NCBI GenBank assembly: GCA_963735595.1
Contig: CAVTLK010000002.1
Span: 224,001 to 288,000, forward strand
DNA: 64,000 nt
Source: an uncultured delta proteobacterium
Lineage (GTDB): Bacteria > Desulfobacterota > Zymogenia > Zymogenales > Zymogenaceae
Reading direction: 5' to 3'
Part shown: one piece after another, positions 1-64,000 of the stretch
How positions within the stretch are numbered: the first letter of the stretch is position 1
How the letters are laid out: every line of letters starts with the position of its first letter
Notes under the pieces: model-generated
Databases searched by the model: none
Told to the model about the DNA's origin: nothing
The model's input: the letters and a program-made list of their open reading frames with translations, nothing else
Position numbers and translations under genes: made by a program

Positions 1-942
1 CGCAAAGGTCGTCTCGTAGCCGGGGCCGAACTCCTGACGGAGCAGCGCGATGTGGATACAGCCGATGGGGCACCCGGAGCAGGAGATTTTCCTCAGCAGG
101 ATCTCCTCGGCGAATGTGACGCCGTCTATCTCCTGCGCGTTCTCGAACGAGGTCTGGCTGAGGTTTCTGGTGGGAAGCCCACCGGCCGTGGAGAGCGGGA
201 GAACGTTGACCGGAGTGCCCAGCTCGTGGTACTTCTTCATAGCGTCCGACTCAGTGGCGATCTTGAGGATCTTCTCGTAGACGCGGTTATACTCTTTGGG
301 CTTGGAGATGGGGTAGGAGCGGTTACCGCCGACCACTATCGCCTTAAGGAGCTTGGAGCCGAAGACCGCGCCCAGCCCGAGCCTGCCGAAATGGCGATAG
401 GTATCCACGTTGACCAGGGCAAAGCGCACCAGGCGTTCCCCGGCCTGGCCGATGCGGATGATGCTGCGCTTGCCCGAGCCGATCTTGGCTTCCCGGTCGC
501 GCAACACCTTCCCGGTCCGCTCGACCTTCTCGCCCCACAGGAAACCCGCGTCCTTGATGTCGATTGAGCCCTGGGTGATTGCCAGGTAGACGGGCGAGGA
601 GGCCCTGCCCTGGATAACGAAGGCGTCGTATCCCGCAAAGCGCATCGCCATGGCAAGCCTTCCGCCGGCGTGGGATTCCCCAAAGTTGCCGGTCAGCGGA
701 GAGCGGAAGACGGCCGACGTCTTGGTGACGATGGGAAAGATGGTGTTCATCGGCCCGACGGAAAAGATAATGGGCTGATCGGGATCGAGGGGGTCCTTAT
801 CGATCTTGACAAGCTCCGAGAAGAGCTTGGTCGCCACCCCGGAGCCGCCGATATATTCCATCAGGTCTTGACGCCGCTCGATCTTTACCCGTCGAGTGGT
901 CAGGTCTATATATACAACCTTGATGTAGTCTCTATTCAGCAT
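1..942 (-). CDS. Aldehyde:ferredoxin oxidoreductase family (W/Mo-bis-pterin) large subunit, N-terminal part; runs off the window
   Basis: Not in the ORF track. Manual translation from ATG at 942 gives MLNRDYIKVVYIDL...YIGGSGVA...SPLTGNFGESHAGG...AGYDAFVIQG...RHFGRLGLGAVFGSKLLKAIVV, typical AOR N-domain motifs; the frame is open to base 1. Confidence 0.9.
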   Translation of the reverse strand, partial: MLNRDYIKVVYIDLTTRRVKIERRQDLMEYIGGSGVATKLFSELVKIDKDPLDPDQPIIFSVGPMNTIFPIVTKTSAVFRSPLTGNFGESHAGGRLAMAMRFAGYDAFVIQGRASSPVYLAITQGSIDIKDAGFLWGEKVERTGKVLRDREAKIGSGKRSIIRIGQAGERLVRFALVNVDTYRHFGRLGLGAVFGSKLLKAIVVGGNRSYPISKPKEYNRVYEKILKIATESDAMKKYHELGTPVNVLPLSTAGGLPTRNLSQTSFENAQEIDGVTFAEEILLRKISCSGCPIGCIHIALLRQEFGPGYETTFA

Positions 943-1402
943 TTTCCTGATCTCCCGCCTCCGAAGTATCCGGTTGACCTTCGTTGTGATCAAAGTGCTC
1001 CACGTATTCCATGGCCAGGCACTCGTGGGGGCAATGGCGGACACAGGCACCGCACTGGACGCATATGATCGGGATATGGAGCTCCTCGTCAAACGCGATA
1101 ACGTTTACGGGGCAGGCGTCCACGCACTTCTTGCACGCGAAGCAGGCCTTACGGTCAAACCGCACGCCTCCGCCTTTCCGGGGAGTGAGCGCCCCGCTCA
1201 TGCAGACGGCCGCGCAGGGCGGCGGGTCGCACCCCATGCAGATATCGGCCAGCATCTGGCTCTGGAAACCGCCCGCGGTTCGCACGCGTATCGCGCTGCG
1301 CTCAACCGAGAGGCTGTTGTGGCGCACCCGCGCACAGGTGAGCATACACCCCATACAGGCGATGCACTGCTCCATTTTGACGGCCCTTAACACCTTAGCC
1401 AT
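932..1402 (-). CDS. 4Fe-4S dicluster/polyferredoxin subunit partnered with the AOR-family enzyme
   Basis: Four Cys clusters (CIACMGC, CMGCDPPPCAAVC, CFACKKCVDACP, CVQCGACVRHCP); overlaps the AOR start. Confidence 0.9.
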   Translation of the reverse strand: MAKVLRAVKMEQCIACMGCMLTCARVRHNSLSVERSAIRVRTAGGFQSQMLADICMGCDPPPCAAVCMSGALTPRKGGGVRFDRKACFACKKCVDACPVNVIAFDEELHIPIICVQCGACVRHCPHECLAMEYVEHFDHNEGQPDTSEAGDQENAE

Positions 1403-1602
1403 ATCGCATTCCCCTGGCGTATTCCTCTGCCGTATTCCTCTGGTGTATTCCTCCGGCTCCCTCTCTGTCAGGGAGGTCTCTTTCGTTGGGTGATTACGGC
1501 CGGATATCGTGATGGAAGAGTCGGCAGATTAACAATACTTCCGCTGTCGGACCCGCCGTATTTCTTATAGTATATCAAAACGAGAACGAAAAGTAAAGGA
1601 TT

Positions 1603-2007
1603 TCAGGATTTATCGGTCCGGGTCTTGCCGCCGCGCCGCGATTGGCAGACCGGCCAGAGGAACCAGGACAGGATCACGAAGGCGAGGTATATGCCCGTGA
1701 GGATGTAGATGATTACCAGTGAGACCCCGATATCCTCGATGTAGATAAGATGACGAAGCCACGTGATGATAAACGACCCGCCGTAAGAAAAGCCGGGGGC
1801 GTCCGAGCGCCGCAGGTACTCCTCGAGGTGGGTGAGGGGGCAGATCGTGCCGGTTACCTGCATGACGACCGTCCCGACGAGCGCGACGGCGTGGGCTATC
1901 CTCAACCGCCGCATACCGAAGGCAAGGGCGGCAGGAAGGCCCAGAATGATAAAGAGGATCCAGGCAAAATGGACGACGAGGACGATGTCGGAGAAAAGGA
2001 TTTGCAT
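1603..2007 (-). CDS. DUF2784-like membrane protein
   Basis: VHFAWILF...AH...ICPLTHLEEYLR...GSFI pattern and hydrophobic helices. Confidence 0.75.
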   Translation of the reverse strand: MQILFSDIVLVVHFAWILFIILGLPAALAFGMRRLRIAHAVALVGTVVMQVTGTICPLTHLEEYLRRSDAPGFSYGGSFIITWLRHLIYIEDIGVSLVIIYILTGIYLAFVILSWFLWPVCQSRRGGKTRTDKS

Positions 2008-2048
2008 GGACTTGACAGATTATTGTTTTTCCGTAACGGAAAAGTAAC

Positions 2049-2176
2049 CGTCATTGCGAGCCGCCTTTGGGCGGCGCGGCAATCCCCCGACTATATCATC
2101 GGGGCGTTGGCTGATTGAGGTGTTCGCGTAATAGTCAGGTGATTGCCTGGGTTGCCGAGTCTCCCTCATAATGACG
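2049..2176. repeat. Palindromic intergenic repeat (GTCATTGCGAG...GCAATC / GATTGC...AATGAC family), copy 1
   Basis: Terminal inverted repeats with internal hairpins; related copies at 3473, 44589 and 48897. Confidence 0.75.
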
Positions 2177-2189
2177 CGTAAATGTGCGC

Positions 2190-3338
2190 CTACACTTTTT
2201 CGTACGGTGAAAAGAGCTTGCCGTGCTCGTCTATGGCGAACTTGTCGGTCATCTGGGCGATATAGTCCGATATAACGCGGATACTTCCCGTTTTGCTGAA
2301 CTCTTCGAAGACCGCCGGCGGCAGCTGTTCGGGGATGTCCACGTAGGTCCGAAAAAGGTCGGTGAGGATGCGCTCGGCCTTGCCGCTCATCCGCACCACC
2401 CGGAAGTGGCGGTAGAGGCGGCGCATGAGAAAGGCCTTGAGCTCTTCGTTGAGGCGGTTCATCTCTTCGCTGAAGACGGCGATGCGTTCAGGGGCGTTTC
2501 TGACGTCGTCCGCGGTATTAACACCGTGACGCTCGATATTGCGGCCGGCCTCGGCCACGGCATCGGTCACCTGCCGCCCGATGAGCCGGGAGACGGAGAC
2601 GAGCCGGAGGACCGTGTCGCTCTCGTCCGGGTGCTCGCTCAGCACCCGGTTAAAGGTATCCCGCCAGAGGGTAACCTCCATGATCTCGTCGGCGGAAAGC
2701 ATCCCGGAGGCCAGCCCGTCGTCGATGTCGTGGCTGTTATAGGCGATCTCGTCGGCGATGTCCACAACCTGGGCTTCGAGCGACCCATAGGGGTAGCCGG
2801 AAAACTCCGTTGCCCCGGCCACGTCGTAGTCGGTGGCGTGTTTGGCCAATCCCTCCCTGACCTCGCAGGTCAGGTTGAGGCCGGGGAAACCGGGGTATTT
2901 TTTCTCGAGCTCTTCGACGATCTTGAGGCTCTGGAGGTTGTGGTTGAAGCCCCCGTCCGAGGCCAGGAATTCGTTGAGCGTCTTTTCGCCGCTGTGCCCA
3001 AAGGGGGGGTGGCCCATGTCGTGCGCGAGCGCCACGGCCTCGGTCAGGTCCTCGTTGACGGCCAGCGACCGGGCGATGGTCCGGGCGATCTGGGAGACCT
3101 CGATGGTGTGGGTGAGGCGGGTGCGGAAATAGTCGCCCTCGTGGTAGACGAAGACCTGGGTCTTGTATTCGAGGCGGCGGAACGCGCTGGAGTGGATGAT
3201 CCGGTCCCGGTCACGCTGAAAGGCGGTGCGGATCTCGTCCTCGAGCTCCTTGTGTTTCCTCCCCCGGCTTTTAGCCGAAAAGGAGGCGTAGGGGGCCAGG
3301 TGGTCAAGCTCCCACCGCTCGGTGTCTCTTCTGTCCAT
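2190..3338 (-). CDS. dgt: Deoxyguanosinetriphosphate triphosphohydrolase (HD-domain dGTPase)
   Basis: RTAFQRDRDRIIHSSAFRRLEYKTQVF, RTRLTHT, AHDMGHPPFGHSGE, DIADEIAY motifs. Confidence 0.95.
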   Translation of the reverse strand: MDRRDTERWELDHLAPYASFSAKSRGRKHKELEDEIRTAFQRDRDRIIHSSAFRRLEYKTQVFVYHEGDYFRTRLTHTIEVSQIARTIARSLAVNEDLTEAVALAHDMGHPPFGHSGEKTLNEFLASDGGFNHNLQSLKIVEELEKKYPGFPGLNLTCEVREGLAKHATDYDVAGATEFSGYPYGSLEAQVVDIADEIAYNSHDIDDGLASGMLSADEIMEVTLWRDTFNRVLSEHPDESDTVLRLVSVSRLIGRQVTDAVAEAGRNIERHGVNTADDVRNAPERIAVFSEEMNRLNEELKAFLMRRLYRHFRVVRMSGKAERILTDLFRTYVDIPEQLPPAVFEEFSKTGSIRVISDYIAQMTDKFAIDEHGKLFSPYEKV

Positions 3339-3472
3339 ACACTCAAATATTTCACACTATCGGGCGTTTCGTCAAGGGATTTCGTGGGGGGTATCAGCGA
3401 ATAGAAAAAGACGGGCGGCATATATTGCGCCCCGGAGTATTGGCAAGCCTACTGTAAGTACAAACGCCACTA

Positions 3473-3594
3473 TTGTCATTGCGAGGAGCGAAGCGACGTG
3501 GCAATCCCGGACGCGGTAACTACCCGGAAGCACGGTAGTATGTATATCATTATCCGAGATCGCCACGCCCCCTGAAGGGGGCTCGCGATGACAA
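3473..3594. repeat. Palindromic intergenic repeat, copy 2
   Basis: TTGTCATTGCGAG...GTGGCAATC and GATCGCCAC...CTCGCGATGACAA ends. Confidence 0.8.
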
Positions 3595-3763
3595 CTCCTT
3601 GGGAGTTCGCTTTGTCAGCAGTCGGGGCGGTATGTACGCCGCCCCTGCGGGTATATCATCGTTCGTTGCGAAAGCAGGTCGTCCTGCTATAGAAGTGAAG
3701 TCCGTGGATTCGCAGGGGCACCACATGTGGTGCCCGCTGCGTTTACGTTGCAGGGTAGCGTGA

Positions 3764-4988
3764 CTAGTTCTCCTTCTTCGGCTTCTCCTCAACCGCCGGT
3801 TTCTCTGTTCCCGGGAACGTGATGGAAAGCCGCTCTACCTTCGCACCGGCCGACGCCGATACCTCGAATACCTCTGGGGCCGTCCACTCTTTGGCGGCGA
3901 ACGCCGCCGTAACGGCCTCGGTAAAGGCGGGAAGGGCCGATTTCTTCAAGAGCGCCACGGCGCACCCGCCGAAGCCGGCCCCGGTCATCCGGGCGCCGTA
4001 GACGTCCGCGGTGCCGCGCGCGGCTTCCACCACGGCGTCAAGCTCCTTGCAGCTGACCTCGTAGTCCTCCTTGAGGCTCGTGTGGGAATCGTACATGAGG
4101 GCACCGAACTCGGCGACCGCCCCCTTCTTGAGGAGGTCCTTTGCCTTGAGCACCCGCCCGTTTTCGGTCACGACGTGCCGGGCACGTTTGAGGATCGTCT
4201 CCGAAACTAAAGCCTTGATCCTGTCGAGGTCGGCAGCGCTCGCGTCCCGCAGCGCCGACGCCTTCGGGTTTATCTTTTTTAACGCCGATACGGCGGCTTC
4301 GCATTCTGCCCGGCGGTCGTTATAGGCGCCGGCCCCCAGCTCGCGCTTGACCTTCGTGTCCACCGCCACGAAGACGGCGTCCTTCAGGTTCAAGGGGGAT
4401 ATGCTCGTGGCTCATGTCACGGCAGTCGATGAACAGGGCGTGACCCTCCTTTGCCATGAGGCTGGTCATCTGATCCATGATTCCGCACCTGACGCCGACA
4501 AACTCCGCCTCGGCGGTCCTGGCCAGGAGCGCCGTTTCTTCCGGCTTGAGGGGATGGCCGAACATCTCGGAGAGCATCAGGGCAGTCGCGACTTCGAGAG
4601 CCGCCGACGACGAGAGCCCCAGGCCGATGGGGACCTCCCCCAGATAATAGGCCCAGACGCCGTCGACCGCCCGGCCGCTCCTGATGAACTGGTCGGTAAC
4701 GCCCATGACGTAGTCAACCCATCCGCCGCGCCTGGCAAGCGGTTGACGGACGCAGAATTCCTCTATCGGATTAAAGCCGACCGATTTGATCCGCGCCAGA
4801 TCACCATACATCTGACGCGCCACCACGTGGGTGCGCCGCCCGATGGCCATAGGCAGGACGAATCCCTCGTTATAGTCGGTATGCTCACCGATCAGGTTGA
4901 TCCTGCCCGGGGCGCTGGCATAGACGCAGGGCACTTCGCTAAAAACGCTTCCAAACGATGTCACCATCAGGTAAAGGGTCGTATCCAT
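3764..4988 (-). pseudogene. galK: Galactokinase split by a +1 frameshift (real or sequencing error)
   Basis: N-half has APGRINLIGEHTDYNEG and GLGLSSSAA; C-half has GARMTGAGFGGC. Removing one G from the G5 run at 4394-4398 joins ORFs 4320..4988 and 3764..4393 (..EHIPLNLKD..). Confidence 0.9.
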
Positions 4989-5112
4989 ATTACTGTCGCA
5001 CTCCTTTCTTATGAAGGGCTCATGAATTTTATAATCAATCCTACGCTAAAAGTAAAGGATAAAAAAACGTTTTGGACTTGCCCGGCCGTACCCTTTATGG
5101 GAAAATCTACCC

Positions 5113-5772
5113 ATGACCGATATTGACACTATCATCGGACGGCTGGAGGCCCGCTTTGGCATCCCGAAGAAGGGAAAGATCAAGGATCCCCTTTCGGAGC
5201 TGATATTTACCATCCTCTCCCAGAACACGACCGACATAAACAGAGACCGCGCTTACGAGAGGCTCCGAGGCCGGTTTGTCCGCTGGGAAGACGTGCTGGC
5301 GGCGGAAACGTCCGAGATCGAAGAGGCTATCAGGGTCGGCGGGCTCGGCCCCCAGAAGTCGAAACGGATCAAGGCGATCCTCGGCGAGATCTATGAGAAG
5401 ACCGGGACCCTCTCGTTAGACTACCTCTCGAAGATCGGGGCCGAGCAGGCGCGCAATACGCTGCTGGCCTTTAACGGCGTCGGCCAGAAGACGGCCGCTA
5501 TCGTGCTCCTCTTTTCCCTGGACATGCCGGCATTCCCGGTGGACACCCACATCCTCAGGGTAACCCGACGGCTCGGGCTTATCCCCGCGGGAGCCGACGC
5601 GGCCGCAGCCCACACGATCCTCGGCGCCCTGATACCCACCGATAAATACTACCCCGCCCATATAAACCTGATCATGCTGGGAAGGTCGCTCTGCAAGCCG
5701 AGAAACCCCCGCTGCGCCGAGTGTCCCCTGCTGGCGCTGTGCCGGTTCGGGCAGGAGTTTCTCAATCGATAA
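5113..5772 (+). CDS. nth: Endonuclease III (HhH-GPD DNA glycosylase with 4Fe-4S cluster)
   Basis: ILSQNTTD, GVGQKTA, FPVDTH, C-x6-C-x2-C-x5-C. Confidence 0.9.
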   Translation: MTDIDTIIGRLEARFGIPKKGKIKDPLSELIFTILSQNTTDINRDRAYERLRGRFVRWEDVLAAETSEIEEAIRVGGLGPQKSKRIKAILGEIYEKTGTLSLDYLSKIGAEQARNTLLAFNGVGQKTAAIVLLFSLDMPAFPVDTHILRVTRRLGLIPAGADAAAAHTILGALIPTDKYYPAHINLIMLGRSLCKPRNPRCAECPLLALCRFGQEFLNR

Positions 5773-5778
5773 TTGTCC

Positions 5779-5808
5779 TTGCAATAGCCGACCGGATACG
5801 GGTATAAT
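5779..5808 (+). promoter_or_regulatory. Candidate sigma70 promoter
   Basis: TTGCAA-N18-TATAAT upstream of 5922. Confidence 0.5.
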
Positions 5809-5921
5809 CACTAACAAGGCGGGCGGTTCTCAACAGTCCCGTCGGCACATAATCCCGAGGAACAACGGATCGGACCGCGACGGCATCGAGACCCCTGCGG
5901 TGCGATTTTCAGGGACAGACT

Positions 5922-6437
5922 GTGGATGCTATTGTAAAGTTCTACCTGCCGCATATCATATTCTTCGGCGCGCTCGTCGGAGTGTTCCTGCTTATCGCCG
6001 TCACCTACCTTCTCGTGGAACAAAGAAGGACGCTCCGCGAAATCGTAAAGACTTTTGACGAGTTCTCGGTGGTCGTTGAGAGCCTGATCGTCAAGATCAC
6101 CCCCCTCCTCCAGCAGCAGCTGGCAACCTTCGATAAGACCAAGGAATGCCCGCAATGCAAGAAGCTAATCGACGAGGCCTACGGGGCATGTCCGTTTTGT
6201 TCTCACCAGTTCGTCAAGAAGTATTTCGTCTCGGTTATCGGACCGGGCGATGAAAAGAAGCTGGAGACGGCCGCCGAAAAGCTCTCGACCGCCCTCAAGA
6301 TCGACTTCCACGAGATGAAGCACCGTCTCCGAATGGGATTCGAATACGCCATCCCCGACCACGCGAAGCGCCGGGAGTTTATGACCGCCGTGGAAAAGAT
6401 GGGCTGCACCGTTAGAGAGACCCTTAAGTGGGTATGA
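5922..6437 (+). CDS. Membrane-anchored zinc-ribbon hypothetical protein
   Basis: N-terminal TM helix, CPQC...CPFC, coding-like codon usage. Confidence 0.7.
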   Translation: MDAIVKFYLPHIIFFGALVGVFLLIAVTYLLVEQRRTLREIVKTFDEFSVVVESLIVKITPLLQQQLATFDKTKECPQCKKLIDEAYGACPFCSHQFVKKYFVSVIGPGDEKKLETAAEKLSTALKIDFHEMKHRLRMGFEYAIPDHAKRREFMTAVEKMGCTVRETLKWV

Positions 6438-6563
6438 GCCGCCACGCGCAAATGCCGTTTCTCTCGGAGCCCTGATTACTGAAGGATAAAGGGAAGTCGG
6501 TCGCCGAAACCGGGCGTTTTCGTTTTCGGCGCGTGCTTTAGAAATATTCCTTTGGAGGTCACC

Positions 6564-6764
6564 ATGAAGCTTTTAGCGATTTTGGCCAGGCTCCTTATCA
6601 TCGTGGCGGCGCTTGGTTTTGTTGCGGCGATAGCCGTCAAATTCATGGGCGGCACCCCGGTCGCCTTCGGGCTCTACCCGCGCTCGTTCATGAATTTCGT
6701 GGATGCCTGCCTCCTCTTTGCCATTGCGCTCTTGCTCTTGGAGGGTCCCGCGAAAAAGAAATAG
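6564..6764 (+). CDS. Small two-TM membrane protein
   Basis: GGAGG RBS before ATG 6564; two hydrophobic helices. Confidence 0.65.
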   Translation: MKLLAILARLLIIVAALGFVAAIAVKFMGGTPVAFGLYPRSFMNFVDACLLFAIALLLLEGPAKKK

Positions 6765-6841
6765 GGCGCGCGGATATCCACCTGCTTTTTCGCGGCGCGC
6801 GTGCGGCCTGTCGCCTCTCGGGCGCAGATAAGGAGGGAAAT

Positions 6842-7027
6842 ATGAGATTGCTTTCGTATCTCTTTCTTTTGGCCTCGCTGGTCGGTTTCGTACTGTGTGT
6901 TGTGGTAAGGCTCTTTTATCCCAATGGAATCTACGGGGTAGGTTTGGAATCGTTCTATTCGTTTTCTTTTTTGTCGGCCGTGTTGGTCATCGCTATGAGC
7001 CTGATTCGCGCGGCATCAAAGGATTAG
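6842..7027 (+). CDS. Small two-TM membrane protein
   Basis: AAGGAGG RBS; two hydrophobic helices; layout similar to the upstream gene. Confidence 0.6.
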   Translation: MRLLSYLFLLASLVGFVLCVVVRLFYPNGIYGVGLESFYSFSFLSAVLVIAMSLIRAASKD

Positions 7028-7084
7028 CGGGTGGCGCCGCGCCGGCCCTCACCGGCGGCGGCTTCCCGCATGACAACGGGCGGT

Positions 7085-7118
7085 AAAAAGCAGAGGGGGG
7101 AATCAATCCCCCCTTTGT
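7085..7118 (-). terminator. Rho-independent terminator
   Basis: GGGGGGA/TCCCCCC stem with an adjacent A-run (U-run on -) just after the RRM gene. Confidence 0.6.
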
Positions 7119-7139
7119 TATCTACGATAGCTCAGGAAG

Positions 7140-7424
7140 CTAGTATCTGCTGCGGTAGCCGCCACCGCCTCCCCTGCCCTGATCCCTGCTCTTGGGAGGC
7201 CGCGCCTCGTCCACATTTAGAGACCGTCCGGCGAATTCCGTACCGTTAAGCGCGTCCTTAGCGTTTTCGGCTTCGGACTGGGAACCCATCTCAACGAACC
7301 CGAAACCTTTTCCCTCGATGACCTTGGCTTCTTTGACCTCGCCGTGGTTGGTAAAAAGCTCGGTGAGCTCCTCGGACGTTACCGAGTAGCTGAGGTTTCC
7401 CACGAAAAGTTTGCTTCCCTGCAT
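7140..7424 (-). CDS. RRM (RNP-1) RNA-binding protein
   Basis: KLFVGNL, KGFGFVEM, VDEARP, Gly-rich tail. Confidence 0.95.
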   Translation of the reverse strand: MQGSKLFVGNLSYSVTSEELTELFTNHGEVKEAKVIEGKGFGFVEMGSQSEAENAKDALNGTEFAGRSLNVDEARPPKSRDQGRGGGGGYRSRY

Positions 7425-7820
7425 CCTTGACTCCTTTTCTTCTCTTATTTAATAATGGTCGGCACTGTAAGCTAATGCGAGGAAAGCGACATCGCAACAC
7501 ATCATTAAACGCGAGAATCGAACAACAAAAACGATTGAAAGGAAATTATTGATCATCACATGAAGCTTGTGGGTTCCCTTTCAAAGGCCGTCATCAGAAC
7601 CCTGTGTCCTGATTGCGGCCAAAATTATATAAGCCGGCCTATTGGCTGTCAAGCGAAATATGTATAAACATAATTGGGTAAGAAGCGCCCGTTACGATCC
7701 AACCAACCGCTCTCGACCGACATTTTTGCAGGCGTGGCGCTTCTTACGTTGATTATTTTTTATCATGGCATATAATAGTAAGCGGGAAGACCTAAACGCT
7801 TCGATAACGGGAGACTTCAC

Positions 7821-10037
7821 ATGACGCGTGTTCTCGTTGTAGATGATTCCGAACTTATTCTCGCCCAGGTGGGAGACATCCTCGTAAAATTCGGTTATAA
7901 AGTGGTCGGAACAGCCTCGTCCGGTGTCGAAGCTATCGAGCGGGCGAAACGCCTTCACCCCGATATTACCCTGTTAGATATCGTGATGCCCGGCGAGATG
8001 GACGGAATAGAAGCTGCTCGACAGATCAGGTCCGAGCTGGATATTCCGGTTATCTTATTGACCGGCTATGAAGACGAAAAATCGATCGATCGAATTAAGG
8101 AAGTTCGCGCAGACGGCTATGTCATGAAGCCGGTGAGGCCCCTTGAACTGAAGGCTTCGATTGAAATTGCCCTGGGGAAAAGGGAATCGGAGAAGCGTTT
8201 CAAGGACCTTTACCGTGAAGTTGTTGAAAAGACGAGCGACCTTATATACGTGGTGGATGGAAAAGGTACGATAAAGTACGGAAACGACCAAATCGTGAGA
8301 ATAGCCGGATGCACGAAGGAGGATGCGATAGGCAGGAATTTCGCCACCTTTTTAACTCCCGAGTCGCTTACATACGCCGCCGAGGTATTCAGGAGGCAAA
8401 TAAAAGGGGAGAACGTCGGCCCGTTCGAACTCGATATCATGGACAGCATGGGCAACATCCACGTGTTAGAGATGAAAGAGCGGCTGATATGGGAAAACGG
8501 CAGGGTTGTTGAGGTCCACGGGATCGGCAGGGACGTCACCGAGCGAAAGAAGGTCGAGAATGAACTGAGGATATCGGAGGAGAAATTCAGGGGGGTTTTT
8601 GAGACCTCGCTTGACTTCATGTACATATCTTCCGTTGACGGGAAAATCCTTGACTATAACCCGTCGGCAAGGGACTTCTTCGGCTATACCGATGAGGAAA
8701 TCGAGGCAATGGCCGTGATTGATATCTATGCCGATCCGAACCAACGGCAGGATCTCATAGATACTCTCAAGCAGAAGGGCTTTATCCATGATTACGAGAT
8801 AAAATTGAGAAAAAAGGACGGGTCAATAATAGACGCACTGGCTACGATTACCGTCAGGAGGAACGGGGACGGAACCGTTACCGGATTCCAGGGATCGGTA
8901 AAAGACATCACCCAGAAGAAGCAAATGGAACGGCAGCTTCTGCAGGCGGAGAAGCTTTCCGGACTCGGAACGATGGTTTCCGGGATTGCCCATGAGTTGA
9001 ACAATCCCCTGACGGCGATCATGGGTAACGCGGAGCTTCTGTCGATGAACGAAGACGTTACGGACAGGCAAAAGAAGTCACTTGACGTGATACTGCAGGA
9101 ATCGTTACGGGCGGCCAGGATCGTCAACGGTCTCTTGATGTTTGCCCGCGAGCACGGACCGGAACGAAGGCTGATTAACGTCAACGATGCTCTAATGGAA
9201 TCGGTCAACCTGAAAAGATACAACCTGAAAGTTAATAATGTAGACCTGCAGTTGTCTTTGTCCGATTCCTTACCGCCGACACTTGCAGATTCACACCAGC
9301 TCCAGCAGGTTTTTGTTAATATCTTGAATAACGCCTGTGACGCCCTTGCAGCCTCGAAAGGGGGGACCCTGAAAATCGGGACGGAGCAAAAGGGGAAGCA
9401 GCTGAAGATAGTCTTCGAGGATGACGGTCCGGGGATACCCAGGGAAAACATCAAGAGGCTGTTCGACCCTTTCTTCACGACCAAGGAAATCGGAAAAGGG
9501 ACGGGATTGGGCCTTTCAATCGCGTACGGCGTTATTCAAGAACATGGCGGTTCCATCGAAGTCGAGAGCGAGCCGGGCCGGGGAGCGAGATTTACGGTCG
9601 AAATCCCGGTAGTCATTGGAAAGGGAATGGAATCGGTCGAGAAGAGAATATCGGCAATAGAGTCATTTCCCGGGAAATCTATCCTTGTCGTTGACGACGA
9701 AGCGGCGGTGTGCGATTTCCTTTCGGAGCTGCTGCAAAAAGAGGGTTACCTGGTCAAAGCCGCCTCCACAGCCGAGAATGCGATTCTGCTGTTAGATACT
9801 CATCCGTTTGACGCCGTGATAGCCGATATCAGGATGCCCGGCATGAACGGCATGGAGCTATATGGAGAAATCCTCAAGAATCATCCGGCAGTCTCGAAAA
9901 GGGTGCTCTTTGTGACCGGAGATACCCTGAGTGAGGAGGTACAGGTGTTTCTCAGGGTGTCGCATACACAAGCAATCTCAAAGCCGTTTACAACGGGAGA
10001 GCTTCTCGCGACGCTGAATCGGGTTTTCGAGGGGTGA
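7821..10037 (+). CDS. Hybrid sensor histidine kinase (REC-PAS-PAS-HisKA-HATPase-REC)
   Basis: VVDD/LLDIVMPG receiver, two [30 protein letters not shown]-terminal receiver. Confidence 0.95.
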   Translation: MTRVLVVDDSELILAQVGDILVKFGYKVVGTASSGVEAIERAKRLHPDITLLDIVMPGEMDGIEAARQIRSELDIPVILLTGYEDEKSIDRIKEVRADGYVMKPVRPLELKASIEIALGKRESEKRFKDLYREVVEKTSDLIYVVDGKGTIKYGNDQIVRIAGCTKEDAIGRNFATFLTPESLTYAAEVFRRQIKGENVGPFELDIMDSMGNIHVLEMKERLIWENGRVVEVHGIGRDVTERKKVENELRISEEKFRGVFETSLDFMYISSVDGKILDYNPSARDFFGYTDEEIEAMAVIDIYADPNQRQDLIDTLKQKGFIHDYEIKLRKKDGSIIDALATITVRRNGDGTVTGFQGSVKDITQKKQMERQLLQAEKLSGLGTMVSGIAHELNNPLTAIMGNAELLSMNEDVTDRQKKSLDVILQESLRAARIVNGLLMFAREHGPERRLINVNDALMESVNLKRYNLKVNNVDLQLSLSDSLPPTLADSHQLQQVFVNILNNACDALAASKGGTLKIGTEQKGKQLKIVFEDDGPGIPRENIKRLFDPFFTTKEIGKGTGLGLSIAYGVIQEHGGSIEVESEPGRGARFTVEIPVVIGKGMESVEKRISAIESFPGKSILVVDDEAAVCDFLSELLQKEGYLVKAASTAENAILLLDTHPFDAVIADIRMPGMNGMELYGEILKNHPAVSKRVLFVTGDTLSEEVQVFLRVSHTQAISKPFTTGELLATLNRVFEG

Positions 10038-10143
10038 GTCTATGCTCCTCCTTCTATCAAAACGTCTTCGCGGATACCGCCTATCTATCTTGTGACAATT
10101 TTGAGTAGCTTCTAAGTAAAAGAGGGCCACTTTTGTAAAAACA

Positions 10144-10175
10144 ACAACGCCCTCACCAAACGGTAAGGGCGTTGT
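10144..10175. terminator. Hairpin between convergent genes (probable bidirectional terminator)
   Basis: ACAACGCCCT...AGGGCGTTGT 10-bp stem. Confidence 0.6.
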
Positions 10176-10234
10176 CAAAAAGTTTGGGCGGCTATACACC
10201 TGTCCGCTCGAGTATTCCAATCCTTTTACCTAAT

Positions 10235-11005
10235 CTATTTCACTTTAACCACAATAAAGGACTTTCCATCCGGGGAGACGAAGAAGTTCCGAGTCCCGTC
10301 AACCTGCAGGTTATAGAAGGTCCCCGTCTCGTTAACGTGCACGATTGAGGTGAGGGTGAATTTCTCGAGCTCGGCGCCGTCTAACGCGCTGAATCCGTAG
10401 AGGGTGGCATAGGGCTTCAGGGCCTGCGATTCGATCGTCGTTACCGGTGTAATCCTGGTGCTCGCCGGAGTGAGGCCGAATTCCTTGGCATAAAACGGGT
10501 GTCCCGCTGTTACCGTCAAGCCGCCGTTGAGGATATAGAAGCCGTTCTGCACCGCCGGGTCGTTGCCGAGCACGTCGCACGAGGTAAACCGCCTGGCGGT
10601 AAAATCATATCCCATGACCTTCTCGCCGGACGTGATATCCCGTATCATTTTCATCGAACCGTCGGCCATCATCACAAATGTGTTGCCGGAGAAGCACTTG
10701 GGCTTTGTCGGCACGGGATTTCCCTTATCGCGCCCGGCTTCGTTTGATGAGTTTGAGGACGGGGAAACATGGCAGATGGGCGTGCCGTTCTCGTCGGTTC
10801 CGACCACGAAGACGTCGTACCACCTGTTTTCCGCGAAGTTATAGACCGGCTCAGCCTTGCCGTCTATCACGTAGACGTTGGAGAATCCCTCGAGGGGCAG
10901 ACCCTCGGGACCGACGATAACCCCCTCGACGGCACCGGCCGAGATCGAAAAAGCGAGAACTAACATTAACGCCGAAATGATCGATAAAATAGCACGTTTC
11001 TTCAT
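10235..11005 (-). CDS. Secreted protein with C-terminal Hint (Hedgehog/intein-like) domain
   Basis: AAGGAG RBS before ATG 11005; signal peptide MKKRAILSII...AGA; CFSGNT.V.MADG (block A), TAGHPF (block B), FYNLQVDGTRNFFV (block F). Confidence 0.85.
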   Translation of the reverse strand: MKKRAILSIISALMLVLAFSISAGAVEGVIVGPEGLPLEGFSNVYVIDGKAEPVYNFAENRWYDVFVVGTDENGTPICHVSPSSNSSNEAGRDKGNPVPTKPKCFSGNTFVMMADGSMKMIRDITSGEKVMGYDFTARRFTSCDVLGNDPAVQNGFYILNGGLTVTAGHPFYAKEFGLTPASTRITPVTTIESQALKPYATLYGFSALDGAELEKFTLTSIVHVNETGTFYNLQVDGTRNFFVSPDGKSFIVVKVK

Positions 11006-11345
11006 AGCGATCTCCTTTGAATTGCGTAACAAATTAATAACATGCTTTTGGCAGGATGTCAATGAAGTAATATTACTAAAAGTAATATATAATAATCGTT
11101 AATTTACCGCCTGGACCTGCTTTTCACGTGACAGGGCAGGTGAACCGGTCCCGAGCCGGCGTAACCGCCTAAGGCCGCAGAGGACCGGCTGATTGCCCGG
11201 TCATCTATTGGTCTTTCATTTTGCAACCCCGTTGGCGTACTTAAATCGAAAATAGTCGTTACGTCCAGATACGCGAAAAAATAATATATTGTCAAAATTA
11301 GGTCGGAAAGATACAATACAGGACAGGGATATATTTTGTGCCAAT

Positions 11346-12026
11346 ATGAAACACCTCATCTATATCGTTGATGATGAGCCTGATATCGTTGAGATGATAT
11401 CGTTTCACCTCGAACGGTCGGGTTTTATGGCGCGCGGTTTCTATAACGGCCATGATTTATTCACGTCCCTGCAAAAGGCCATTCCTTCCCTTATAATCCT
11501 CGACCTCATGCTTCCCGACGAAGACGGTATCGAAATATGTAAAAAACTCAAAAAAGACGATAAGCTCTCCCATATCCCGGTGATCATGGTAACCGCGCGG
11601 GGTGAAGAATCGGACAAGGTCCTCGGGCTGGAAGTCGGGGCCGATGATTACATCACGAAACCATTTTCACCGAACGAGCTTGTCGCGAGGGTAAGGGCGA
11701 TTCTCAGGCGATACAAAGGCGATGAGGACAGGAAAACACTTACCATAGCCCAGGACTTCTTTATCGATCAAGAAAGGCACGAGACGTACGTCTCCGGCAA
11801 AAAGGTCGACCTCACGGTTACGGAGTTTCGGATTTTATCCTTGCTCGCCTCTAAGGCAGGCGTCGTTTTTTCGAGGGAGCAAATACTCGAGCATCTGTGG
11901 GGAAACGAGAAAATGGTAATCGATAGGACAATCGATATGCACATAAAAAACACGAGGAAGAAACTGCAGGGCGCATCCCGCTATATTAAGAATGTCAGGG
12001 GCATTGGGTATAAGGTGGAGATATGA
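11346..12026 (+). CDS. phoB: PhoB/PhoP-type OmpR-family response regulator
   Basis: Receiver plus winged helix (LDLMLP, GADDYITKPF, VRGIGYK); directly upstream of phoR-pst. Confidence 0.88.
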   Translation: MKHLIYIVDDEPDIVEMISFHLERSGFMARGFYNGHDLFTSLQKAIPSLIILDLMLPDEDGIEICKKLKKDDKLSHIPVIMVTARGEESDKVLGLEVGADDYITKPFSPNELVARVRAILRRYKGDEDRKTLTIAQDFFIDQERHETYVSGKKVDLTVTEFRILSLLASKAGVVFSREQILEHLWGNEKMVIDRTIDMHIKNTRKKLQGASRYIKNVRGIGYKVEI

Positions 12027-13753
12027 GGACGACCCTGTTTTTGAAATTTTTCCTCGGATTTTTGCTTGTTTCCGTATTGCTGGCGGCTTCGATATTCATT
12101 TTTTCCTCCCTGATTTTCTCGCAGTACTACGAGAGAACGCTTGAGAATAACCTCGTTGATCTTGGCGAAGTGATTGCGCCCGACGTTGGTGCGTTTATTA
12201 TGAGTGGAGATACGGCTTCCGTTCAAAAAGAGGTCGACGCAATAAAGACGAAGCTGAAAGAGCGGATCACGATAATCGACGTTACGGGCAGAGTCATGGC
12301 CGACTCTCAGCACGCCCCGGAAACCATGGAAAGCCATGAGCTCAGGCCGGAAGTCATCGAGGCCCTTGACGGGAGGACCGGTATATCCTACCGGCTCAGC
12401 CCGACGTTTCAGAAAAGGATGCTTTACGTCGCGGTGCCCGTTTTTGAAGGCGGGGCAGTTGTCGGCGTCGTGCGGGTAAGCGTATTCGCGCAGGACATTA
12501 ATACGGTTTTAGCCCATTTTCGTCACGAGTTTCTACTAACGCTCATTCTCATCTTATCCGTAGTCCTCATCCTTTCCTTTTTTATCTCTCGAAACTTCTC
12601 CAAACCAATACTGGAGATGAAAGAGGCGTCAAAAAAGGTGGCGGCGGGGGACTTCGGCATACGGGTTTTCTCAAACCGGACGGACGAAATACGGGACCTC
12701 GCGGAAAATTTCAACGAGATGGCGACCCACCTCGGATTGTTGTTTCGCGAACAGCAACAAAATAAAGAAGAGCTTCTCAAGATCATCTCATCCCTTGAGG
12801 ACGGCATAGTGGTATTGGATGAGAACGAGCGAATACGGCTCTTTAACGAGAGCTTCGATAGACTTGCGGGCGGCCAATGCAAGAAGGGTACTTTCTTCTG
12901 GGAGGCGATGCGCGAGTCGGCGGTGAGCGATCTGATTCAGGAAGTCAGAAAAAACGGTATCGGAGGGACGCGCGAGGCTACGGTGAAGGCACGGAGCTAT
13001 CACGTCAACGCTTCATACGTTCCAACCGAACGACAAATAGCCCTCGTATTCCACGACATAACAGAGGTAAAAAACCTCGCGAAAATGAAGGGCGAGTTCA
13101 TGACGAATATCGCCCACGAGATCAAGACGCCGCTGACGGCCATAACCGGCCTGATAGACATTATCGACGAGGTCTCGGAAAAGGAGCGCAAACACTATCT
13201 CTCCGTGATCAAGAGAAACACCGACCGACTGGTGGAAATCGTGCGGGACGTTTCCGAACTCTCCAAGCTCGAGGAAAAAAGCCTCCCCGTCGCGTTCGAA
13301 AAGGTTAACGTGAAAGAAGTCCTGGAGGAGGCGATATCGCTCTTTGAAAAGGAGACCGAGAAAAAGGATATCACGGTCACGACCGAGGTCCTGGGCGCCC
13401 CGATCGTCGCCGGAGACGCCGCCAAGCTGGAGCAGATGTTCATCAACCTGCTGGATAACGCGGTGAAGTACTCGCCGAACGGCGAGATATCCATCTCTCT
13501 TTCCCCACAGGGTGACGGCGTTGTCTTCTCGATACAGGACACGGGCATCGGCATCCCCGAAAAGGACCTGCCGCGGGTCTTTGAGCGTTTCTATCGGGCC
13601 GAGAAGTCGCGCTCCCGTGAACTGGGAGGGACGGGGCTGGGGCTGGCTATCGTGAAATATATCGTGCTGCTTCACAACGGGAAGATAGACATTCAGAGTG
13701 AAGAGGGCAAGGGGACGAAAGTCACCGTGCGGTTGCCGAAAAACGGCCGCTGA
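12023..13753 (+). CDS. phoR: Phosphate regulon sensor histidine kinase (HAMP-PAS-HisKA-HATPase)
   Basis: Two TMs, AHEIKTPL, FERFYR..KSRSRELGGTGLGL; context. Confidence 0.88.
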   Translation: MRTTLFLKFFLGFLLVSVLLAASIFIFSSLIFSQYYERTLENNLVDLGEVIAPDVGAFIMSGDTASVQKEVDAIKTKLKERITIIDVTGRVMADSQHAPETMESHELRPEVIEALDGRTGISYRLSPTFQKRMLYVAVPVFEGGAVVGVVRVSVFAQDINTVLAHFRHEFLLTLILILSVVLILSFFISRNFSKPILEMKEASKKVAAGDFGIRVFSNRTDEIRDLAENFNEMATHLGLLFREQQQNKEELLKIISSLEDGIVVLDENERIRLFNESFDRLAGGQCKKGTFFWEAMRESAVSDLIQEVRKNGIGGTREATVKARSYHVNASYVPTERQIALVFHDITEVKNLAKMKGEFMTNIAHEIKTPLTAITGLIDIIDEVSEKERKHYLSVIKRNTDRLVEIVRDVSELSKLEEKSLPVAFEKVNVKEVLEEAISLFEKETEKKDITVTTEVLGAPIVAGDAAKLEQMFINLLDNAVKYSPNGEISISLSPQGDGVVFSIQDTGIGIPEKDLPRVFERFYRAEKSRSRELGGTGLGLAIVKYIVLLHNGKIDIQSEEGKGTKVTVRLPKNGR

Positions 13754-13761
13754 AGAAAGAA

Positions 13762-13802
13762 ATCACACAAAATTTACACTGCGTTTATACGAAATTCTCA
13801 TA
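13762..13802 (+). promoter_or_regulatory. Candidate Pho box
   Basis: ATCACAC / TTTACAC / TTTATAC repeated at 11-bp spacing upstream of pstS. Confidence 0.65.
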
Positions 13803-13848
13803 GCAGGGCTATCCTCATTACAATACAGCACATTCTACAAGGAGGATT

Positions 13849-14895
13849 GTGATGAACAGAGTAATGAGAATCGCGATGATGTTAGCGCTTGTGCTCGCCG
13901 GCTCCCTTCCGGCCTTTTCTGCCGGCAAGGAGATCATCGCCGCGGGGGCGACGTTCCCCTATCCCCTCTATTCCAAGATGTTTGATGCGTACAACAAGGA
14001 ATACGGGGTAAAGGTGAACTACCAGGGAATCGGCTCCAGCGGCGGTATCAAGGAGCTCACCAACAAGACCGTTGACTTCGCGGGGACCGACGCCTTTATG
14101 ACCGATAAGGAAGTAAACAAGGCCGGAGCTCCCATCGTTCACGTCCCAACCTGCATCGGGTCAGTCGTGTTAACCTATAATATCAAGGGCGTAACGGAGC
14201 TTTCCCTTTCACAGTCTGTTCTCGCCGATATCTTCCTCGGGAAGATCACCACGTGGAACGATCCGAGGATCGTCAAGCTCAACCCGAAGGCAAAGCTCCC
14301 CGATCTCCCGATCGCGGTCATTCACCGCTCCGACGGCAGCGGGACAACGAGTATCTTCACCGACTTCCTGGCGATGGTAAGCCCCGCGTGGAAGTCTAAT
14401 GTGGGTGCGGGCAAGACGGTCAATTGGCCGGCGGGCCTGGGCGCCGCCAAGAACAGCGGGGTCGCGGGGATGGTCCAGAAGGTCCCCGGCTCGATCGGGT
14501 ACGTGGAACTGGCCTACGCCATGGAGAACAAGATGCCCGTAGCCCTCATAGAGAACAAGAGCGGCAAGTTTATAAAACCGACGCTCGAGTCGACGAGCCT
14601 CGCGGCAAAGGGTAATATCCCGGACGATACCCGCGTGTCTCTCAACAACACGAGCGACCCGAAGGGATACCCGATCGCCGGGTTTACCTGGCTGGTCCTC
14701 TACAAGGAGCAGAACTACGGCGGAAGGACGATGGATCAGGCGAAATCGGTCGTTACGCTCATCAATTGGATGACCCACGAGGGCCAGAAATTCACCTCCC
14801 CGCTCCTGTATTCGCCCCTTCCAAACGAAGTGGTGAAGAAGGCGGAGAAGATCCTGAAGTCGGTCACCTATAACGGCAAACCGGTAACGAAGTAG
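13849..14895 (+). CDS. pstS: Phosphate ABC transporter substrate-binding protein
   Basis: AGATFPYPLY, YQGIGSSGG, HRSDGSGTT, GSIGYVE. Confidence 0.97.
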   Translation: MMNRVMRIAMMLALVLAGSLPAFSAGKEIIAAGATFPYPLYSKMFDAYNKEYGVKVNYQGIGSSGGIKELTNKTVDFAGTDAFMTDKEVNKAGAPIVHVPTCIGSVVLTYNIKGVTELSLSQSVLADIFLGKITTWNDPRIVKLNPKAKLPDLPIAVIHRSDGSGTTSIFTDFLAMVSPAWKSNVGAGKTVNWPAGLGAAKNSGVAGMVQKVPGSIGYVELAYAMENKMPVALIENKSGKFIKPTLESTSLAAKGNIPDDTRVSLNNTSDPKGYPIAGFTWLVLYKEQNYGGRTMDQAKSVVTLINWMTHEGQKFTSPLLYSPLPNEVVKKAEKILKSVTYNGKPVTK

Positions 14896-14954
14896 CGTAT
14901 GAAAAAAGGGGGGGGGATATTCCCTCCCCCCACCATTTTCGCTGGAATAAATAA

Positions 14955-15860
14955 GTGAAGAATACCTCAAAAAAAGTCGATCCCTTTATTATAAAAGAGA
15001 GGGCCTTCAAGCTGATCCTGCTGGGGGCTTCGCTCACGATACTGGCCCTCCTCGGCGCGATCTTTATAACGCTGCCTTTAGGCGCCCTCGAATCGATCAA
15101 GGAATTCGGATTCGGCTTCGTTATAGGCGGCACCTGGGACCCGATCCAGGAAATATTCGGCGCCCTGCCTTTTATCGTAGGAACGCTGCTGACGTCTTTT
15201 TTGTCCCTTGCTCTATCCATTCCGTTTTCGCTGGCCATTGCACTTTTCCTGGGAGAATATTACGGAAAGGGCATTATCCCCACTATCCTCAAGAGCGCCA
15301 TCGAGCTCCTCGCGGGCATCCCCTCGATAATTTACGGATTCTGGGGGATGTTCATCCTCGTCCCGATCGTCATGGAAATCGAGATAAAGGTCGGTGTGCT
15401 CCCCTATGGGGTCGGCATATTTACGTCGTCTATCGTCCTGACTATCATGATCATCCCGTATGCCGCCTCCATCGGGAGGGAGGTGGTACAGCTGGTGCCT
15501 AATGAGCTCAAAGAAGCGGCCTATTCCCTGGGGGCGACGAAATACGAGGTCATTCGAAGGGTTATCCTCCCCATCGCCCGGTCGGGGATTCTGGCCGGGA
15601 TGATTCTTGCCCTGGGAAGGGCCCTCGGGGAGACGATGGCGGTCACGATGCTCATCGGCAATACGAACAGCATCCCGACCAATATCTTTGCTCCGGCCAA
15701 TACCATGGCAAGCCTCATCGCCAACGAGTTTACCGAATCGGGCTCCGGGCTGCATCTTTCGAGCATCATCGAGATCGGTTTTGTCTTGTTTATCATCACG
15801 ATGATCATTAACCTCATCGGACGATATATTATCCATAAGACGAGCGTCGGGATTAACTGA
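14955..15860 (+). CDS. pstC: Phosphate ABC transporter permease
   Basis: ELLAGIPSIIYG, EAAYSLGAT, GRALGETMAV. Confidence 0.96.
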   Translation: MKNTSKKVDPFIIKERAFKLILLGASLTILALLGAIFITLPLGALESIKEFGFGFVIGGTWDPIQEIFGALPFIVGTLLTSFLSLALSIPFSLAIALFLGEYYGKGIIPTILKSAIELLAGIPSIIYGFWGMFILVPIVMEIEIKVGVLPYGVGIFTSSIVLTIMIIPYAASIGREVVQLVPNELKEAAYSLGATKYEVIRRVILPIARSGILAGMILALGRALGETMAVTMLIGNTNSIPTNIFAPANTMASLIANEFTESGSGLHLSSIIEIGFVLFIITMIINLIGRYIIHKTSVGIN

Positions 15861-15861
15861 G

Positions 15862-16695
15862 ATGACGGTACGGGCAACATATATTCGCATCGTGAAGGAT
15901 CAGCTGTTTCACGCCCTGGTTATTCTCCTGGCGGCCTGTTCGATAGTCCCGCTCGCGCTGATCCTCTATTACATCACCGTCAAGGGTTTTAATGCCATTA
16001 ACTGGGAATTTTTAACGTCCCTTCCCAAGCCGGTGGGAGAAGTGGGCGGCGGTATCTCAAACGCAATTGCCGGAACGATCATGCTCGTCATAATCGCGTC
16101 CTGTTTCGCGCTTCCGATCGGCGTGATGACCGGCGTGTTTTTAAGTGAAAATAGGAATAGGAAGATTGCCCACGTAATTCGTTCTTCCGTGGAGATCCTC
16201 ATGGGTATCCCCTCGATTATCCTGGGGATTATCGCGTACGCCTGGGTAGTGGTCCCGATGGGCGGCTTTTCCGCCCTCTCGGGAGGCGTTGCGCTGGCCA
16301 TAATGATGCTCCCGGTCATTATCAGGTCTACCGAGGAGACACTCAATCTCATCCCGAACGATCTGAAAGAGGCTTCGCTGGCCATCGGGGTTCCCTACTA
16401 CCGGACGATCCTCAAGGTCATCATCCCGGCGGGGGCAAGCGGGATCATCACCGGCGCCCTCCTCGGTGTCGCCCGCATCGCAGGGGAGACGGCGCCGCTG
16501 CTCTTCACCGCGTTCGGCAGCCCCTGGATGAACCTTAATCTTTTCAAACCGGTCAACTCGATGCCCCTGTTGATATATTATTATGCGACAAGCCCGTATG
16601 AGGACTGGCACAACATTGCCTGGGGCGCTTCTTTTGTCCTGATTGTCTTTATTCTTGGTCTGAATCTCATTACAAAACTGGTCACCAGGAAATGA
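15862..16695 (+). CDS. pstA: Phosphate ABC transporter permease
   Basis: GIPSIILG, EASLAIG, ARIAGETAPLL. Confidence 0.96.
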   Translation: MTVRATYIRIVKDQLFHALVILLAACSIVPLALILYYITVKGFNAINWEFLTSLPKPVGEVGGGISNAIAGTIMLVIIASCFALPIGVMTGVFLSENRNRKIAHVIRSSVEILMGIPSIILGIIAYAWVVVPMGGFSALSGGVALAIMMLPVIIRSTEETLNLIPNDLKEASLAIGVPYYRTILKVIIPAGASGIITGALLGVARIAGETAPLLFTAFGSPWMNLNLFKPVNSMPLLIYYYATSPYEDWHNIAWGASFVLIVFILGLNLITKLVTRK

Positions 16696-17450
16696 AAAAC
16701 ATTATTCTACGGACGGAGAACCTTTCCGCATTCTTTGGGAAAGAAGAGGTGATCAAGAAGGTCTCCGTCTCATTCGAACGGAACAAGGTTACGGCGATCA
16801 TGGGCCCGTCGGGGTGCGGCAAGACTACCCTGATCCGCACCATCAACCGCATGCACGAGATCACGCCCGGCGCGACGATTACGGGGAAGATCTATCTCAA
16901 TGACGAGAACATCTCATCGATGAACCCGATCCTCGTGAGAAGGAAAATCGGGATGGTTTTCCAGCGCCCGAACCCGTTTCCCACCATGAGCATTTTCGAA
17001 AACGTCATCGCCGGATATAAGCTCAACAGCATATCGCTCTCGCGCGATGAAAAGAACGCGATCGTGGAGGATTCGCTCAACAAGGCGGCCCTGTGGGACG
17101 AGGTCAAAGACATCCTCCACCGTAAGGGGACGTTTCTTTCCGGCGGGCAGCAGCAGCGCCTCTGCATCGCCCGCGCGCTCGCCATGAAACCGGACCTCAT
17201 CCTGCTGGATGAGCCGACCTCCGCGCTCGATCCGAAGGCGACGGCAAGTATCGAGGAGCTGATAATCCTGCTAAAGGATACGGTCACGATCCTCATCGTG
17301 ACGCACAACACGGCGCAGGCTGCGCGGGTATCGGATTTTACCGCGTTCATGTACCTTGGCGAGCTTATTGAATATGGGACGACAACGAAGATGTTTACCG
17401 TCCCCGACCACAAGAAGACTGAAGAGTATCTTACCGGAAAGTTTGGTTAG
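16692..17450 (+). CDS. pstB: Phosphate ABC transporter ATP-binding protein
   Basis: GPSGCGKT, FQRPNPFP, LSGGQQQRLCIAR, DEPTSALDP. Confidence 0.97.
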   Translation: MKNIILRTENLSAFFGKEEVIKKVSVSFERNKVTAIMGPSGCGKTTLIRTINRMHEITPGATITGKIYLNDENISSMNPILVRRKIGMVFQRPNPFPTMSIFENVIAGYKLNSISLSRDEKNAIVEDSLNKAALWDEVKDILHRKGTFLSGGQQQRLCIARALAMKPDLILLDEPTSALDPKATASIEELIILLKDTVTILIVTHNTAQAARVSDFTAFMYLGELIEYGTTTKMFTVPDHKKTEEYLTGKFG

Positions 17451-17459
17451 AGGAGCGCT

Positions 17460-18110
17460 ATGTTAGCAAGCAAAATTATCTCTTTGAAAAAGGACCTCGC
17501 CTTTTTCGCATCGCTGATCGAAAAGATGATCGAGGCAAGTATCCAGGGATTGAAAGAAAAAGACGTTCCAATGCTCAAAGAGATATTAGCGGTACATGAG
17601 CCGAAGGCAAACAGGCTCGAAAATGAAATCGATGAAGAGTGCATCGGCCTCATTGCCACGTTTCAGCCGAAAGCAAAAGACCTTCGCACCATCCTCATGG
17701 TGATGCGGATGAATAACGATTTGGAGAGAATGGGTGATCATGCGGAGAACATCGCCGAAAGCGCGATCTTTTTGGCCGAACGTCCCTTTGTCAAGCCCCT
17801 TGTTGATATTCCCCGGATGGCCGCGATAACCATAGAAATGCTAAAAGACGCGATAACGTCATTTATCGATGAGAACCCCAAGCTGGCAAAAGACGTGTGT
17901 ATGCGGGACAACCAGGTGGACGATCTTCATGAGCAGATCATTCGTGAGCTGATCACCTTCATGACGGGAGACCCGACGACAATCGAGCGATCGTTACATC
18001 TATTAAGAATCGGGAGGAATCTGGAAAGAACGGCCGACCTCTCGACGAACATCTGCGAAGATACGATTTTCATGGTAGAAGGAAAGGTTATAAAGCACCA
18101 TAAGAGATAG
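17460..18110 (+). CDS. phoU: Phosphate signalling/transport regulator
   Basis: QPKAKDLR, DLERMGDHA, NLERTAD; last gene of the pst operon. Confidence 0.95.
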   Translation: MLASKIISLKKDLAFFASLIEKMIEASIQGLKEKDVPMLKEILAVHEPKANRLENEIDEECIGLIATFQPKAKDLRTILMVMRMNNDLERMGDHAENIAESAIFLAERPFVKPLVDIPRMAAITIEMLKDAITSFIDENPKLAKDVCMRDNQVDDLHEQIIRELITFMTGDPTTIERSLHLLRIGRNLERTADLSTNICEDTIFMVEGKVIKHHKR

Positions 18111-18225
18111 GGTCTATAACACATACGCCATTAAAAAATAGGGGGTTAGATGTCTTTCTAACCCCCTGTCATTATTTCTATGCGGCGTCGCAGCCCGGGA
18201 TTGATAGCCTTGGACACTCGGAATT
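18111..18225. repeat. att-like site A: hairpin plus degenerate tRNA-Phe 3' fragment
   Basis: GGGGGTTAGA..TCTAACCCCC hairpin (18141-18166), then cggcgtCGCAGCCCGGGATTGAtagccttGGACACTCGGA (18183-18222) matching the tRNA-Phe 3' end. Confidence 0.8.
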
Positions 18226-18631
18226 AGATAAGCCATTTTGAAATCAAGTAGCTCAAGAGTGCAGTAAGCGTACAAAGACACATGCCCCAGACTATGTCAG
18301 CTATAACGACGACCAATGGCCAGTTCTTAATCGTTGCCAGGTTCGACAAATCATAGGTCGCATAGGTAAAGAACCCAAACAGGGCACCCAGGACAGCGGC
18401 CTGTACCCACGAATTACTGTTCACCGCCGGCCGAACGGCAAAGATAAGGATGCCCACAATAAATATCAGGTAGAACGTGATGGCTGCCGCCCAATTGATA
18501 CTGGGACTTAGAATAAACCCAAGCTTTCTTTGGTAAAACCCCTTCGCGATAACACCCAGCCATAACATATCAATTGCGAAAAATACCGGTACCGTCAACG
18601 CGTAAAGCTTGAGGTAAAATGAAATACTCAT
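18224..18631 (-). CDS. DUF2177 family membrane protein
   Basis: IDMLWLGVIAKGFY, GALFGFFTYATYDLSNLAT, DIVWG. Confidence 0.85.
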   Translation of the reverse strand: MSISFYLKLYALTVPVFFAIDMLWLGVIAKGFYQRKLGFILSPSINWAAAITFYLIFIVGILIFAVRPAVNSNSWVQAAVLGALFGFFTYATYDLSNLATIKNWPLVVVIADIVWGMCLCTLTALLSYLISKWLI

Positions 18632-18790
18632 CGCATTCCCTCCTCTTAACGTTCTTGTTGGTTACTGTATGCCGTCAGTAAAAGGCTGAACTCCAACGGT
18701 CGGGTTCTAAGCTGCGTACCAGGCCTTGGCTATATCCTGAGAAAAGCTCTGACAATAACAGTCCTTCCTGTATTTTCCCTGTATACCTCC

Positions 18791-19570
18791 TTATCGCTTC
18801 TTGACAAACCAGGGGATCAAGACGCTTGTCCGCCTTCTGTATTCCTCGAAACCGGGGGTCTTTTCCATAAGTCGCTCGGTCATGGGTATCCCCGAGACGA
18901 GGACGATCATGAGCGTAATCGTCAGCGGGCCGACGAACCCGATCCACCCATAGGGAACCGACAGCGCGATAATATATATGCCCCACCACATCGTGATCTC
19001 ACCGAAATAGTTCGGGTGTCTCGTATAGCGCCACAATCCCCGATCCATGATGGTTCCCCGATTCTTTGGATTTGCCAGGAATTGGTCAAGCTGATAATCT
19101 CCCACGGACTCGAAGATGAACCCGGTCATCCAGATAAGAAGACCGCATGCATCGAGCACATTCAGGCTCCCGTCGCTTGTTGTGTTTATAATGAGAACCG
19201 GGCTGATGTTGACTAAAAGGATCGCTCCCTGGAGGAGGAAGACTTGAAGATAACTCCTCGGGACGAAGAAACGGCCCCACTCTTCCCGCCATTTTCGATA
19301 ACGTGGATCTTCCCCTCTGCCCCGGTTCCGACGAAAGATCCGTATCGAGAGCCTGCTTCCCCAGATCAGGACGAGGATGCAGGTCAGGAGCTGTCGCGGA
19401 TAAAAATTGCCGACAATCCACAACGTTAACCAGGCAACGATGACAAACCCAAATCCCCACGCGATATCGGCGACGCTGTTATCCTTGCGAATCAGTGCGA
19501 TGACGAAAAGTCCCGTCATGTAGCCGAAGATGATTATCGCCGCGATGAAGAACGTGTTTACCATTTCCAT
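18791..19570 (-). CDS. DUF1295 / steroid 5-alpha-reductase-like membrane protein
   Basis: DNSVADIAWG, GEDPRY, GLWRYTRHPNYFGE, SGIPMTE. Confidence 0.88.
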   Translation of the reverse strand: MEMVNTFFIAAIIIFGYMTGLFVIALIRKDNSVADIAWGFGFVIVAWLTLWIVGNFYPRQLLTCILVLIWGSRLSIRIFRRNRGRGEDPRYRKWREEWGRFFVPRSYLQVFLLQGAILLVNISPVLIINTTSDGSLNVLDACGLLIWMTGFIFESVGDYQLDQFLANPKNRGTIMDRGLWRYTRHPNYFGEITMWWGIYIIALSVPYGWIGFVGPLTITLMIVLVSGIPMTERLMEKTPGFEEYRRRTSVLIPWFVKKR

Positions 19571-19657
19571 TGAAACACCTCCCCCTCCTCGTTTCCAACA
19601 AAGGCTGATCTCACAGGCATAGGAATTCTTTCTCGTAGATACGATACACGAGCTGAT

Positions 19658-20431
19658 TTACCTGCGAGGCAGGTTTCTCTCGAATCCCGACTTTATTATA
19701 TCTCTTATTTGTTCCACCGTGTCGTCAATCTTATCCCGGTCTTTTAGAGAGACCGAAACCGGCCGATGGATTTCCATAACGGCGCGACCGGGGAACAGCC
19801 TGGTCGTTCCGGGGGGGAGGATGGACCTCGTCCCCGAGATAGATACTGGGAGGATCGGTATACCCAGGTCCGTCGCCAGGGAAAAGGCTCCTTTCTTGAA
19901 AGGGCCGATTTCCCCCGTCTTGCTCCTTGTCCCCTCGGGTAAAATGACAACTGATGTCCCCTCCACGAGCTTTTTCTTGGCCGCCTCCAGGGAAGCGTTG
20001 GCGGCCTTGGGGCTGCTCCGGTCTATGTATATGTTTCCGCCCATCTTGCCGGCAAAACCAAATACCGGGACTTTTCTCAGTTCCTTTTTCATTACCCACT
20101 TAATGTCAATGCCGAGCCAGCCGTAGAGAACAAAAATATCGTATGAGCTTTGGTGATTTGAAACAATAACATATGACTGTCCCTTCTTGATGTTCTGTCT
20201 CCCGAGGACGGTCACACGCATCGGCGTGATATAGCTATTAAAGCGGGCCCACCAGACACCCGTCGTTCGATGGGCGACCTTGTCTCCACGGAGGATTACG
20301 ACGATAACGCCGAGAAACACGAAGAAAATAGTGGAAAGTATCAGTAAAGGGATGACGATTAGCCAGACATAGACCTGGTATATCCGGAAAGCGATTGGAT
20401 TTTCGCGGCGTAAAAATCTGCCCGGGGCCAT
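19658..20431 (-). CDS. plsC: 1-acyl-sn-glycerol-3-phosphate acyltransferase family
   Basis: NHQSSYD (HX4D), LPEGTRS, FKKGAF. Confidence 0.85.
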   Translation of the reverse strand: MAPGRFLRRENPIAFRIYQVYVWLIVIPLLILSTIFFVFLGVIVVILRGDKVAHRTTGVWWARFNSYITPMRVTVLGRQNIKKGQSYVIVSNHQSSYDIFVLYGWLGIDIKWVMKKELRKVPVFGFAGKMGGNIYIDRSSPKAANASLEAAKKKLVEGTSVVILPEGTRSKTGEIGPFKKGAFSLATDLGIPILPVSISGTRSILPPGTTRLFPGRAVMEIHRPVSVSLKDRDKIDDTVEQIRDIIKSGFERNLPRR

Positions 20432-20633
20432 TACTGCTAACCTACTAAATACACTATTGTACTATTATAATAGAATACTTTTAAGAGTCAATGGTCGGGA
20501 AGTAGCTTCAGCTTTGCGGGGTTATTGGCTATTGAGGGAGTGGACAGCAAGAGAGTGGCGGAGGGTACAAGAAAGAATACCGAAATCCGCAGCCTAAACT
20601 CAGATTCCAATCGAAGCACCACCTGCGTATCCG

Positions 20634-20846
20634 GTAACACATCATAACAAAAGGGTTACGAAATATCGTAACCCCTTTATATCAGTGGTGCCGCAGCCCG
20701 GGATTGAACCGGGGACACTCGGATTTTCAGTAGCCTCGTCTTGACGATACTGTACTGACATCATTGTATTTTCAATTCCCTACGATGCCCTCGAGTGCCC
20801 CGGAATGCCCTCCAATACCCGGCTTTTGTAACACTTTTTGTAACAG
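20634..20846. repeat. att-like site B: hairpin, exact 46-bp tRNA-Phe 3' fragment, conserved arm
   Basis: Hairpin 20649-20678; 20686-20731 identical to 33827-33872; five 10-bp phased repeats 20771-20820; TGTAACA at 20827 and 20839. Confidence 0.93.
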
Positions 20847-20925
20847 TATCAAACGGATAGGCATATCGAGTATCCTTATAGGAAGACCTTGGTTTGTCCT
20901 TCAATAATCCATCACCTGCCAAGTC

Positions 20926-22512
20926 TTAGAGGGTACGACGAATTCTGTCATCGAGTAGTAGCTTCTTCTCGATCGCCTTACGCACTGTTTTGGCAAGAAC
21001 GTTATAGTCAAAGGGTTTCTCAATATAGTCATAAGCACCGAATTTAACCGCTGCAATCGCCGAGTCCTTATCCGCGTTTCCGGTGATAATGACCACCTGA
21101 GAATTAGGAGACTTGGATTTTACTTCTTTGAGTACCGCTATGCCGTCTTTCTTCGGCATGACGATATCGACAACGATGACATCATGTCTTTTAGTACCGT
21201 ACTCCTCGATAGCCTGCTGACCGTTTTCAGCCAGATCGACGCTCAGAAAGCCGTCGTCCTCCAGATATTCCTTGATCGTCTTTCTTATATTCGGTTCGTC
21301 ATCGGCGATCAGTATCTTCGCGTTGAAAACATCCTCCTTATTGATCTCGGGCAAGGGGCTGGTTTCCAGCAGGTTGTCAATTACCTCATCCTCCGCAAAG
21401 GAAATCTCTTCTTTCTGGATAGAGTACCTTCGCCCTTTCAGTAGGTTCCAGATATAGTACGCAAGCTCCTCTATAAAGAAATCTTCGCCGTGCTCCGAAT
21501 GGCTTTTCTGTTTGACGACCTTCTCCGGTTTTTTCAGGAAGTACGATGCCCCCATAAAGAGGGATTTCAGTTTTGTTTTGGGATCCGCGACTGACGTCAC
21601 GACTATAACGGGCACGTAGGGATAGTTATCTCTCAAATACGCCATGAGATCGTTTCCGCCGTATTTTTCTCCTTCGTCGGAGAGCCCCTTGATTTCAAGT
21701 TCCGTGACAAGCACGGCCGGAATTCTCTGGGTTTCGTATTCAATAATTCTGCCGAGAGCTTCTTCAGCCGTACTAAAACGTACCGTTTCAAAACCGAATT
21801 CCGTAAGACCGTCGGCGACGGCCCTTCCCGTTTCGGGGTTATTATCCACGACCACCACGACTTCGTTCGGCCTAAAGGCTCCGATCCTCTTCGCAACGCT
21901 CTCAATGGTCATCTTGATTCTTTCGCTGGTGATATCGTTTTCGTTGGTGGCTATTCTCCTAACGGAGGCAAACAGGTTGCTATGGGGCATGCCCACCGCC
22001 GCTTGTACTTCGCGTCGCCTTGTTGGGCCCCCTTCTTGGCTTCCTTCTACTTTCTCAATATCTATCAATATCTCCTCGGGGACGTTTGAATAGGAGTCCT
22101 CGTAAAACCGATATAGACCGCTCCAGAGAAACATGCTTCTTAGAACTAATTTGGAGTTATCGTTTACTATACGGCAGAAAGACTCCCGGGACAGAAAGCC
22201 TTTTCCTACTAAGTGGGATTCCAGGATATTATTCGGTTCGACCTTCTGTACCTCTAATAGCTCATTGATCTGGGTTTCGCCGACAAGTCCCTGCCGGGTG
22301 AGGTTTTCTCTAAGAGTGGCATACATTCCTGGGGAAAAAACCATGGCAATGTAACCCTCGTAGAGCGCGATGAATCCGTCCCCGTCCCGGGAACTGATGT
22401 TAAGCTCTCCCGTGAGCCCGTTTGTTTTTATCGTCTTCAGGATAAGGGATAGCTGTCCGCTCTTAAAGCTCCCGGACGGAATGCGTTTATAGATTCCAAC
22501 AGCCTGGTTCAT
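20926..22512 (-). CDS. DUF4388 (PatA-N-like) plus two receiver domains response regulator
   Basis: N-terminal TGELNI..G.I...EG.I...W.G.Y.F domain; central atypical REC; C-terminal canonical REC (IADDE, VDIVMP, KPF). Confidence 0.8.
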   Translation of the reverse strand: MNQAVGIYKRIPSGSFKSGQLSLILKTIKTNGLTGELNISSRDGDGFIALYEGYIAMVFSPGMYATLRENLTRQGLVGETQINELLEVQKVEPNNILESHLVGKGFLSRESFCRIVNDNSKLVLRSMFLWSGLYRFYEDSYSNVPEEILIDIEKVEGSQEGGPTRRREVQAAVGMPHSNLFASVRRIATNENDITSERIKMTIESVAKRIGAFRPNEVVVVVDNNPETGRAVADGLTEFGFETVRFSTAEEALGRIIEYETQRIPAVLVTELEIKGLSDEGEKYGGNDLMAYLRDNYPYVPVIVVTSVADPKTKLKSLFMGASYFLKKPEKVVKQKSHSEHGEDFFIEELAYYIWNLLKGRRYSIQKEEISFAEDEVIDNLLETSPLPEINKEDVFNAKILIADDEPNIRKTIKEYLEDDGFLSVDLAENGQQAIEEYGTKRHDVIVVDIVMPKKDGIAVLKEVKSKSPNSQVVIITGNADKDSAIAAVKFGAYDYIEKPFDYNVLAKTVRKAIEKKLLLDDRIRRTL

Positions 22513-22574
22513 CTCTTATGCACCTCAAAGATTGTGCGCCGCAGTGACACCCGGAGTCCCCTTCGGACTTGTTT

Positions 22575-25475
22575 TCAATCGTTAGATAGGACTTCACTCA
22601 ATACTACTAGTATATCTTGAATTTCAAAGGGCTTTTCGATATATCTGTTGCCCGTGATATTCAAGAACTGCTGCGTTTCCTGGCCGAGGACGTCGCCGGT
22701 AATGAATATAATTCTTTTTGCAAGATCGGGATTCTGATTGACCAGGTAAGCGTATAATTCCTTGCCCCCCATCGTCGGCATCTTTATGTCGGAAATAACA
22801 GCGTCGAACTTCCCTTTTTTCAGAATTTCGACGGCCTTCAGGCCATTGTTGGTCGATTCAACAAAGTAACCCTCGCCCGTGAGGGTCTCTGTGATCATCT
22901 CACGCAGGGTGTCTTCGTCGTCGACGATCAGAATTGTCATATTCCCGGCGGGTTTATTTAGCACTTTCCTTTCGTGTGTGACTATAGGTTCCACATGCCT
23001 TACTACGGGTAATTCAATAATGAATTTCGTGTACTCTCCTGCTTTGCTTTCCACTTCTATCATCCCACCATGTTCGGCGACGATGCCGTAAATAATGCTG
23101 AGGCCAAGCCCGGTACCCTTGCCTACTTCCTTGGTGGTAAAGAATGGATCGAAGATCTTTTTTCGGTTTTCCTCGGGGATGCCGTCCCCATTGTCGGTGA
23201 ATTCGATGCGTACTTCTCCGTCCATATAACGGGAGCCGATTGTTACCGTACCGCCTTTTTTATTTATAAGGGCATCATGGGCATTGTTGATGAGGTTGAT
23301 GAACACCTGCTGGAACTGGAAGGGGTCGACGGCCGTCTCGGGGAGGTCGGCTGCAAGATCCAGTTTTATAGCGACGTTATCCACCCGCAACTCATACTCC
23401 CTGAGTTTGCAGGATTCCATGATGATATCGTTAATGTTAAGTATCTTTCGTTCGGGTTTGTGCTCCCGGGCGAACGCCAGCAGGCCGCTAACGATCTTCG
23501 TGCACCGGATGGATTCTTTCTGGATTGTCTCCAGCTTCTCCTTATACTCGCTCGGGATTTCCTTTCGCGTCAGGAGCTGGGCGTTGCCGATAATGGCGGT
23601 CAGGGGGTTGTTCAGCTCGTGGGCGACGCCGGACAATATCCCGCCCAGGCTGGAGAGTTTCTCCATCTGGAGGATGCGCTCTCCCATCCTCTTGGCGTCG
23701 CTAACATCCCTGATGATACCCTGAATACTACTGATGTCCCCATCATCGTCTTTACGGGCCGTTGCCGTGATGAGACAGTCGACAAGCTCGCCGTTTTTCT
23801 TCTTTAAGATCACCTCATAATCCTTCACAAACCCTTCTCTGACTAGCTTCCTCATGAGCGATTCACGGTCACGCGGGTATTTATAGATATCATCTAACTG
23901 TATTTCAAGTAACAAATCCCTGGTATACCCGAGGAGTTCTTCACCGGTACGGTTGATATCGATGAACCTCCCCTCTTTGGTGGACAGGTAAATGACGTCC
24001 TTGGAGGATTCGAAGAGGTTTCGCCACTTTTCTTCCGACTCTCTGATCCTGATCTCCCCCAGCCGTTGGGACAGCGCCATCGCGACGCTGTCTGAAAGCC
24101 TTTCGAATAGCGAGATCAACTCCGGGGTGAAACATCCCTTTCTTTTATCGTTAAACTGAATCAGCCCGAACGTCTCGCTTCCGTAGCGCAGCGGGACGAG
24201 CGCCACCGACTCGTACCCCTCGCCGTTGCACCTGTTCCTTATGCGCGCCTGCCGATCATTTTCAGTAGTGGTTGCTAAAAGCCCGGTCGTGCTATTCGTC
24301 CAGTAACTCCCGTTCTTGGTGAAGAATGGCTTTGAGGGATCGAAACGCCCCCGTATGACGTTGCCGCACATGCACTCCAGTATCGGATTGCCCGCATCAT
24401 CGCGCAGCAATTGCCCCGATTCGTCATACGCGCACAGTCGCCTCTCCAGCTCGACGAATCCCTCATGGAAACCCTTTGTCTCGAAGTAGGGGAAATCCTC
24501 CCCGTCCTGAAGCCTGATGCCCACCGCCTCAACCCCGAACGACTCATGGAGAGCCGCTATTAGAGATTTTATGAGTTCGGTGATGTCGTACGTAGTATTA
24601 ATGGAGCGCAGGACCTTTAACGTTGTCTCGCGTTCATGTTCTAACTCCTTCTGCTCGGTGATGTCCTGGAAGGTCCCCGTGAGCTTTACCACCTTGCCGT
24701 TAGTCGTCACCGCCCGGCCGATCGCGCGGGTCCAGAGATGCCGCCCTTTCGCGCTGGTGAACGGGAGCTCAAGATCGTACGAGTCTCCCTTCTCGATGCC
24801 ACGGCGCATTGCCTCCTCAAGAACGGCCCGGCCAGGCTCATCAAAAAAAAGAGCCGCTTTCGACAGACGGATACTTTCTCCTTCGTCAACCTCGTGAATC
24901 CTGTAGGTCTCTCTCGTCCAGTGGACCTCCTTTGTGTCGGCTAAGAGCTCCCAGCCACCCACATGCGCCATGGTGCCGACCTCATTGAGCAGGGTTTCGC
25001 TTTCCAGCAACGCTGCCTCCGCCTTCTTCCTCTCCATAAGCTCCCGGCGAACTTCCTCAAGGAGCCGCCGGTTTTCCAACACCAGGCGTTGCTTTTCGAG
25101 AACGTCGGCGACCTTTCCCAGGACCTCATCCATGTTCAGCGGCTTGGTGATGTAGCCCGCCGCCCCCTCGTTGAGGGCGCGCACCGACGTGTCAAGGGAG
25201 GCGAATCCGGTGGCCATTATGACCGCAATATCGGGATTGATCTCCTTTAAAGGCTTGATCAGCTCGATCCCTAATATATCGGGAAGCCTGATATCTAAGA
25301 GGGCTAAGTTGAAGAACTTCCCCGTCACCGCGGCAAGCGCCTCCTTTCCCGTCCCGGCCGTGTGCGTCTCATAGCCCTTCTTCTTGAAAATCAAAGAAAG
25401 GCTCTTTCGGGTGCTCTCATCGTCATCGACGATCAGGATGTGTGCTTTCTCTTCCATCTTCGTGCCTGTTTTCAT
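22575..25475 (-). CDS. Hybrid histidine kinase (REC-PAS-GAF-PAS-HisKA-HATPase-REC)
   Basis: Receivers at both ends, VGGWE PAS, Cys-rich GAF ([18 protein letters not shown]), [16 protein letters not shown]. Confidence 0.93.
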
Positions 25476-26224
25476 CGTTTGCGGTATTTCTTACGCACTA
25501 TTTCATCCACCATTCTGAGGAGGACCTCGATGTCAAAGGGCTTGTAGATGCAGGTGTAGGCGTCGCTTTTTATGGCATCATTAACCAGTGTCTCCGTCTC
25601 CTGCCGATACGCGGTAGTCATGACGGCCACCGTTTCCGGACTGACCTTCTTGAGGGAAAGATAGGTTTCCAGGCCGTTTATCGTCGGCAGTTTCATGTCG
25701 ATGAAGATGATCCGGTATTTCTTCTTTTTTGCCATCCGGATCGCCTCTTCGCCCGTATGGGCGATGCCGGTCTCGTATCCTTTTCGCGTGAGGATATTTT
25801 TCAGGGTAACGCACGTGCTCTCGTCGTCATCCACCACAAGGATAAAGCCCCCGTCTTTGCTTTTCATCGCGTCGTCGATGAGGGCGGTCACCGTTTCGAT
25901 ATCTATGGGCTTGTACAGTACTCCGCCCACCCCTTCTCTCAGGGCTTCCTGGATCAGCTCATCGACCGCATACGCGGTCATCATCATGACGACGGCCTCG
26001 GGACGTATCTTCTTAATCTCTTTATATGCCTCAACCCCGTTCATGACAGGCATTTTGATGTCCATGAAGATGACGTCAAACGGCCTCTCCTTGACCCTCT
26101 CGATAGCCTCAGACCCGTCCTTGGCGGTGGCGACCTCGTACCCCTTGCGCTTGAGGATAAGAGAGATCGTCCGGGTCTGGCTTTCGTCGTCGTCCACGAT
26201 TAAAATAGCAGGATTCTTTTCCAT
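25472..26224 (-). CDS. Tandem two-receiver response regulator
   Basis: Two REC domains (IVDDD..MDIKMP; VVDDD..IDMKLP), no output domain. Confidence 0.92.
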   Translation of the reverse strand: MEKNPAILIVDDDESQTRTISLILKRKGYEVATAKDGSEAIERVKERPFDVIFMDIKMPVMNGVEAYKEIKKIRPEAVVMMMTAYAVDELIQEALREGVGGVLYKPIDIETVTALIDDAMKSKDGGFILVVDDDESTCVTLKNILTRKGYETGIAHTGEEAIRMAKKKKYRIIFIDMKLPTINGLETYLSLKKVSPETVAVMTTAYRQETETLVNDAIKSDAYTCIYKPFDIEVLLRMVDEIVRKKYRKR

Positions 26225-26225
26225 G

Positions 26226-28109
26226 TTACCTTCTCTCCCCGATGCCGACGGGCAGCCGGACCGTAAACGTGCTGCCCTTGCCGACCCTGCTCTTTACCTT
26301 GATCGTCCCCCCGTGGCCCTCGATCAGGGTCTTGGTGAGCGCGAGACCCAGGCCCACGCCCTTGGCCTTTGTGGTAAAGAGCGGCTCAAAGACCTTCTTG
26401 ATATTTTCCTCGGAGATGCCGGCGCCCGTATCCGTAACGGAGACGGCGACATGCCCGGCGTCTGAGGTTTCGGTCTTTATCGTCAATTTCCCCCCCTCGT
26501 GCATGGCCTGAGCCGCGTTTCTAATGATATTCCCGAACACCTGCCCAAGCTGATCAGGATCGGCAAGGACGGTCGGTAGCGATCCCCACTCGCTGGATAC
26601 GGCGACGTTTTCAGGCATGGTTATGCGGGACAACGACTCTTTGACCACCTCGTTGATATCGGTCTTTCGCATAACGGGCAGTTTTGGGCGGGCAAAGCTG
26701 AGAATACTGTTAATGATTCCCTCGGAAATCTCCACCTCTTTGCCGATGATCTCTATGGATTCGCTAACCTCGGGGTCCGGTTTCTCTACCGCCATCTTGA
26801 GGAAGTAGGCGGCGTTCTTGATGGCCCCCAGCGGATTTCTCAGCTCATGAGCCACTCCGCCGGCCAACTGGCCCAGAAGCGCCAGTTTCTCACCGCGGAT
26901 GAGTTGATCCTGGGCGTCTTTGAGTTTTTGGATCATCTTCTCAAAGGCAACGGCGAAACTGCCAAGCTCGTCCTTCCTCTTGAGTAGTTCGGGATCGACC
27001 TTCACGTCGAGTTTCCTTGAGGCGACCTCACATGTCATCACCGTCAGTCTATTGATTGGCTTAATAATCGACAACGATAAGGATATGACGATGAGTATAC
27101 CGGTAATAACAAACACGAGTGAAGTTATCCCCATCACCCTGCGCAGTGCTAATATCGGCTTGAGGACTTCTTTCGCGTCGTATGAGACCAGAAGGATCGC
27201 GTTGAGGCCCCGGTAACCGAGATACGGTTGGGAGCGGGCGTAGGAAAAGAGTTTTTTCTTGCCGCCTACTTTGGCTATGAAAAATCCGTCATTTCCTTTG
27301 ATCTCTTTATAGAAGCTCTTTCCCGACATGTCTTCGAGAAAGGAAAAGGCATTCGTCGCGTAGATAAGCTTGCCTTCCTGCGTGATCAGCCTGATTTCCA
27401 TCGTCTCGGAGGTTTTTTTTGAGATCTCCGCCTTGGTAACGACGTCCTTGAGGCTCAGGATGCCGCCGATCACCCCGATGAAGTTACCCTGGTCGTCGTC
27501 TACCCTGACAACGGTGTTGACCCCGTACGTATCCGAGCTCTCGTCGTAAAAGATATCGCTGACGAAAGAGCCTTTGTCCCGCGCGTTCTTCCAGTTATCG
27601 TACGTATCGTTCCGGTAACCGGATGTCCGGCCGGTAACGGCCACGGCCGCTCCGTATTTGTTCGTGACGATGATCTCGCTGAAGACGGTGTACCCGTATT
27701 TCCTGTCGTAAAAATCGATGAACTCGCTCCTCAGTGAGGCCGACAGCCTGTTATCCATGATCCCCCTCACGAAGGGGTCCTCCGAGCCGGGCGGGGCCGA
27801 AACCCATTCCTTGTCCCTTCGGCTTAGGTACTCCTCGATATCGGGGATACTCTGGAATTCCCTGTTCGATGCCTCGAGCGTCTCCTGCAGCAGGTCGTGT
27901 TTCGAATGTATTTGGAGAAGCTCAGTTTTATTATATATGTACTGGTTCATCCGATCGAGCATCTCCTCGGTGACAAGTACCGTGTTACTGCCGATGGATT
28001 GTTCCAACGCCTTCTGGCTCATAACCACCAGGTAGAGCGCCATGGCGACCATTAAAAGCAGCATCAGCAGAAAGCCGATAGAGAGCCTCGTTCCTATCTT
28101 CATGATCAT
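26226..28109 (-). CDS. Membrane sensor histidine kinase (Cache-like periplasmic domain, HAMP)
   Basis: Two TMs, HAMP (RKDELG), AHELRNPL, FTTKAKGVGLGL. Confidence 0.92.
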   Translation of the reverse strand: MIMKIGTRLSIGFLLMLLLMVAMALYLVVMSQKALEQSIGSNTVLVTEEMLDRMNQYIYNKTELLQIHSKHDLLQETLEASNREFQSIPDIEEYLSRRDKEWVSAPPGSEDPFVRGIMDNRLSASLRSEFIDFYDRKYGYTVFSEIIVTNKYGAAVAVTGRTSGYRNDTYDNWKNARDKGSFVSDIFYDESSDTYGVNTVVRVDDDQGNFIGVIGGILSLKDVVTKAEISKKTSETMEIRLITQEGKLIYATNAFSFLEDMSGKSFYKEIKGNDGFFIAKVGGKKKLFSYARSQPYLGYRGLNAILLVSYDAKEVLKPILALRRVMGITSLVFVITGILIVISLSLSIIKPINRLTVMTCEVASRKLDVKVDPELLKRKDELGSFAVAFEKMIQKLKDAQDQLIRGEKLALLGQLAGGVAHELRNPLGAIKNAAYFLKMAVEKPDPEVSESIEIIGKEVEISEGIINSILSFARPKLPVMRKTDINEVVKESLSRITMPENVAVSSEWGSLPTVLADPDQLGQVFGNIIRNAAQAMHEGGKLTIKTETSDAGHVAVSVTDTGAGISEENIKKVFEPLFTTKAKGVGLGLALTKTLIEGHGGTIKVKSRVGKGSTFTVRLPVGIGERR

Positions 28110-28121
28110 CTCCTCCCATCC

Positions 28122-29219
28122 CTATCTCAGGTATTCGATTTTACCGTCGACAATCCGAGCCGGGTACAGGGGATAGTCCATATCATGCCCGCCGGGCTTG
28201 ACCGTGATATCGCCGAATACGCCGGGATACGTAAGTCCGCCGGACAACAGCTTCCTAACGGATTCTCTTGATAGCTCCTTTTCTTCGAGGAGGCCCGGCA
28301 GCAGTTTGATAAAATCATACCCGGTAGCTGCCTGTTGGCTCAGCGGTTTCCCATACCGTGTCTCGTATTTCTTCTTCAGTTCTTGAACTAAAATAAAATC
28401 AGGATGATACAGGATGGATGTGGCGATATTTACACCGTTGGCCTCGGGAGTTGTCTCAGCATACATGGAGAAACCCGAGACCGCGAGAATAGAACCTTTA
28501 TAGCCGCTTTTTTTCAGCTCTTCGATTGCTGTCCTTGCGCTATTGGCGAAAGCGACGACGTAGATCGCCTCCATATCCTTTAGCCGTCCGATCTTATCTC
28601 CAAATATGGGATTTGATGTGTCAAAGGATTCACCCTGCACGATCCCGCCCGTCTTTTCAAACTGAGCTTTCAGCGGATCATAAACGGAGCGGCCGTACTC
28701 GTCATTCTGGTAGAGGATTCCGACTTCTTTAGCCTTTAAATCCTCCAACAAGTACAGGGCGATTTTCGCTTCATCATCGGAGGACGTATAGTATCTGAAT
28801 ACCCAGTCGTTCTGTTTCGACAGTTCGGGATCAGATACCACCACGCCGACCAGGACTACCCCGTGCTCCTTAGCCAGAGGGGCCAGCGCCATGGAAACTG
28901 AGCTGTTTGTAGAGACGTACAAAAGGGGATGGTAGGTTGACTCAATCTTCTCGAAGACCTTTTTTGCCTCTTCCGGGTCGGATTTGCTGTCCTCGACGAT
29001 CAACTCCAACTTCCTCCCGTTTACACCGCCCCATTCGTTGATCTCGTCAACCGCCAGCATCATGCCATCCCTAACCTCTACAAGATGAGAGGACGCACCG
29101 GTGAGCGAGATGATAGCGCCGATCTTGATGGTCTCCTTCTTAAAGGAGCATGTCGCGGCGAAAAGGCAGATTGTCGCCGTAAACAGAAAGATCAGTAACA
29201 GAGAGAGCATTTTTTTCAT
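28122..29219 (-). CDS. Periplasmic binding protein, branched-chain amino acid (type 1) family
   Basis: Signal peptide, IKIGAIISLTG, AVDEIN..GGVNGRKLELIVEDS, GYD. Confidence 0.9.
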   Translation of the reverse strand: MKKMLSLLLIFLFTATICLFAATCSFKKETIKIGAIISLTGASSHLVEVRDGMMLAVDEINEWGGVNGRKLELIVEDSKSDPEEAKKVFEKIESTYHPLLYVSTNSSVSMALAPLAKEHGVVLVGVVVSDPELSKQNDWVFRYYTSSDDEAKIALYLLEDLKAKEVGILYQNDEYGRSVYDPLKAQFEKTGGIVQGESFDTSNPIFGDKIGRLKDMEAIYVVAFANSARTAIEELKKSGYKGSILAVSGFSMYAETTPEANGVNIATSILYHPDFILVQELKKKYETRYGKPLSQQAATGYDFIKLLPGLLEEKELSRESVRKLLSGGLTYPGVFGDITVKPGGHDMDYPLYPARIVDGKIEYLR

Positions 29220-29992
29220 TTACGGTCTCCCGTTTCTTATATGATGCATGGCCCATCGCGGTAGCCTGTCTCTCAATAGGCCGCCTGGTATACGCGTTTT
29301 CGATAGATCGACGCACTGAAGAATACAAATCGTACTTTCGCGTTTACTGCATCAGGTTATTTGTATTAATAAACTCGCGAAGGTAATCTATCAACAAGAA
29401 ATCCATCGATACTCAGCGTTTCTTCTTCTTGCCGGTCAAAAAAAGGAGATTCTGGGCGACTCGTCGGCTGCTTGCTAGGCTTTCTGCATACAAGGCGTCC
29501 GTCTTATTCGCGTGATCTGCGTAGGTTGTGGTGTGAGTTGAATGAAGAGTATTCGAACGGTATCGTGCGGAGGTGGCCGAAGTGACATAGCAAACATTGA
29601 TGATCCAAGTAATAGTAATCACTTATCGTTGAATTATTAAAACTTACTATATATTTTACTATATTGAAATGACTTTGTCAAAATAAATGGTTTAAAGGGC
29701 AGGGCTGAAATTAATAAAGAAGAACATTCCGAATAGAACTGGCTCATTTCTTTGCATAAATGAATTCAATTACCGCCGAAACGCCCAGTATACTCCTCCC
29801 GGATACCTTCGGTGGTGTGCTTGGTATAACGCCCGTTTTTGATTGTCGAATGATACGGGAGCCGTTTAAGCTTCGCAAGGTTATTGGTATCGTTAGGAGA
29901 ATAAGCGGCAAGGGGATGATAAATAGCGGGGCACTAAGAATAGAATTCAGGGCCAAATCCCGACATACATCAAGTTATTTCAAATATATCCT

Positions 29993-30227
29993 ATAACACC
30001 CATAGCTATTCATAAAAGAGGGATTAGGTGCATACCTAATCCCTCACTATGAACGGTGGTGCCGCAGCCCGGGATTGAACCGGGGACACTCGGATTTTCA
30101 GTAGCCTCGTCTTGACGATAATGTACTGACATCATTGTATTTTCAATTCCCTACGATGCCCTACATTGCCCTAGAATGCCCTACAATGCCCCGGTTTCTG
30201 TAACACTTTTTGTAACAGTTTTGTAAA
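29993..30227. repeat. att-like site C: hairpin, exact 46-bp tRNA-Phe 3' fragment, conserved arm
   Basis: Hairpin 30018-30045; 30057-30102 identical to the tRNA 3' half; arm 30103-30218 nearly identical to 20732-20846. Confidence 0.93.
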
Positions 30228-30621
30228 TGACAATCAGAGTATTGATTTAAGTTAGTGTGTCTCGGAAGCAGTACCTGATTTACAGTACCGCCTGCGTGCG
30301 CGGGCTCGTTCTCTGATACTAGTCGACACTATTCAACCCCAGGTTATATCGCCTATGGACCAATAAAATCATACCTATGGGCCGGACATATATGATAATA
30401 AACTGACTTTATTTTCAATTGACCAAGTATACAGTATTCGATACTATACTAATCAGCCAATGAAATAATGAGAGAGGGTTTTTCGCTGTTTTATTAATAT
30501 GATCTAAACGAGAGCTTGATTTGTCTTTCTTATCTTGATTGCTAAAAAAGGCAGTGATCTTTCTTGGTGGTAATGCCTTCGTACAATCAAATAGTGCCAA
30601 CAACAAAATTAGGGGGAGAAA

Positions 30622-30987
30622 ATGAAAAAAACCGCTCTTTCTTTTGTGCTGGTATTAATCGTGCTTGTTTCTTTTATGCTCGGCCGTGCTAACGCGGGTG
30701 ACATTTCACTATATGGTGAAGACCTGTACGATTCCGAGGGTTATAATTATGGCGTGAATTACTATGCCGACAACAACACCGGTTCGGACCTTTACGCCGT
30801 CGTCTATATTACGTCTCAAGAGAACGTAAACGGTGACTGCGTGTACGGTATGATACTACTGGCTCCGTATGAATCGCATGTCCTTGTCGGCTCATTCGCA
30901 ACCGCCGATTATAACTACGGGTGGTCTGTCAATATAAGCGCTAATTACGGCCCCAGCCCGGAACAGGTGGACGCGCCGCCGTACTAA
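30622..30987 (+). CDS. Secreted hypothetical protein (acidic, Tyr/Asn-rich)
   Basis: GGGGAG RBS; signal peptide ending ANA. Confidence 0.7.
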   Translation: MKKTALSFVLVLIVLVSFMLGRANAGDISLYGEDLYDSEGYNYGVNYYADNNTGSDLYAVVYITSQENVNGDCVYGMILLAPYESHVLVGSFATADYNYGWSVNISANYGPSPEQVDAPPY

Positions 30988-31198
30988 CCCGTCCTTAGTG
31001 AAACGTTTTCCGACCGCTCGATTACGATGAATTGAACGGTCTCTTCTCGGGAATGGGTAATACGGGAGATGTGTGCCTTTCGGCTGACCCGAGCAGGCGC
31101 GTTGTTGATTGTAACGGCGCACGGATGCCGGTGGCCTGTTGATAAGGACGACATACTTTTTTGCCTTATTGTGTGCCAACTAACGGTGAGGTGACATC

Positions 31199-31654
31199 AT
31201 GAAAAAGGCGTTTGCGGTTTTCTTTGTTCTCCTTCTCGGGTGCGGCATGGTCGGTAGTGCTGTCGAGTTTTCCACCGTGGCCGAGGGGACCCACGCGGCG
31301 GGGATCACCGGGAAGGTCAACGAGGTCTTTACCGACCAGGCGTCCTTTTACGCCTTCTGGAAGCTGGTTTCGGCCGGCACGACCCCCGAGCCTGCCGCGC
31401 CGGCGATAGACTTCGCGAAAGATATGGTCATCGCGGTCTTCCCGGGCCAGATGAACTCGGGCGGGTACACCGTCGAAATCACCGAAGTAACGAGCGACCG
31501 CAAGAAGCTCATGGTAACGGTCGTTGTGACCAAGCCCACGGGCTTCGCGACGACGGTCATGACCCAGCCCTACCACATCATTAAGGTCAAGAAGACAGAA
31601 CTTCCGGTCGATTATACGTGGGAGGAGCGGACTTCGGATTCAGCTAATGAATGA
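31199..31654 (+). CDS. PrcB C-terminal domain protein (protease complex subunit PrcB family)
   Basis: IDFAKDMVIAVFPGQMNSGGYTVEI...TQPYHIIKV; signal peptide. Confidence 0.85.
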   Translation: MKKAFAVFFVLLLGCGMVGSAVEFSTVAEGTHAAGITGKVNEVFTDQASFYAFWKLVSAGTTPEPAAPAIDFAKDMVIAVFPGQMNSGGYTVEITEVTSDRKKLMVTVVVTKPTGFATTVMTQPYHIIKVKKTELPVDYTWEERTSDSANE

Positions 31655-31755
31655 GGATGCTCGAAAACTTGCTTGATCATGTGTTTCAAATCAGATTTCT
31701 GAGTTGGGAAGGTATGTAAGACGGATTTGCCGCATTATCTCAGAAGGAGGAGGAT

Positions 31756-33213
31756 ATGGAAATTGAATATCTTGTTTTTGTTCTGTTTCCTCTATTGGTT
31801 ATGTTGCTACAGGTTGCCCTGTACGTCCTGGTCAGCGTTTTCGCTCCGAGCTTGTTATTATGGAAAACCGCAAGTATTGCACGGGCAGGCGACCACGCAT
31901 TTAAGAAGGCCCTCGTTACGTCCCTGAAAGCCACTCTCGTGATCTGGATTGCGGTCATTCTTCTTGTTTTAATGTTTTATAAGCCGGGAGTAGTCATGCC
32001 GGTATGGCCTCTCGTTTGCGGGACATTACTGGGCGTTCTTTTATTGCTCCCCGTTATCCGGCGGGCCTACAAAATCACATGGGGCAAGGCGACCGTGGTA
32101 TGGTCCGTCTTCGGGATCGCTCAAATTGTAATCGTGCTGTCGGGTTTGTACCTCGTCGGTTGGATGCGACCCCTAGATCTGAGTTTTTTAAGCCCGTCCG
32201 GTACTGCGGGCGAAGGCGCCGCTCCGGCTATTTTGGAGGGCGTCATCCCGGGCGGCCCGCGTATTGCGATTGCCCCTCAGTTTGACAATGCGGGTAATTT
32301 CAGCGAGGGGCTGGCGCGTGTTATGTTTCTGAGGAAATTGTTCCCTGCTCTGCTCCCCGGGAAGTGGGGATACGTAGATAAGGAGGGCAATATGGTTATA
32401 AAACCCCGGTTCCGCGAAGCCGGAGATTTCAATGAGGGATTGGCACGGGTCGCCGTGTGGTGGGACTATGGTTATATAGATAAGACGGGCGCAATCGTCA
32501 TAAAACCCCAGTTCGACGAAGCCGGAGATTTCAGCGAAGGATTGGCGCGGGTCGTGGTGAAATCGAAGTTCGGTTACATAGATAAGACGGGCGATTTCGT
32601 TATACAACCTCAATTTAACTGGGCCGGGGATTTCAGCGAGGGGTTGGCACGAGTCTTGGCCGGTGGTAAATACGGCTATATCGATCGGACGGGAAAGACG
32701 GTTATCGCCCCGCAGTTCGAGGGTGCAGGGAGGTTCAGCGAGGGGCTGGCATGGGTTAAGGTGGGGAGGTATGAGTATGGTTATATAGACACGACCGGGA
32801 AGATGGCCATCAATCCGTGGTTTGAAAATGTCTCTGATTTCCATGAAGGTCTGGCGGCTGTTATGATTACTAGTGATCATTGGGGCTTTATAGACAAGAA
32901 AGGAAATGTAGCGGTGAAGGAAGGTCCTTGGGAAGCTGGGGATTTCAGCGAAGGGTTGGCACGGGTTGATGTTGAGTTTTCGCATTTATGGGCCTATATA
33001 GATAAGACACGGAATTTCGTCGTGGACTTCAAATTCACTGATGCGCGGGATTTCAGTGAGGGACTGGCAGCGGTTAGGTCGGGGAAATGGGGCTATATAG
33101 ACAAATCCGGGAAATATATAGTAACCCCGACATTTGACGAAGCCTTGGATTTCAAAGAAGGCATGGCACCAGTCAAAGTAGGCGACAAATGGGGATACTT
33201 GGTGATTAAATAA
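31756..33213 (+). CDS. WG-repeat (KWG Leptospira-type) protein with multi-TM N-terminus
   Basis: About nine FSEGLA.V...K(W/Y)GYIDK.G repeats after four hydrophobic helices. Confidence 0.92.
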   Translation: MEIEYLVFVLFPLLVMLLQVALYVLVSVFAPSLLLWKTASIARAGDHAFKKALVTSLKATLVIWIAVILLVLMFYKPGVVMPVWPLVCGTLLGVLLLLPVIRRAYKITWGKATVVWSVFGIAQIVIVLSGLYLVGWMRPLDLSFLSPSGTAGEGAAPAILEGVIPGGPRIAIAPQFDNAGNFSEGLARVMFLRKLFPALLPGKWGYVDKEGNMVIKPRFREAGDFNEGLARVAVWWDYGYIDKTGAIVIKPQFDEAGDFSEGLARVVVKSKFGYIDKTGDFVIQPQFNWAGDFSEGLARVLAGGKYGYIDRTGKTVIAPQFEGAGRFSEGLAWVKVGRYEYGYIDTTGKMAINPWFENVSDFHEGLAAVMITSDHWGFIDKKGNVAVKEGPWEAGDFSEGLARVDVEFSHLWAYIDKTRNFVVDFKFTDARDFSEGLAAVRSGKWGYIDKSGKYIVTPTFDEALDFKEGMAPVKVGDKWGYLVIK

Positions 33214-33644
33214 AGGAGTGAGTAAGCTGCCGGAGAGGCAGGTGCGATATACTCGTGGATCGTGTGAATATGAGAATCTTAGGCAAGGTTACGCTTAACC
33301 CATCAGTGGGTCTTGTGACAAGAAGCCCTCTAGTAATACAGGACTTCTTCCCTTTTTCGACTTATACGAGGGCTCTAACGAATAGAGAACCCTCTTCCTT
33401 TAAAACACACCACCGAAACGCCTCGATATACTCCCCCCGTATATCCTTAACGGAATACTTAAAACTAGCGCTTTGCGCATTTGATATTCGAATGGCCCAA
33501 GAGTTTTTCGCCTTAGCAAGGCTCTAGGACAGTTGAGAAAGTTGTTAGCGAGGCAATGAGGTAAGCGTGTGGGAGAAGATCGATTCCGTGAATTTTCCTG
33601 CAAAGTAAAAAATAGAGCTGTTTCTGCTCCCTATAGACATGACT

Positions 33645-33812
33645 ACCGGACTTCGGATAAATAGGTCATGACGCACATAAACGACATTATATATCTCCAA
33701 GATTCCCTGGAATGCTCTACAATTCCCTCAAATTCCTTCGGATTCACTATTTTCTATGACACTTTTTGTAACACCAATTATTAAGGGGCCAGATAATTTT
33801 CTAACCCCTTAA
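33645..33812. repeat. Degenerate att arm (site E) and hairpin immediately downstream of tRNA-Phe
   Basis: Five 10-bp phased repeats 33701-33750; TATGACA/TGTAACA at 33755 and 33767; hairpin TTAAGGGG..CCCCTTAA 33781-33812. Confidence 0.7.
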
Positions 33813-33826
33813 TAGTATTAGTCAAT

Positions 33827-33902
33827 TGGTGCCGCAGCCCGGGATTGAACCGGGGACACTCGGATTTTCAGTCCGATGCTCTACCAGCTGAGCTACCGCG
33901 GC
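33827..33902 (-). tRNA. tRNA-Phe (GAA)
   Basis: GCCGCGGTAGCTCAGCTGGTAGAGCATCGGACTGAAAATCCGAGTGTCCCCGGTTCAATCCCGGGCTGCGGCACCA; 76 nt cloverleaf with encoded CCA. Confidence 0.98.
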
Positions 33903-33917
33903 TTTTTGCGAATTGTT

Positions 33918-33946
33918 ATAGTAATAAAACCGGCGGGTTTTGTCAA
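33918..33946 (-). promoter_or_regulatory. sigma70 promoter of tRNA-Phe
   Basis: TTGACA-N17-TACTAT on the - strand. Confidence 0.75.
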
Positions 33947-33983
33947 GTGTTTTTTCTCCCCGGGACCGGGTCCCGCGTCTCCC

Positions 33984-34724
33984 CTAAGCCTCACCAGTCC
34001 CACCGGCCGGCGTCCCGACGGCCGCCAGATAGAGTATCGATTCCTCCCGCCCGTCAACGCCCAGGATCTCGTTGACCTCGTCATCATACAGCGCCGCGAC
34101 GGGACAGGCCGAGAGGTTCAGTGCCTCCGCCGCCAGGAGGAGATTGCCGGCGATGTGCGCCGCGTCAAGATACACGTACCGGTATGCCCGCTCCAGGTAC
34201 TTGGCCGCCGATCGGCCGAAGACCGCGGTCCAGAGAAAAACGGCGCCCGCGCCGCCGACCATCGACTGGCCGAGCGCGGCCTCGGCAAGCCGTGCCGACA
34301 GGTCGCCCTCGCGCACGAGGCTCAGCGTATGGTCCTTCACCCCGTAGTGATAGATCCCGCCGGCGAGTCCGGTCACGGCGCGGACCTCGACGTATGTCTC
34401 GATGGGGAACAGCGCGCCGGCCGAGGGGGCCGTTCTCAAGACGTAGCCGCCGTACGTCCCGGTGGCCCCCGACGCCGCCCAGAGGAGCCGGGACAGCTCC
34501 TCCAGACCCAGAGGGACGCTGCCAAAGTCCCGGGAGCTCCTCCTCTTGCCCAGCGCTTCCCAGAGGGGCATCCCTCCCTCAGCCGCGGCCGGGGGCAGGG
34601 GCGTTTTCGGGGCGCCGGGGTAGGTCTTGAACGGAGCGGGGACCTGTTCCGTCCCGTAGTGTCCCGCGGCGATCTTTCCGCGGGTATATTTCGTTTCCTC
34701 CTGGAACTCCCTTCCGATTCCCAT
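33984..34724 (-). CDS. SagB/ThcOx family nitroreductase-like dehydrogenase
   Basis: RRSSRDF, LRTAPSAGALFPIE, YRYVYLDAAH, DDEVN..LGVDG. Confidence 0.92.
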   Translation of the reverse strand: MGIGREFQEETKYTRGKIAAGHYGTEQVPAPFKTYPGAPKTPLPPAAAEGGMPLWEALGKRRSSRDFGSVPLGLEELSRLLWAASGATGTYGGYVLRTAPSAGALFPIETYVEVRAVTGLAGGIYHYGVKDHTLSLVREGDLSARLAEAALGQSMVGGAGAVFLWTAVFGRSAAKYLERAYRYVYLDAAHIAGNLLLAAEALNLSACPVAALYDDEVNEILGVDGREESILYLAAVGTPAGGTGEA

Positions 34725-34785
34725 TTTTGCCTCGCTTCGCGGGGGCCGCCTCGCTTTATGCCGGGCGCGGGGCGTGAAATCCCGT

Positions 34786-34816
34786 AAAAAAAAGGGCGGG
34801 AGACGATCTCCCGCCC
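34786..34816 (-). terminator. Rho-independent terminator
   Basis: GGGCGGGAGA/TCTCCCGCCC stem plus A8 run. Confidence 0.75.
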
Positions 34817-34838
34817 GATAAAGCTCGATAGCGCGCGT

Positions 34839-35993
34839 CTATGCGGCGGGCTTCGGCGCGGCCTTTTTCTTGCTGATGAGGCGCGCGATGAGAAATACGA
34901 GGCCCGCAATGATTACAAGGGTGATTATCAGGGCGATGGGACTGTGCGCGATCATCGAGACAATGATGGTGACAATCGAAAGCCCCAGCGCCACGAAGAA
35001 CATGACGATGGCGACCATCCCGCGGCCGACGTTTCCGAGAAACGGCAGCACGTCCAGGACCGCGTTGATCGGCGCAAAGCACATCGCCAGGCCGATCCAC
35101 ATCATCAGGAAGCCGACCAGCCTCAGGATCCATCCGACGGTTTTATGTTCCTGGGACAGCGTTGCAATCGCCTCTTCCCTTGTCCCGAAGCGGGCGTGAT
35201 AGAGCCTGTCCTCACCCTTGTAGATGAAGGGGACGATCTGCCCGCCGGTGAGCTGCCCGAAGACGGTCATGTTTATATCGGATGCGAGCGCCGTGTAGTG
35301 TATCCGTAAATCGCCGACGACCGGGGCGGTGCTGCTGCCATAGTAGCCGTAGCCGCCCGGCTTGATGAAGATGTAGTTCCCGTTGAGGGAGCCGGCGAAC
35401 TTCGAATTGACCATCGAGGTATTGAGGACTACCTCCGATTGTCCCGGAAGCGAGAGGCCCTTGACGTCCACGGGGTAGACGCCCACGAAGGCGGTGTTCA
35501 CGTAAAAGGCCTGATCCTGATACGGCATGGGCGGGTTGGTGTGGCCGGCGGGGTCCTTGAACGTGGACGAATCGGCAGGCGACGACGTCCACTCCTGGAC
35601 GTAGCTATACGTCGTGGTCGTGGTCTCGCTGCCGCCCACGTTCTTTTCGGTCGTGGATTCGGACTTCTCGACCCAGGCGTACATCTCGACGTTCCTGGTC
35701 AGGGTGAGGTATTTGCCGGGATTAAAGAATTCCGGGTCGCCGATCGTCTCGTAGGATGAGAGCATTCCCGTTACCGAGACGCCCTTACCCTCGTGGGTGA
35801 CGTCCAGTACGGCGGCGTCGATGGGGACCGTCTCCTTCATGGCGACCTTGGATATATCGGTCCTTCCCTCGTTTACCCAGAGGACGACGAAGGACGCCAG
35901 GAAGAGGATGATGCCGAATACGACCCCCTTGATCGACTCGGTGATCTTGCTTCCCCAGCTTTTCGTGGTGACTTCGGTAATCTTATTGGCCAT
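34839..35993 (-). CDS. TMEM43 (DUF1625) family membrane protein
   Basis: LWVNEGR, RNVEMYAWVE, YVQEW, VGDLRI, WILRLVG, C-terminal TMs. Confidence 0.88.
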   Translation of the reverse strand: MANKITEVTTKSWGSKITESIKGVVFGIILFLASFVVLWVNEGRTDISKVAMKETVPIDAAVLDVTHEGKGVSVTGMLSSYETIGDPEFFNPGKYLTLTRNVEMYAWVEKSESTTEKNVGGSETTTTTYSYVQEWTSSPADSSTFKDPAGHTNPPMPYQDQAFYVNTAFVGVYPVDVKGLSLPGQSEVVLNTSMVNSKFAGSLNGNYIFIKPGGYGYYGSSTAPVVGDLRIHYTALASDINMTVFGQLTGGQIVPFIYKGEDRLYHARFGTREEAIATLSQEHKTVGWILRLVGFLMMWIGLAMCFAPINAVLDVLPFLGNVGRGMVAIVMFFVALGLSIVTIIVSMIAHSPIALIITLVIIAGLVFLIARLISKKKAAPKPAA

Positions 35994-36100
35994 GATTTAC
36001 TCCTTTTTTATGCCAAACCAAGTATTGAATAGATACCGAGATAATTGTACACTATGACGGTATAATTAGACAACACTTTATTATACCGTTATTATCAGTA

Positions 36101-36116
36101 TGTGATATAATTCACA
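36101..36116. promoter_or_regulatory. CRP/FNR- or Rex-type palindrome
   Basis: Perfect TGTGA-TATAAT-TCACA between divergent genes. Confidence 0.55.
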
Positions 36117-36140
36117 CATTTGACTACTATCCATACAAAA

Positions 36141-36854
36141 ATGAAATCGATATACCTCTTTTCCCCCTGGACCCTCAAAGGCGACCTCCGGCTCGTTATC
36201 CCGGCGATAGCCTCGTTTATTTCCAACGTCCTGATCTTTCCGAGACGCAGTATGTACGCGGCGGCCCTGCGGGGGATTGTCCTTTCGCCGCTCATGGCGG
36301 GCCCGTGCCGCGTGCGGTTTGTCATGAAGCGCGTAACCATGGAAGACCCCGGGCGGGTCTTCCTGGATACGGACGCCGTGGTGCGGGAAGACGTGCTGGT
36401 CAAGGGGGGGCTCACCGTGGGGGCGCGCAGCTTCCTGGGCCCGGAGAGCATCTTCGTCGGCCCCGTGACGATCGGGTCGGACGTCAACATGAACTACCGG
36501 TGCGAGGCCTACGCCGGGACGGTGATCGGCGACCGCTGTTCCATCGGGCCCGGCGTGAAGTTCCTGACCATGGCCCACGAGATGGGCTCGGAGGACTTCC
36601 GGGCGGGCAACTTTTACAGCGAACCCATCAGTGTGGGGGACGGGGCGTGGATCGGCGGGTACTCGGTGGTTCTGGGGGGGGTGAGCATCGGGAAGGGGGC
36701 CGTGGTGGGGGCGGGGTCGCTGGTGACCAGGGACGTGCCGGACAACACGCTGGTGCTGGGCCACCCCGCGAAGGTTGTCAAGAGGCTGGGGCCCGGCTAC
36801 GGCGGCGGCCCGCCGGGCAGCCCCAAACGGCCGAAAACGATCAGGTGGGCGTAG
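36141..36854 (+). CDS. Hexapeptide-repeat (left-handed beta-helix) O-acetyltransferase
   Basis: IGDRCSIGPGV, PISVGDGAWIGG, IGKGAVVGAGSLVTRDVP..G.PAK. Confidence 0.88.
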   Translation: MKSIYLFSPWTLKGDLRLVIPAIASFISNVLIFPRRSMYAAALRGIVLSPLMAGPCRVRFVMKRVTMEDPGRVFLDTDAVVREDVLVKGGLTVGARSFLGPESIFVGPVTIGSDVNMNYRCEAYAGTVIGDRCSIGPGVKFLTMAHEMGSEDFRAGNFYSEPISVGDGAWIGGYSVVLGGVSIGKGAVVGAGSLVTRDVPDNTLVLGHPAKVVKRLGPGYGGGPPGSPKRPKTIRWA

Positions 36855-36980
36855 GGGAGCATTCCGGGGCGCGCCGCTCCCAAAGAAGAGCCCCGGACGG
36901 CGGCAGATGCCGGTTTCCCATGAATACTCGTATGGATCGATACATAGTCCGAAATATCCCGTATCTGGAGGGCTAACGGC

Positions 36981-37997
36981 GTGACCTATCAATTTACCCC
37001 GCTGGTTTTTACGTTCGTCATCAACGCGTGCGCTGCGGTCTTCTTCGCGTTTTTCGCCTGGTCGAGGCGCCAGAATCCGGGGGGGAGGCCCTTTGCCTTC
37101 CTGATGGTAGCCCTCGGGATGTGGAGCCTCTCCTGGTCGCTGGAGGCCGCGGCGGTCGACCGGGTCGTGAAGATCCTGTGGGCGCAGGTCGCCTACTTCG
37201 GGATCGCCACAACCGGGGTGTTATGGCTCTTGTTTGCCGCCGACTTCGCCCGGAAAGCGCAATGGTTTACGAAAAAACGGTTGCTGCTGCTTGCCGCGAT
37301 CCCGGCGGCGACCATCGTGATGGTCTTTACCAATGACCTCCACCGGTTGATATGGACGAGCATCAGCCCGGATTCCGTCTCCGTCTACAACCTGCTCGTC
37401 TACCGGCACGGGCCGTGGTTCTGGCTATTGGTGGCATACAACTACACGACGTTCGTTTTCGGGACGATACTCCTTCTCAGGGCCTTCCGGCACTATACGA
37501 TGCTCTACCGGCTCCAGGCCGTCCTCGTGGTAATCGGGGCGCTGCTGCCGTTGACGGGAAACGTCCTGTACGTGTCGGGGTTGAGCCCCGTGCCCGGGCT
37601 TGACCTGACACACTTCGGTTTTACCGTGGCCGGCTTGATATTTTCGCTGACGATCTTTCGCTACAAGATATTTGACCTTCGGGCCTTTGCCCGGGATGTC
37701 GTGGTGGAAATGATGAGCGACGGCTTTCTGCTGATGGACGAAGCCAATAAGATTATCGACATGAACCCCGCCGCCACGCGCTTCTTCGCTTCCCCCGGAT
37801 TCCATGCCCTTGGCGTGACCGTCGAGGAGGCCTCCGTCAACTGGTCGAGGATGACAAGCCTGCTGGACGATACGGACCAGAGCCACCTGGAGATCATGAT
37901 CGGCGACCGGACATACAAGATACGCTCGTCGCCCGTTGCGGCCCAGAGCGGATACGTGCGGGGGCGTGTCCTCTTCATCGTGGACGTTTCCCGTTAG
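36981..37997 (+). CDS. HisKA_7TM-type membrane sensor plus PAS domain, no output domain
   Basis: Seven TMs with FTNDLHRLIW, HGPWFW, LDLT; PAS (MSDG...D....I.D.NPAA); stops at the end of PAC. Confidence 0.8.
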   Translation: MTYQFTPLVFTFVINACAAVFFAFFAWSRRQNPGGRPFAFLMVALGMWSLSWSLEAAAVDRVVKILWAQVAYFGIATTGVLWLLFAADFARKAQWFTKKRLLLLAAIPAATIVMVFTNDLHRLIWTSISPDSVSVYNLLVYRHGPWFWLLVAYNYTTFVFGTILLLRAFRHYTMLYRLQAVLVVIGALLPLTGNVLYVSGLSPVPGLDLTHFGFTVAGLIFSLTIFRYKIFDLRAFARDVVVEMMSDGFLLMDEANKIIDMNPAATRFFASPGFHALGVTVEEASVNWSRMTSLLDDTDQSHLEIMIGDRTYKIRSSPVAAQSGYVRGRVLFIVDVSR

Positions 37998-38068
37998 GGA
38001 GCGGTATACCCGCCCCAGAGCATTAAGGCGTCACCGTAATGCGGAAACGCGCTTCTTAGGTGAGCTGC

Positions 38069-38138
38069 CGGACACGACAAGTCGTGTCCCTACGGGCGAT
38101 AAGCATGTTACCCGTAGGGACACCATTTATGGTATCCG
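38069..38138. repeat. Inverted pair of GTAG-type REP-like palindromes
   Basis: GGACACGACAAGTCGTGTCCCTAC and GTAGGGACACCATTTATGGTATCC. Confidence 0.65.
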
Positions 38139-38234
38139 TCTTGTGTTTTACCCGTCATCGAGAGGGGCATCCCCTCCCTTTTACCGTTGACAGCCCCTGT
38201 CCCCCCCACTATAATCGAAGCACTATCTTTTGTT

Positions 38235-38325
38235 ATACGGAATTGCGGGGACACGTACGTAATTACCTTTTCTCAATTTAAACGGAACATGTACTAATTA
38301 CGTACATGTCCCCGTAATTCCGTAT
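38235..38325. repeat. 31-bp inverted repeat (2 mismatches) with 29-nt spacer, MITE-like
   Basis: ATACGGAATTGCGGGGACACGTACGTAATTA ... TAATTACGTACATGTCCCCGTAATTCCGTAT. Confidence 0.8.
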
Positions 38326-38350
38326 CTAATGTTAATAGAGGAGGACTCAT

Positions 38351-39640
38351 ATGTCCGGTACATCCCCATCTATGACAAAATCCCATGCGATCTATGCCCT
38401 GGTGGTGCTGGTGCTCATCAACTCGGTCAACTACATGGACCGGGCCGTGGTGAGCGTGCTGGCGCCGCTCATCGGCAAAGACCTCTCGCTCACCGATACC
38501 CAGCTCGGCATCATCGGCGGGCTGGCATTCACGCTATTCTACGCCATCATGGCCCTGCCGATCGGCGCGGCGGTCGACCGTTTCACGCGAAAATACGTGC
38601 TTTCGGCCGGCATCCTGGTCTGGAGCGGTGCGGTCTTCCTCACGGGGCTGGCCGGCAGTTTCGGGAGCCTCTTTGCCGCGCGGGCGCTGACCGGCGCCGG
38701 CGAGTCGTCGGCCCATCCGTCGGGGGTCTCGCTGTTGGGCGATTACTTCTCCCAAAAGGTCAGGACGATCGCCATCGCCGTGTTCCAGATGGGCGTGCCG
38801 TTAGGGGCAGGCATCGGCCTGATCGTCGGTGGAATACTGGCCCAGAAATACGGGTGGCAGAAGACCTTCTTCATCTACGCCATCCCCGGCCTCATCCTTA
38901 TCCCCTTTATCCTGTTGACCCGTGACCCGGTGCGGGGCGTGCAGGAGGGGCTGACGGCGGCCGACCGCCAGGGTATATCGAGGCAGGACTTCTTCACCAA
39001 GGTGGGAAAGATCCTCTCCACCAAGACCCTCGTCTACCATTACATCGCCACGGCCCTCATCCAGCTCGGCATACAGGGATACGCCTTCTGGATGCCGACC
39101 TACCTGGTCAGGGAGCGGGGGTACGACATCGCGGCGGCGGGCAAGCTCGCCGGCATCGCGATGCTGGCCGGCGGGATCGTCGGGGCGCTGGGCGGGGCGA
39201 TCATAGCAGACCTCTGGTTCAGGAAAGATAAAACCGCCCGGCTCAAGGTCCAGACCATCGCCGCCGCGGCGGCGATTCCCTTCGTGATCATCAGCTACCT
39301 TGCCGTCTCCAACGCCATCATGATACCGGCAATCTTTATCGCGATTATTCTGTCTATCGCGATGTTCCCGATCCTGTCCGCGGTCATCGTCGACCTCGTG
39401 GAACCCCAGGACCGGGGCGTCGGGATGGCGCTCCTGCTGCTGCTGCAGACCGGCATCGGCTATTCCCTCGGCCCGCCGCTCATCGGCTGGATCAGCGACC
39501 TGTCCTCCTCCCTCTTTAAGGGACTGCTGGTCGTCCCGATTGCGTACGTTTTGGTCATCGTCGCGGGGATCGCGGCTATTCGGCTGTTCTCTGCCGATTA
39601 CGCGACCGTGCAGGCGCGGATCGCGAAGCTGCATAAATAG
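38351..39640 (+). CDS. MFS transporter (spinster-like)
   Basis: NYMDR, D...RK motif A, about 12 TMs. Confidence 0.92.
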   Translation: MSGTSPSMTKSHAIYALVVLVLINSVNYMDRAVVSVLAPLIGKDLSLTDTQLGIIGGLAFTLFYAIMALPIGAAVDRFTRKYVLSAGILVWSGAVFLTGLAGSFGSLFAARALTGAGESSAHPSGVSLLGDYFSQKVRTIAIAVFQMGVPLGAGIGLIVGGILAQKYGWQKTFFIYAIPGLILIPFILLTRDPVRGVQEGLTAADRQGISRQDFFTKVGKILSTKTLVYHYIATALIQLGIQGYAFWMPTYLVRERGYDIAAAGKLAGIAMLAGGIVGALGGAIIADLWFRKDKTARLKVQTIAAAAAIPFVIISYLAVSNAIMIPAIFIAIILSIAMFPILSAVIVDLVEPQDRGVGMALLLLLQTGIGYSLGPPLIGWISDLSSSLFKGLLVVPIAYVLVIVAGIAAIRLFSADYATVQARIAKLHK

Positions 39641-39694
39641 GCCCGACAAAAGGCGGGGCGGGCGGAAGTCGCCGCCCGCCGGGGGGAGATAGAG

Positions 39695-40552
39695 ATGTCC
39701 CTTGAAGAGCTTTACCCTTATTCCGTAAAACGGATCACGCTGGCCGACCACGACTGCGCCTATATAGACGAGGGCAGACGCGGGACGCCGATGCTGTTCC
39801 TCCACGGTTTTTCGGTCAACCTGGCCAGCTTCGCGAAAAGTTACCCCCACTTCATCAAGAACCACCGGGTCATCGCACTGGATTACCCCGGCTACTACCT
39901 CTCCGAGAAGAAGGACGCACCCTACGACATCCCCTTCATGGCGCGGGCCGTCGCCGAGCTGCTGGACAAACTGAATCTCACAAAGGCGGTGCTGGTGGGA
40001 AGCTCGATGGGTGGGGCGATTGCGCTGGAGGCGGCCCTGTTGAGGCCGCAGGCGGTCGGGGCGCTCGTCCTGGCGGCGCCGGTAGGGTTTTCGGGAAGAA
40101 ACGTCCTTCTGTCTTGGATCGTCGGCCTGCAGCGGATGCTGCTGCCGAGGGAAAAGGTCATCGCGACGATGTCCGCGCGGCTTCCCGGCCGGGTAGCGGC
40201 CTTTTTCGTCGATAAGAGTAACCCCGCCGCCGACAAGATCCGCGCGGCCTACGAAAAGATGAAGGGGCGCGGCGACTACGGCCTCTGGATCATGGCCCTG
40301 GTCCGCATGGCGCAATCGGTGCTCAGTGCGGACCTGACGAGGCGGGCGCGGGGCGCCGCGCTGCCGACGCTCATTATCTGGGGCGACGGGGACCGGGTGC
40401 TGCCCCCGGCGGGAGCCGAAAGGGCGAAGCGGGCGATGGGCGACTGGGCCACGGTCGTCATGATTCACGGCGTGGGCCACCTGCCGTTTATCGAGGCCGC
40501 CGATCGGTTTCACACGGAGGTAGACGGTTTCCTGACTTCCATCGACCTGTAG
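39695..40552 (+). CDS. Alpha/beta fold hydrolase
   Basis: FLHGF, ALDYPG, GSSMGG nucleophile elbow, WGDGD, GVGH. Confidence 0.92.
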   Translation: MSLEELYPYSVKRITLADHDCAYIDEGRRGTPMLFLHGFSVNLASFAKSYPHFIKNHRVIALDYPGYYLSEKKDAPYDIPFMARAVAELLDKLNLTKAVLVGSSMGGAIALEAALLRPQAVGALVLAAPVGFSGRNVLLSWIVGLQRMLLPREKVIATMSARLPGRVAAFFVDKSNPAADKIRAAYEKMKGRGDYGLWIMALVRMAQSVLSADLTRRARGAALPTLIIWGDGDRVLPPAGAERAKRAMGDWATVVMIHGVGHLPFIEAADRFHTEVDGFLTSIDL

Positions 40553-40670
40553 GCATAGGCCGACGCCGGCCGGGACCGGGATTATCATCAGACAAAAAGC
40601 AGCAAGGGAGGCATTAGCCTCCCTTGCTCATATATAGTACGGGACGCTCGGATGCGCCCGGGCGAATCTA

Positions 40671-41213
40671 TTACGCGGCTACCATTCGCATATCCCGCTT
40701 GAGCGACTCCATGCGGACAAGGCCGCGCTCCCGCGTCTTTCTGACCCCGCCGTCCATCTTCTTCAATTCCCTGAGGAGCTGGGTGTCGCGCTGGTCGTGG
40801 CCGACGATCCACCGATGGAGGAGGTCGGCTTCGAGCGTAAGATGTTGCCTGAGGATATAAATGTATTGCGTGGCATAGCGGGAAAAGACCGCCCGCGCCC
40901 CCTGGTAGCCGAGGTCATAGGCCTCGATGACCTTGAGGAGAAACCGCTCGTGTTTTCTCAGGCTGGCGTGGATGTCTTCGCACTCCTGCGAGAGCGCTTC
41001 CACGTTGCGGCTTCCCAATAACGACAGGATGAATTCTTCCCGCATCATGTGGGATACGCCGATATAGATCTGGAGCAGCTCGATTATCTCCTTGAGCATA
41101 TAGGGCGGAACGTCCTTGTTTTGTTCCATCCGCCGGGCGGAATGATCGAGCATCTCAAGCAGGGACTCTATGATCCGTTCTTCTTTCTTTACGTATTCAA
41201 CCGATTTCATCAT
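40671..41213 (-). CDS. Hemerythrin-like domain protein (possibly degenerate metal site)
   Basis: GGAGG RBS before ATG 41213; HMMREE.IL, H, QH...E helical pattern. Confidence 0.65.
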   Translation of the reverse strand: MMKSVEYVKKEERIIESLLEMLDHSARRMEQNKDVPPYMLKEIIELLQIYIGVSHMMREEFILSLLGSRNVEALSQECEDIHASLRKHERFLLKVIEAYDLGYQGARAVFSRYATQYIYILRQHLTLEADLLHRWIVGHDQRDTQLLRELKKMDGGVRKTRERGLVRMESLKRDMRMVAA

Positions 41214-41368
41214 ACCCACCTCCACTATATCGTTTAGCCGTGGGTTTTTCGCCCGAGCATCATCAAAGAGAGCCATTTGTAATTAAAATGATCATGAAAA
41301 GCTCAATGTCAAGGTGTCATAGACCATTCTCTTTGATTATATTTATAAACGGTTCCCCGCCCTATTTG

Positions 41369-41477
41369 TGTGATGCGGATAACACACCAATCCCTTTCCT
41401 GCTACTTTAGATGACGGTTATCACGTTTTGTTCCGAATATAAACGATAAAAAAGATATTACTGTGAGATTAGTCACA
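41369..41477. promoter_or_regulatory. Three CRP/FNR- or Rex-type sites
   Basis: TGTGA-N6-TAACA (41369), GATGA-N6-TCACG (41410), perfect TGTGA-N6-TCACA (41462). Confidence 0.6.
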
Positions 41478-41551
41478 TTTTAGTGTATTAGGGAATATTC
41501 TTGTCTGACAACCGGGACGTTTTCTTGACCGGTTATCCGGGCCGGATTGTC

Positions 41552-41580
41552 TTGCATCGGCAGGCCAAATCCATTACAAT
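41552..41580 (+). promoter_or_regulatory. Candidate sigma70 promoter of selB
   Basis: TTGCAT-N17-TACAAT. Confidence 0.5.
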
Positions 41581-41657
41581 GGCCTCGTTTTCGCCGGCTG
41601 ATCCGGCGGCGGCATAGGCCGCCGCCGAAGGGGCACCGCCGTTTTTTAGGAAGTAGC

Positions 41658-43574
<1,917 letters not shown>

Positions 43575-43778
43575 CCCTATTAGTTTATTAGGCTATTGGA
43601 CTGCGGGACGCAGCGGGGCCGGTGCGCCGCGGGCGGTTGTTGCACGTGAGGCACGGTGTTGCGGCCGCGCCGCCCGACCATGCGGACCCGGGCCTTTATT
43701 CATTCCTGATATTTTTCCCTTGAATTGTCGATAAAAATCCGCTATAAAGCAAAAACTGGGGAGTAATGCAGTATTATC

Positions 43779-43807
43779 GGTGCTATTGGTGCTATTGGTG
43801 CTATTGG
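43779..43807. repeat. 9-bp tandem repeat (GGTGCTATT)x3
   Basis: Read directly; lies just upstream of the RBS of 43818. Confidence 0.85.
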
Positions 43808-43817
43808 GGGAGGGGAG

Positions 43818-44459
43818 ATGAGAATCACCTGTCCGTCATGTCATTACGAGACGACGATCAGCTCGGAGGTAATCCCCGCGGAGGGCAAGTCCGTTACCTG
43901 TCCCGAGTGTAAGGAGCGCTTCCACGTCGCACGGCCGAAGCAGCCCGTTTCGGCGCGGAAAAGGCTGATCCGGCGGCTCGTTGTTGCGGGGGTTGCTCTG
44001 GCGCTCGTCGCGGGGTCTTCGTTCACATACTATAAGATCACGACTTCCAAGAGCGAAGAAGATATCAAGAACGAGTTCCTGCAGGTCATCAAGAAGCACA
44101 TCGACAGCGACCGGGACAAGGAAGACTATACCCTCACCTATGAGACCGAAAAGACGCTCAAGAAAAACGCGGCGGGCGTCATGGTTGCCGGAAAGCCGGA
44201 CGGCTGGTGTAAGTATATCGAAAAGGATAACCTCCAGTACGAGTTTAACATTTTCAAGTCCGATTCGATCATTGCCCCCTATACGGGCACCTATTCCTAC
44301 AACATCGTGCGGTACGTCACGCCTCCGTGTCCGTCAAAGGAGGCGGCCTTCAAGTCCGACGATTACACCTACCTCAAGACGGTCAAACATGTCCTCAACT
44401 ACGAGTATCAAAGCGGCCATTGGATTCTTACGTCGGACGATTGGGAACAGACGAAGTAG
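43818..44459 (+). CDS. MJ0042-type zinc-ribbon, single-TM protein
   Basis: MRITCPSC...VTCPEC...F, then a TM helix and a periplasmic domain. Confidence 0.8.
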   Translation: MRITCPSCHYETTISSEVIPAEGKSVTCPECKERFHVARPKQPVSARKRLIRRLVVAGVALALVAGSSFTYYKITTSKSEEDIKNEFLQVIKKHIDSDRDKEDYTLTYETEKTLKKNAAGVMVAGKPDGWCKYIEKDNLQYEFNIFKSDSIIAPYTGTYSYNIVRYVTPPCPSKEAAFKSDDYTYLKTVKHVLNYEYQSGHWILTSDDWEQTK

Positions 44460-44538
44460 GGGAGTGTTAGAGGCCATCGGCGATTAGGGCTCGATATCTC
44501 GTGCCGCTCGCGAGTAATTGGGAGTCTCGTGATAGAAC

Positions 44539-44748
44539 CCGTAGGGGCGGCTATTCCAAACACGGTCGCCTTTGGCGACTATTATAGGTTGTCATTGCGA
44601 GGGCCCGAAGGGCCCGTGGCAATCTCGCCGCCTGTTCTTTTTTACACGGGTTGCGGGTCGCTGATTGCCACGCCCCCTAAAGGGGGCTCGCAATGACAAT
44701 AATAATCGTCGCCAAAGGCGACGCTGTTAAGAATAGCGACCCCTACGG
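44539..44748. repeat. Nested palindromic element (GTAG-REP shell around a GTCATTGCGAG-family repeat)
   Basis: Outer CCGTAGGGGCGGCTATTC/GAATAGCGACCCCTACGG; middle GTCGCCTTTGGCGAC/GTCGCCAAAGGCGAC; inner 44589-44699. Confidence 0.85.
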
Positions 44749-44846
44749 CTTCAAAGACGTAACATCAACATAGCGGCGATGTTATCCCCCTCCAAACGCC
44801 CCCGGCCGCCAGTCACGATATCCGTTAACCGTCCCCATCTTTTTTC

Positions 44847-44894
44847 TTGACACCCGTTGTTTTCCGCCGTAAGATTGACAATGTAACAATGTCA
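44847..44894 (+). promoter_or_regulatory. sigma70 promoter with adjacent operator-like repeat
   Basis: TTGACA-N17-TAAGAT followed by TGACAATGTAACAATGTCA. Confidence 0.65.
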
Positions 44895-44907
44895 TCAATG
44901 GAGGGCC

Positions 44908-45300
44908 ATGATGGAAAAGCAGGGAATCCCCGGCACCGAGGTTGCAAAGATGCTGGGCGTCAACTACCGCAGCCTCATGCGGCTGCAGGAGCAGCGGCTC
45001 ATCGACGTGGGCGGGGGCGGGCAGCACGGCAAGTCCACCTTCTGGACGCCGAAGAACATCCAGGAGGCCTCCGTGATCTTCAACCTGCGGGCGGCGCGGG
45101 TGAGCCTGCAGAAGATCCGGGAGACGATGGATTGGCTGCGCGACCAGGGGCACAACCCCTTTTCGACGGGCGAGTTCGTGGTCATTACGGGCAAGGGCGG
45201 CCAACCCAGGGATATCATCAAGTTCGTGGATAAAGATACGGCCTTTTCGATCATGGGGAGCACCAAGGGGCAGCTGGTGTTCCCGATCTGGCGGCCGTGA
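44908..45300 (+). CDS. MerR-like helix-turn-helix protein
   Basis: EVAKMLGVNYRSL....Q.LI...W.....LR...VSLQKIR pattern. Confidence 0.7.
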   Translation: MMEKQGIPGTEVAKMLGVNYRSLMRLQEQRLIDVGGGGQHGKSTFWTPKNIQEASVIFNLRAARVSLQKIRETMDWLRDQGHNPFSTGEFVVITGKGGQPRDIIKFVDKDTAFSIMGSTKGQLVFPIWRP

Positions 45301-45418
45301 GGAAAAGACGGGGGGGAACCGGGGGCGGGCGGTACGCGATTGAGGCCGTGTCTGCCGCGGATGCCCGCAAGGCCGGAACGCACTCTTTTTATCCACCGTT
45401 TCGAGAGAGGTGTCGGTC

Positions 45419-45628
45419 ATGACACAAAACATGATCCTTATTATGGAATGTCCGGATTGTATCGAGAAAACCGGGTTTAGCACGGAAAAACCCAAACGAG
45501 GAGACGCATTCTTTTGCCCCAACTGCGGGGAGATGTTCGTTGTAAGGGCAAAATGGCTCAACGAGCTCAACGGCATCATGGAGGAAATCCACGACTCGAT
45601 CGACCGGTTCGTGGTAGGGCAGGAATAG
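45419..45628 (+). CDS. Small zinc-finger protein
   Basis: GAGGTG RBS; ECPDC...FCPNCG. Confidence 0.6.
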   Translation: MTQNMILIMECPDCIEKTGFSTEKPKRGDAFFCPNCGEMFVVRAKWLNELNGIMEEIHDSIDRFVVGQE

Positions 45629-45775
45629 CGTGCGGCGGCCTCGTATAACCCGCGGTGTTACCGGCTATTCGGCAGCGAGACACGGGCCTGTTTGAACGAC
45701 CGTACCGGCCCCGGATTCTCGCTGCGTTTACGGTCCCCTTGATTCCGTATCATTAATCAGAGGAGCGTCAACACC

Positions 45776-47176
45776 ATGTTTTCACGCGAATGGTTCTTTT
45801 ACGTGTTCGGCAGATGGGTAGTCATATCGGGGATCGCCGGGGCGATCGTCCAGTATTTCTTTTCCGACCTGCTGGGGATACACACCATCCCGGCTTTTCT
45901 CTTAAACCAGTTCTGCCTTGCCTGCGTCTTCTGGTACGTGGATAAGCTCATCTTCAAGCGGCACTTCAAAAAGGGGCTGCTGGACTTCTTCCGCTTCCCG
46001 AGGATAAAGACCGCCTACGGGCTTACCGAGCAGTTCGACAAGGTGAATCAGGAATTTTTGGGCCTCAGGGCGAAGATCAAGGGAAACGAGGAGCGGCCGG
46101 AACAGTGGCTCAACGAGTTCGTCGACTTCGAGCACTCGGTCGAGATGATGGAGAGACTCCTGCGCGAGCGCAACATCGACGTGGACCGGGAGTACGAGAA
46201 GGTCAGGATCGAGAACCTCCAGAGGGGATACTATATCGCCGAGGCCGCCAAAACGGACAGGAAACGGCCCGAATCGGCCTTTCTCGATACCCTGCGCGGG
46301 GAGGTGCTGCTTTCCGACGGCGCAATGGGGACCTATTTACGGACCAAGGTCCGCGGAAGTGTTGATTGCCCCGAATCCCTCAACCTCACCAATCCCGACA
46401 CGGTCAGGAAGGTTCACACCGAGTATATCCAGGCCGGGGCGCGGATAATCGAGACCAATACCTTTGCGGCAAACCGCTTTCAGCTGACCAGGCACGGGAT
46501 GGCCAAAAAGGTATGGGAGATAAACCTGGCCGGCGCCCGGATCGCCCGGGAGGCCGCCGGGCAGGCCGCGTCGACCGCGTCTCAGGTCTTCGTGGCGGGC
46601 GCGGTAGGCGGCCTGGGGGAAAAGATCAGCCCCTACGGCAAACTCTCGCTCGTCGAGGCGCACGCCGCGTTCCACGAGCAGATCCAGGCGCTGGTCGACG
46701 GCGGCGTCGACCTCATCATGCTGGAGACCATGGCGAGCTTTTTGGAGGCAAAGGAGGCGGTGCTCGTCTGCAAGGAGACGACCGATATACCGATCGTCTG
46801 CCAGCTGACGTTCACCGAGCAGGGCACAACGGTGTATGGGGATAAGCTTGCCGGGGCGTTCGAAGAGCTCGTAAAGCTCGGGGCAGACGTGGTCGGGCTG
46901 AACTGCGTGCTCGGCCCGCACAAGATGATCGAGCTGCTGGGTTCGCTGCCGCCTTCGTTTACCGGGATGATATCGGTGCAGCCCAACGCCGGGACCCCGC
47001 GGTACAAGGACGGCTCCCGCGAAACCTCGCAGAGCCCGGACTACTTCAAACGAAGCGCCAAGCAGCTGAAGGAGCTGGGAGTCAATATCATCGGGGGGTG
47101 CTGCGGGACGACCCCGGAGCATATCAGGAAGATGGCCGAAGTGGTGAAGGGAGAGCCGGGGAAGAGGAAGGGATAA
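45776..47176 (+). CDS. Homocysteine S-methyltransferase domain protein with N-terminal membrane and helical extension
   Basis: DGAMGT, AGARIIETNTF, GLNC, QPNAG, IIGGCCGTTPEHI; preceded by about 165 extra residues. Confidence 0.88.
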   Translation: MFSREWFFYVFGRWVVISGIAGAIVQYFFSDLLGIHTIPAFLLNQFCLACVFWYVDKLIFKRHFKKGLLDFFRFPRIKTAYGLTEQFDKVNQEFLGLRAKIKGNEERPEQWLNEFVDFEHSVEMMERLLRERNIDVDREYEKVRIENLQRGYYIAEAAKTDRKRPESAFLDTLRGEVLLSDGAMGTYLRTKVRGSVDCPESLNLTNPDTVRKVHTEYIQAGARIIETNTFAANRFQLTRHGMAKKVWEINLAGARIAREAAGQAASTASQVFVAGAVGGLGEKISPYGKLSLVEAHAAFHEQIQALVDGGVDLIMLETMASFLEAKEAVLVCKETTDIPIVCQLTFTEQGTTVYGDKLAGAFEELVKLGADVVGLNCVLGPHKMIELLGSLPPSFTGMISVQPNAGTPRYKDGSRETSQSPDYFKRSAKQLKELGVNIIGGCCGTTPEHIRKMAEVVKGEPGKRKG

Positions 47177-47262
47177 GAGAGCTCCGAGGAGTGGGGTGTC
47201 GAGGAACACCGTACTCTAAGAGACTGGTATAGTTCATAGTATTTAATGGTGGTTAGATTCAA

Positions 47263-48090
47263 ATGGAAGATGATGGTCTCATTATAGAAGAAGTAGGGCC
47301 GTGGTCTACCGAGAAGTACAGCCTAATAGGAAATTACGCTGCAATATTTGCTACTGGGATGAAAAGAAAGTGGGATTGTCGAGTATATCTTGATCTGTTT
47401 TCTGGACCGGGCCTGGCAAGAAATCGTGATACTTCAAAGCTAGTAGCGGCCTCACCTCTCCGAGCACTAGGTATAAGAGACAAGTTTGATCGATACATAT
47501 TTTGTGAATCAAACGTAGAAAAGATGGATGCTCTGGGAAGGAGGGTCGAGAGATTATTCCCTGAAATTGACGTACGATATATCCCCGGAGACGTTAATAG
47601 CTGTGTCGAGAAAATAGTAGTCTCGGTGCCAAAAGGTTCGAGCGACTATAAAGTACTCACATTTTGTTTAGTAGATCCTTATAGTCTGGAAAACCTCGCT
47701 TTTGACACGATAAAACAGATTTCAAACTTATACGTTGACTTTCTGGTACTGATACCGTCATATATGGATGCCAATAGGAATGTTGAAACCTATTTATCAA
47801 GTGGGAATGCTATTGTTGATCGTTTCCTAGGGATCTCATCTTGGCGCAACGATTGGAAAGAAATCGACCAGAGGAGATGGACTTTCGGTTTCTTCATCTT
47901 GAACCAGTTCGCCTCTAGCATGGAAGTTCTAGGTTTTAAGATGTGTGACAAGGAAGATATACATCTTGCTCGAAATAAACGTAATGCGCCCCTTTATCAT
48001 CTAGCTTTCTTTTGCCGTCATGAACGGGGGCTTGATTTCTTTAAGAAAGCCAAGAAAGCGAGTTCTTCTCAACATACCTTTTCATTTTAG
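47263..48090 (+). CDS. Three-Cys-motif partner protein TcmP (methyltransferase-like fold)
   Basis: VGPWS.EK...Y, YLDLFSGPG, SPL.AL, DPY, PLYHL.F; paired with DUF5131. Confidence 0.8.
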   Translation: MEDDGLIIEEVGPWSTEKYSLIGNYAAIFATGMKRKWDCRVYLDLFSGPGLARNRDTSKLVAASPLRALGIRDKFDRYIFCESNVEKMDALGRRVERLFPEIDVRYIPGDVNSCVEKIVVSVPKGSSDYKVLTFCLVDPYSLENLAFDTIKQISNLYVDFLVLIPSYMDANRNVETYLSSGNAIVDRFLGISSWRNDWKEIDQRRWTFGFFILNQFASSMEVLGFKMCDKEDIHLARNKRNAPLYHLAFFCRHERGLDFFKKAKKASSSQHTFSF

Positions 48091-48113
48091 ATATAGGTAA
48101 TAAGGTCGGTAAG

Positions 48114-48851
48114 ATGGCACAAATTTCTAAAATAGAATGGACCGATTCCACGTGGAATCCGCTAACTGGTTGCACAAAGATTAGCATAGGCTGTAAGAAC
48201 TGTTACGCAGAAAGACTCTCTATACGCCTCCAGGCGATTGGGAATCCGAGCTACGCTAATGGATTTAGATTAACATTGCACGAGGATTTACTCGAAGCAC
48301 CACTTAAGTGGAGGAAACCAAGAAATATTTTCGTTAATTCGATGAGCGACTTGTTCCATGAGGCCGTACCGGAAGAATTCATATTAGAAGTCTTTAGAGT
48401 GATGAAGGAATCCTTTTGGCATAGGTTTCAACTACTCACAAAGAGATCCGAGAGATTGGTAGTAATGGGAAATGAAATAGAATGGCCCCCGAATGTGTGG
48501 ATGGGTGTTACTGTGGAAAGCCCAGAGTATAAATTCCGTATAGATGATCTCCGAAAGACGCAAGCTAAGATTAAGTTCATTTCTTTCGAACCTCTCTTAG
48601 ATGCAATCTCAAATCTGGAACTAGATGGGATTAGTTGGGCGATAGTAGGCGGTGAGTCTGGACCAGGGGCAAGGGGAATGAAGCCTGAATGGGTTACAGA
48701 AATCAGAGATGTGTGCGCACGTGACAGAGTACCTTTCTTTTTCAAGCAATGGGGTGGTGTCAATAAGAAGAAGAATGGTAGGTCCCTTGAAGGTAGGACT
48801 TGGGATGAGATGCCCCCTACTAACTCTATCCTTTCCGATAATCCGCAGTGA
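48114..48851 (+). CDS. DUF5131 / phage Gp37-Gp68 family protein
   Basis: IEWTDSTWNPLTGCTKISIGCKNCYAE, FVNSMSDLFH, LTKR, GGESG, FFFKQWGG. Confidence 0.93.
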   Translation: MAQISKIEWTDSTWNPLTGCTKISIGCKNCYAERLSIRLQAIGNPSYANGFRLTLHEDLLEAPLKWRKPRNIFVNSMSDLFHEAVPEEFILEVFRVMKESFWHRFQLLTKRSERLVVMGNEIEWPPNVWMGVTVESPEYKFRIDDLRKTQAKIKFISFEPLLDAISNLELDGISWAIVGGESGPGARGMKPEWVTEIRDVCARDRVPFFFKQWGGVNKKKNGRSLEGRTWDEMPPTNSILSDNPQ

Positions 48852-48896
48852 TAGGGTTTGTAGGTGCGCAGTGCTCTCCCCCGGCGCGGGCAACCT

Positions 48897-48956
48897 GGTT
48901 GCCGCGCCGCCATTCGGCGGCTCGCAATGACAATAATAATCGTCGCCAGGGGCGAC
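48897..48956. repeat. Half copy of the GTCATTGCGAG-family repeat with the same flank as at 44687-44722
   Basis: CTCGCAATGACAATAATAATCGTCGCCA..GGCGAC shared with 44687-44722. Confidence 0.75.
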
Positions 48957-49141
48957 ATTATTACACGTTGCCCGTGGCACCCCTCCCGCTTCCGCCCGTC
49001 TTCACCGTCATCCAAGAGGGAGCGACGGCGACCGCGGCAATCCCCCGATATTCATTATCTTCCACCCAATCAAACTGCACGACAAAGGGCGACCATCCGG
49101 TCGCCCTTTGTTTTTCGCACTACTCTGTCTGATGAACCTGC

Positions 49142-51064
49142 CTACACTGTCGGGTACAGCGTCCGCATCCTTGCCTTCATTGCCGGGCTCAATTGTTTGA
49201 AAAGCTCTGCATTGTACGAATAGATATTCGTGTCGATCCCCTCGTTGGTTATAGCGATAGACGGATCGACAACATTCGGATAGCCCGCGACAGTTGGATC
49301 TGAACCTTTGAAATTAGGATTCAGGGGGTTCATAGCTATCTGCTGCGCCGCAACGGCGTATTTGCGAGAGGTCCAGGCGGGAGTGCCCTCGCGGACTGCC
49401 GGATCGACGTTTGTGGTAACGATTGAAACGGTATAGTCGCTGTTGAGGTTGATCTCAAACGTTCGCAGCTGCTGCGGGAAATCATGCAGCGATGACGTTT
49501 CAACGTGCCAGAAGCCCCGCTCGGGCCTGGCGGCATCGTCCGTTACAAACGCCTTAACGGTATTGACATGGCGGTGGCCCGCGATCCACATGAGGAGATT
49601 CGGATGGTTGTGCAGCTCGGCAAGCAGGCCCTTCAGGTCGACGGCATTCTGCATACCGGAAGGATTGGCGGAATTATCGAACCAATCCATGTAGTTATCA
49701 CGTCCGGAAAGAGCGGCGGGAGGCATGACGCCTATCGGGACGTGGCAGGCGATGATCATGAGCTGATCGGCGGCGTCACCGGCGGCAAGCTCATTCTTGA
49801 GCCAGGCCCAGCGTGCCTGGTCCAGAAAGCCGCGTCCATGGATGCTCGCAACGCCGTCGTCGTCCCTCTGGGTATCGTCCAGGACAATAACCTTGATCGG
49901 TATATTTGATTTCGGCACGAAGCTATAGCAGAGAAAATCATCGTCCTGGTCAGCGGGGACCAGGCCAAAGCCGTGCCCTGCCGGACCCTTCGACGTGTTG
50001 AAAAACTCCTGCCTCCATTCTGCCTTGGAAAGCGACCGCCGGTCCTTGTCGGGGACGACCTTGGGCGGACTGGTGAAGCCGGGGGCGCCGACCATGCCGG
50101 CTTTTATAATCTTTCCGGTCGGGGTGGAGCCGTCAATGACGCCCATATAGTAGAGGGGAGGCTTTTTGCTGTATATGTTGGAGGCTTCGGCCAGGAGATC
50201 TCCCATGGCGATGACTTCGTCGCTGGTGGAGGACTTTTTAAGGCCGCCGGCCTCCACCGGGATTGAACCCAGCCAGAAATGGTCGTGGTTGCCGACGGCC
50301 TGATACCAGGGGATCGACGGATCGAGCCCGGCAGCCTTATAGGGTTTCTGATAGTCTATAGTGTCGGCCCCCACACGGGCTCCGGAACAGGGGGTAATGA
50401 CGTTGCCGTCAAGGACATCGATATACCACCGCAGCTCGTTGTACTGGGTGCTGTTGCAGGCGTCCCCCAGTGAAATACCGAAATCGATCGGGTCAATTTT
50501 GTGAAGGGCGTTTACCGTCTGGATTGCCGAATCGAGCACATGGGTTGTGTAGAGCATGGTCGGCGAATATACCGAAGTGACGGTCGCCTCAAAACCGTAT
50601 TTGTTCAATTGCTGCATATAGATAAGCTGGGAGGGGGATTCCTTGTCAGTGATATGGATATCGCTTATGGTAAAGAACTTCAAAAACTTCACGGGTTTAT
50701 TGGCCGAAGGAAAAGTATAACCGGCCGCCATGATGTCTTTGCGCGGTACAGAAGCAAGCGGGCCGCCGTCCTCCCATACGCCATAGCCTTTCAGGTCAAA
50801 TTCTAAAATATTCTGAAGATCTTTAGGAGCAATCGTCCCCGAAAATTTCTGAGTGAGCTTAACCGTTTTCTGGAGGGTCGTATAGACGGCTGAGTCAATC
50901 GGGTAGCCGGAGACCAGCGTATCTCCGCCGCTGCCGTATGCAACACTGAACGTGCCTAAGGAGATAAATACGGCTGTTCCGGCTGAATACTTGATGAATT
51001 CCCGCCGCGTTACAATGCTGCTGATTTCTGCATTGCGGCTCTTTGCTGGATCGTCTTTAGACAT
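49142..51064 (-). CDS. Tat-exported metallophosphoesterase (TIGR03768-like)
   Basis: TRREFIK Tat motif; SDIHITDKESP, LGD, GNHDH, AGHRH. Confidence 0.85.
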   Translation of the reverse strand: MSKDDPAKSRNAEISSIVTRREFIKYSAGTAVFISLGTFSVAYGSGGDTLVSGYPIDSAVYTTLQKTVKLTQKFSGTIAPKDLQNILEFDLKGYGVWEDGGPLASVPRKDIMAAGYTFPSANKPVKFLKFFTISDIHITDKESPSQLIYMQQLNKYGFEATVTSVYSPTMLYTTHVLDSAIQTVNALHKIDPIDFGISLGDACNSTQYNELRWYIDVLDGNVITPCSGARVGADTIDYQKPYKAAGLDPSIPWYQAVGNHDHFWLGSIPVEAGGLKKSSTSDEVIAMGDLLAEASNIYSKKPPLYYMGVIDGSTPTGKIIKAGMVGAPGFTSPPKVVPDKDRRSLSKAEWRQEFFNTSKGPAGHGFGLVPADQDDDFLCYSFVPKSNIPIKVIVLDDTQRDDDGVASIHGRGFLDQARWAWLKNELAAGDAADQLMIIACHVPIGVMPPAALSGRDNYMDWFDNSANPSGMQNAVDLKGLLAELHNHPNLLMWIAGHRHVNTVKAFVTDDAARPERGFWHVETSSLHDFPQQLRTFEINLNSDYTVSIVTTNVDPAVREGTPAWTSRKYAVAAQQIAMNPLNPNFKGSDPTVAGYPNVVDPSIAITNEGIDTNIYSYNAELFKQLSPAMKARMRTLYPTV

Positions 51065-51284
51065 ATTCTTCTCCTCTTGTTTTGACTTCCAAAGCAAATC
51101 ATTGCCAGATACGAAAACCGTGCAGTAATGCTTTCCTGATACCCTAATAATACCATGAAAAAAGGGATATTTCTTTTCTGCAAATTAAAATATGTATAAA
51201 TTTATTTTAATGTAATTTGACACGGTTGGAGGGATCTCGCCAGGGTTTGACACTTCTCCGATTATATATAGAACCATCTCCGAT

Positions 51285-51405
51285 TCATATCGCCCCTGGA
51301 AACCCCGGAATCCCTTTCTTTTCGTTCCCCTCGCCGCAGGCGCAGGCGAGGTTGCAGGGCGTGCACTCCATGAAGCCCCGCTCTCGTCGCCCTCCTGATG
51401 AACCG
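51285..51405 (-). pseudogene. Orphan duplicate of the 3' end of the QueG-like gene at 53641
   Basis: Translates ..ERGFMECTPCNLACACGEGNEKKGIPGFPGAI* versus ERGFMECTLCNIACPYGEGNEIKGMPGVAGAI*; about 80% nt identity by manual alignment. Confidence 0.85.
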
Positions 51406-51603
51406 ATAGCAGGGAAGGGATCGCATCTTTTGGTTCGAGTTTAGACCTATCATACTTTTTACAGTTACGAAAATATATCCGCTCCGGCTCAAGCATGGAT
51501 AATAGGTATTGACCGACGGCCTTTATTATAGTATAAGCTACTATTCTATTGTTGACTAATGTTCCGTTACCGGGAAAGCAAGCCCACTTTGGAGGAGATC
51601 ACA

Positions 51604-52230
51604 ATGCCCCTTAAGGAAAAAGTCCCGAACCAGATTTTATACCTGGCGTGTACCGCCGTCGAAGAGGTGATGGGTAAGAACGGCATCAATTCGATCCTCA
51701 ACTACGCCGGCCTGAAAAAGTACATCGGGAACTACCCGCCCAACGACCTCAACCTCGAAATAGACTCCATCGACTTCACGAAGCTGGCCACGGGGCTCGT
51801 CAAGATAATGGGCGAAGGGGGCTGTAAGTCTCTCATGCTCAGGGGCGGCATAAAGGGTTTCGAGATAATGCACCGCGATTTTCCGTCGTTGTTCAACATC
51901 GACGGGCTGAAGATCGAGGAGAGGACACCCGATAAGCTCTTCGATGAGCTGATACGGATAAAGGGAATAATGATTGCGGCGGCCGGCGGATTGTTCGGGG
52001 AAGACATCTATAAGAGGGAAGAAAGAACCGACCAGCTTGCGTACGAGATCGGACCCTGTTTCTGGTGCCGCGGGGTGAAGGCGAAAACCGCCATCTGCCA
52101 CGGCGAGATCGGGTTCAACATCGCCACGGCCAGGCTCGTGCTCGGGCGCGACACCGAAGTCGAGGAAACCCACTGCATCGCAAAGGGCGATCCCGTGTGC
52201 CGGTTTGTCATCCACCGGCCGAAAGCTTGA
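51604..52230 (+). CDS. V4R (4-vinyl reductase) domain protein
   Basis: EEVMGKNG...L, CFWC, ICH, VEETHCIAKGDPVCRF. Confidence 0.85.
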   Translation: MPLKEKVPNQILYLACTAVEEVMGKNGINSILNYAGLKKYIGNYPPNDLNLEIDSIDFTKLATGLVKIMGEGGCKSLMLRGGIKGFEIMHRDFPSLFNIDGLKIEERTPDKLFDELIRIKGIMIAAAGGLFGEDIYKREERTDQLAYEIGPCFWCRGVKAKTAICHGEIGFNIATARLVLGRDTEVEETHCIAKGDPVCRFVIHRPKA

Positions 52231-52260
52231 GGGGGGCGGGGCCCATATCCGTTATCACGC

Positions 52261-53490
52261 CTATTTTATCGGATATCTCCCGTAATCCTTTGCCACCTCG
52301 AGCATGATCTTTATCTTTTCAACATCGAGCTCAGGATGCGTGTGCGCCATGGCGAGCAGGAACCTCCCGCCCGGCGCGCACGTTTTTATGACGCTCCGTG
52401 CGGCTTCCCGGACTTCTTCGGGTTTCGAGCGGGATGTAAGAATATAGTCAACACCCATCCCCCCAACGATAGTATACCGGTCGCCGTGCGTCTTTTTTTC
52501 GTACGCGATATCGACGTTCGAGGTTGTCTCGAAGGCATGGCCGCCGTCGAATCCCCACTTGATAAACAGGTCAAAAAGCTTCGTGTTGTCGCCGCACGAG
52601 TGGTTCATGATCCTTCCGCCCCTGTCGTGCACCGCCTTGCAGAGCCGCGTATAGGGAGGCCCGAAAAGCTCGTCGACCGTCTGAGGCCTGAGCATCGGGC
52701 CCGATTTGAAGGACATATCATCCCCTTTGAGAATGACCTTAACGCCTGCATCCATCATGGCCATAACGCTTTTGAAGATGAATTCGTCCTTGTAGGCGAT
52801 AAACCGCCGGATGAATTGCGGGTCCTTCCTGATAGCTATGACCAGGTTTTCAAACCCCACGGATGCGTACAGGGTCTCATGAATGCCGAAGGCTATATCG
52901 CCGACGATACATATTTTATCGCCATACTTCGGCAGCGCGTATCGATAGAAATCATAGCAGCGGTGGGCCATGTCGTCGGTATCGGGGAAATAGGGCCACT
53001 CGTCAAAGGCCTTGGACGTGGGAATCGCGGGGCCGCGGTACATATAATATATATTGCCGTGCCCGTCGTCTACCCAGTCGTAGAAGGACCCGGTGCTTAT
53101 CGCCAGGGTATTTTCATCCCAGATCATCCAGCGTCCGTCAAACCCGGCGTGAATTGAATCAAATCCCAGGGCTACCGCGGCCTGTACTCTCTTCATGAGA
53201 TTACTCGTCACGGATGAGTCAACGAGGAGCTTCTTGAACTTCTTCACCTTTTCCGCGCTTTTGACTCTCGTCGCTTCGTCCAGATCGTTTCGTATGGACC
53301 TCTCGGAATGCATGCCCAGCCATTTTACTATTTGGAGAAAGAGAGGATTCCTAAATATGACTCTCGGGGGGATAACAGGTTTGCCAAGAACCTGCTGTAC
53401 CGGCCAGTCGTCCAGACCTTCGGAATACGTCTGGACCCTGTCCAGCTCTTTTCCATCGATTACCGCAATAATTCGTTCCGTAGGATTCAT
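52261..53490 (-). CDS. Uroporphyrinogen decarboxylase / MtaA-like family protein
   Basis: MNPTERI, GDDMSFKSGPM, HSCGD, GGRFLL. Confidence 0.85.
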   Translation of the reverse strand: MNPTERIIAVIDGKELDRVQTYSEGLDDWPVQQVLGKPVIPPRVIFRNPLFLQIVKWLGMHSERSIRNDLDEATRVKSAEKVKKFKKLLVDSSVTSNLMKRVQAAVALGFDSIHAGFDGRWMIWDENTLAISTGSFYDWVDDGHGNIYYMYRGPAIPTSKAFDEWPYFPDTDDMAHRCYDFYRYALPKYGDKICIVGDIAFGIHETLYASVGFENLVIAIRKDPQFIRRFIAYKDEFIFKSVMAMMDAGVKVILKGDDMSFKSGPMLRPQTVDELFGPPYTRLCKAVHDRGGRIMNHSCGDNTKLFDLFIKWGFDGGHAFETTSNVDIAYEKKTHGDRYTIVGGMGVDYILTSRSKPEEVREAARSVIKTCAPGGRFLLAMAHTHPELDVEKIKIMLEVAKDYGRYPIK

Positions 53491-53640
53491 CTTGTTTTCC
53501 TCTTGCGTCGTTATAAAGAAGCTGTTTAGAATAAACCGCGGGTGAATACTCCCCTTGCCTCCGGTCGCATGACGGAAAAGACGCCGAGCGCGCATTGTTA
53601 TGCGCTGCGGCCCGGCAGGTATGGTACTTCCCCCTGCCCC

Positions 53641-54422
53641 TCAAATCGCCCCTGCTACCCCCGGCATCCCCTTTATCTCGTTACCCTCACCGTAGGGGCA
53701 GGCGATGTTGCAGAGCGTGCACTCCATGAAACCGCGCTCCGACGCGCGCCGTATGAACCGGTCCCACGGTCTTTTGATCTCTCGGTCGTTGACATGGTAG
53801 ACCACGCAGCGCTCGATCGTGACCTTTTCGCCGGGCGGTACTCCCTTTGAGTCCCCCGGGGCGATGGCGCGGTAGGGACAGGCGGCGATGCAGAGCGGCT
53901 TTTCCCGGCAGAGGGGCTGTTCGGCGCATAAGTCGCGCGTAAACGGCGTGTCCGCCGTCAGCTCCTCTTCGGTCAAAAGTCCCACGAGGCGCACGCGCGG
54001 CCCCCAGCCGGGCGTGATCAGGAGGGTACTCCGGCCGATATGGCCCAGACCGGCCAGCGCGGCCGCGGGCTTGAGCGCCACGCGGTGGGTGGGGCGGAAC
54101 CCGATCCCGTGCTCTTTACGGAGCCGGTCGGCCAGCCGCCAGGCCCGGGCTTCGGTGATCTCGTAATAGAAATTGAAGTATTGTTCTTCCGTAAGGCCGG
54201 GGTAGTAGGAGGAGGGGATGGAGACCGAGGTGTTCTGGGCCTCGTCGGAGACGACGATCCCCAACACGATCAGCGACCGTGCCGCGGGGTAGACCTCGGA
54301 CGGCCGCCTGAGGCCGCGGCCGGGAGGGAACTCGATCCGTTCCACGTCACCGGTTGAAACGATCCCGGTAAGCGTGAAGCCGAGATCGCGGGCGTGTCTC
54401 TTGATGTCGGCGTAAGGCTCAT
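53641..54422 (-). CDS. Epoxyqueuosine-reductase (QueG)-like 4Fe-4S protein, probable frameshift near the start
   Basis: AAALAGLGHIGRSTLLITPGWGPRVRL, CIAACP, ECTLCNIACP. In-frame upstream ADIKRHARDLGF has no start codon; ATG 54422 is one base out of frame. Confidence 0.78.
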
Positions 54423-54569
54423 GTAATATAGCGGCCGAATCCGAAACGGTACTGCGCGGGATACCCGCCGAGATCGCCGTGGCGCTTCCGTGCTCACTCG
54501 TGAATGATCGGGATGTACGTTAGTATCTGTAAAAACAAACAGCGAGATACGGCCTATTCGGCGCGTCCT

Positions 54570-55043
54570 CTACAGCGCGTTCGTGAACCCGATGTCCGTC
54601 CATGTGCCGCGGATCACCATCCACTCGCCGTCTTCTTTGACCAGCTTTATATCTATGAGGTAGCCGCCTGCCGAGGCGGGGACTACGTCTCCTATCGTCT
54701 CCGGGTCTTCCCCGCCGGTGAGGATCACCTTGACCTGGGCCTCGGCCTCGTCGCCCTCAACCGTCACCTGGGTATCCCGCACGAAGACGCCCACCTTCTC
54801 GTATCCTTGGAAATATACAAAGAGGATAACCTTGAGTGCATCGCGGTTGTTGCCCTCCGGGTCCTTGTAGCCCTCGGAGACGTTCTCGAGGATGCCCTTG
54901 ATATCCTTTGCTTCGGCGAGGTCGGCCGTCTCGTTGATCATCGCCTTGATCTTATCCTCTTCGCTGACCGGTTTCTTGCACCCCGGCGCGAGCAGCGCGA
55001 CTATCAGCATGGCCGACAGCAGAACGATCGACAGACGTTTCAT
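54570..55043 (-). CDS. Lipoprotein with NTF2-like fold
   Basis: Lipobox-like APGC; helix plus beta pattern ending KEDGEW.V. Confidence 0.72.
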   Translation of the reverse strand: MKRLSIVLLSAMLIVALLAPGCKKPVSEEDKIKAMINETADLAEAKDIKGILENVSEGYKDPEGNNRDALKVILFVYFQGYEKVGVFVRDTQVTVEGDEAEAQVKVILTGGEDPETIGDVVPASAGGYLIDIKLVKEDGEWMVIRGTWTDIGFTNAL

Positions 55044-55188
55044 GGTAGATTCTCCTCTTCTCGGACGACTTTACCTTACCACACGGCGCCGGGGCGGTCA
55101 AGGGGGCGCTTCTGCTTGACACCCCCGGCGGCATCTGGTATCTTTTGCATAGTCGATTTCGCACGCATTTTATTCAAGGAGTTATGCC

Positions 55189-56043
55189 ATGGCAATGAAC
55201 CGCAGCCTGATCGGCAAGAAATACGGCCCGGTGGACGGCGTGGTGGACGTCAGGGAGGCGATGTATTACGCCCTTGCCACCAACGACCCCAACGAATGGT
55301 ACATAGACGGCGCGCGTCCCGGCGGCACGGTGGCCCCGCCGATGTACGCCATCAGCAAGGACCTCGGCGGCAAGGGGATCTTTGAGATTATCAAGGACAC
55401 GGAACTGGGGCTCAACTACGCCTTCGTGGTGCACGGCGAGCAGTACTTCGAATGGAACGAGCCGTTGATCCCCGGCGCGAAGATGAAGGTCACCGCCACG
55501 ATCAAGGACATCATCGACAAGGGCACGGGCGACCTGTTGGAGATGAAGGTGGACTGCACCGACGAGAAGGGAACGCTCGTGGTCAGCCAGGTCGTCAGCT
55601 TCTTCGAGCGGCGGCCCGACGCCCCCAGGAAACCCAAGACCCCGGAGGCCCCCGAGGACAGGAGCAAACCCCTCTTTACCGCCTCGATGAAGGTTCTCCG
55701 CGGCCAGACCTATATCTATGCCGAACCCTCCGGCGACCATAACCCAATCCACGTGGACCCGGACTTCGCCGTCAAGGTGGGGCTGCCGGGCATCATCCTG
55801 CAGGGGCTGTGCACGATGGCGTTCGTCCAGAAGGCGGTTATCGACAACGCCGCCGGCGGAGACCCGACAAAACTTAAAAAACTCAAAGTCCGCTTTTCGA
55901 GAAACGTGCTGCCGGGCGATACCGTCTCCACCTCGGGCTGGCTCAAACAGGACGCGGGGACGCACCGCATCGTGGGTCTTGAGGCACAGGTAGACCGGGG
56001 CGACGTGGTCATCCGGGATGCATGGGCCGAGGTGGCCACGTAG
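55189..56043 (+). CDS. MaoC-family double hot-dog (R)-enoyl-CoA hydratase
   Basis: YALAT, VVHGEQ, YAEPSGDHNPIHVD, ILQGLCT, PGDT. Confidence 0.9.
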   Translation: MAMNRSLIGKKYGPVDGVVDVREAMYYALATNDPNEWYIDGARPGGTVAPPMYAISKDLGGKGIFEIIKDTELGLNYAFVVHGEQYFEWNEPLIPGAKMKVTATIKDIIDKGTGDLLEMKVDCTDEKGTLVVSQVVSFFERRPDAPRKPKTPEAPEDRSKPLFTASMKVLRGQTYIYAEPSGDHNPIHVDPDFAVKVGLPGIILQGLCTMAFVQKAVIDNAAGGDPTKLKKLKVRFSRNVLPGDTVSTSGWLKQDAGTHRIVGLEAQVDRGDVVIRDAWAEVAT

Positions 56044-56076
56044 GCCGTCCGCATTTCATTATTGGTGGGAGTCGGT

Positions 56077-56811
56077 ATGCAGTCAACTAATTCGGGTACG
56101 TTTATCGGCCTTGGGCTCTTTGCCCTTATCGTCGTCGTGTTTGTCCTGATCTTCTTTTTTGCGGGCAAGAAGGCCAAGAAGTCGCTGGCTGAGTTCGCGG
56201 CCTCCCGCGGGCTTGCCGTCCGGCCGATAGACGAGGGTAACGAGCTCGAACAACGGGTGGTGGAACGGCTCGGAATTCCCGAGGGGGGGATCTATCAGGA
56301 TATCGTCAAGCTTCCCCTCTCGTCCGGCGAGGGGTGGCTCTTCACCAGGGCGCCGGAACGGGAAAAAAACAACGTCGATCCCCATTCGTCGACCGGCTCG
56401 CCCCATCAGTACATTGTCGTCTTTATTGATATTCCGATCAAGGGCCGAAGCTTTGCCGCCAAGGCGGTCCCCATGCCGCGCGGGGGGCTCGGTCTGCAGC
56501 TGGTCGAATTCGTCCTGGCCAAGGCCTTCGGCGCAAAGGGCATCCACTACCTGGATACGACCGCCGATTACCCGGAGTTCTCCAAGGTCTACAACGTCTT
56601 CACCGAGGACGAAAAGGGGGCGCGATCGGTCATCCTCTCGTCGGGCGTGGTCTCCTGCCTCATGGCACACCCGCGCAAGGACCCGGTCAACCTCTCGTTT
56701 ACGCCAAAGGGCTTCGGCCTTGACATCGAATCGATGCTCAAGAGCCGGCAGGATATTGATCTCTTCGTCCAGTGGACAGACGATCTGGCCCGCGCGCTCG
56801 ACCGGGGATAG
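56077..56811 (+). CDS. Membrane-anchored hypothetical protein
   Basis: N-terminal TM, LAEFAASRGL, YPEFSKVYNV; coding-like codon usage. Confidence 0.72.
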   Translation: MQSTNSGTFIGLGLFALIVVVFVLIFFFAGKKAKKSLAEFAASRGLAVRPIDEGNELEQRVVERLGIPEGGIYQDIVKLPLSSGEGWLFTRAPEREKNNVDPHSSTGSPHQYIVVFIDIPIKGRSFAAKAVPMPRGGLGLQLVEFVLAKAFGAKGIHYLDTTADYPEFSKVYNVFTEDEKGARSVILSSGVVSCLMAHPRKDPVNLSFTPKGFGLDIESMLKSRQDIDLFVQWTDDLARALDRG

Positions 56812-56870
56812 GCCATGATCGGACGGGGCGGAGGCCGCGGGCGGCGGCGCCGTCGGGGCCGGAGTGGGGA

Positions 56871-56938
56871 CAGGCGATAGGCAACGGGCGATAGGCAACA
56901 GGCAATAGGCAACAGGCAATAGGCGATAGGCAACAGGC
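56871..56938. repeat. Heptamer tandem repeat (YAGGCRA) x about 10
   Basis: caggcga taggcaa cgggcga taggcaa caggcaa taggcaa caggcaa taggcga taggcaa caggc. Confidence 0.9.
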
Positions 56939-56939
56939 C

Positions 56940-57650
56940 GTGAATATCATAATCGCCGTCATCATCATCATCGTCTTCCTGGCGCTTGACATCGTATTCT
57001 ACTTCCTCATCATCAGGTCGATGGAGAAGCCGTCGCCGTCGGCCGCACTCGCCCGGGCCCGGGACCTTTCGGTCATCCCCGATTCGGAGGGGGAGTCGGT
57101 CGGTCTGAGGCTCCGGCAACACCTTCCCCTGCCAAGGGGCGATCTTTTCGATATCGTGCGGCTTGTCCTGCCCAACGGCGAAGGGTATCTCTTCACGACG
57201 CAGCCAGACGCCGATTCACACATGCCAAAAGCGCGGGAAAACCAGCGCCAGTTTATCGCCGTGCTTATTCAGACACCTGCCGACGGCGGCCTGTTTATCC
57301 ATCCGCCGGTTCGTTTTCCATTTGCGGGTTTCAAGAGGCGGCGGCTCTTTCGCGTGTTCAAGACGGGGGCGTTTTCCCCGGTGCCGGCCGACCGGCTGCC
57401 GCCGACGCTCGCCGGCGGCTGGCGCATGCGGGCCGAGCATGAGCGATTCGACCCGGAGAGCTTCTTTACCCGGGAAGTAACCGACGTCATGACTAATCGG
57501 GTTCCCCGCTCACGGGGGTTCGCGCTGATGATCTGCCCCGGCGGCCTTGCCGTCTATATCAACCCGCTCCTGAAGGATCAGGAGGAAGTGGGGCGGTTCT
57601 GCGATTTCACCGGGGATCTGGTCGAAGCGGTCGCGAAGAAGACGCGGTGA
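56940..57650 (+). CDS. Membrane-anchored hypothetical protein, distant paralog of 56077..56811
   Basis: Shared pattern (ARGL/ARDL, DIV.L...GEG.LFT, Q(Y/F)I.V.I). Confidence 0.68.
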   Translation: MNIIIAVIIIIVFLALDIVFYFLIIRSMEKPSPSAALARARDLSVIPDSEGESVGLRLRQHLPLPRGDLFDIVRLVLPNGEGYLFTTQPDADSHMPKARENQRQFIAVLIQTPADGGLFIHPPVRFPFAGFKRRRLFRVFKTGAFSPVPADRLPPTLAGGWRMRAEHERFDPESFFTREVTDVMTNRVPRSRGFALMICPGGLAVYINPLLKDQEEVGRFCDFTGDLVEAVAKKTR

Positions 57651-57800
57651 GGAGCAGGGGAGTATCACCACAAAGACACAAAGGCACGAAGGACAGGTAA
57701 CGCGCTTAAGCAAGATGAATCGTGCAGACCCTTGGTATTGTGCTTTAGGGTGCACGGACAATACGGTGTGCAACGCCGAGTCACACAGACGGAGGGGATC

Positions 57801-59678
57801 ATGAAAAAGGCGCTTGTCATCATCGGGATTATCGTTCTCGTCGCGGTCGTCGGCGGGGTCGTGTTCGTCAATACCCGCACGGTTTCGGACGGCTCGGACT
57901 ACCTGCCGCCGCGGGAGGTGATCGAGGCGGTCACGGGTCTCCCGGTAACCGAGGAAGGGAGGGTAAAACGGTTCGGCGACGCCTGGGTCGAAAAGCGGGG
58001 CGCCGATTACCTGCTGCACCTTTCGGGGACACCCTACGAGATGGGCTATCAGCACGGCGTCCTCATGGCTGACGAGATCACAAGCGGTGCGGTGCCGGTC
58101 TTCGCCGATCCGGTCTCCCACAACGCCTCGCTTGCAGGCAAACCCGCATGGCTCAGGAAGCTGTTGCTTACCTATCTCGAGTTTTCCGTCTACGGCCCCA
58201 TCGAACGGAACACCCCGCGTGAATATCTCGAAGAGATCAAGGGTATCGCCGATGGCGCGGGCCTCGATTTCAGGGAGGTCTTCATCGCCAATTTCCTTTC
58301 CGATCTCACGATGGCCATGACCCCCGGGGTCATCAACAAGAAGGCCGCGGAACTGGGCATCGGCGCCGAGTGCAGCGCCTTCGTTGCCGCCGGCGACGCG
58401 GTGGAGGGCGGCGCGCTCATTTTCGGCCGCAACACCGACTATTCGGGGCAGGGCCGCTGGGGTCCGTACCAGACCATCTTCTTCTATAAACCGGCCGGCG
58501 GCCTGAGCTACGTCAACGTCGGCAGCGCGGGGCTCATCAAGGCAAATTCGGCCATGAACGAGGCCGGGATCGTCGTGTCCGGCCACTTCATGGCGTTTGA
58601 GGGGGCCGACCCGGCCGGGGTCTCGTTTACCGTCCTCGAAAACGAGATCATGCGAAAGGCGCGTACGCTCGACGAGGCGATCGCTCTGCTCGAGGATGCG
58701 CGCCGCGGCGGTTCCTTCGGCCTCATCATCGGCGACGGCGCCCGAAGGGAAGCGGCGGTCGTGGAATCCACCGCGGAACGCCTCGGCGTCAGGCGGATGG
58801 AAAACGGGGCCATCATCTTGACCAATTTTGCGACCACCGAGGAGCTCAAGCCGGTCGACCTCCTGCTCCGCTACAACCTGCTGTTGCGCAACGTCATGGG
58901 CAGGTACGAGCGCCTCTCGCGGCTCGTCGCGCTACACCGGGGGGCGATCACGCCGGCGCTCGCCGCGACGTTCATGAGCGATCACGTGGACGTGATCATG
59001 GGGACGGAGCGGGGCACCGGGATCACCGTCTGTTCGGACAACAACGTCACCTCGGCGGTCTTTGTCCCGGGATCGGGCCTCTTCTGGGTGGCCGGCGGAG
59101 GCGAGCCGGCGTGTATAAACGACTACGTCGGGTATGATTTTTCCGCGGAGATTGCCGGCGAACCGGGAGATCCACGCCCCGCTCTCCTTTCGGGCTACTC
59201 CTGGGAGGACCTCGCGAGACGGGCGGCTTTTGAGCTCTACATGAAGGCCTATATCGCCTACGAGGCGGATTTCTCCGACAAGGCGACCGCGCTCGAATAT
59301 CTCAGACTGGCCATTGCCGCCGACCCCGCCGAGCCGATCTATGCCCGCATGGCCGGTATCCTTTCCATCCACCTGAGGGACTACCAAACGGCCGTGGAGC
59401 TCCTTATCGGCGCGCTCACGCTGCCCCAGGCGCCAAACGAAACCGCCATGACGCACCTGTTGCTCGGCCGGGCATACGATCTTTCCGGCAACCGGGACCA
59501 GGCCCTGGTGCATTACCGGGAGGTTGGTAAGCTCGCCGAGGCCGAGGAGTCCGACCCGCTCATGGACATTAACGGCCTGGTGGTGGCGATGGCTAAAACG
59601 GGGATGGATATCCCGTTCACCGAAAAGGAAATCGGAGATATCCACATCGCTTTCAGCCTCGAGTCGGGATTGGAGTGA
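57801..59678 (+). CDS. C45-family Ntn-hydrolase (acyl-CoA acyltransferase/peptidase) with C-terminal TPR
   Basis: GTPYEMGYQHG, EEIKGIADG, E-CSAF autocleavage Cys, GRNTD, MNEAG, TNF; TPR helices. Confidence 0.85.
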   Translation: MKKALVIIGIIVLVAVVGGVVFVNTRTVSDGSDYLPPREVIEAVTGLPVTEEGRVKRFGDAWVEKRGADYLLHLSGTPYEMGYQHGVLMADEITSGAVPVFADPVSHNASLAGKPAWLRKLLLTYLEFSVYGPIERNTPREYLEEIKGIADGAGLDFREVFIANFLSDLTMAMTPGVINKKAAELGIGAECSAFVAAGDAVEGGALIFGRNTDYSGQGRWGPYQTIFFYKPAGGLSYVNVGSAGLIKANSAMNEAGIVVSGHFMAFEGADPAGVSFTVLENEIMRKARTLDEAIALLEDARRGGSFGLIIGDGARREAAVVESTAERLGVRRMENGAIILTNFATTEELKPVDLLLRYNLLLRNVMGRYERLSRLVALHRGAITPALAATFMSDHVDVIMGTERGTGITVCSDNNVTSAVFVPGSGLFWVAGGGEPACINDYVGYDFSAEIAGEPGDPRPALLSGYSWEDLARRAAFELYMKAYIAYEADFSDKATALEYLRLAIAADPAEPIYARMAGILSIHLRDYQTAVELLIGALTLPQAPNETAMTHLLLGRAYDLSGNRDQALVHYREVGKLAEAEESDPLMDINGLVVAMAKTGMDIPFTEKEIGDIHIAFSLESGLE

Positions 59679-59708
59679 ATTGTCCGGCACAAACAGCAGG
59701 GTCCGATA

Positions 59709-60443
59709 ATGAAACGGTCAGAGATAAACCGCATCATCGACGAGAGCGCCGCGTTCTTCGCGGCGCATCGCTTTCCCCTTCCGCCCTTCTGCCGCGTGGC
59801 GCCGGACCAATGGGGGAGGCGCCGTGACGAGCTTGCCGAGGTCATCGGGGCAGGGCTCGGCTGGGACGTGACCGATTTTGACCTCGGGGATTTTAAAAGT
59901 ACCGGGATCGTGCTGGTTACGCTCAGGAACGGTGGGACGCCGGCGGCGGCGGCCGCCGGCAAGACCTACTGTGAAAAGATCATCCACGTGCGCAACGACC
60001 AGACCTGCCCGATGCACTACCACCGCGCCAAGACCGAGGATATTATCAACCGGGGGGGCGGCACGCTCTGTTTCGAGCTTTATATGGCTTTATCCGGGGC
60101 TTTATCCGGGGCTATGTCGGGGGCCGAACCGGGGGCGGTATCGGACGGGCACTCGTTTTCACCGGATGGTTTTTCGGTCTGGTCCGACGGGATGAGCCGG
60201 GAGTGCGGGCCCGGAGAGGTCCTGCGGCTTGCCGCCGGCGAGAGCCTCACGCTTTCACCCCTTCTTTACCATTCATTCTGAGCGGAGGGGGGCGACGTGA
60301 TCGTGGGGGAGGTCTCAACCGTCAATGACGACGTTGCCGACAACGTCTTTTATGAGGAAGTGCCGCGGTTTATGACCATCGAGGAAGACGAGACGCCGCG
60401 ATACCTTCTGGTCCACGAAGTCGTACGGTTCCTGGAGGGATAG
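59709..60443 (+). pseudogene. D-lyxose/D-mannose-family sugar isomerase interrupted by in-frame TGA at 60279
   Basis: MKRSEIN, GWDVTDF, YCEK, PMHYH..KTEDIINRGGG, YHSF*AEGG..VGEVSTVNDD..DN.F; the frame continues to TAG at 60441. Confidence 0.85.
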
Positions 60444-60498
60444 GCGGGCAAACCAGGCGCGGCGGGGGATTGTAACGGCGTCCGTCACATCAGCCCGA

Positions 60499-61420
60499 TC
60501 AGGACTTTTTCTTCAACAGCAGCTCAAGAACCAACCCGATGGCTATGACGATTGCGCCGGCGATGATGAACGTCGCCGATCGGCCCAGGCCCTGTATGAA
60601 GACGTCCCCAAAACGGGTCAGGACGTTGACGGTCAGGAAGATCACGCCGAGGGTGATGTAAGAGCGTTGTTTTCGCAGGCCGCCGAAGACAATGGTCGCG
60701 ATATTGGCGATAAAAAAGAGGACGGTAAATATAACGATCTCTCTCGTTCCCGATCCGCCGCCGAAAAGCCGCGCCTCCCTTCCAAAGAGCGACAGCATCC
60801 AGAGAGAGGTATTGAGAAACAGGAAGCCGAGGAAGTAGTAGACGGGGGTGAACTCCGAATACCGTTTGAGCCTGGTCAATGCGAGACGCTCATGGGCAAA
60901 ACCCGCCGCGATGACGAAGGGGCTTGCCGCCGCTACGAAGCTGTGGCTGTTCACACCGCCCTTGAAAAACGGAATCCAACCCCAGAAACCGCCGCCCAGA
61001 TAGGCGAGCCACGAAAAGAGCGAAAGCACGCTCATGGCGAGGACAAGCCCGATATCCGTCACGTAGGCGACGATGAAATAGACGACGGTCGTCACAAGGA
61101 GGATGTACGAAAACGACGAGAGCGGCCTGCCGAACATCTTGTTGATGCTTATAACGTCAAGGAAGATCAGGATACACGCCAGCACGATGACCGCTACGCC
61201 CAGGGCCGGGGAAGCCCCTGCTCCGTGTCCGTAGAGGCGATTGCCCCAGAACAATCCCGCCGCCGCAAGGACCGTCAGGAAGACCGATACATAAAACCAT
61301 GTTCCGAGAAGCTCAAAGAAGAGCGAGACGAGCCCGATCGCCAGGACCAGGGCGCCCAGCACGATGATGAACCAGACGGCCGGTTCCCTGCCGGGCCCCT
61401 CTTTTCCCCGCTTCGGCCAT
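60499..61420 (-). CDS. Multi-TM membrane protein (DUF2157-like), probable frameshift near the start
   Basis: About 9 TMs. ATG 61420 with GGAGG RBS is 40 nt (one base out of frame) upstream of in-frame AVWFIIVLGAL. Confidence 0.65.
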
Positions 61421-61448
61421 ATTCAATCCTCCATCGGCCGATCCCCCG

Positions 61449-61886
61449 TCAGCGTTCCACCCACTTGTAGATGATGGGGGCAGTGCTCTTCTTGAGTTTA
61501 ATGATATGGTGCGGCTGGGTGAGCGCCTCCGTGACGGCGCCGGACGGACGGGTGAGGAGAATCGTCACGTCGAGCTTGTTCCCCTTGTCCTGGACCGCAA
61601 CGATCTCGGCGTCGTATCCTCCCGTCAGCATTCTGCCCGGAGAGACCGCGATGACCATATCCTCGGCAAAGTTGATCTTCGGCATATCGGGGATGGGGTC
61701 CATGCCGTCGTATATACCCGCCCATAGTCTTTCGAAGCTGATCGGGTCGGTGACTACCTCGTTGAGCCGGTAGGTGATGCCCGGTGCGTTATCGTCCCTG
61801 GCAATAGTGGAAAACCCGATATCGCCGTTCGTCTTTGCGGCGCAGCCCAGGAGAAGTATCAGGATTAGCGTGGTCATCTTTTTCAT
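61449..61886 (-). CDS. PrcB C-terminal domain lipoprotein
   Basis: LLGC lipobox; INFAEDMVIAVSPG...TGGY, TQPHHIIKL. Confidence 0.82.
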   Translation of the reverse strand: MKKMTTLILILLLGCAAKTNGDIGFSTIARDDNAPGITYRLNEVVTDPISFERLWAGIYDGMDPIPDMPKINFAEDMVIAVSPGRMLTGGYDAEIVAVQDKGNKLDVTILLTRPSGAVTEALTQPHHIIKLKKSTAPIIYKWVER

Positions 61887-63407
61887 GGTATCGCATCCTC
61901 AACGTGAATGGCGATGTCGATTACGGGTGTGCGTCCATCGATCGACGCATACCCGTCGACGCGCTCGGCGGCGTATAGGGCCGCAAACAGCCGTCGCTGT
62001 TGATCGAGGGAGAGGGTTACCGAGGGTATCGGGAGGGGCCTGTCGCAGCGTTCCAACTCCCGGTACATGCGCCTCGGCATGAGCGCCAGTGTTATCTCCC
62101 CGTCGGCAGTAGTATATCCCAAACCGCCGCCGGTTTCAAGGATTTCCGGCGGCACGCCGATAAGGGATTCATAGCGGTCGGAAACGACGGTTCGGCCGCC
62201 CCGCCCGGTCCATGCCATGTAGGTAACCCCGTCCTTCTCGAGGACCCGGCAATCGGTTCCGGCGCCCGTCACGGTTCTTTCCGTCATGCCGGGTAGGCGG
62301 AGCCGATCGATCGCCGTCTCCATTGACGGCCGGCTCTCCCCCACGCCGATAAGCCCCGCCCCCCCGCTGCACTCCGGGTCGCCCGAGAAGAAGTAGAGTA
62401 AACCCGTCGGGAAAGAGGTAGGGGAAGATGCCCGCCAGTCCCGCCTCAAGGGAGGGCGGGTCGGCAACGTCCCCTCCGGGAGGGGGGATTCGTCCGACCC
62501 TGACGGCGGCGACCACGCTATCGATCAAGACCGGAGGTTCCCGTTTACCGCGATATCGATCGTGGGGGAACAATGAGAGGAGGTCGATACCGCTTGCGCC
62601 TTCGGCGTGAAGGGCCAACACGCCTTCGTCATACGAGACAAAAAAGAGGATAGACCCGGTCAGTGACGCCCGGGCGGCGTTCGGGAAGGTTTCGGACGCG
62701 CCGGCAATCGACATCAGCCGCCCGGTGACGGCATACCCCGAAATAAGCCGGGAGGGTTCCCGGTCCTTTTTCATGCGCCGGAAATCGCGATTCGAGGCGA
62801 TTCTTCCCGTCGTCTTGTCGATGTGCCGGTCGAGGGCGGCGTAAAGGATATCGGCGTCGTTCGAGAGCAGGAGGAGATCCCCGTCAAGCGCCCAGAGCAG
62901 GGACCGCCCCGCGTCGAGCGCCGCTTCCTTGACCCGTAACCCCCGGTACGGCGTGACCGTAATCCCGGCATCGGTCCCGGCAAAGGAAAGCAGCCGGTCA
63001 ACCAGCAGGAAGTTCGGGTCAACACGGGAGACTAACAGGAATCGGGGCGAGACCTCCCCGGCATAGATACCGAGGGCCGACTCGTTGCCGACGGCCGACA
63101 TGACGGTATCGATAGTGATCCTTTCTGTCCAGTTGCCGTCTTCACCGTTGACCGAATCCAACAGCGTACGTATGGGCGGCAGCTCCTGAAGCCCCTCGAA
63201 TGTCCGGCTTTGCCAGTATTCGGTTTGGCTGACGGCACGCCAGGCGGCCAGGAGGTCTTTGCCCTCGACGAACAGGACCTCGGTGCCGTCGAAGAGGCGC
63301 TCCATCTCGCTCGGCCGCGGTTCCAATAACCTCCGAATAAAGAAGGCGGCCCCGACAATTGCGATGAGTATGACCGTGAGAAGGGTAAACTTTTTCCATC
63401 CGTTCAT
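61883..63407 (-). CDS. Membrane-anchored hypothetical protein split by a probable homopolymer frameshift
   Basis: ORFs 62169..63407 and 61883..62467 join if one C is removed from the C7 run at 62359-62365; the joined stop overlaps the next start (ATGA). Confidence 0.62.
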
Positions 63408-63472
63408 AGATATGTTTTATCACAGGTCGGCCCGCGTGTCATGTATTTTAGCGGCTTTCCAGGATTCCCAAT

Positions 63473-63510
63473 AAAAAGGCCCTTTCATGGCGTTGTTCCA
63501 TGAAAGGGCC
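63473..63510 (-). terminator. Rho-independent terminator
   Basis: 13-bp perfect stem GGCCCTTTCATGG/CCATGAAAGGGCC plus A-run. Confidence 0.75.
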
Positions 63511-63532
63511 GATAATGCTCTTATGCGTGATA

Positions 63533-64000
63533 CTATTCCTCGGGCTTCATCGTCATGACATACCGTGCGTCGGCATCGACACCCTTCCGGTCGATGACGA
63601 AGGGACGATAGGTCACCGTGCGCCAGAGGTCGATCTGGTCGTCGTAGTGGGGGCTCATGAAGTTCCCGGAGATGCCGGCGGGGATGACCCTGAGGGAATT
63701 GCCCATGTTCGAGAGGTCAAAAATGCACCGCTCGGACGCCCCGTGATACACTTCCCAGGGGTCTTCGAGGTGCCACGGCATCGGATTGACGGTTGAGATG
63801 CTCCCGCCCATCGGATAGGGGCCGCGGTCGAGGAAGAACGCGAGGATCCCCGACGATCTCCCGAACGCATGGTGATAGGTCAGCGTGTGAAGCTTGCCCC
63901 AGGCCCAGCGATCCGGTTTCTTGCTCATAGCCTCTTCGAGGTAGGTAACGGCCTCTTTGAAACTCTTGGTGATGACGGCATCCATATCCTCAACGTCTTT
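63533..64000 (-). CDS. Penicillin acylase family (S45) protein, C-terminal part
   Basis: WAWGKLH, GPYPMGG, GASER.IFDL, GISGN..SPHYDDQ..LW. Confidence 0.9.
   Translation of the reverse strand, partial: KDVEDMDAVITKSFKEAVTYLEEAMSKKPDRWAWGKLHTLTYHHAFGRSSGILAFFLDRGPYPMGGSISTVNPMPWHLEDPWEVYHGASERCIFDLSNMGNSLRVIPAGISGNFMSPHYDDQIDLWRTVTYRPFVIDRKGVDADARYVMTMKPEE

Follow-up and report, generated by a model that had tools for sequence, protein, structure and literature searches.

The sole tRNA-Phe gene of the genome, as judged by a whole-genome search, is the target gene and anchor of an array of three segments within the 64,000-nt stretch of DNA analysed here (the window; Table 1). No other match was given by an Rfam scan. 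The end of the gene recurs in the same orientation in three cores, designated C, B and A with increasing distance from the tRNA, of which the most distal is also the most decayed. Cores B and C are identical to the tRNA for exactly 46 nt, beginning with nt 31 of the tRNA, the base that immediately precedes the anticodon loop. The start-to-start distances are 2503 (A to B), 9371 (B to C) and 3770 (C to tRNA). The two exact copies and the decayed one, their positions, spacings and boundary at the anticodon loop were reproduced as the preliminary description had given them. A fifth core or arm to the left of core A was not found with nhmmer.

The segments A-B, B-C and C-tRNA have a GC content of 48-51%, compared to 58-61% in the flanks, and carry three, five and three genes, respectively, two of the segments on the minus and one on the plus strand. 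Pfam assignments agreed with the cargo described earlier, i.e. lipid or membrane enzymes, a signalling module and secreted or surface proteins. The signalling module consists of a periplasmic binding protein, a dCache histidine kinase, a dual receiver, a hybrid PAS kinase and a DUF4388 receiver protein, and as a block it was not found in the nine relatives examined. Other cargo has copies elsewhere: the PrcB-domain gene in G002 (80% nt identity), the 121-aa gene next to a tRNA-Pro(CGG) fragment in G001 (79% nt), and the acyltransferase/DUF1295/DUF2177 block both in G001 at tRNA-Arg(TCT), with 87-90% nt identity, and in G004 (78%), there next to a tRNA-Pro(TGG) fragment with arm. The variable region reaches further left than was noticed before, to about 7,700. 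The phoBR-pstSCAB-phoU block may be the cargo of an older fourth unit, the distal att site of which was not found; it lies at the tRNA-Phe locus in G003 and not at tRNA-Phe in G002 or G005. Promoter-like sites occur inside the segments, with no overall excess (22 compared to 16 +/- 4 by chance). One 11/12 promoter-like site (20491-20464) faces the acyltransferase gene, and its -35 overlaps the end of the recombinase stub of segment A-B.

Table 1 Positions in the window of the array features and of the left-hand pho block
Feature	Position	Strand	Evidence or remark
phoBR-pstSCAB-phoU block	11289..18110	+	Pfam
Hairpin after core A	18138..18169	-	then degenerate arm motif
Core A, decayed tRNA-Phe fragment	18183..18225	-	84% over 37 nt
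Acyltransferase, DUF1295, DUF2177 (A-B cargo)	18224..20431	-	Pfam
Recombinase stub, A-B, 3' end also cut	20478..20608	-	nhmmer E 2e-12
Hairpin after core B	20653..20674	-	then arm motif ~20634-20640
Core B, last 46 nt of tRNA-Phe, exact	20686..20731	-	
Distal (P) arm, B-C	20732..20846	-	
Five-gene signalling module (B-C cargo)	20926..29219	-	Pfam
Recombinase 3' stub, B-C	29771..29923	-	nhmmer E 9e-20; tblastn 54% over 48 aa
Hairpin after core C	30018..30045	-	then degenerate arm motif near 29999
Core C, last 46 nt of tRNA-Phe, exact	30057..30102	-	
Distal (P) arm, C-tRNA	30103..30217	-	
121-aa protein, signal-peptide-like N terminus (C-tRNA cargo)	30622..30987	+	Pfam: no family
PrcB C-terminal domain protein (C-tRNA cargo)	31199..31654	+	PF14343
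WG-repeat protein, 485 aa (C-tRNA cargo)	31756..33213	+	PF14903
Recombinase 3' stub, C-tRNA	33408..33602	-	nhmmer E 1e-22
Partly symmetric core-like site, 33 bp	33638..33670	-	13-7-13 reading
tRNA-side arm copy, type T	33675..33773	-	nhmmer E 2e-7
Terminator-like hairpin after tRNA-Phe	33779..33814	-	
tRNA-Phe(GAA)	33827..33902	-	tRNA search, Rfam

Junctions and recombinase stubs

Every core has a hairpin on its 3' side, a feature overlooked in the preliminary description. The hairpin after the tRNA gene is probably attP-derived, and the same kind of hairpin lies behind the tRNA of the parent element in G001 described below. The type-T arm has GTGTTACA-type repeats and 10-bp periodic repeats, and the 33-bp core-like site is conserved in five type-T junctions. 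The distal arm of C-tRNA has arm repeats, 10-bp periodic repeats and a core-proximal site. Copies B and C have a common 115-nt arm and are 93% identical over 142 nt including the core. The arm of core A is missing in the window; 47 nt of it are kept in G003. In nine of the ten family genomes, 24 such arms align at seven different tRNA targets. The comparison of arms and cores bears out the shared att architecture and the attP-like junctions of tandem islands that had been proposed.

Directly behind the tRNA-side junction of each segment lies the decayed 3' part of a gene for a 186-aa tyrosine recombinase (PF00589 family). In the nhmmer control with the reversed genome the best match had an E value of 0.3. 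The stubs of C-tRNA, B-C and A-B are 67, 70 and 69% identical to the intact gene at the nucleotide level, respectively, and derive from the small second recombinase of the parent, not from its integrase. All six strong matches genome-wide are confined to nt 358-560 of the gene, which is 561 nt long. A single exact deletion breakpoint common to all stubs did not emerge: of 50 matches in the loci examined, the start falls at codons 110-145 in 31, earlier in 12 (including intact genes and pieces cut by contig ends) and later in 7, a tally that is biased because many of the loci were chosen by a C-terminal query. A tree of stubs and intact alleles, built from 27 of 39 rows after those shorter than 120 nt or below 72% identity (including win_B and win_T) were left out, intermixes the two; none of its branches was starred and the AU test does not reject one clade (p 0.155). 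As a conserved DNA site, the 3' end of the recombinase gene showed only a mild gradient. A split integrase of the SSV/Mx8 type, with the att site inside the integrase gene, was rejected, as the 5' piece of the gene is absent at the distal ends.

According to Pfam, the 70 ORF translations of the window included no intact gene for an integrase or transposase, for phage functions or for conjugation, and the PF00589 profile gave zero matches in the window. The absence of an integrase gene from every segment, as stated earlier, holds for intact genes only; the lack of autonomy at present was confirmed, with mobility genes reduced to recombinase stubs. Decayed integrase genes inside each segment had been named in advance as the mark of ordinary degraded islands, and to the letter such stubs are present in three of the three segments.

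Intact parent, relatives and rival explanations

An intact parent was found in a genome of the same genus as a 46-kb element at tRNA-Ala (G001:C48 1487-47648). It carries a 376-aa integrase, an intact 186-aa recombinase gene and the same att arms as the array. Its order is tRNA, hairpin, the same arm motif, the convergent integrase gene, backbone, the 186-aa gene, cargo, arm and core. The order in the segments is tRNA core, hairpin, arm motif, recombinase 3' stub, cargo, 115-nt arm and the next core, from which the oldest segment departs by the loss of its arm. Behind tRNA-Asn in G004 (C201) a C-terminal integrase stub is fused to a recombinase stub, and behind a tRNA-Arg end in L098 a 5'-truncated integrase is fused to an intact small recombinase. 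These two loci read as deletion intermediates, and deletion from an integrative parent is well supported. For transfer genes, the parent gave only weak matches to VirB4/CedB/CedD/TrwB-like ATPases; no relaxase was found in the element, nor any phage structural gene among 17 of its proteins scanned with PHROGs. A phage parent was rejected: in viral contigs neither the two recombinases nor the arm had a close relative among the matches, and a further scan gave only full-length matches of 27-28%.

We consider it likely, with a probability of about 0.7, that the three segments are stripped CIME-like remnants of one tRNA-integrating element family, stacked through repeated integration into one specific site, the anticodon loop of tRNA-Phe. 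The shared bounds of tRNA tails together with the same broken recombinase stub make it likely that they are stripped leftovers of one such family. The junctions would have been made by a Phe-specific member of the parent-integrase clade; an integrase of this specificity was not found in ten family genomes or in four collection scans based on alignments or proteins. The integrase and the backbone would then have been lost in a deletion that began at the tRNA-side arm and ended near codon 113-135 of the small recombinase, and newer units would have been inserted between the tRNA and the older ones. As the identity of the stubs does not fall with distance and cores B and C are exact, simple decay in place after arrival as complete elements does not account for the two proximal units. 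Some units may have been mobile even after stripping; the simplest routes would be accretion to a complete element with cis-mobilisation by it, or recombination with such an element. There is a hint that stripped units kept moving, since one and the same stripped junction is found with differing cargo, and both cargo and junction recur at other tRNAs, a point in favour of the preliminary reading. As no matching integrase was found in the assembly, the array probably stays inert unless a matching element comes in.

Variation among the relatives is seen as gain and loss at the tRNA-proximal side, as had been expected of a cassette array, but no reordering was seen. G003 has only the distal A-B cassette and the pho block in common with the window and an unrelated 10-kb proximal unit, and G002 has 6.7 kb of other genes at tRNA-Phe with no fragments within 62 kb. 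It is very improbable that the repeats are an assembly artefact. The assembly does show frameshift-like errors (xerC and galK are split), and none of the contigs from four runs spans the array, but 7% of sites are unlike between arms B and C, no two of the hairpins or of the stubs are the same, and G003 independently carries cores A and B with the same genes between them (93.5%), which largely rules out the misassembly envisaged earlier. Core-to-core joints and circular or empty forms were absent among the joints listed for the assembled contigs of the four runs, in which only relatives of 85-97% identity were represented.

An active gene-capture array, with cassettes serviced in trans by one integrase such as that of the resident tRNA-Arg element, seems quite unlikely. 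This element, at tRNA-Arg(TCT) from C5:908461 to the contig end, is a near-complete copy of the parent backbone (92-96% nt) in the same genome, and apart from its intact-looking integrase no non-Xer integrase was found in the genome, which is 93% complete. Service in trans would agree with the presence of this element, with the exact cores B and C and their arms (93-95% alike), with type-T junctions behind both Phe and Arg cores (the latter in G001, G005 and L111), and with the distance from arm motif to stub, which is equal within 2 nt in five junctions with differing cargo (two in G003, L104, and B and C of the window). The similarity of the spacers over shuffles gave p 0.0005-0.06, a figure inflated by stub overlap. 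However, the resident integrase differs from the parent integrase, with only 25% identity to this arm-associated enzyme, and its own arm repeats are unlike in sequence and spacing; the cassettes are multi-gene and use both strands. A tyrosine integrase flanked by the same arm, proposed as a check, does exist at tRNA-Ala in G001, but none matching the Phe-array arms was found in the genome of the window itself.

Host homologous recombination, for which the stub and the 115-nt arm would be homology blocks, may instead have shuffled the cargo with no integrase after the first insertion, swapping it between arrays at different tRNAs and duplicating or losing units between cores. It could explain why the three-gene A-B block, together with the spacer on its arm side and a short patch resembling the stub, occurs at tRNA-Phe in G000 and G003 and at tRNA-Arg in G001, where it is 87-90% identical between G001 and G000 against a background of 78-80%. 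This excess may, however, reflect gene conservation, as G004 shows a similar one (78% vs 71%). The arm tree, in which 2 of 21 branches were starred, shows a weak grouping of the arms according to host and not to tRNA target, which also agrees with host recombination. We nevertheless regard it as unlikely: the blocks are short (about 115-200 nt), the stubs are 63-88% alike to intact alleles, and the first formation of the junctions is left unexplained.

Comparison with known systems

An integron is an array of cargo units with related recombination sites between them, growing at one end. Its hallmarks are IntI beside the array, attC sites (RYYYAAC...GTTRRRY) and mostly single-gene, promoterless, co-oriented cassettes. 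The array described here resembles integrons in its cargo units, related sites and one-end growth; it differs in that the sites are tRNA-derived double-stranded att junctions and that the units carry relics of their own element. With TIGR02249 (IntI), for which the cut-off is 265 bits, the 186-aa recombinase scored 69 and the two large integrases scored 80 and 43; a search of both strands of 18111-33902 for attC sites with a spacing of 40-130 nt gave no match. With their gene numbers, mixed strands and internal promoter-like sites, the units depart from cassettes of the integron kind, and the integron-like interpretation of the preliminary description is not supported. CIMEs and tandem accretion at ICE/IME att sites are reportedly the subject of work by Pavlovic in 2004 and Bellanger in 2011. 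As a sequence arrangement, the array agrees with CIME-like remnants accreted in tandem and not with an integron.

Integrase-less tandem remnants bounded by att sites have been described as CIMEs (cis-mobilizable elements), with sizes of 1.2-13 kb for the classical ones (PMC5704250; PMC7563491) and with the most decayed unit most distal in arrays (PMC7563491). The segments have lost the integration and transfer genes, recombinase stubs excepted, and follow one another at the 3' end of the target gene with att sites kept. B-C and C-tRNA are bounded on either side by putative att sites with exact cores and arms, whereas in A-B the distal arm is missing and the core has decayed. The sizes of the segments and the position of the most decayed unit also agree with those accounts. 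Unlike the CIMEs of these accounts, the segments now have no complete element in tandem, share a regular recombinase stub and have junction types that recur at several tRNAs. Their parent, from a Desulfobacterota-related family, is ICE-like but unclassified and has a second recombinase that consists of the catalytic domain only. The tandem islands at ssrA in Dehalococcoides are likewise bounded by target-end repeats; 15 of 31 have no integration module, and integration and cargo modules have discordant histories (PMC3146451). That system has a single target and a 20-bp repeat, whereas here the core has 46 nt and a single arm family occurs at seven tRNA targets. The tDNA islands (site A) of Islander show an intact tRNA, displaced 3' fragments in the same orientation and crossover in the anticodon loop, and a tandem member is counted only with its own integrase gene (PMC4383910). 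The former features are found here, which supports the suggested crossover at the anticodon loop, but none of the three segments has an integrase gene of its own.

A bolder and rather unlikely reading is that mini-vectors without a backbone (core, hairpin, arm, recombinase 3' stub, cargo, arm) form a lineage that arose a few times from this element family and still circulates, swapping cargo and tRNA targets (Phe, Arg, Pro, Ala and others) with integrases and transfer genes borrowed from complete relatives such as the resident tRNA-Arg element. It would be a MITE-like, non-autonomous gene shuttle serving tRNA islands throughout one bacterial family. If so, integrase-less tRNA cassettes, which island finders discard, would actively carry cargo between loci and genera, and tRNA-target switching by tyrosine integrases could be tested on the 24 arm/core pairs as a ready set. 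Read as stacked CIME-like remnants, the array would be a well-documented case of a known process of genome growth and no new integron. Its value lies in the parent, the deletion intermediates and the remnants all being visible within one family, and in one backbone occurring at two tRNAs with integrases that share only 25% identity.

The tRNA-Phe array and its recombinase stubs

The array lies at the sole tRNA-Phe of the genome, G000, of which the window covers C2:224001-288000, and the anatomy observed agrees with the preliminary description in that the last 46 nt of this tRNA recur exactly twice (cores B and C) and once in decayed form (core A). The core-to-core spacings were again measured as 2503, 9371 and 3770 bp, and the cargo identities assigned to the segments A-B, B-C and C-tRNA were upheld. 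In cores B and C, the matching stretch is 46 nt and no longer; its limit is tRNA nt 31, a single base short of the anticodon loop. The GC content is 48-51 % in the array segments compared to 58-61 % in the flanks. After every core, in the reading direction of the tRNA, there is a hairpin, a different one each time. In front of core B and core C stands a 115-nt arm that combines paired GTGTTACA repeats with 10-bp periodic repeats and a core-proximal stretch. In the att arm of a tyrosine integrase, these would be putative arm-type, directionality-factor and core-type sites.

The segments had been thought free of integrase genes; in fact, all three contain a tyrosine-recombinase stub, i.e. a decayed 3' piece of such a gene. 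When the DNA downstream of the cores in relatives was translated, an open C-terminal tyrosine-recombinase frame appeared behind tRNA-Phe in G004. In full length, this is a recombinase of 186 aa that consists of the catalytic domain alone, with a catalytic set that appears complete by sequence (R43, K67, H133, R136, H159, Y168) and no N-terminal domains; among 401 genomes of the phylum, matches with >45 % identity were restricted to the window's own family. A profile built from four intact alleles (best E 0.3 in the reversed-genome control) detected the stubs of all three segments (E values in the table); its six strong matches in the window's genome, G000, are all confined to nt 358-560 of a gene that is 561 nt long.

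An 11/12 promoter-like site (20464-20491) faces the acyltransferase gene of segment A-B, and the cut end of the stub overlaps its -35. In G001, a relative of the same genus that carries this gene at tRNA-Arg, a similar short patch lies ahead of it. It is possible that a dead recombinase gene has here been reused as a promoter.

Features of the array and related loci (window positions unless a genome and contig are named)
Feature	Position	Remark
tRNA-Phe	33827-33902	minus strand
Core C	30057-30102	exact copy
Core B	20686-20731	exact copy
Core A	18183-18225	decayed copy
Stub, C-tRNA	33408-33602	E 1e-22
Stub, B-C	29771-29923	E 9e-20
Stub, A-B	20478-20608	E 2e-12
Intact 186-aa recombinase gene	G001:C48:7801-8361 (L032)	proteins P0003-P0015
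Displaced tRNA-Thr fragments	G000:C1:133568-151775	
Displaced tRNA-Arg fragments	G000:C1:1018428-1018590	
Displaced tRNA-Leu fragments	G000:C5:50629-60976	
Displaced tRNA-Pro fragments	G000:C1:645402-648466	
Displaced tRNA-Met fragments	G000:C2:714353-724532	

The parent element and the locus in relatives

The intact recombinase gene of G001 sits within a 46-kb element (C48:1487-47648). Starting at tRNA-Ala(GGC), the element runs through a hairpin and paired GTGTTACA repeats to a 376-aa integrase in convergent orientation; backbone and defence genes come next, then the small recombinase and cargo, and finally an arm that shares 89 % identity with arm C, followed by the displaced tRNA fragment. 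Both ends of the window segments match this layout, and the middle is missing. Two deletion intermediates were also observed: behind tRNA-Asn in G004 (C201) a large-integrase stub is joined to a small-gene stub, and at locus L098 a 5'-truncated integrase of the other type is fused to an intact small gene. Transfer-type matches in the parent element were weak and VirB4/CedB/CedD/TrwB-like only; no relaxase was recognised, and 17 scanned proteins gave no phage structural match.

The same ICE-like backbone is found in G000 at tRNA-Arg(TCT) (C5:908461-941710), with 92-96 % nucleotide identity in three blocks and 84 % in a fourth, and stops at the contig end just short of the expected position of the small recombinase gene. 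The integrases at these two sites are merely 25 % identical and their arm repeats differ. A search of G000 (93 % complete, in 5 contigs) yielded no integrase of the G001 clade. Among the products of the backbone are two HerA/CedD/VirB4-like ATPases, a Cas4-like nuclease, an FtsZ-like protein, a methylase-helicase pair and the 186-aa recombinase.

Nine genomes within the family were compared. G003 (about 91 % nucleotide identity) has core A, the A-B cassette, core B and the pho block in common with the window; an unrelated 10-kb unit adjoins its tRNA, and B-C and C-tRNA are absent. G002 has no tRNA-Phe fragments in 62 kb, and 6.7 kb of other genes separates its tRNA from the shared left flank (about window 7,500). 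G004 has its own tRNA-Phe array, with stubs. The variation among the relatives is polarised. No tRNA-Phe fragment was found in 9.2 kb of G005 or about 10 kb of G007, the contig stops near tRNA-Phe in G006, G008 and G009, and tRNA-Phe was not found in G001. In none of the nine relatives was the five-gene signalling module of B-C detected as a block. The arm occurs across the family: 24 arms from nine of ten genomes align, joined to the cores of seven tRNAs, and the 10 nt adjoining the core change with the tRNA target.

The variable region reaches about 10 kb further left than the start first reported; this part (window 7700-18110) holds phoBR-pstSCAB-phoU, a Hint-domain gene and a hybrid kinase (7821-10037), the last lacking in G003. 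Displaced fragments are also held by the tRNA-Thr, Arg, Leu, Pro and Met loci of G000, with the window's arm type at Thr, Arg and Leu and a recombinase stub at Thr and Arg. In G003, arm-bearing tRNA-Arg(TCG) fragments form inverted, facing pairs (C3:14213-16797, C2:149022-157592), compared to the direct tandem of the window.

Short palindromic REP-like repeats occur beyond the array (window 2050-2084, 3558-3594, 44589-44729, 48895-48963). Frameshifts splitting galK (window 3764-4988), xerC (G000:C2:414456-414930) and several C5 backbone genes are probably assembly indels. On C1 of G000, the GC content drops from about 0.57 to 0.39-0.44 in the final 48 kb (1030000-1077780), a stretch that contains housekeeping-like genes and is possibly a chimeric join or a large foreign block.

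Origin and possible movement of the segments

The array is genuine: it consists of att-bounded remnants in tandem at tRNA-Phe and varies between strains. That its repeats are a misassembly is hardly credible, because two of its junctions recur in G003. The structure fits CIMEs and tandem accretion as published, in which integration and transfer genes are lost, attL and attR are kept, and later elements integrate next to the target gene (PMC5704250, PMC7563491). Tandem ssrA islands of Dehalococcoides lack the integration module in 15 of 31 cases (PMC3146451), and Islander catalogues anticodon-loop crossover and tandem tDNA islands (PMC4383910). The comparison with an integron fails, as neither IntI nor attC was found and the cassettes differ in form. 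A literature search, with most subscription papers outside its reach, found no description of the element family or the regular stub.

Moving outward from the tRNA, the stubs share 67, 70 and 69 % identity with the intact gene, without a gradient, while cores B and C are exact. The arm motif is in register with the stub at junctions B and C, both G003 junctions and L104 despite different cargo, and the intact alleles have no look-alike at the corresponding place; spacer similarity gave p 0.0005-0.06 against shuffles, in part inflated by stub overlap. Over its full length, the type-T junction, the longer arm-bearing one directly behind tRNA-Phe, has homologues behind the tRNA-Arg cores of G001, G005 and L111. 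The A-B cargo block adjoins the arm at tRNA-Arg(TCT) in G001 (87-90 % nucleotide identity, background 78-80 %); in G004, where its identity is 78 % (background 71 %), it neighbours a tRNA-Pro(TGG) fragment. The flat stub identity, the in-register motif, the shared type-T junction and the cargo at other tRNAs are signs that units moved once they had been stripped, and argue against plain decay in place. The stub tree (27 of 39 rows kept) is compatible with one origin of the stubs (AU p 0.155) as well as with several. After the tRNA-side arm copy comes a partly symmetric 33-bp site (window 33638-33670). The type-T junctions at tRNA-Arg (G001, G005, L111) share it in conserved form, and a search of the intact G001 parent did not detect it.

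We consider it likely, at about 70 %, that an integrase of the G001 clade with specificity for tRNA-Phe integrated units through the 7-nt anticodon loop and that integrase and backbone were then deleted; later units would enter between the tRNA and earlier units, and stripped units may occasionally travel with complete elements or recombine into them. It is unlikely that host recombination, acting through the stub and the arm, exchanged the cargo. An active array whose cassettes are serviced in trans by one integrase, as first proposed, seems slightly less likely still, because the sole candidate enzyme, the C5 integrase at tRNA-Arg, has other arm repeats, and neither reordering among the relatives compared nor a circle among the joints listed was seen.

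With integration, stripping and tRNA-proximal accretion as the preferred reading, the finding is slightly above routine, in that a parent is visible, integrases have been swapped on one backbone, and stripped junctions are common to differing cargo and tRNA targets. On account of these same features, a non-autonomous shuttle lineage at work in the family can be suggested tentatively, although it is doubtful.
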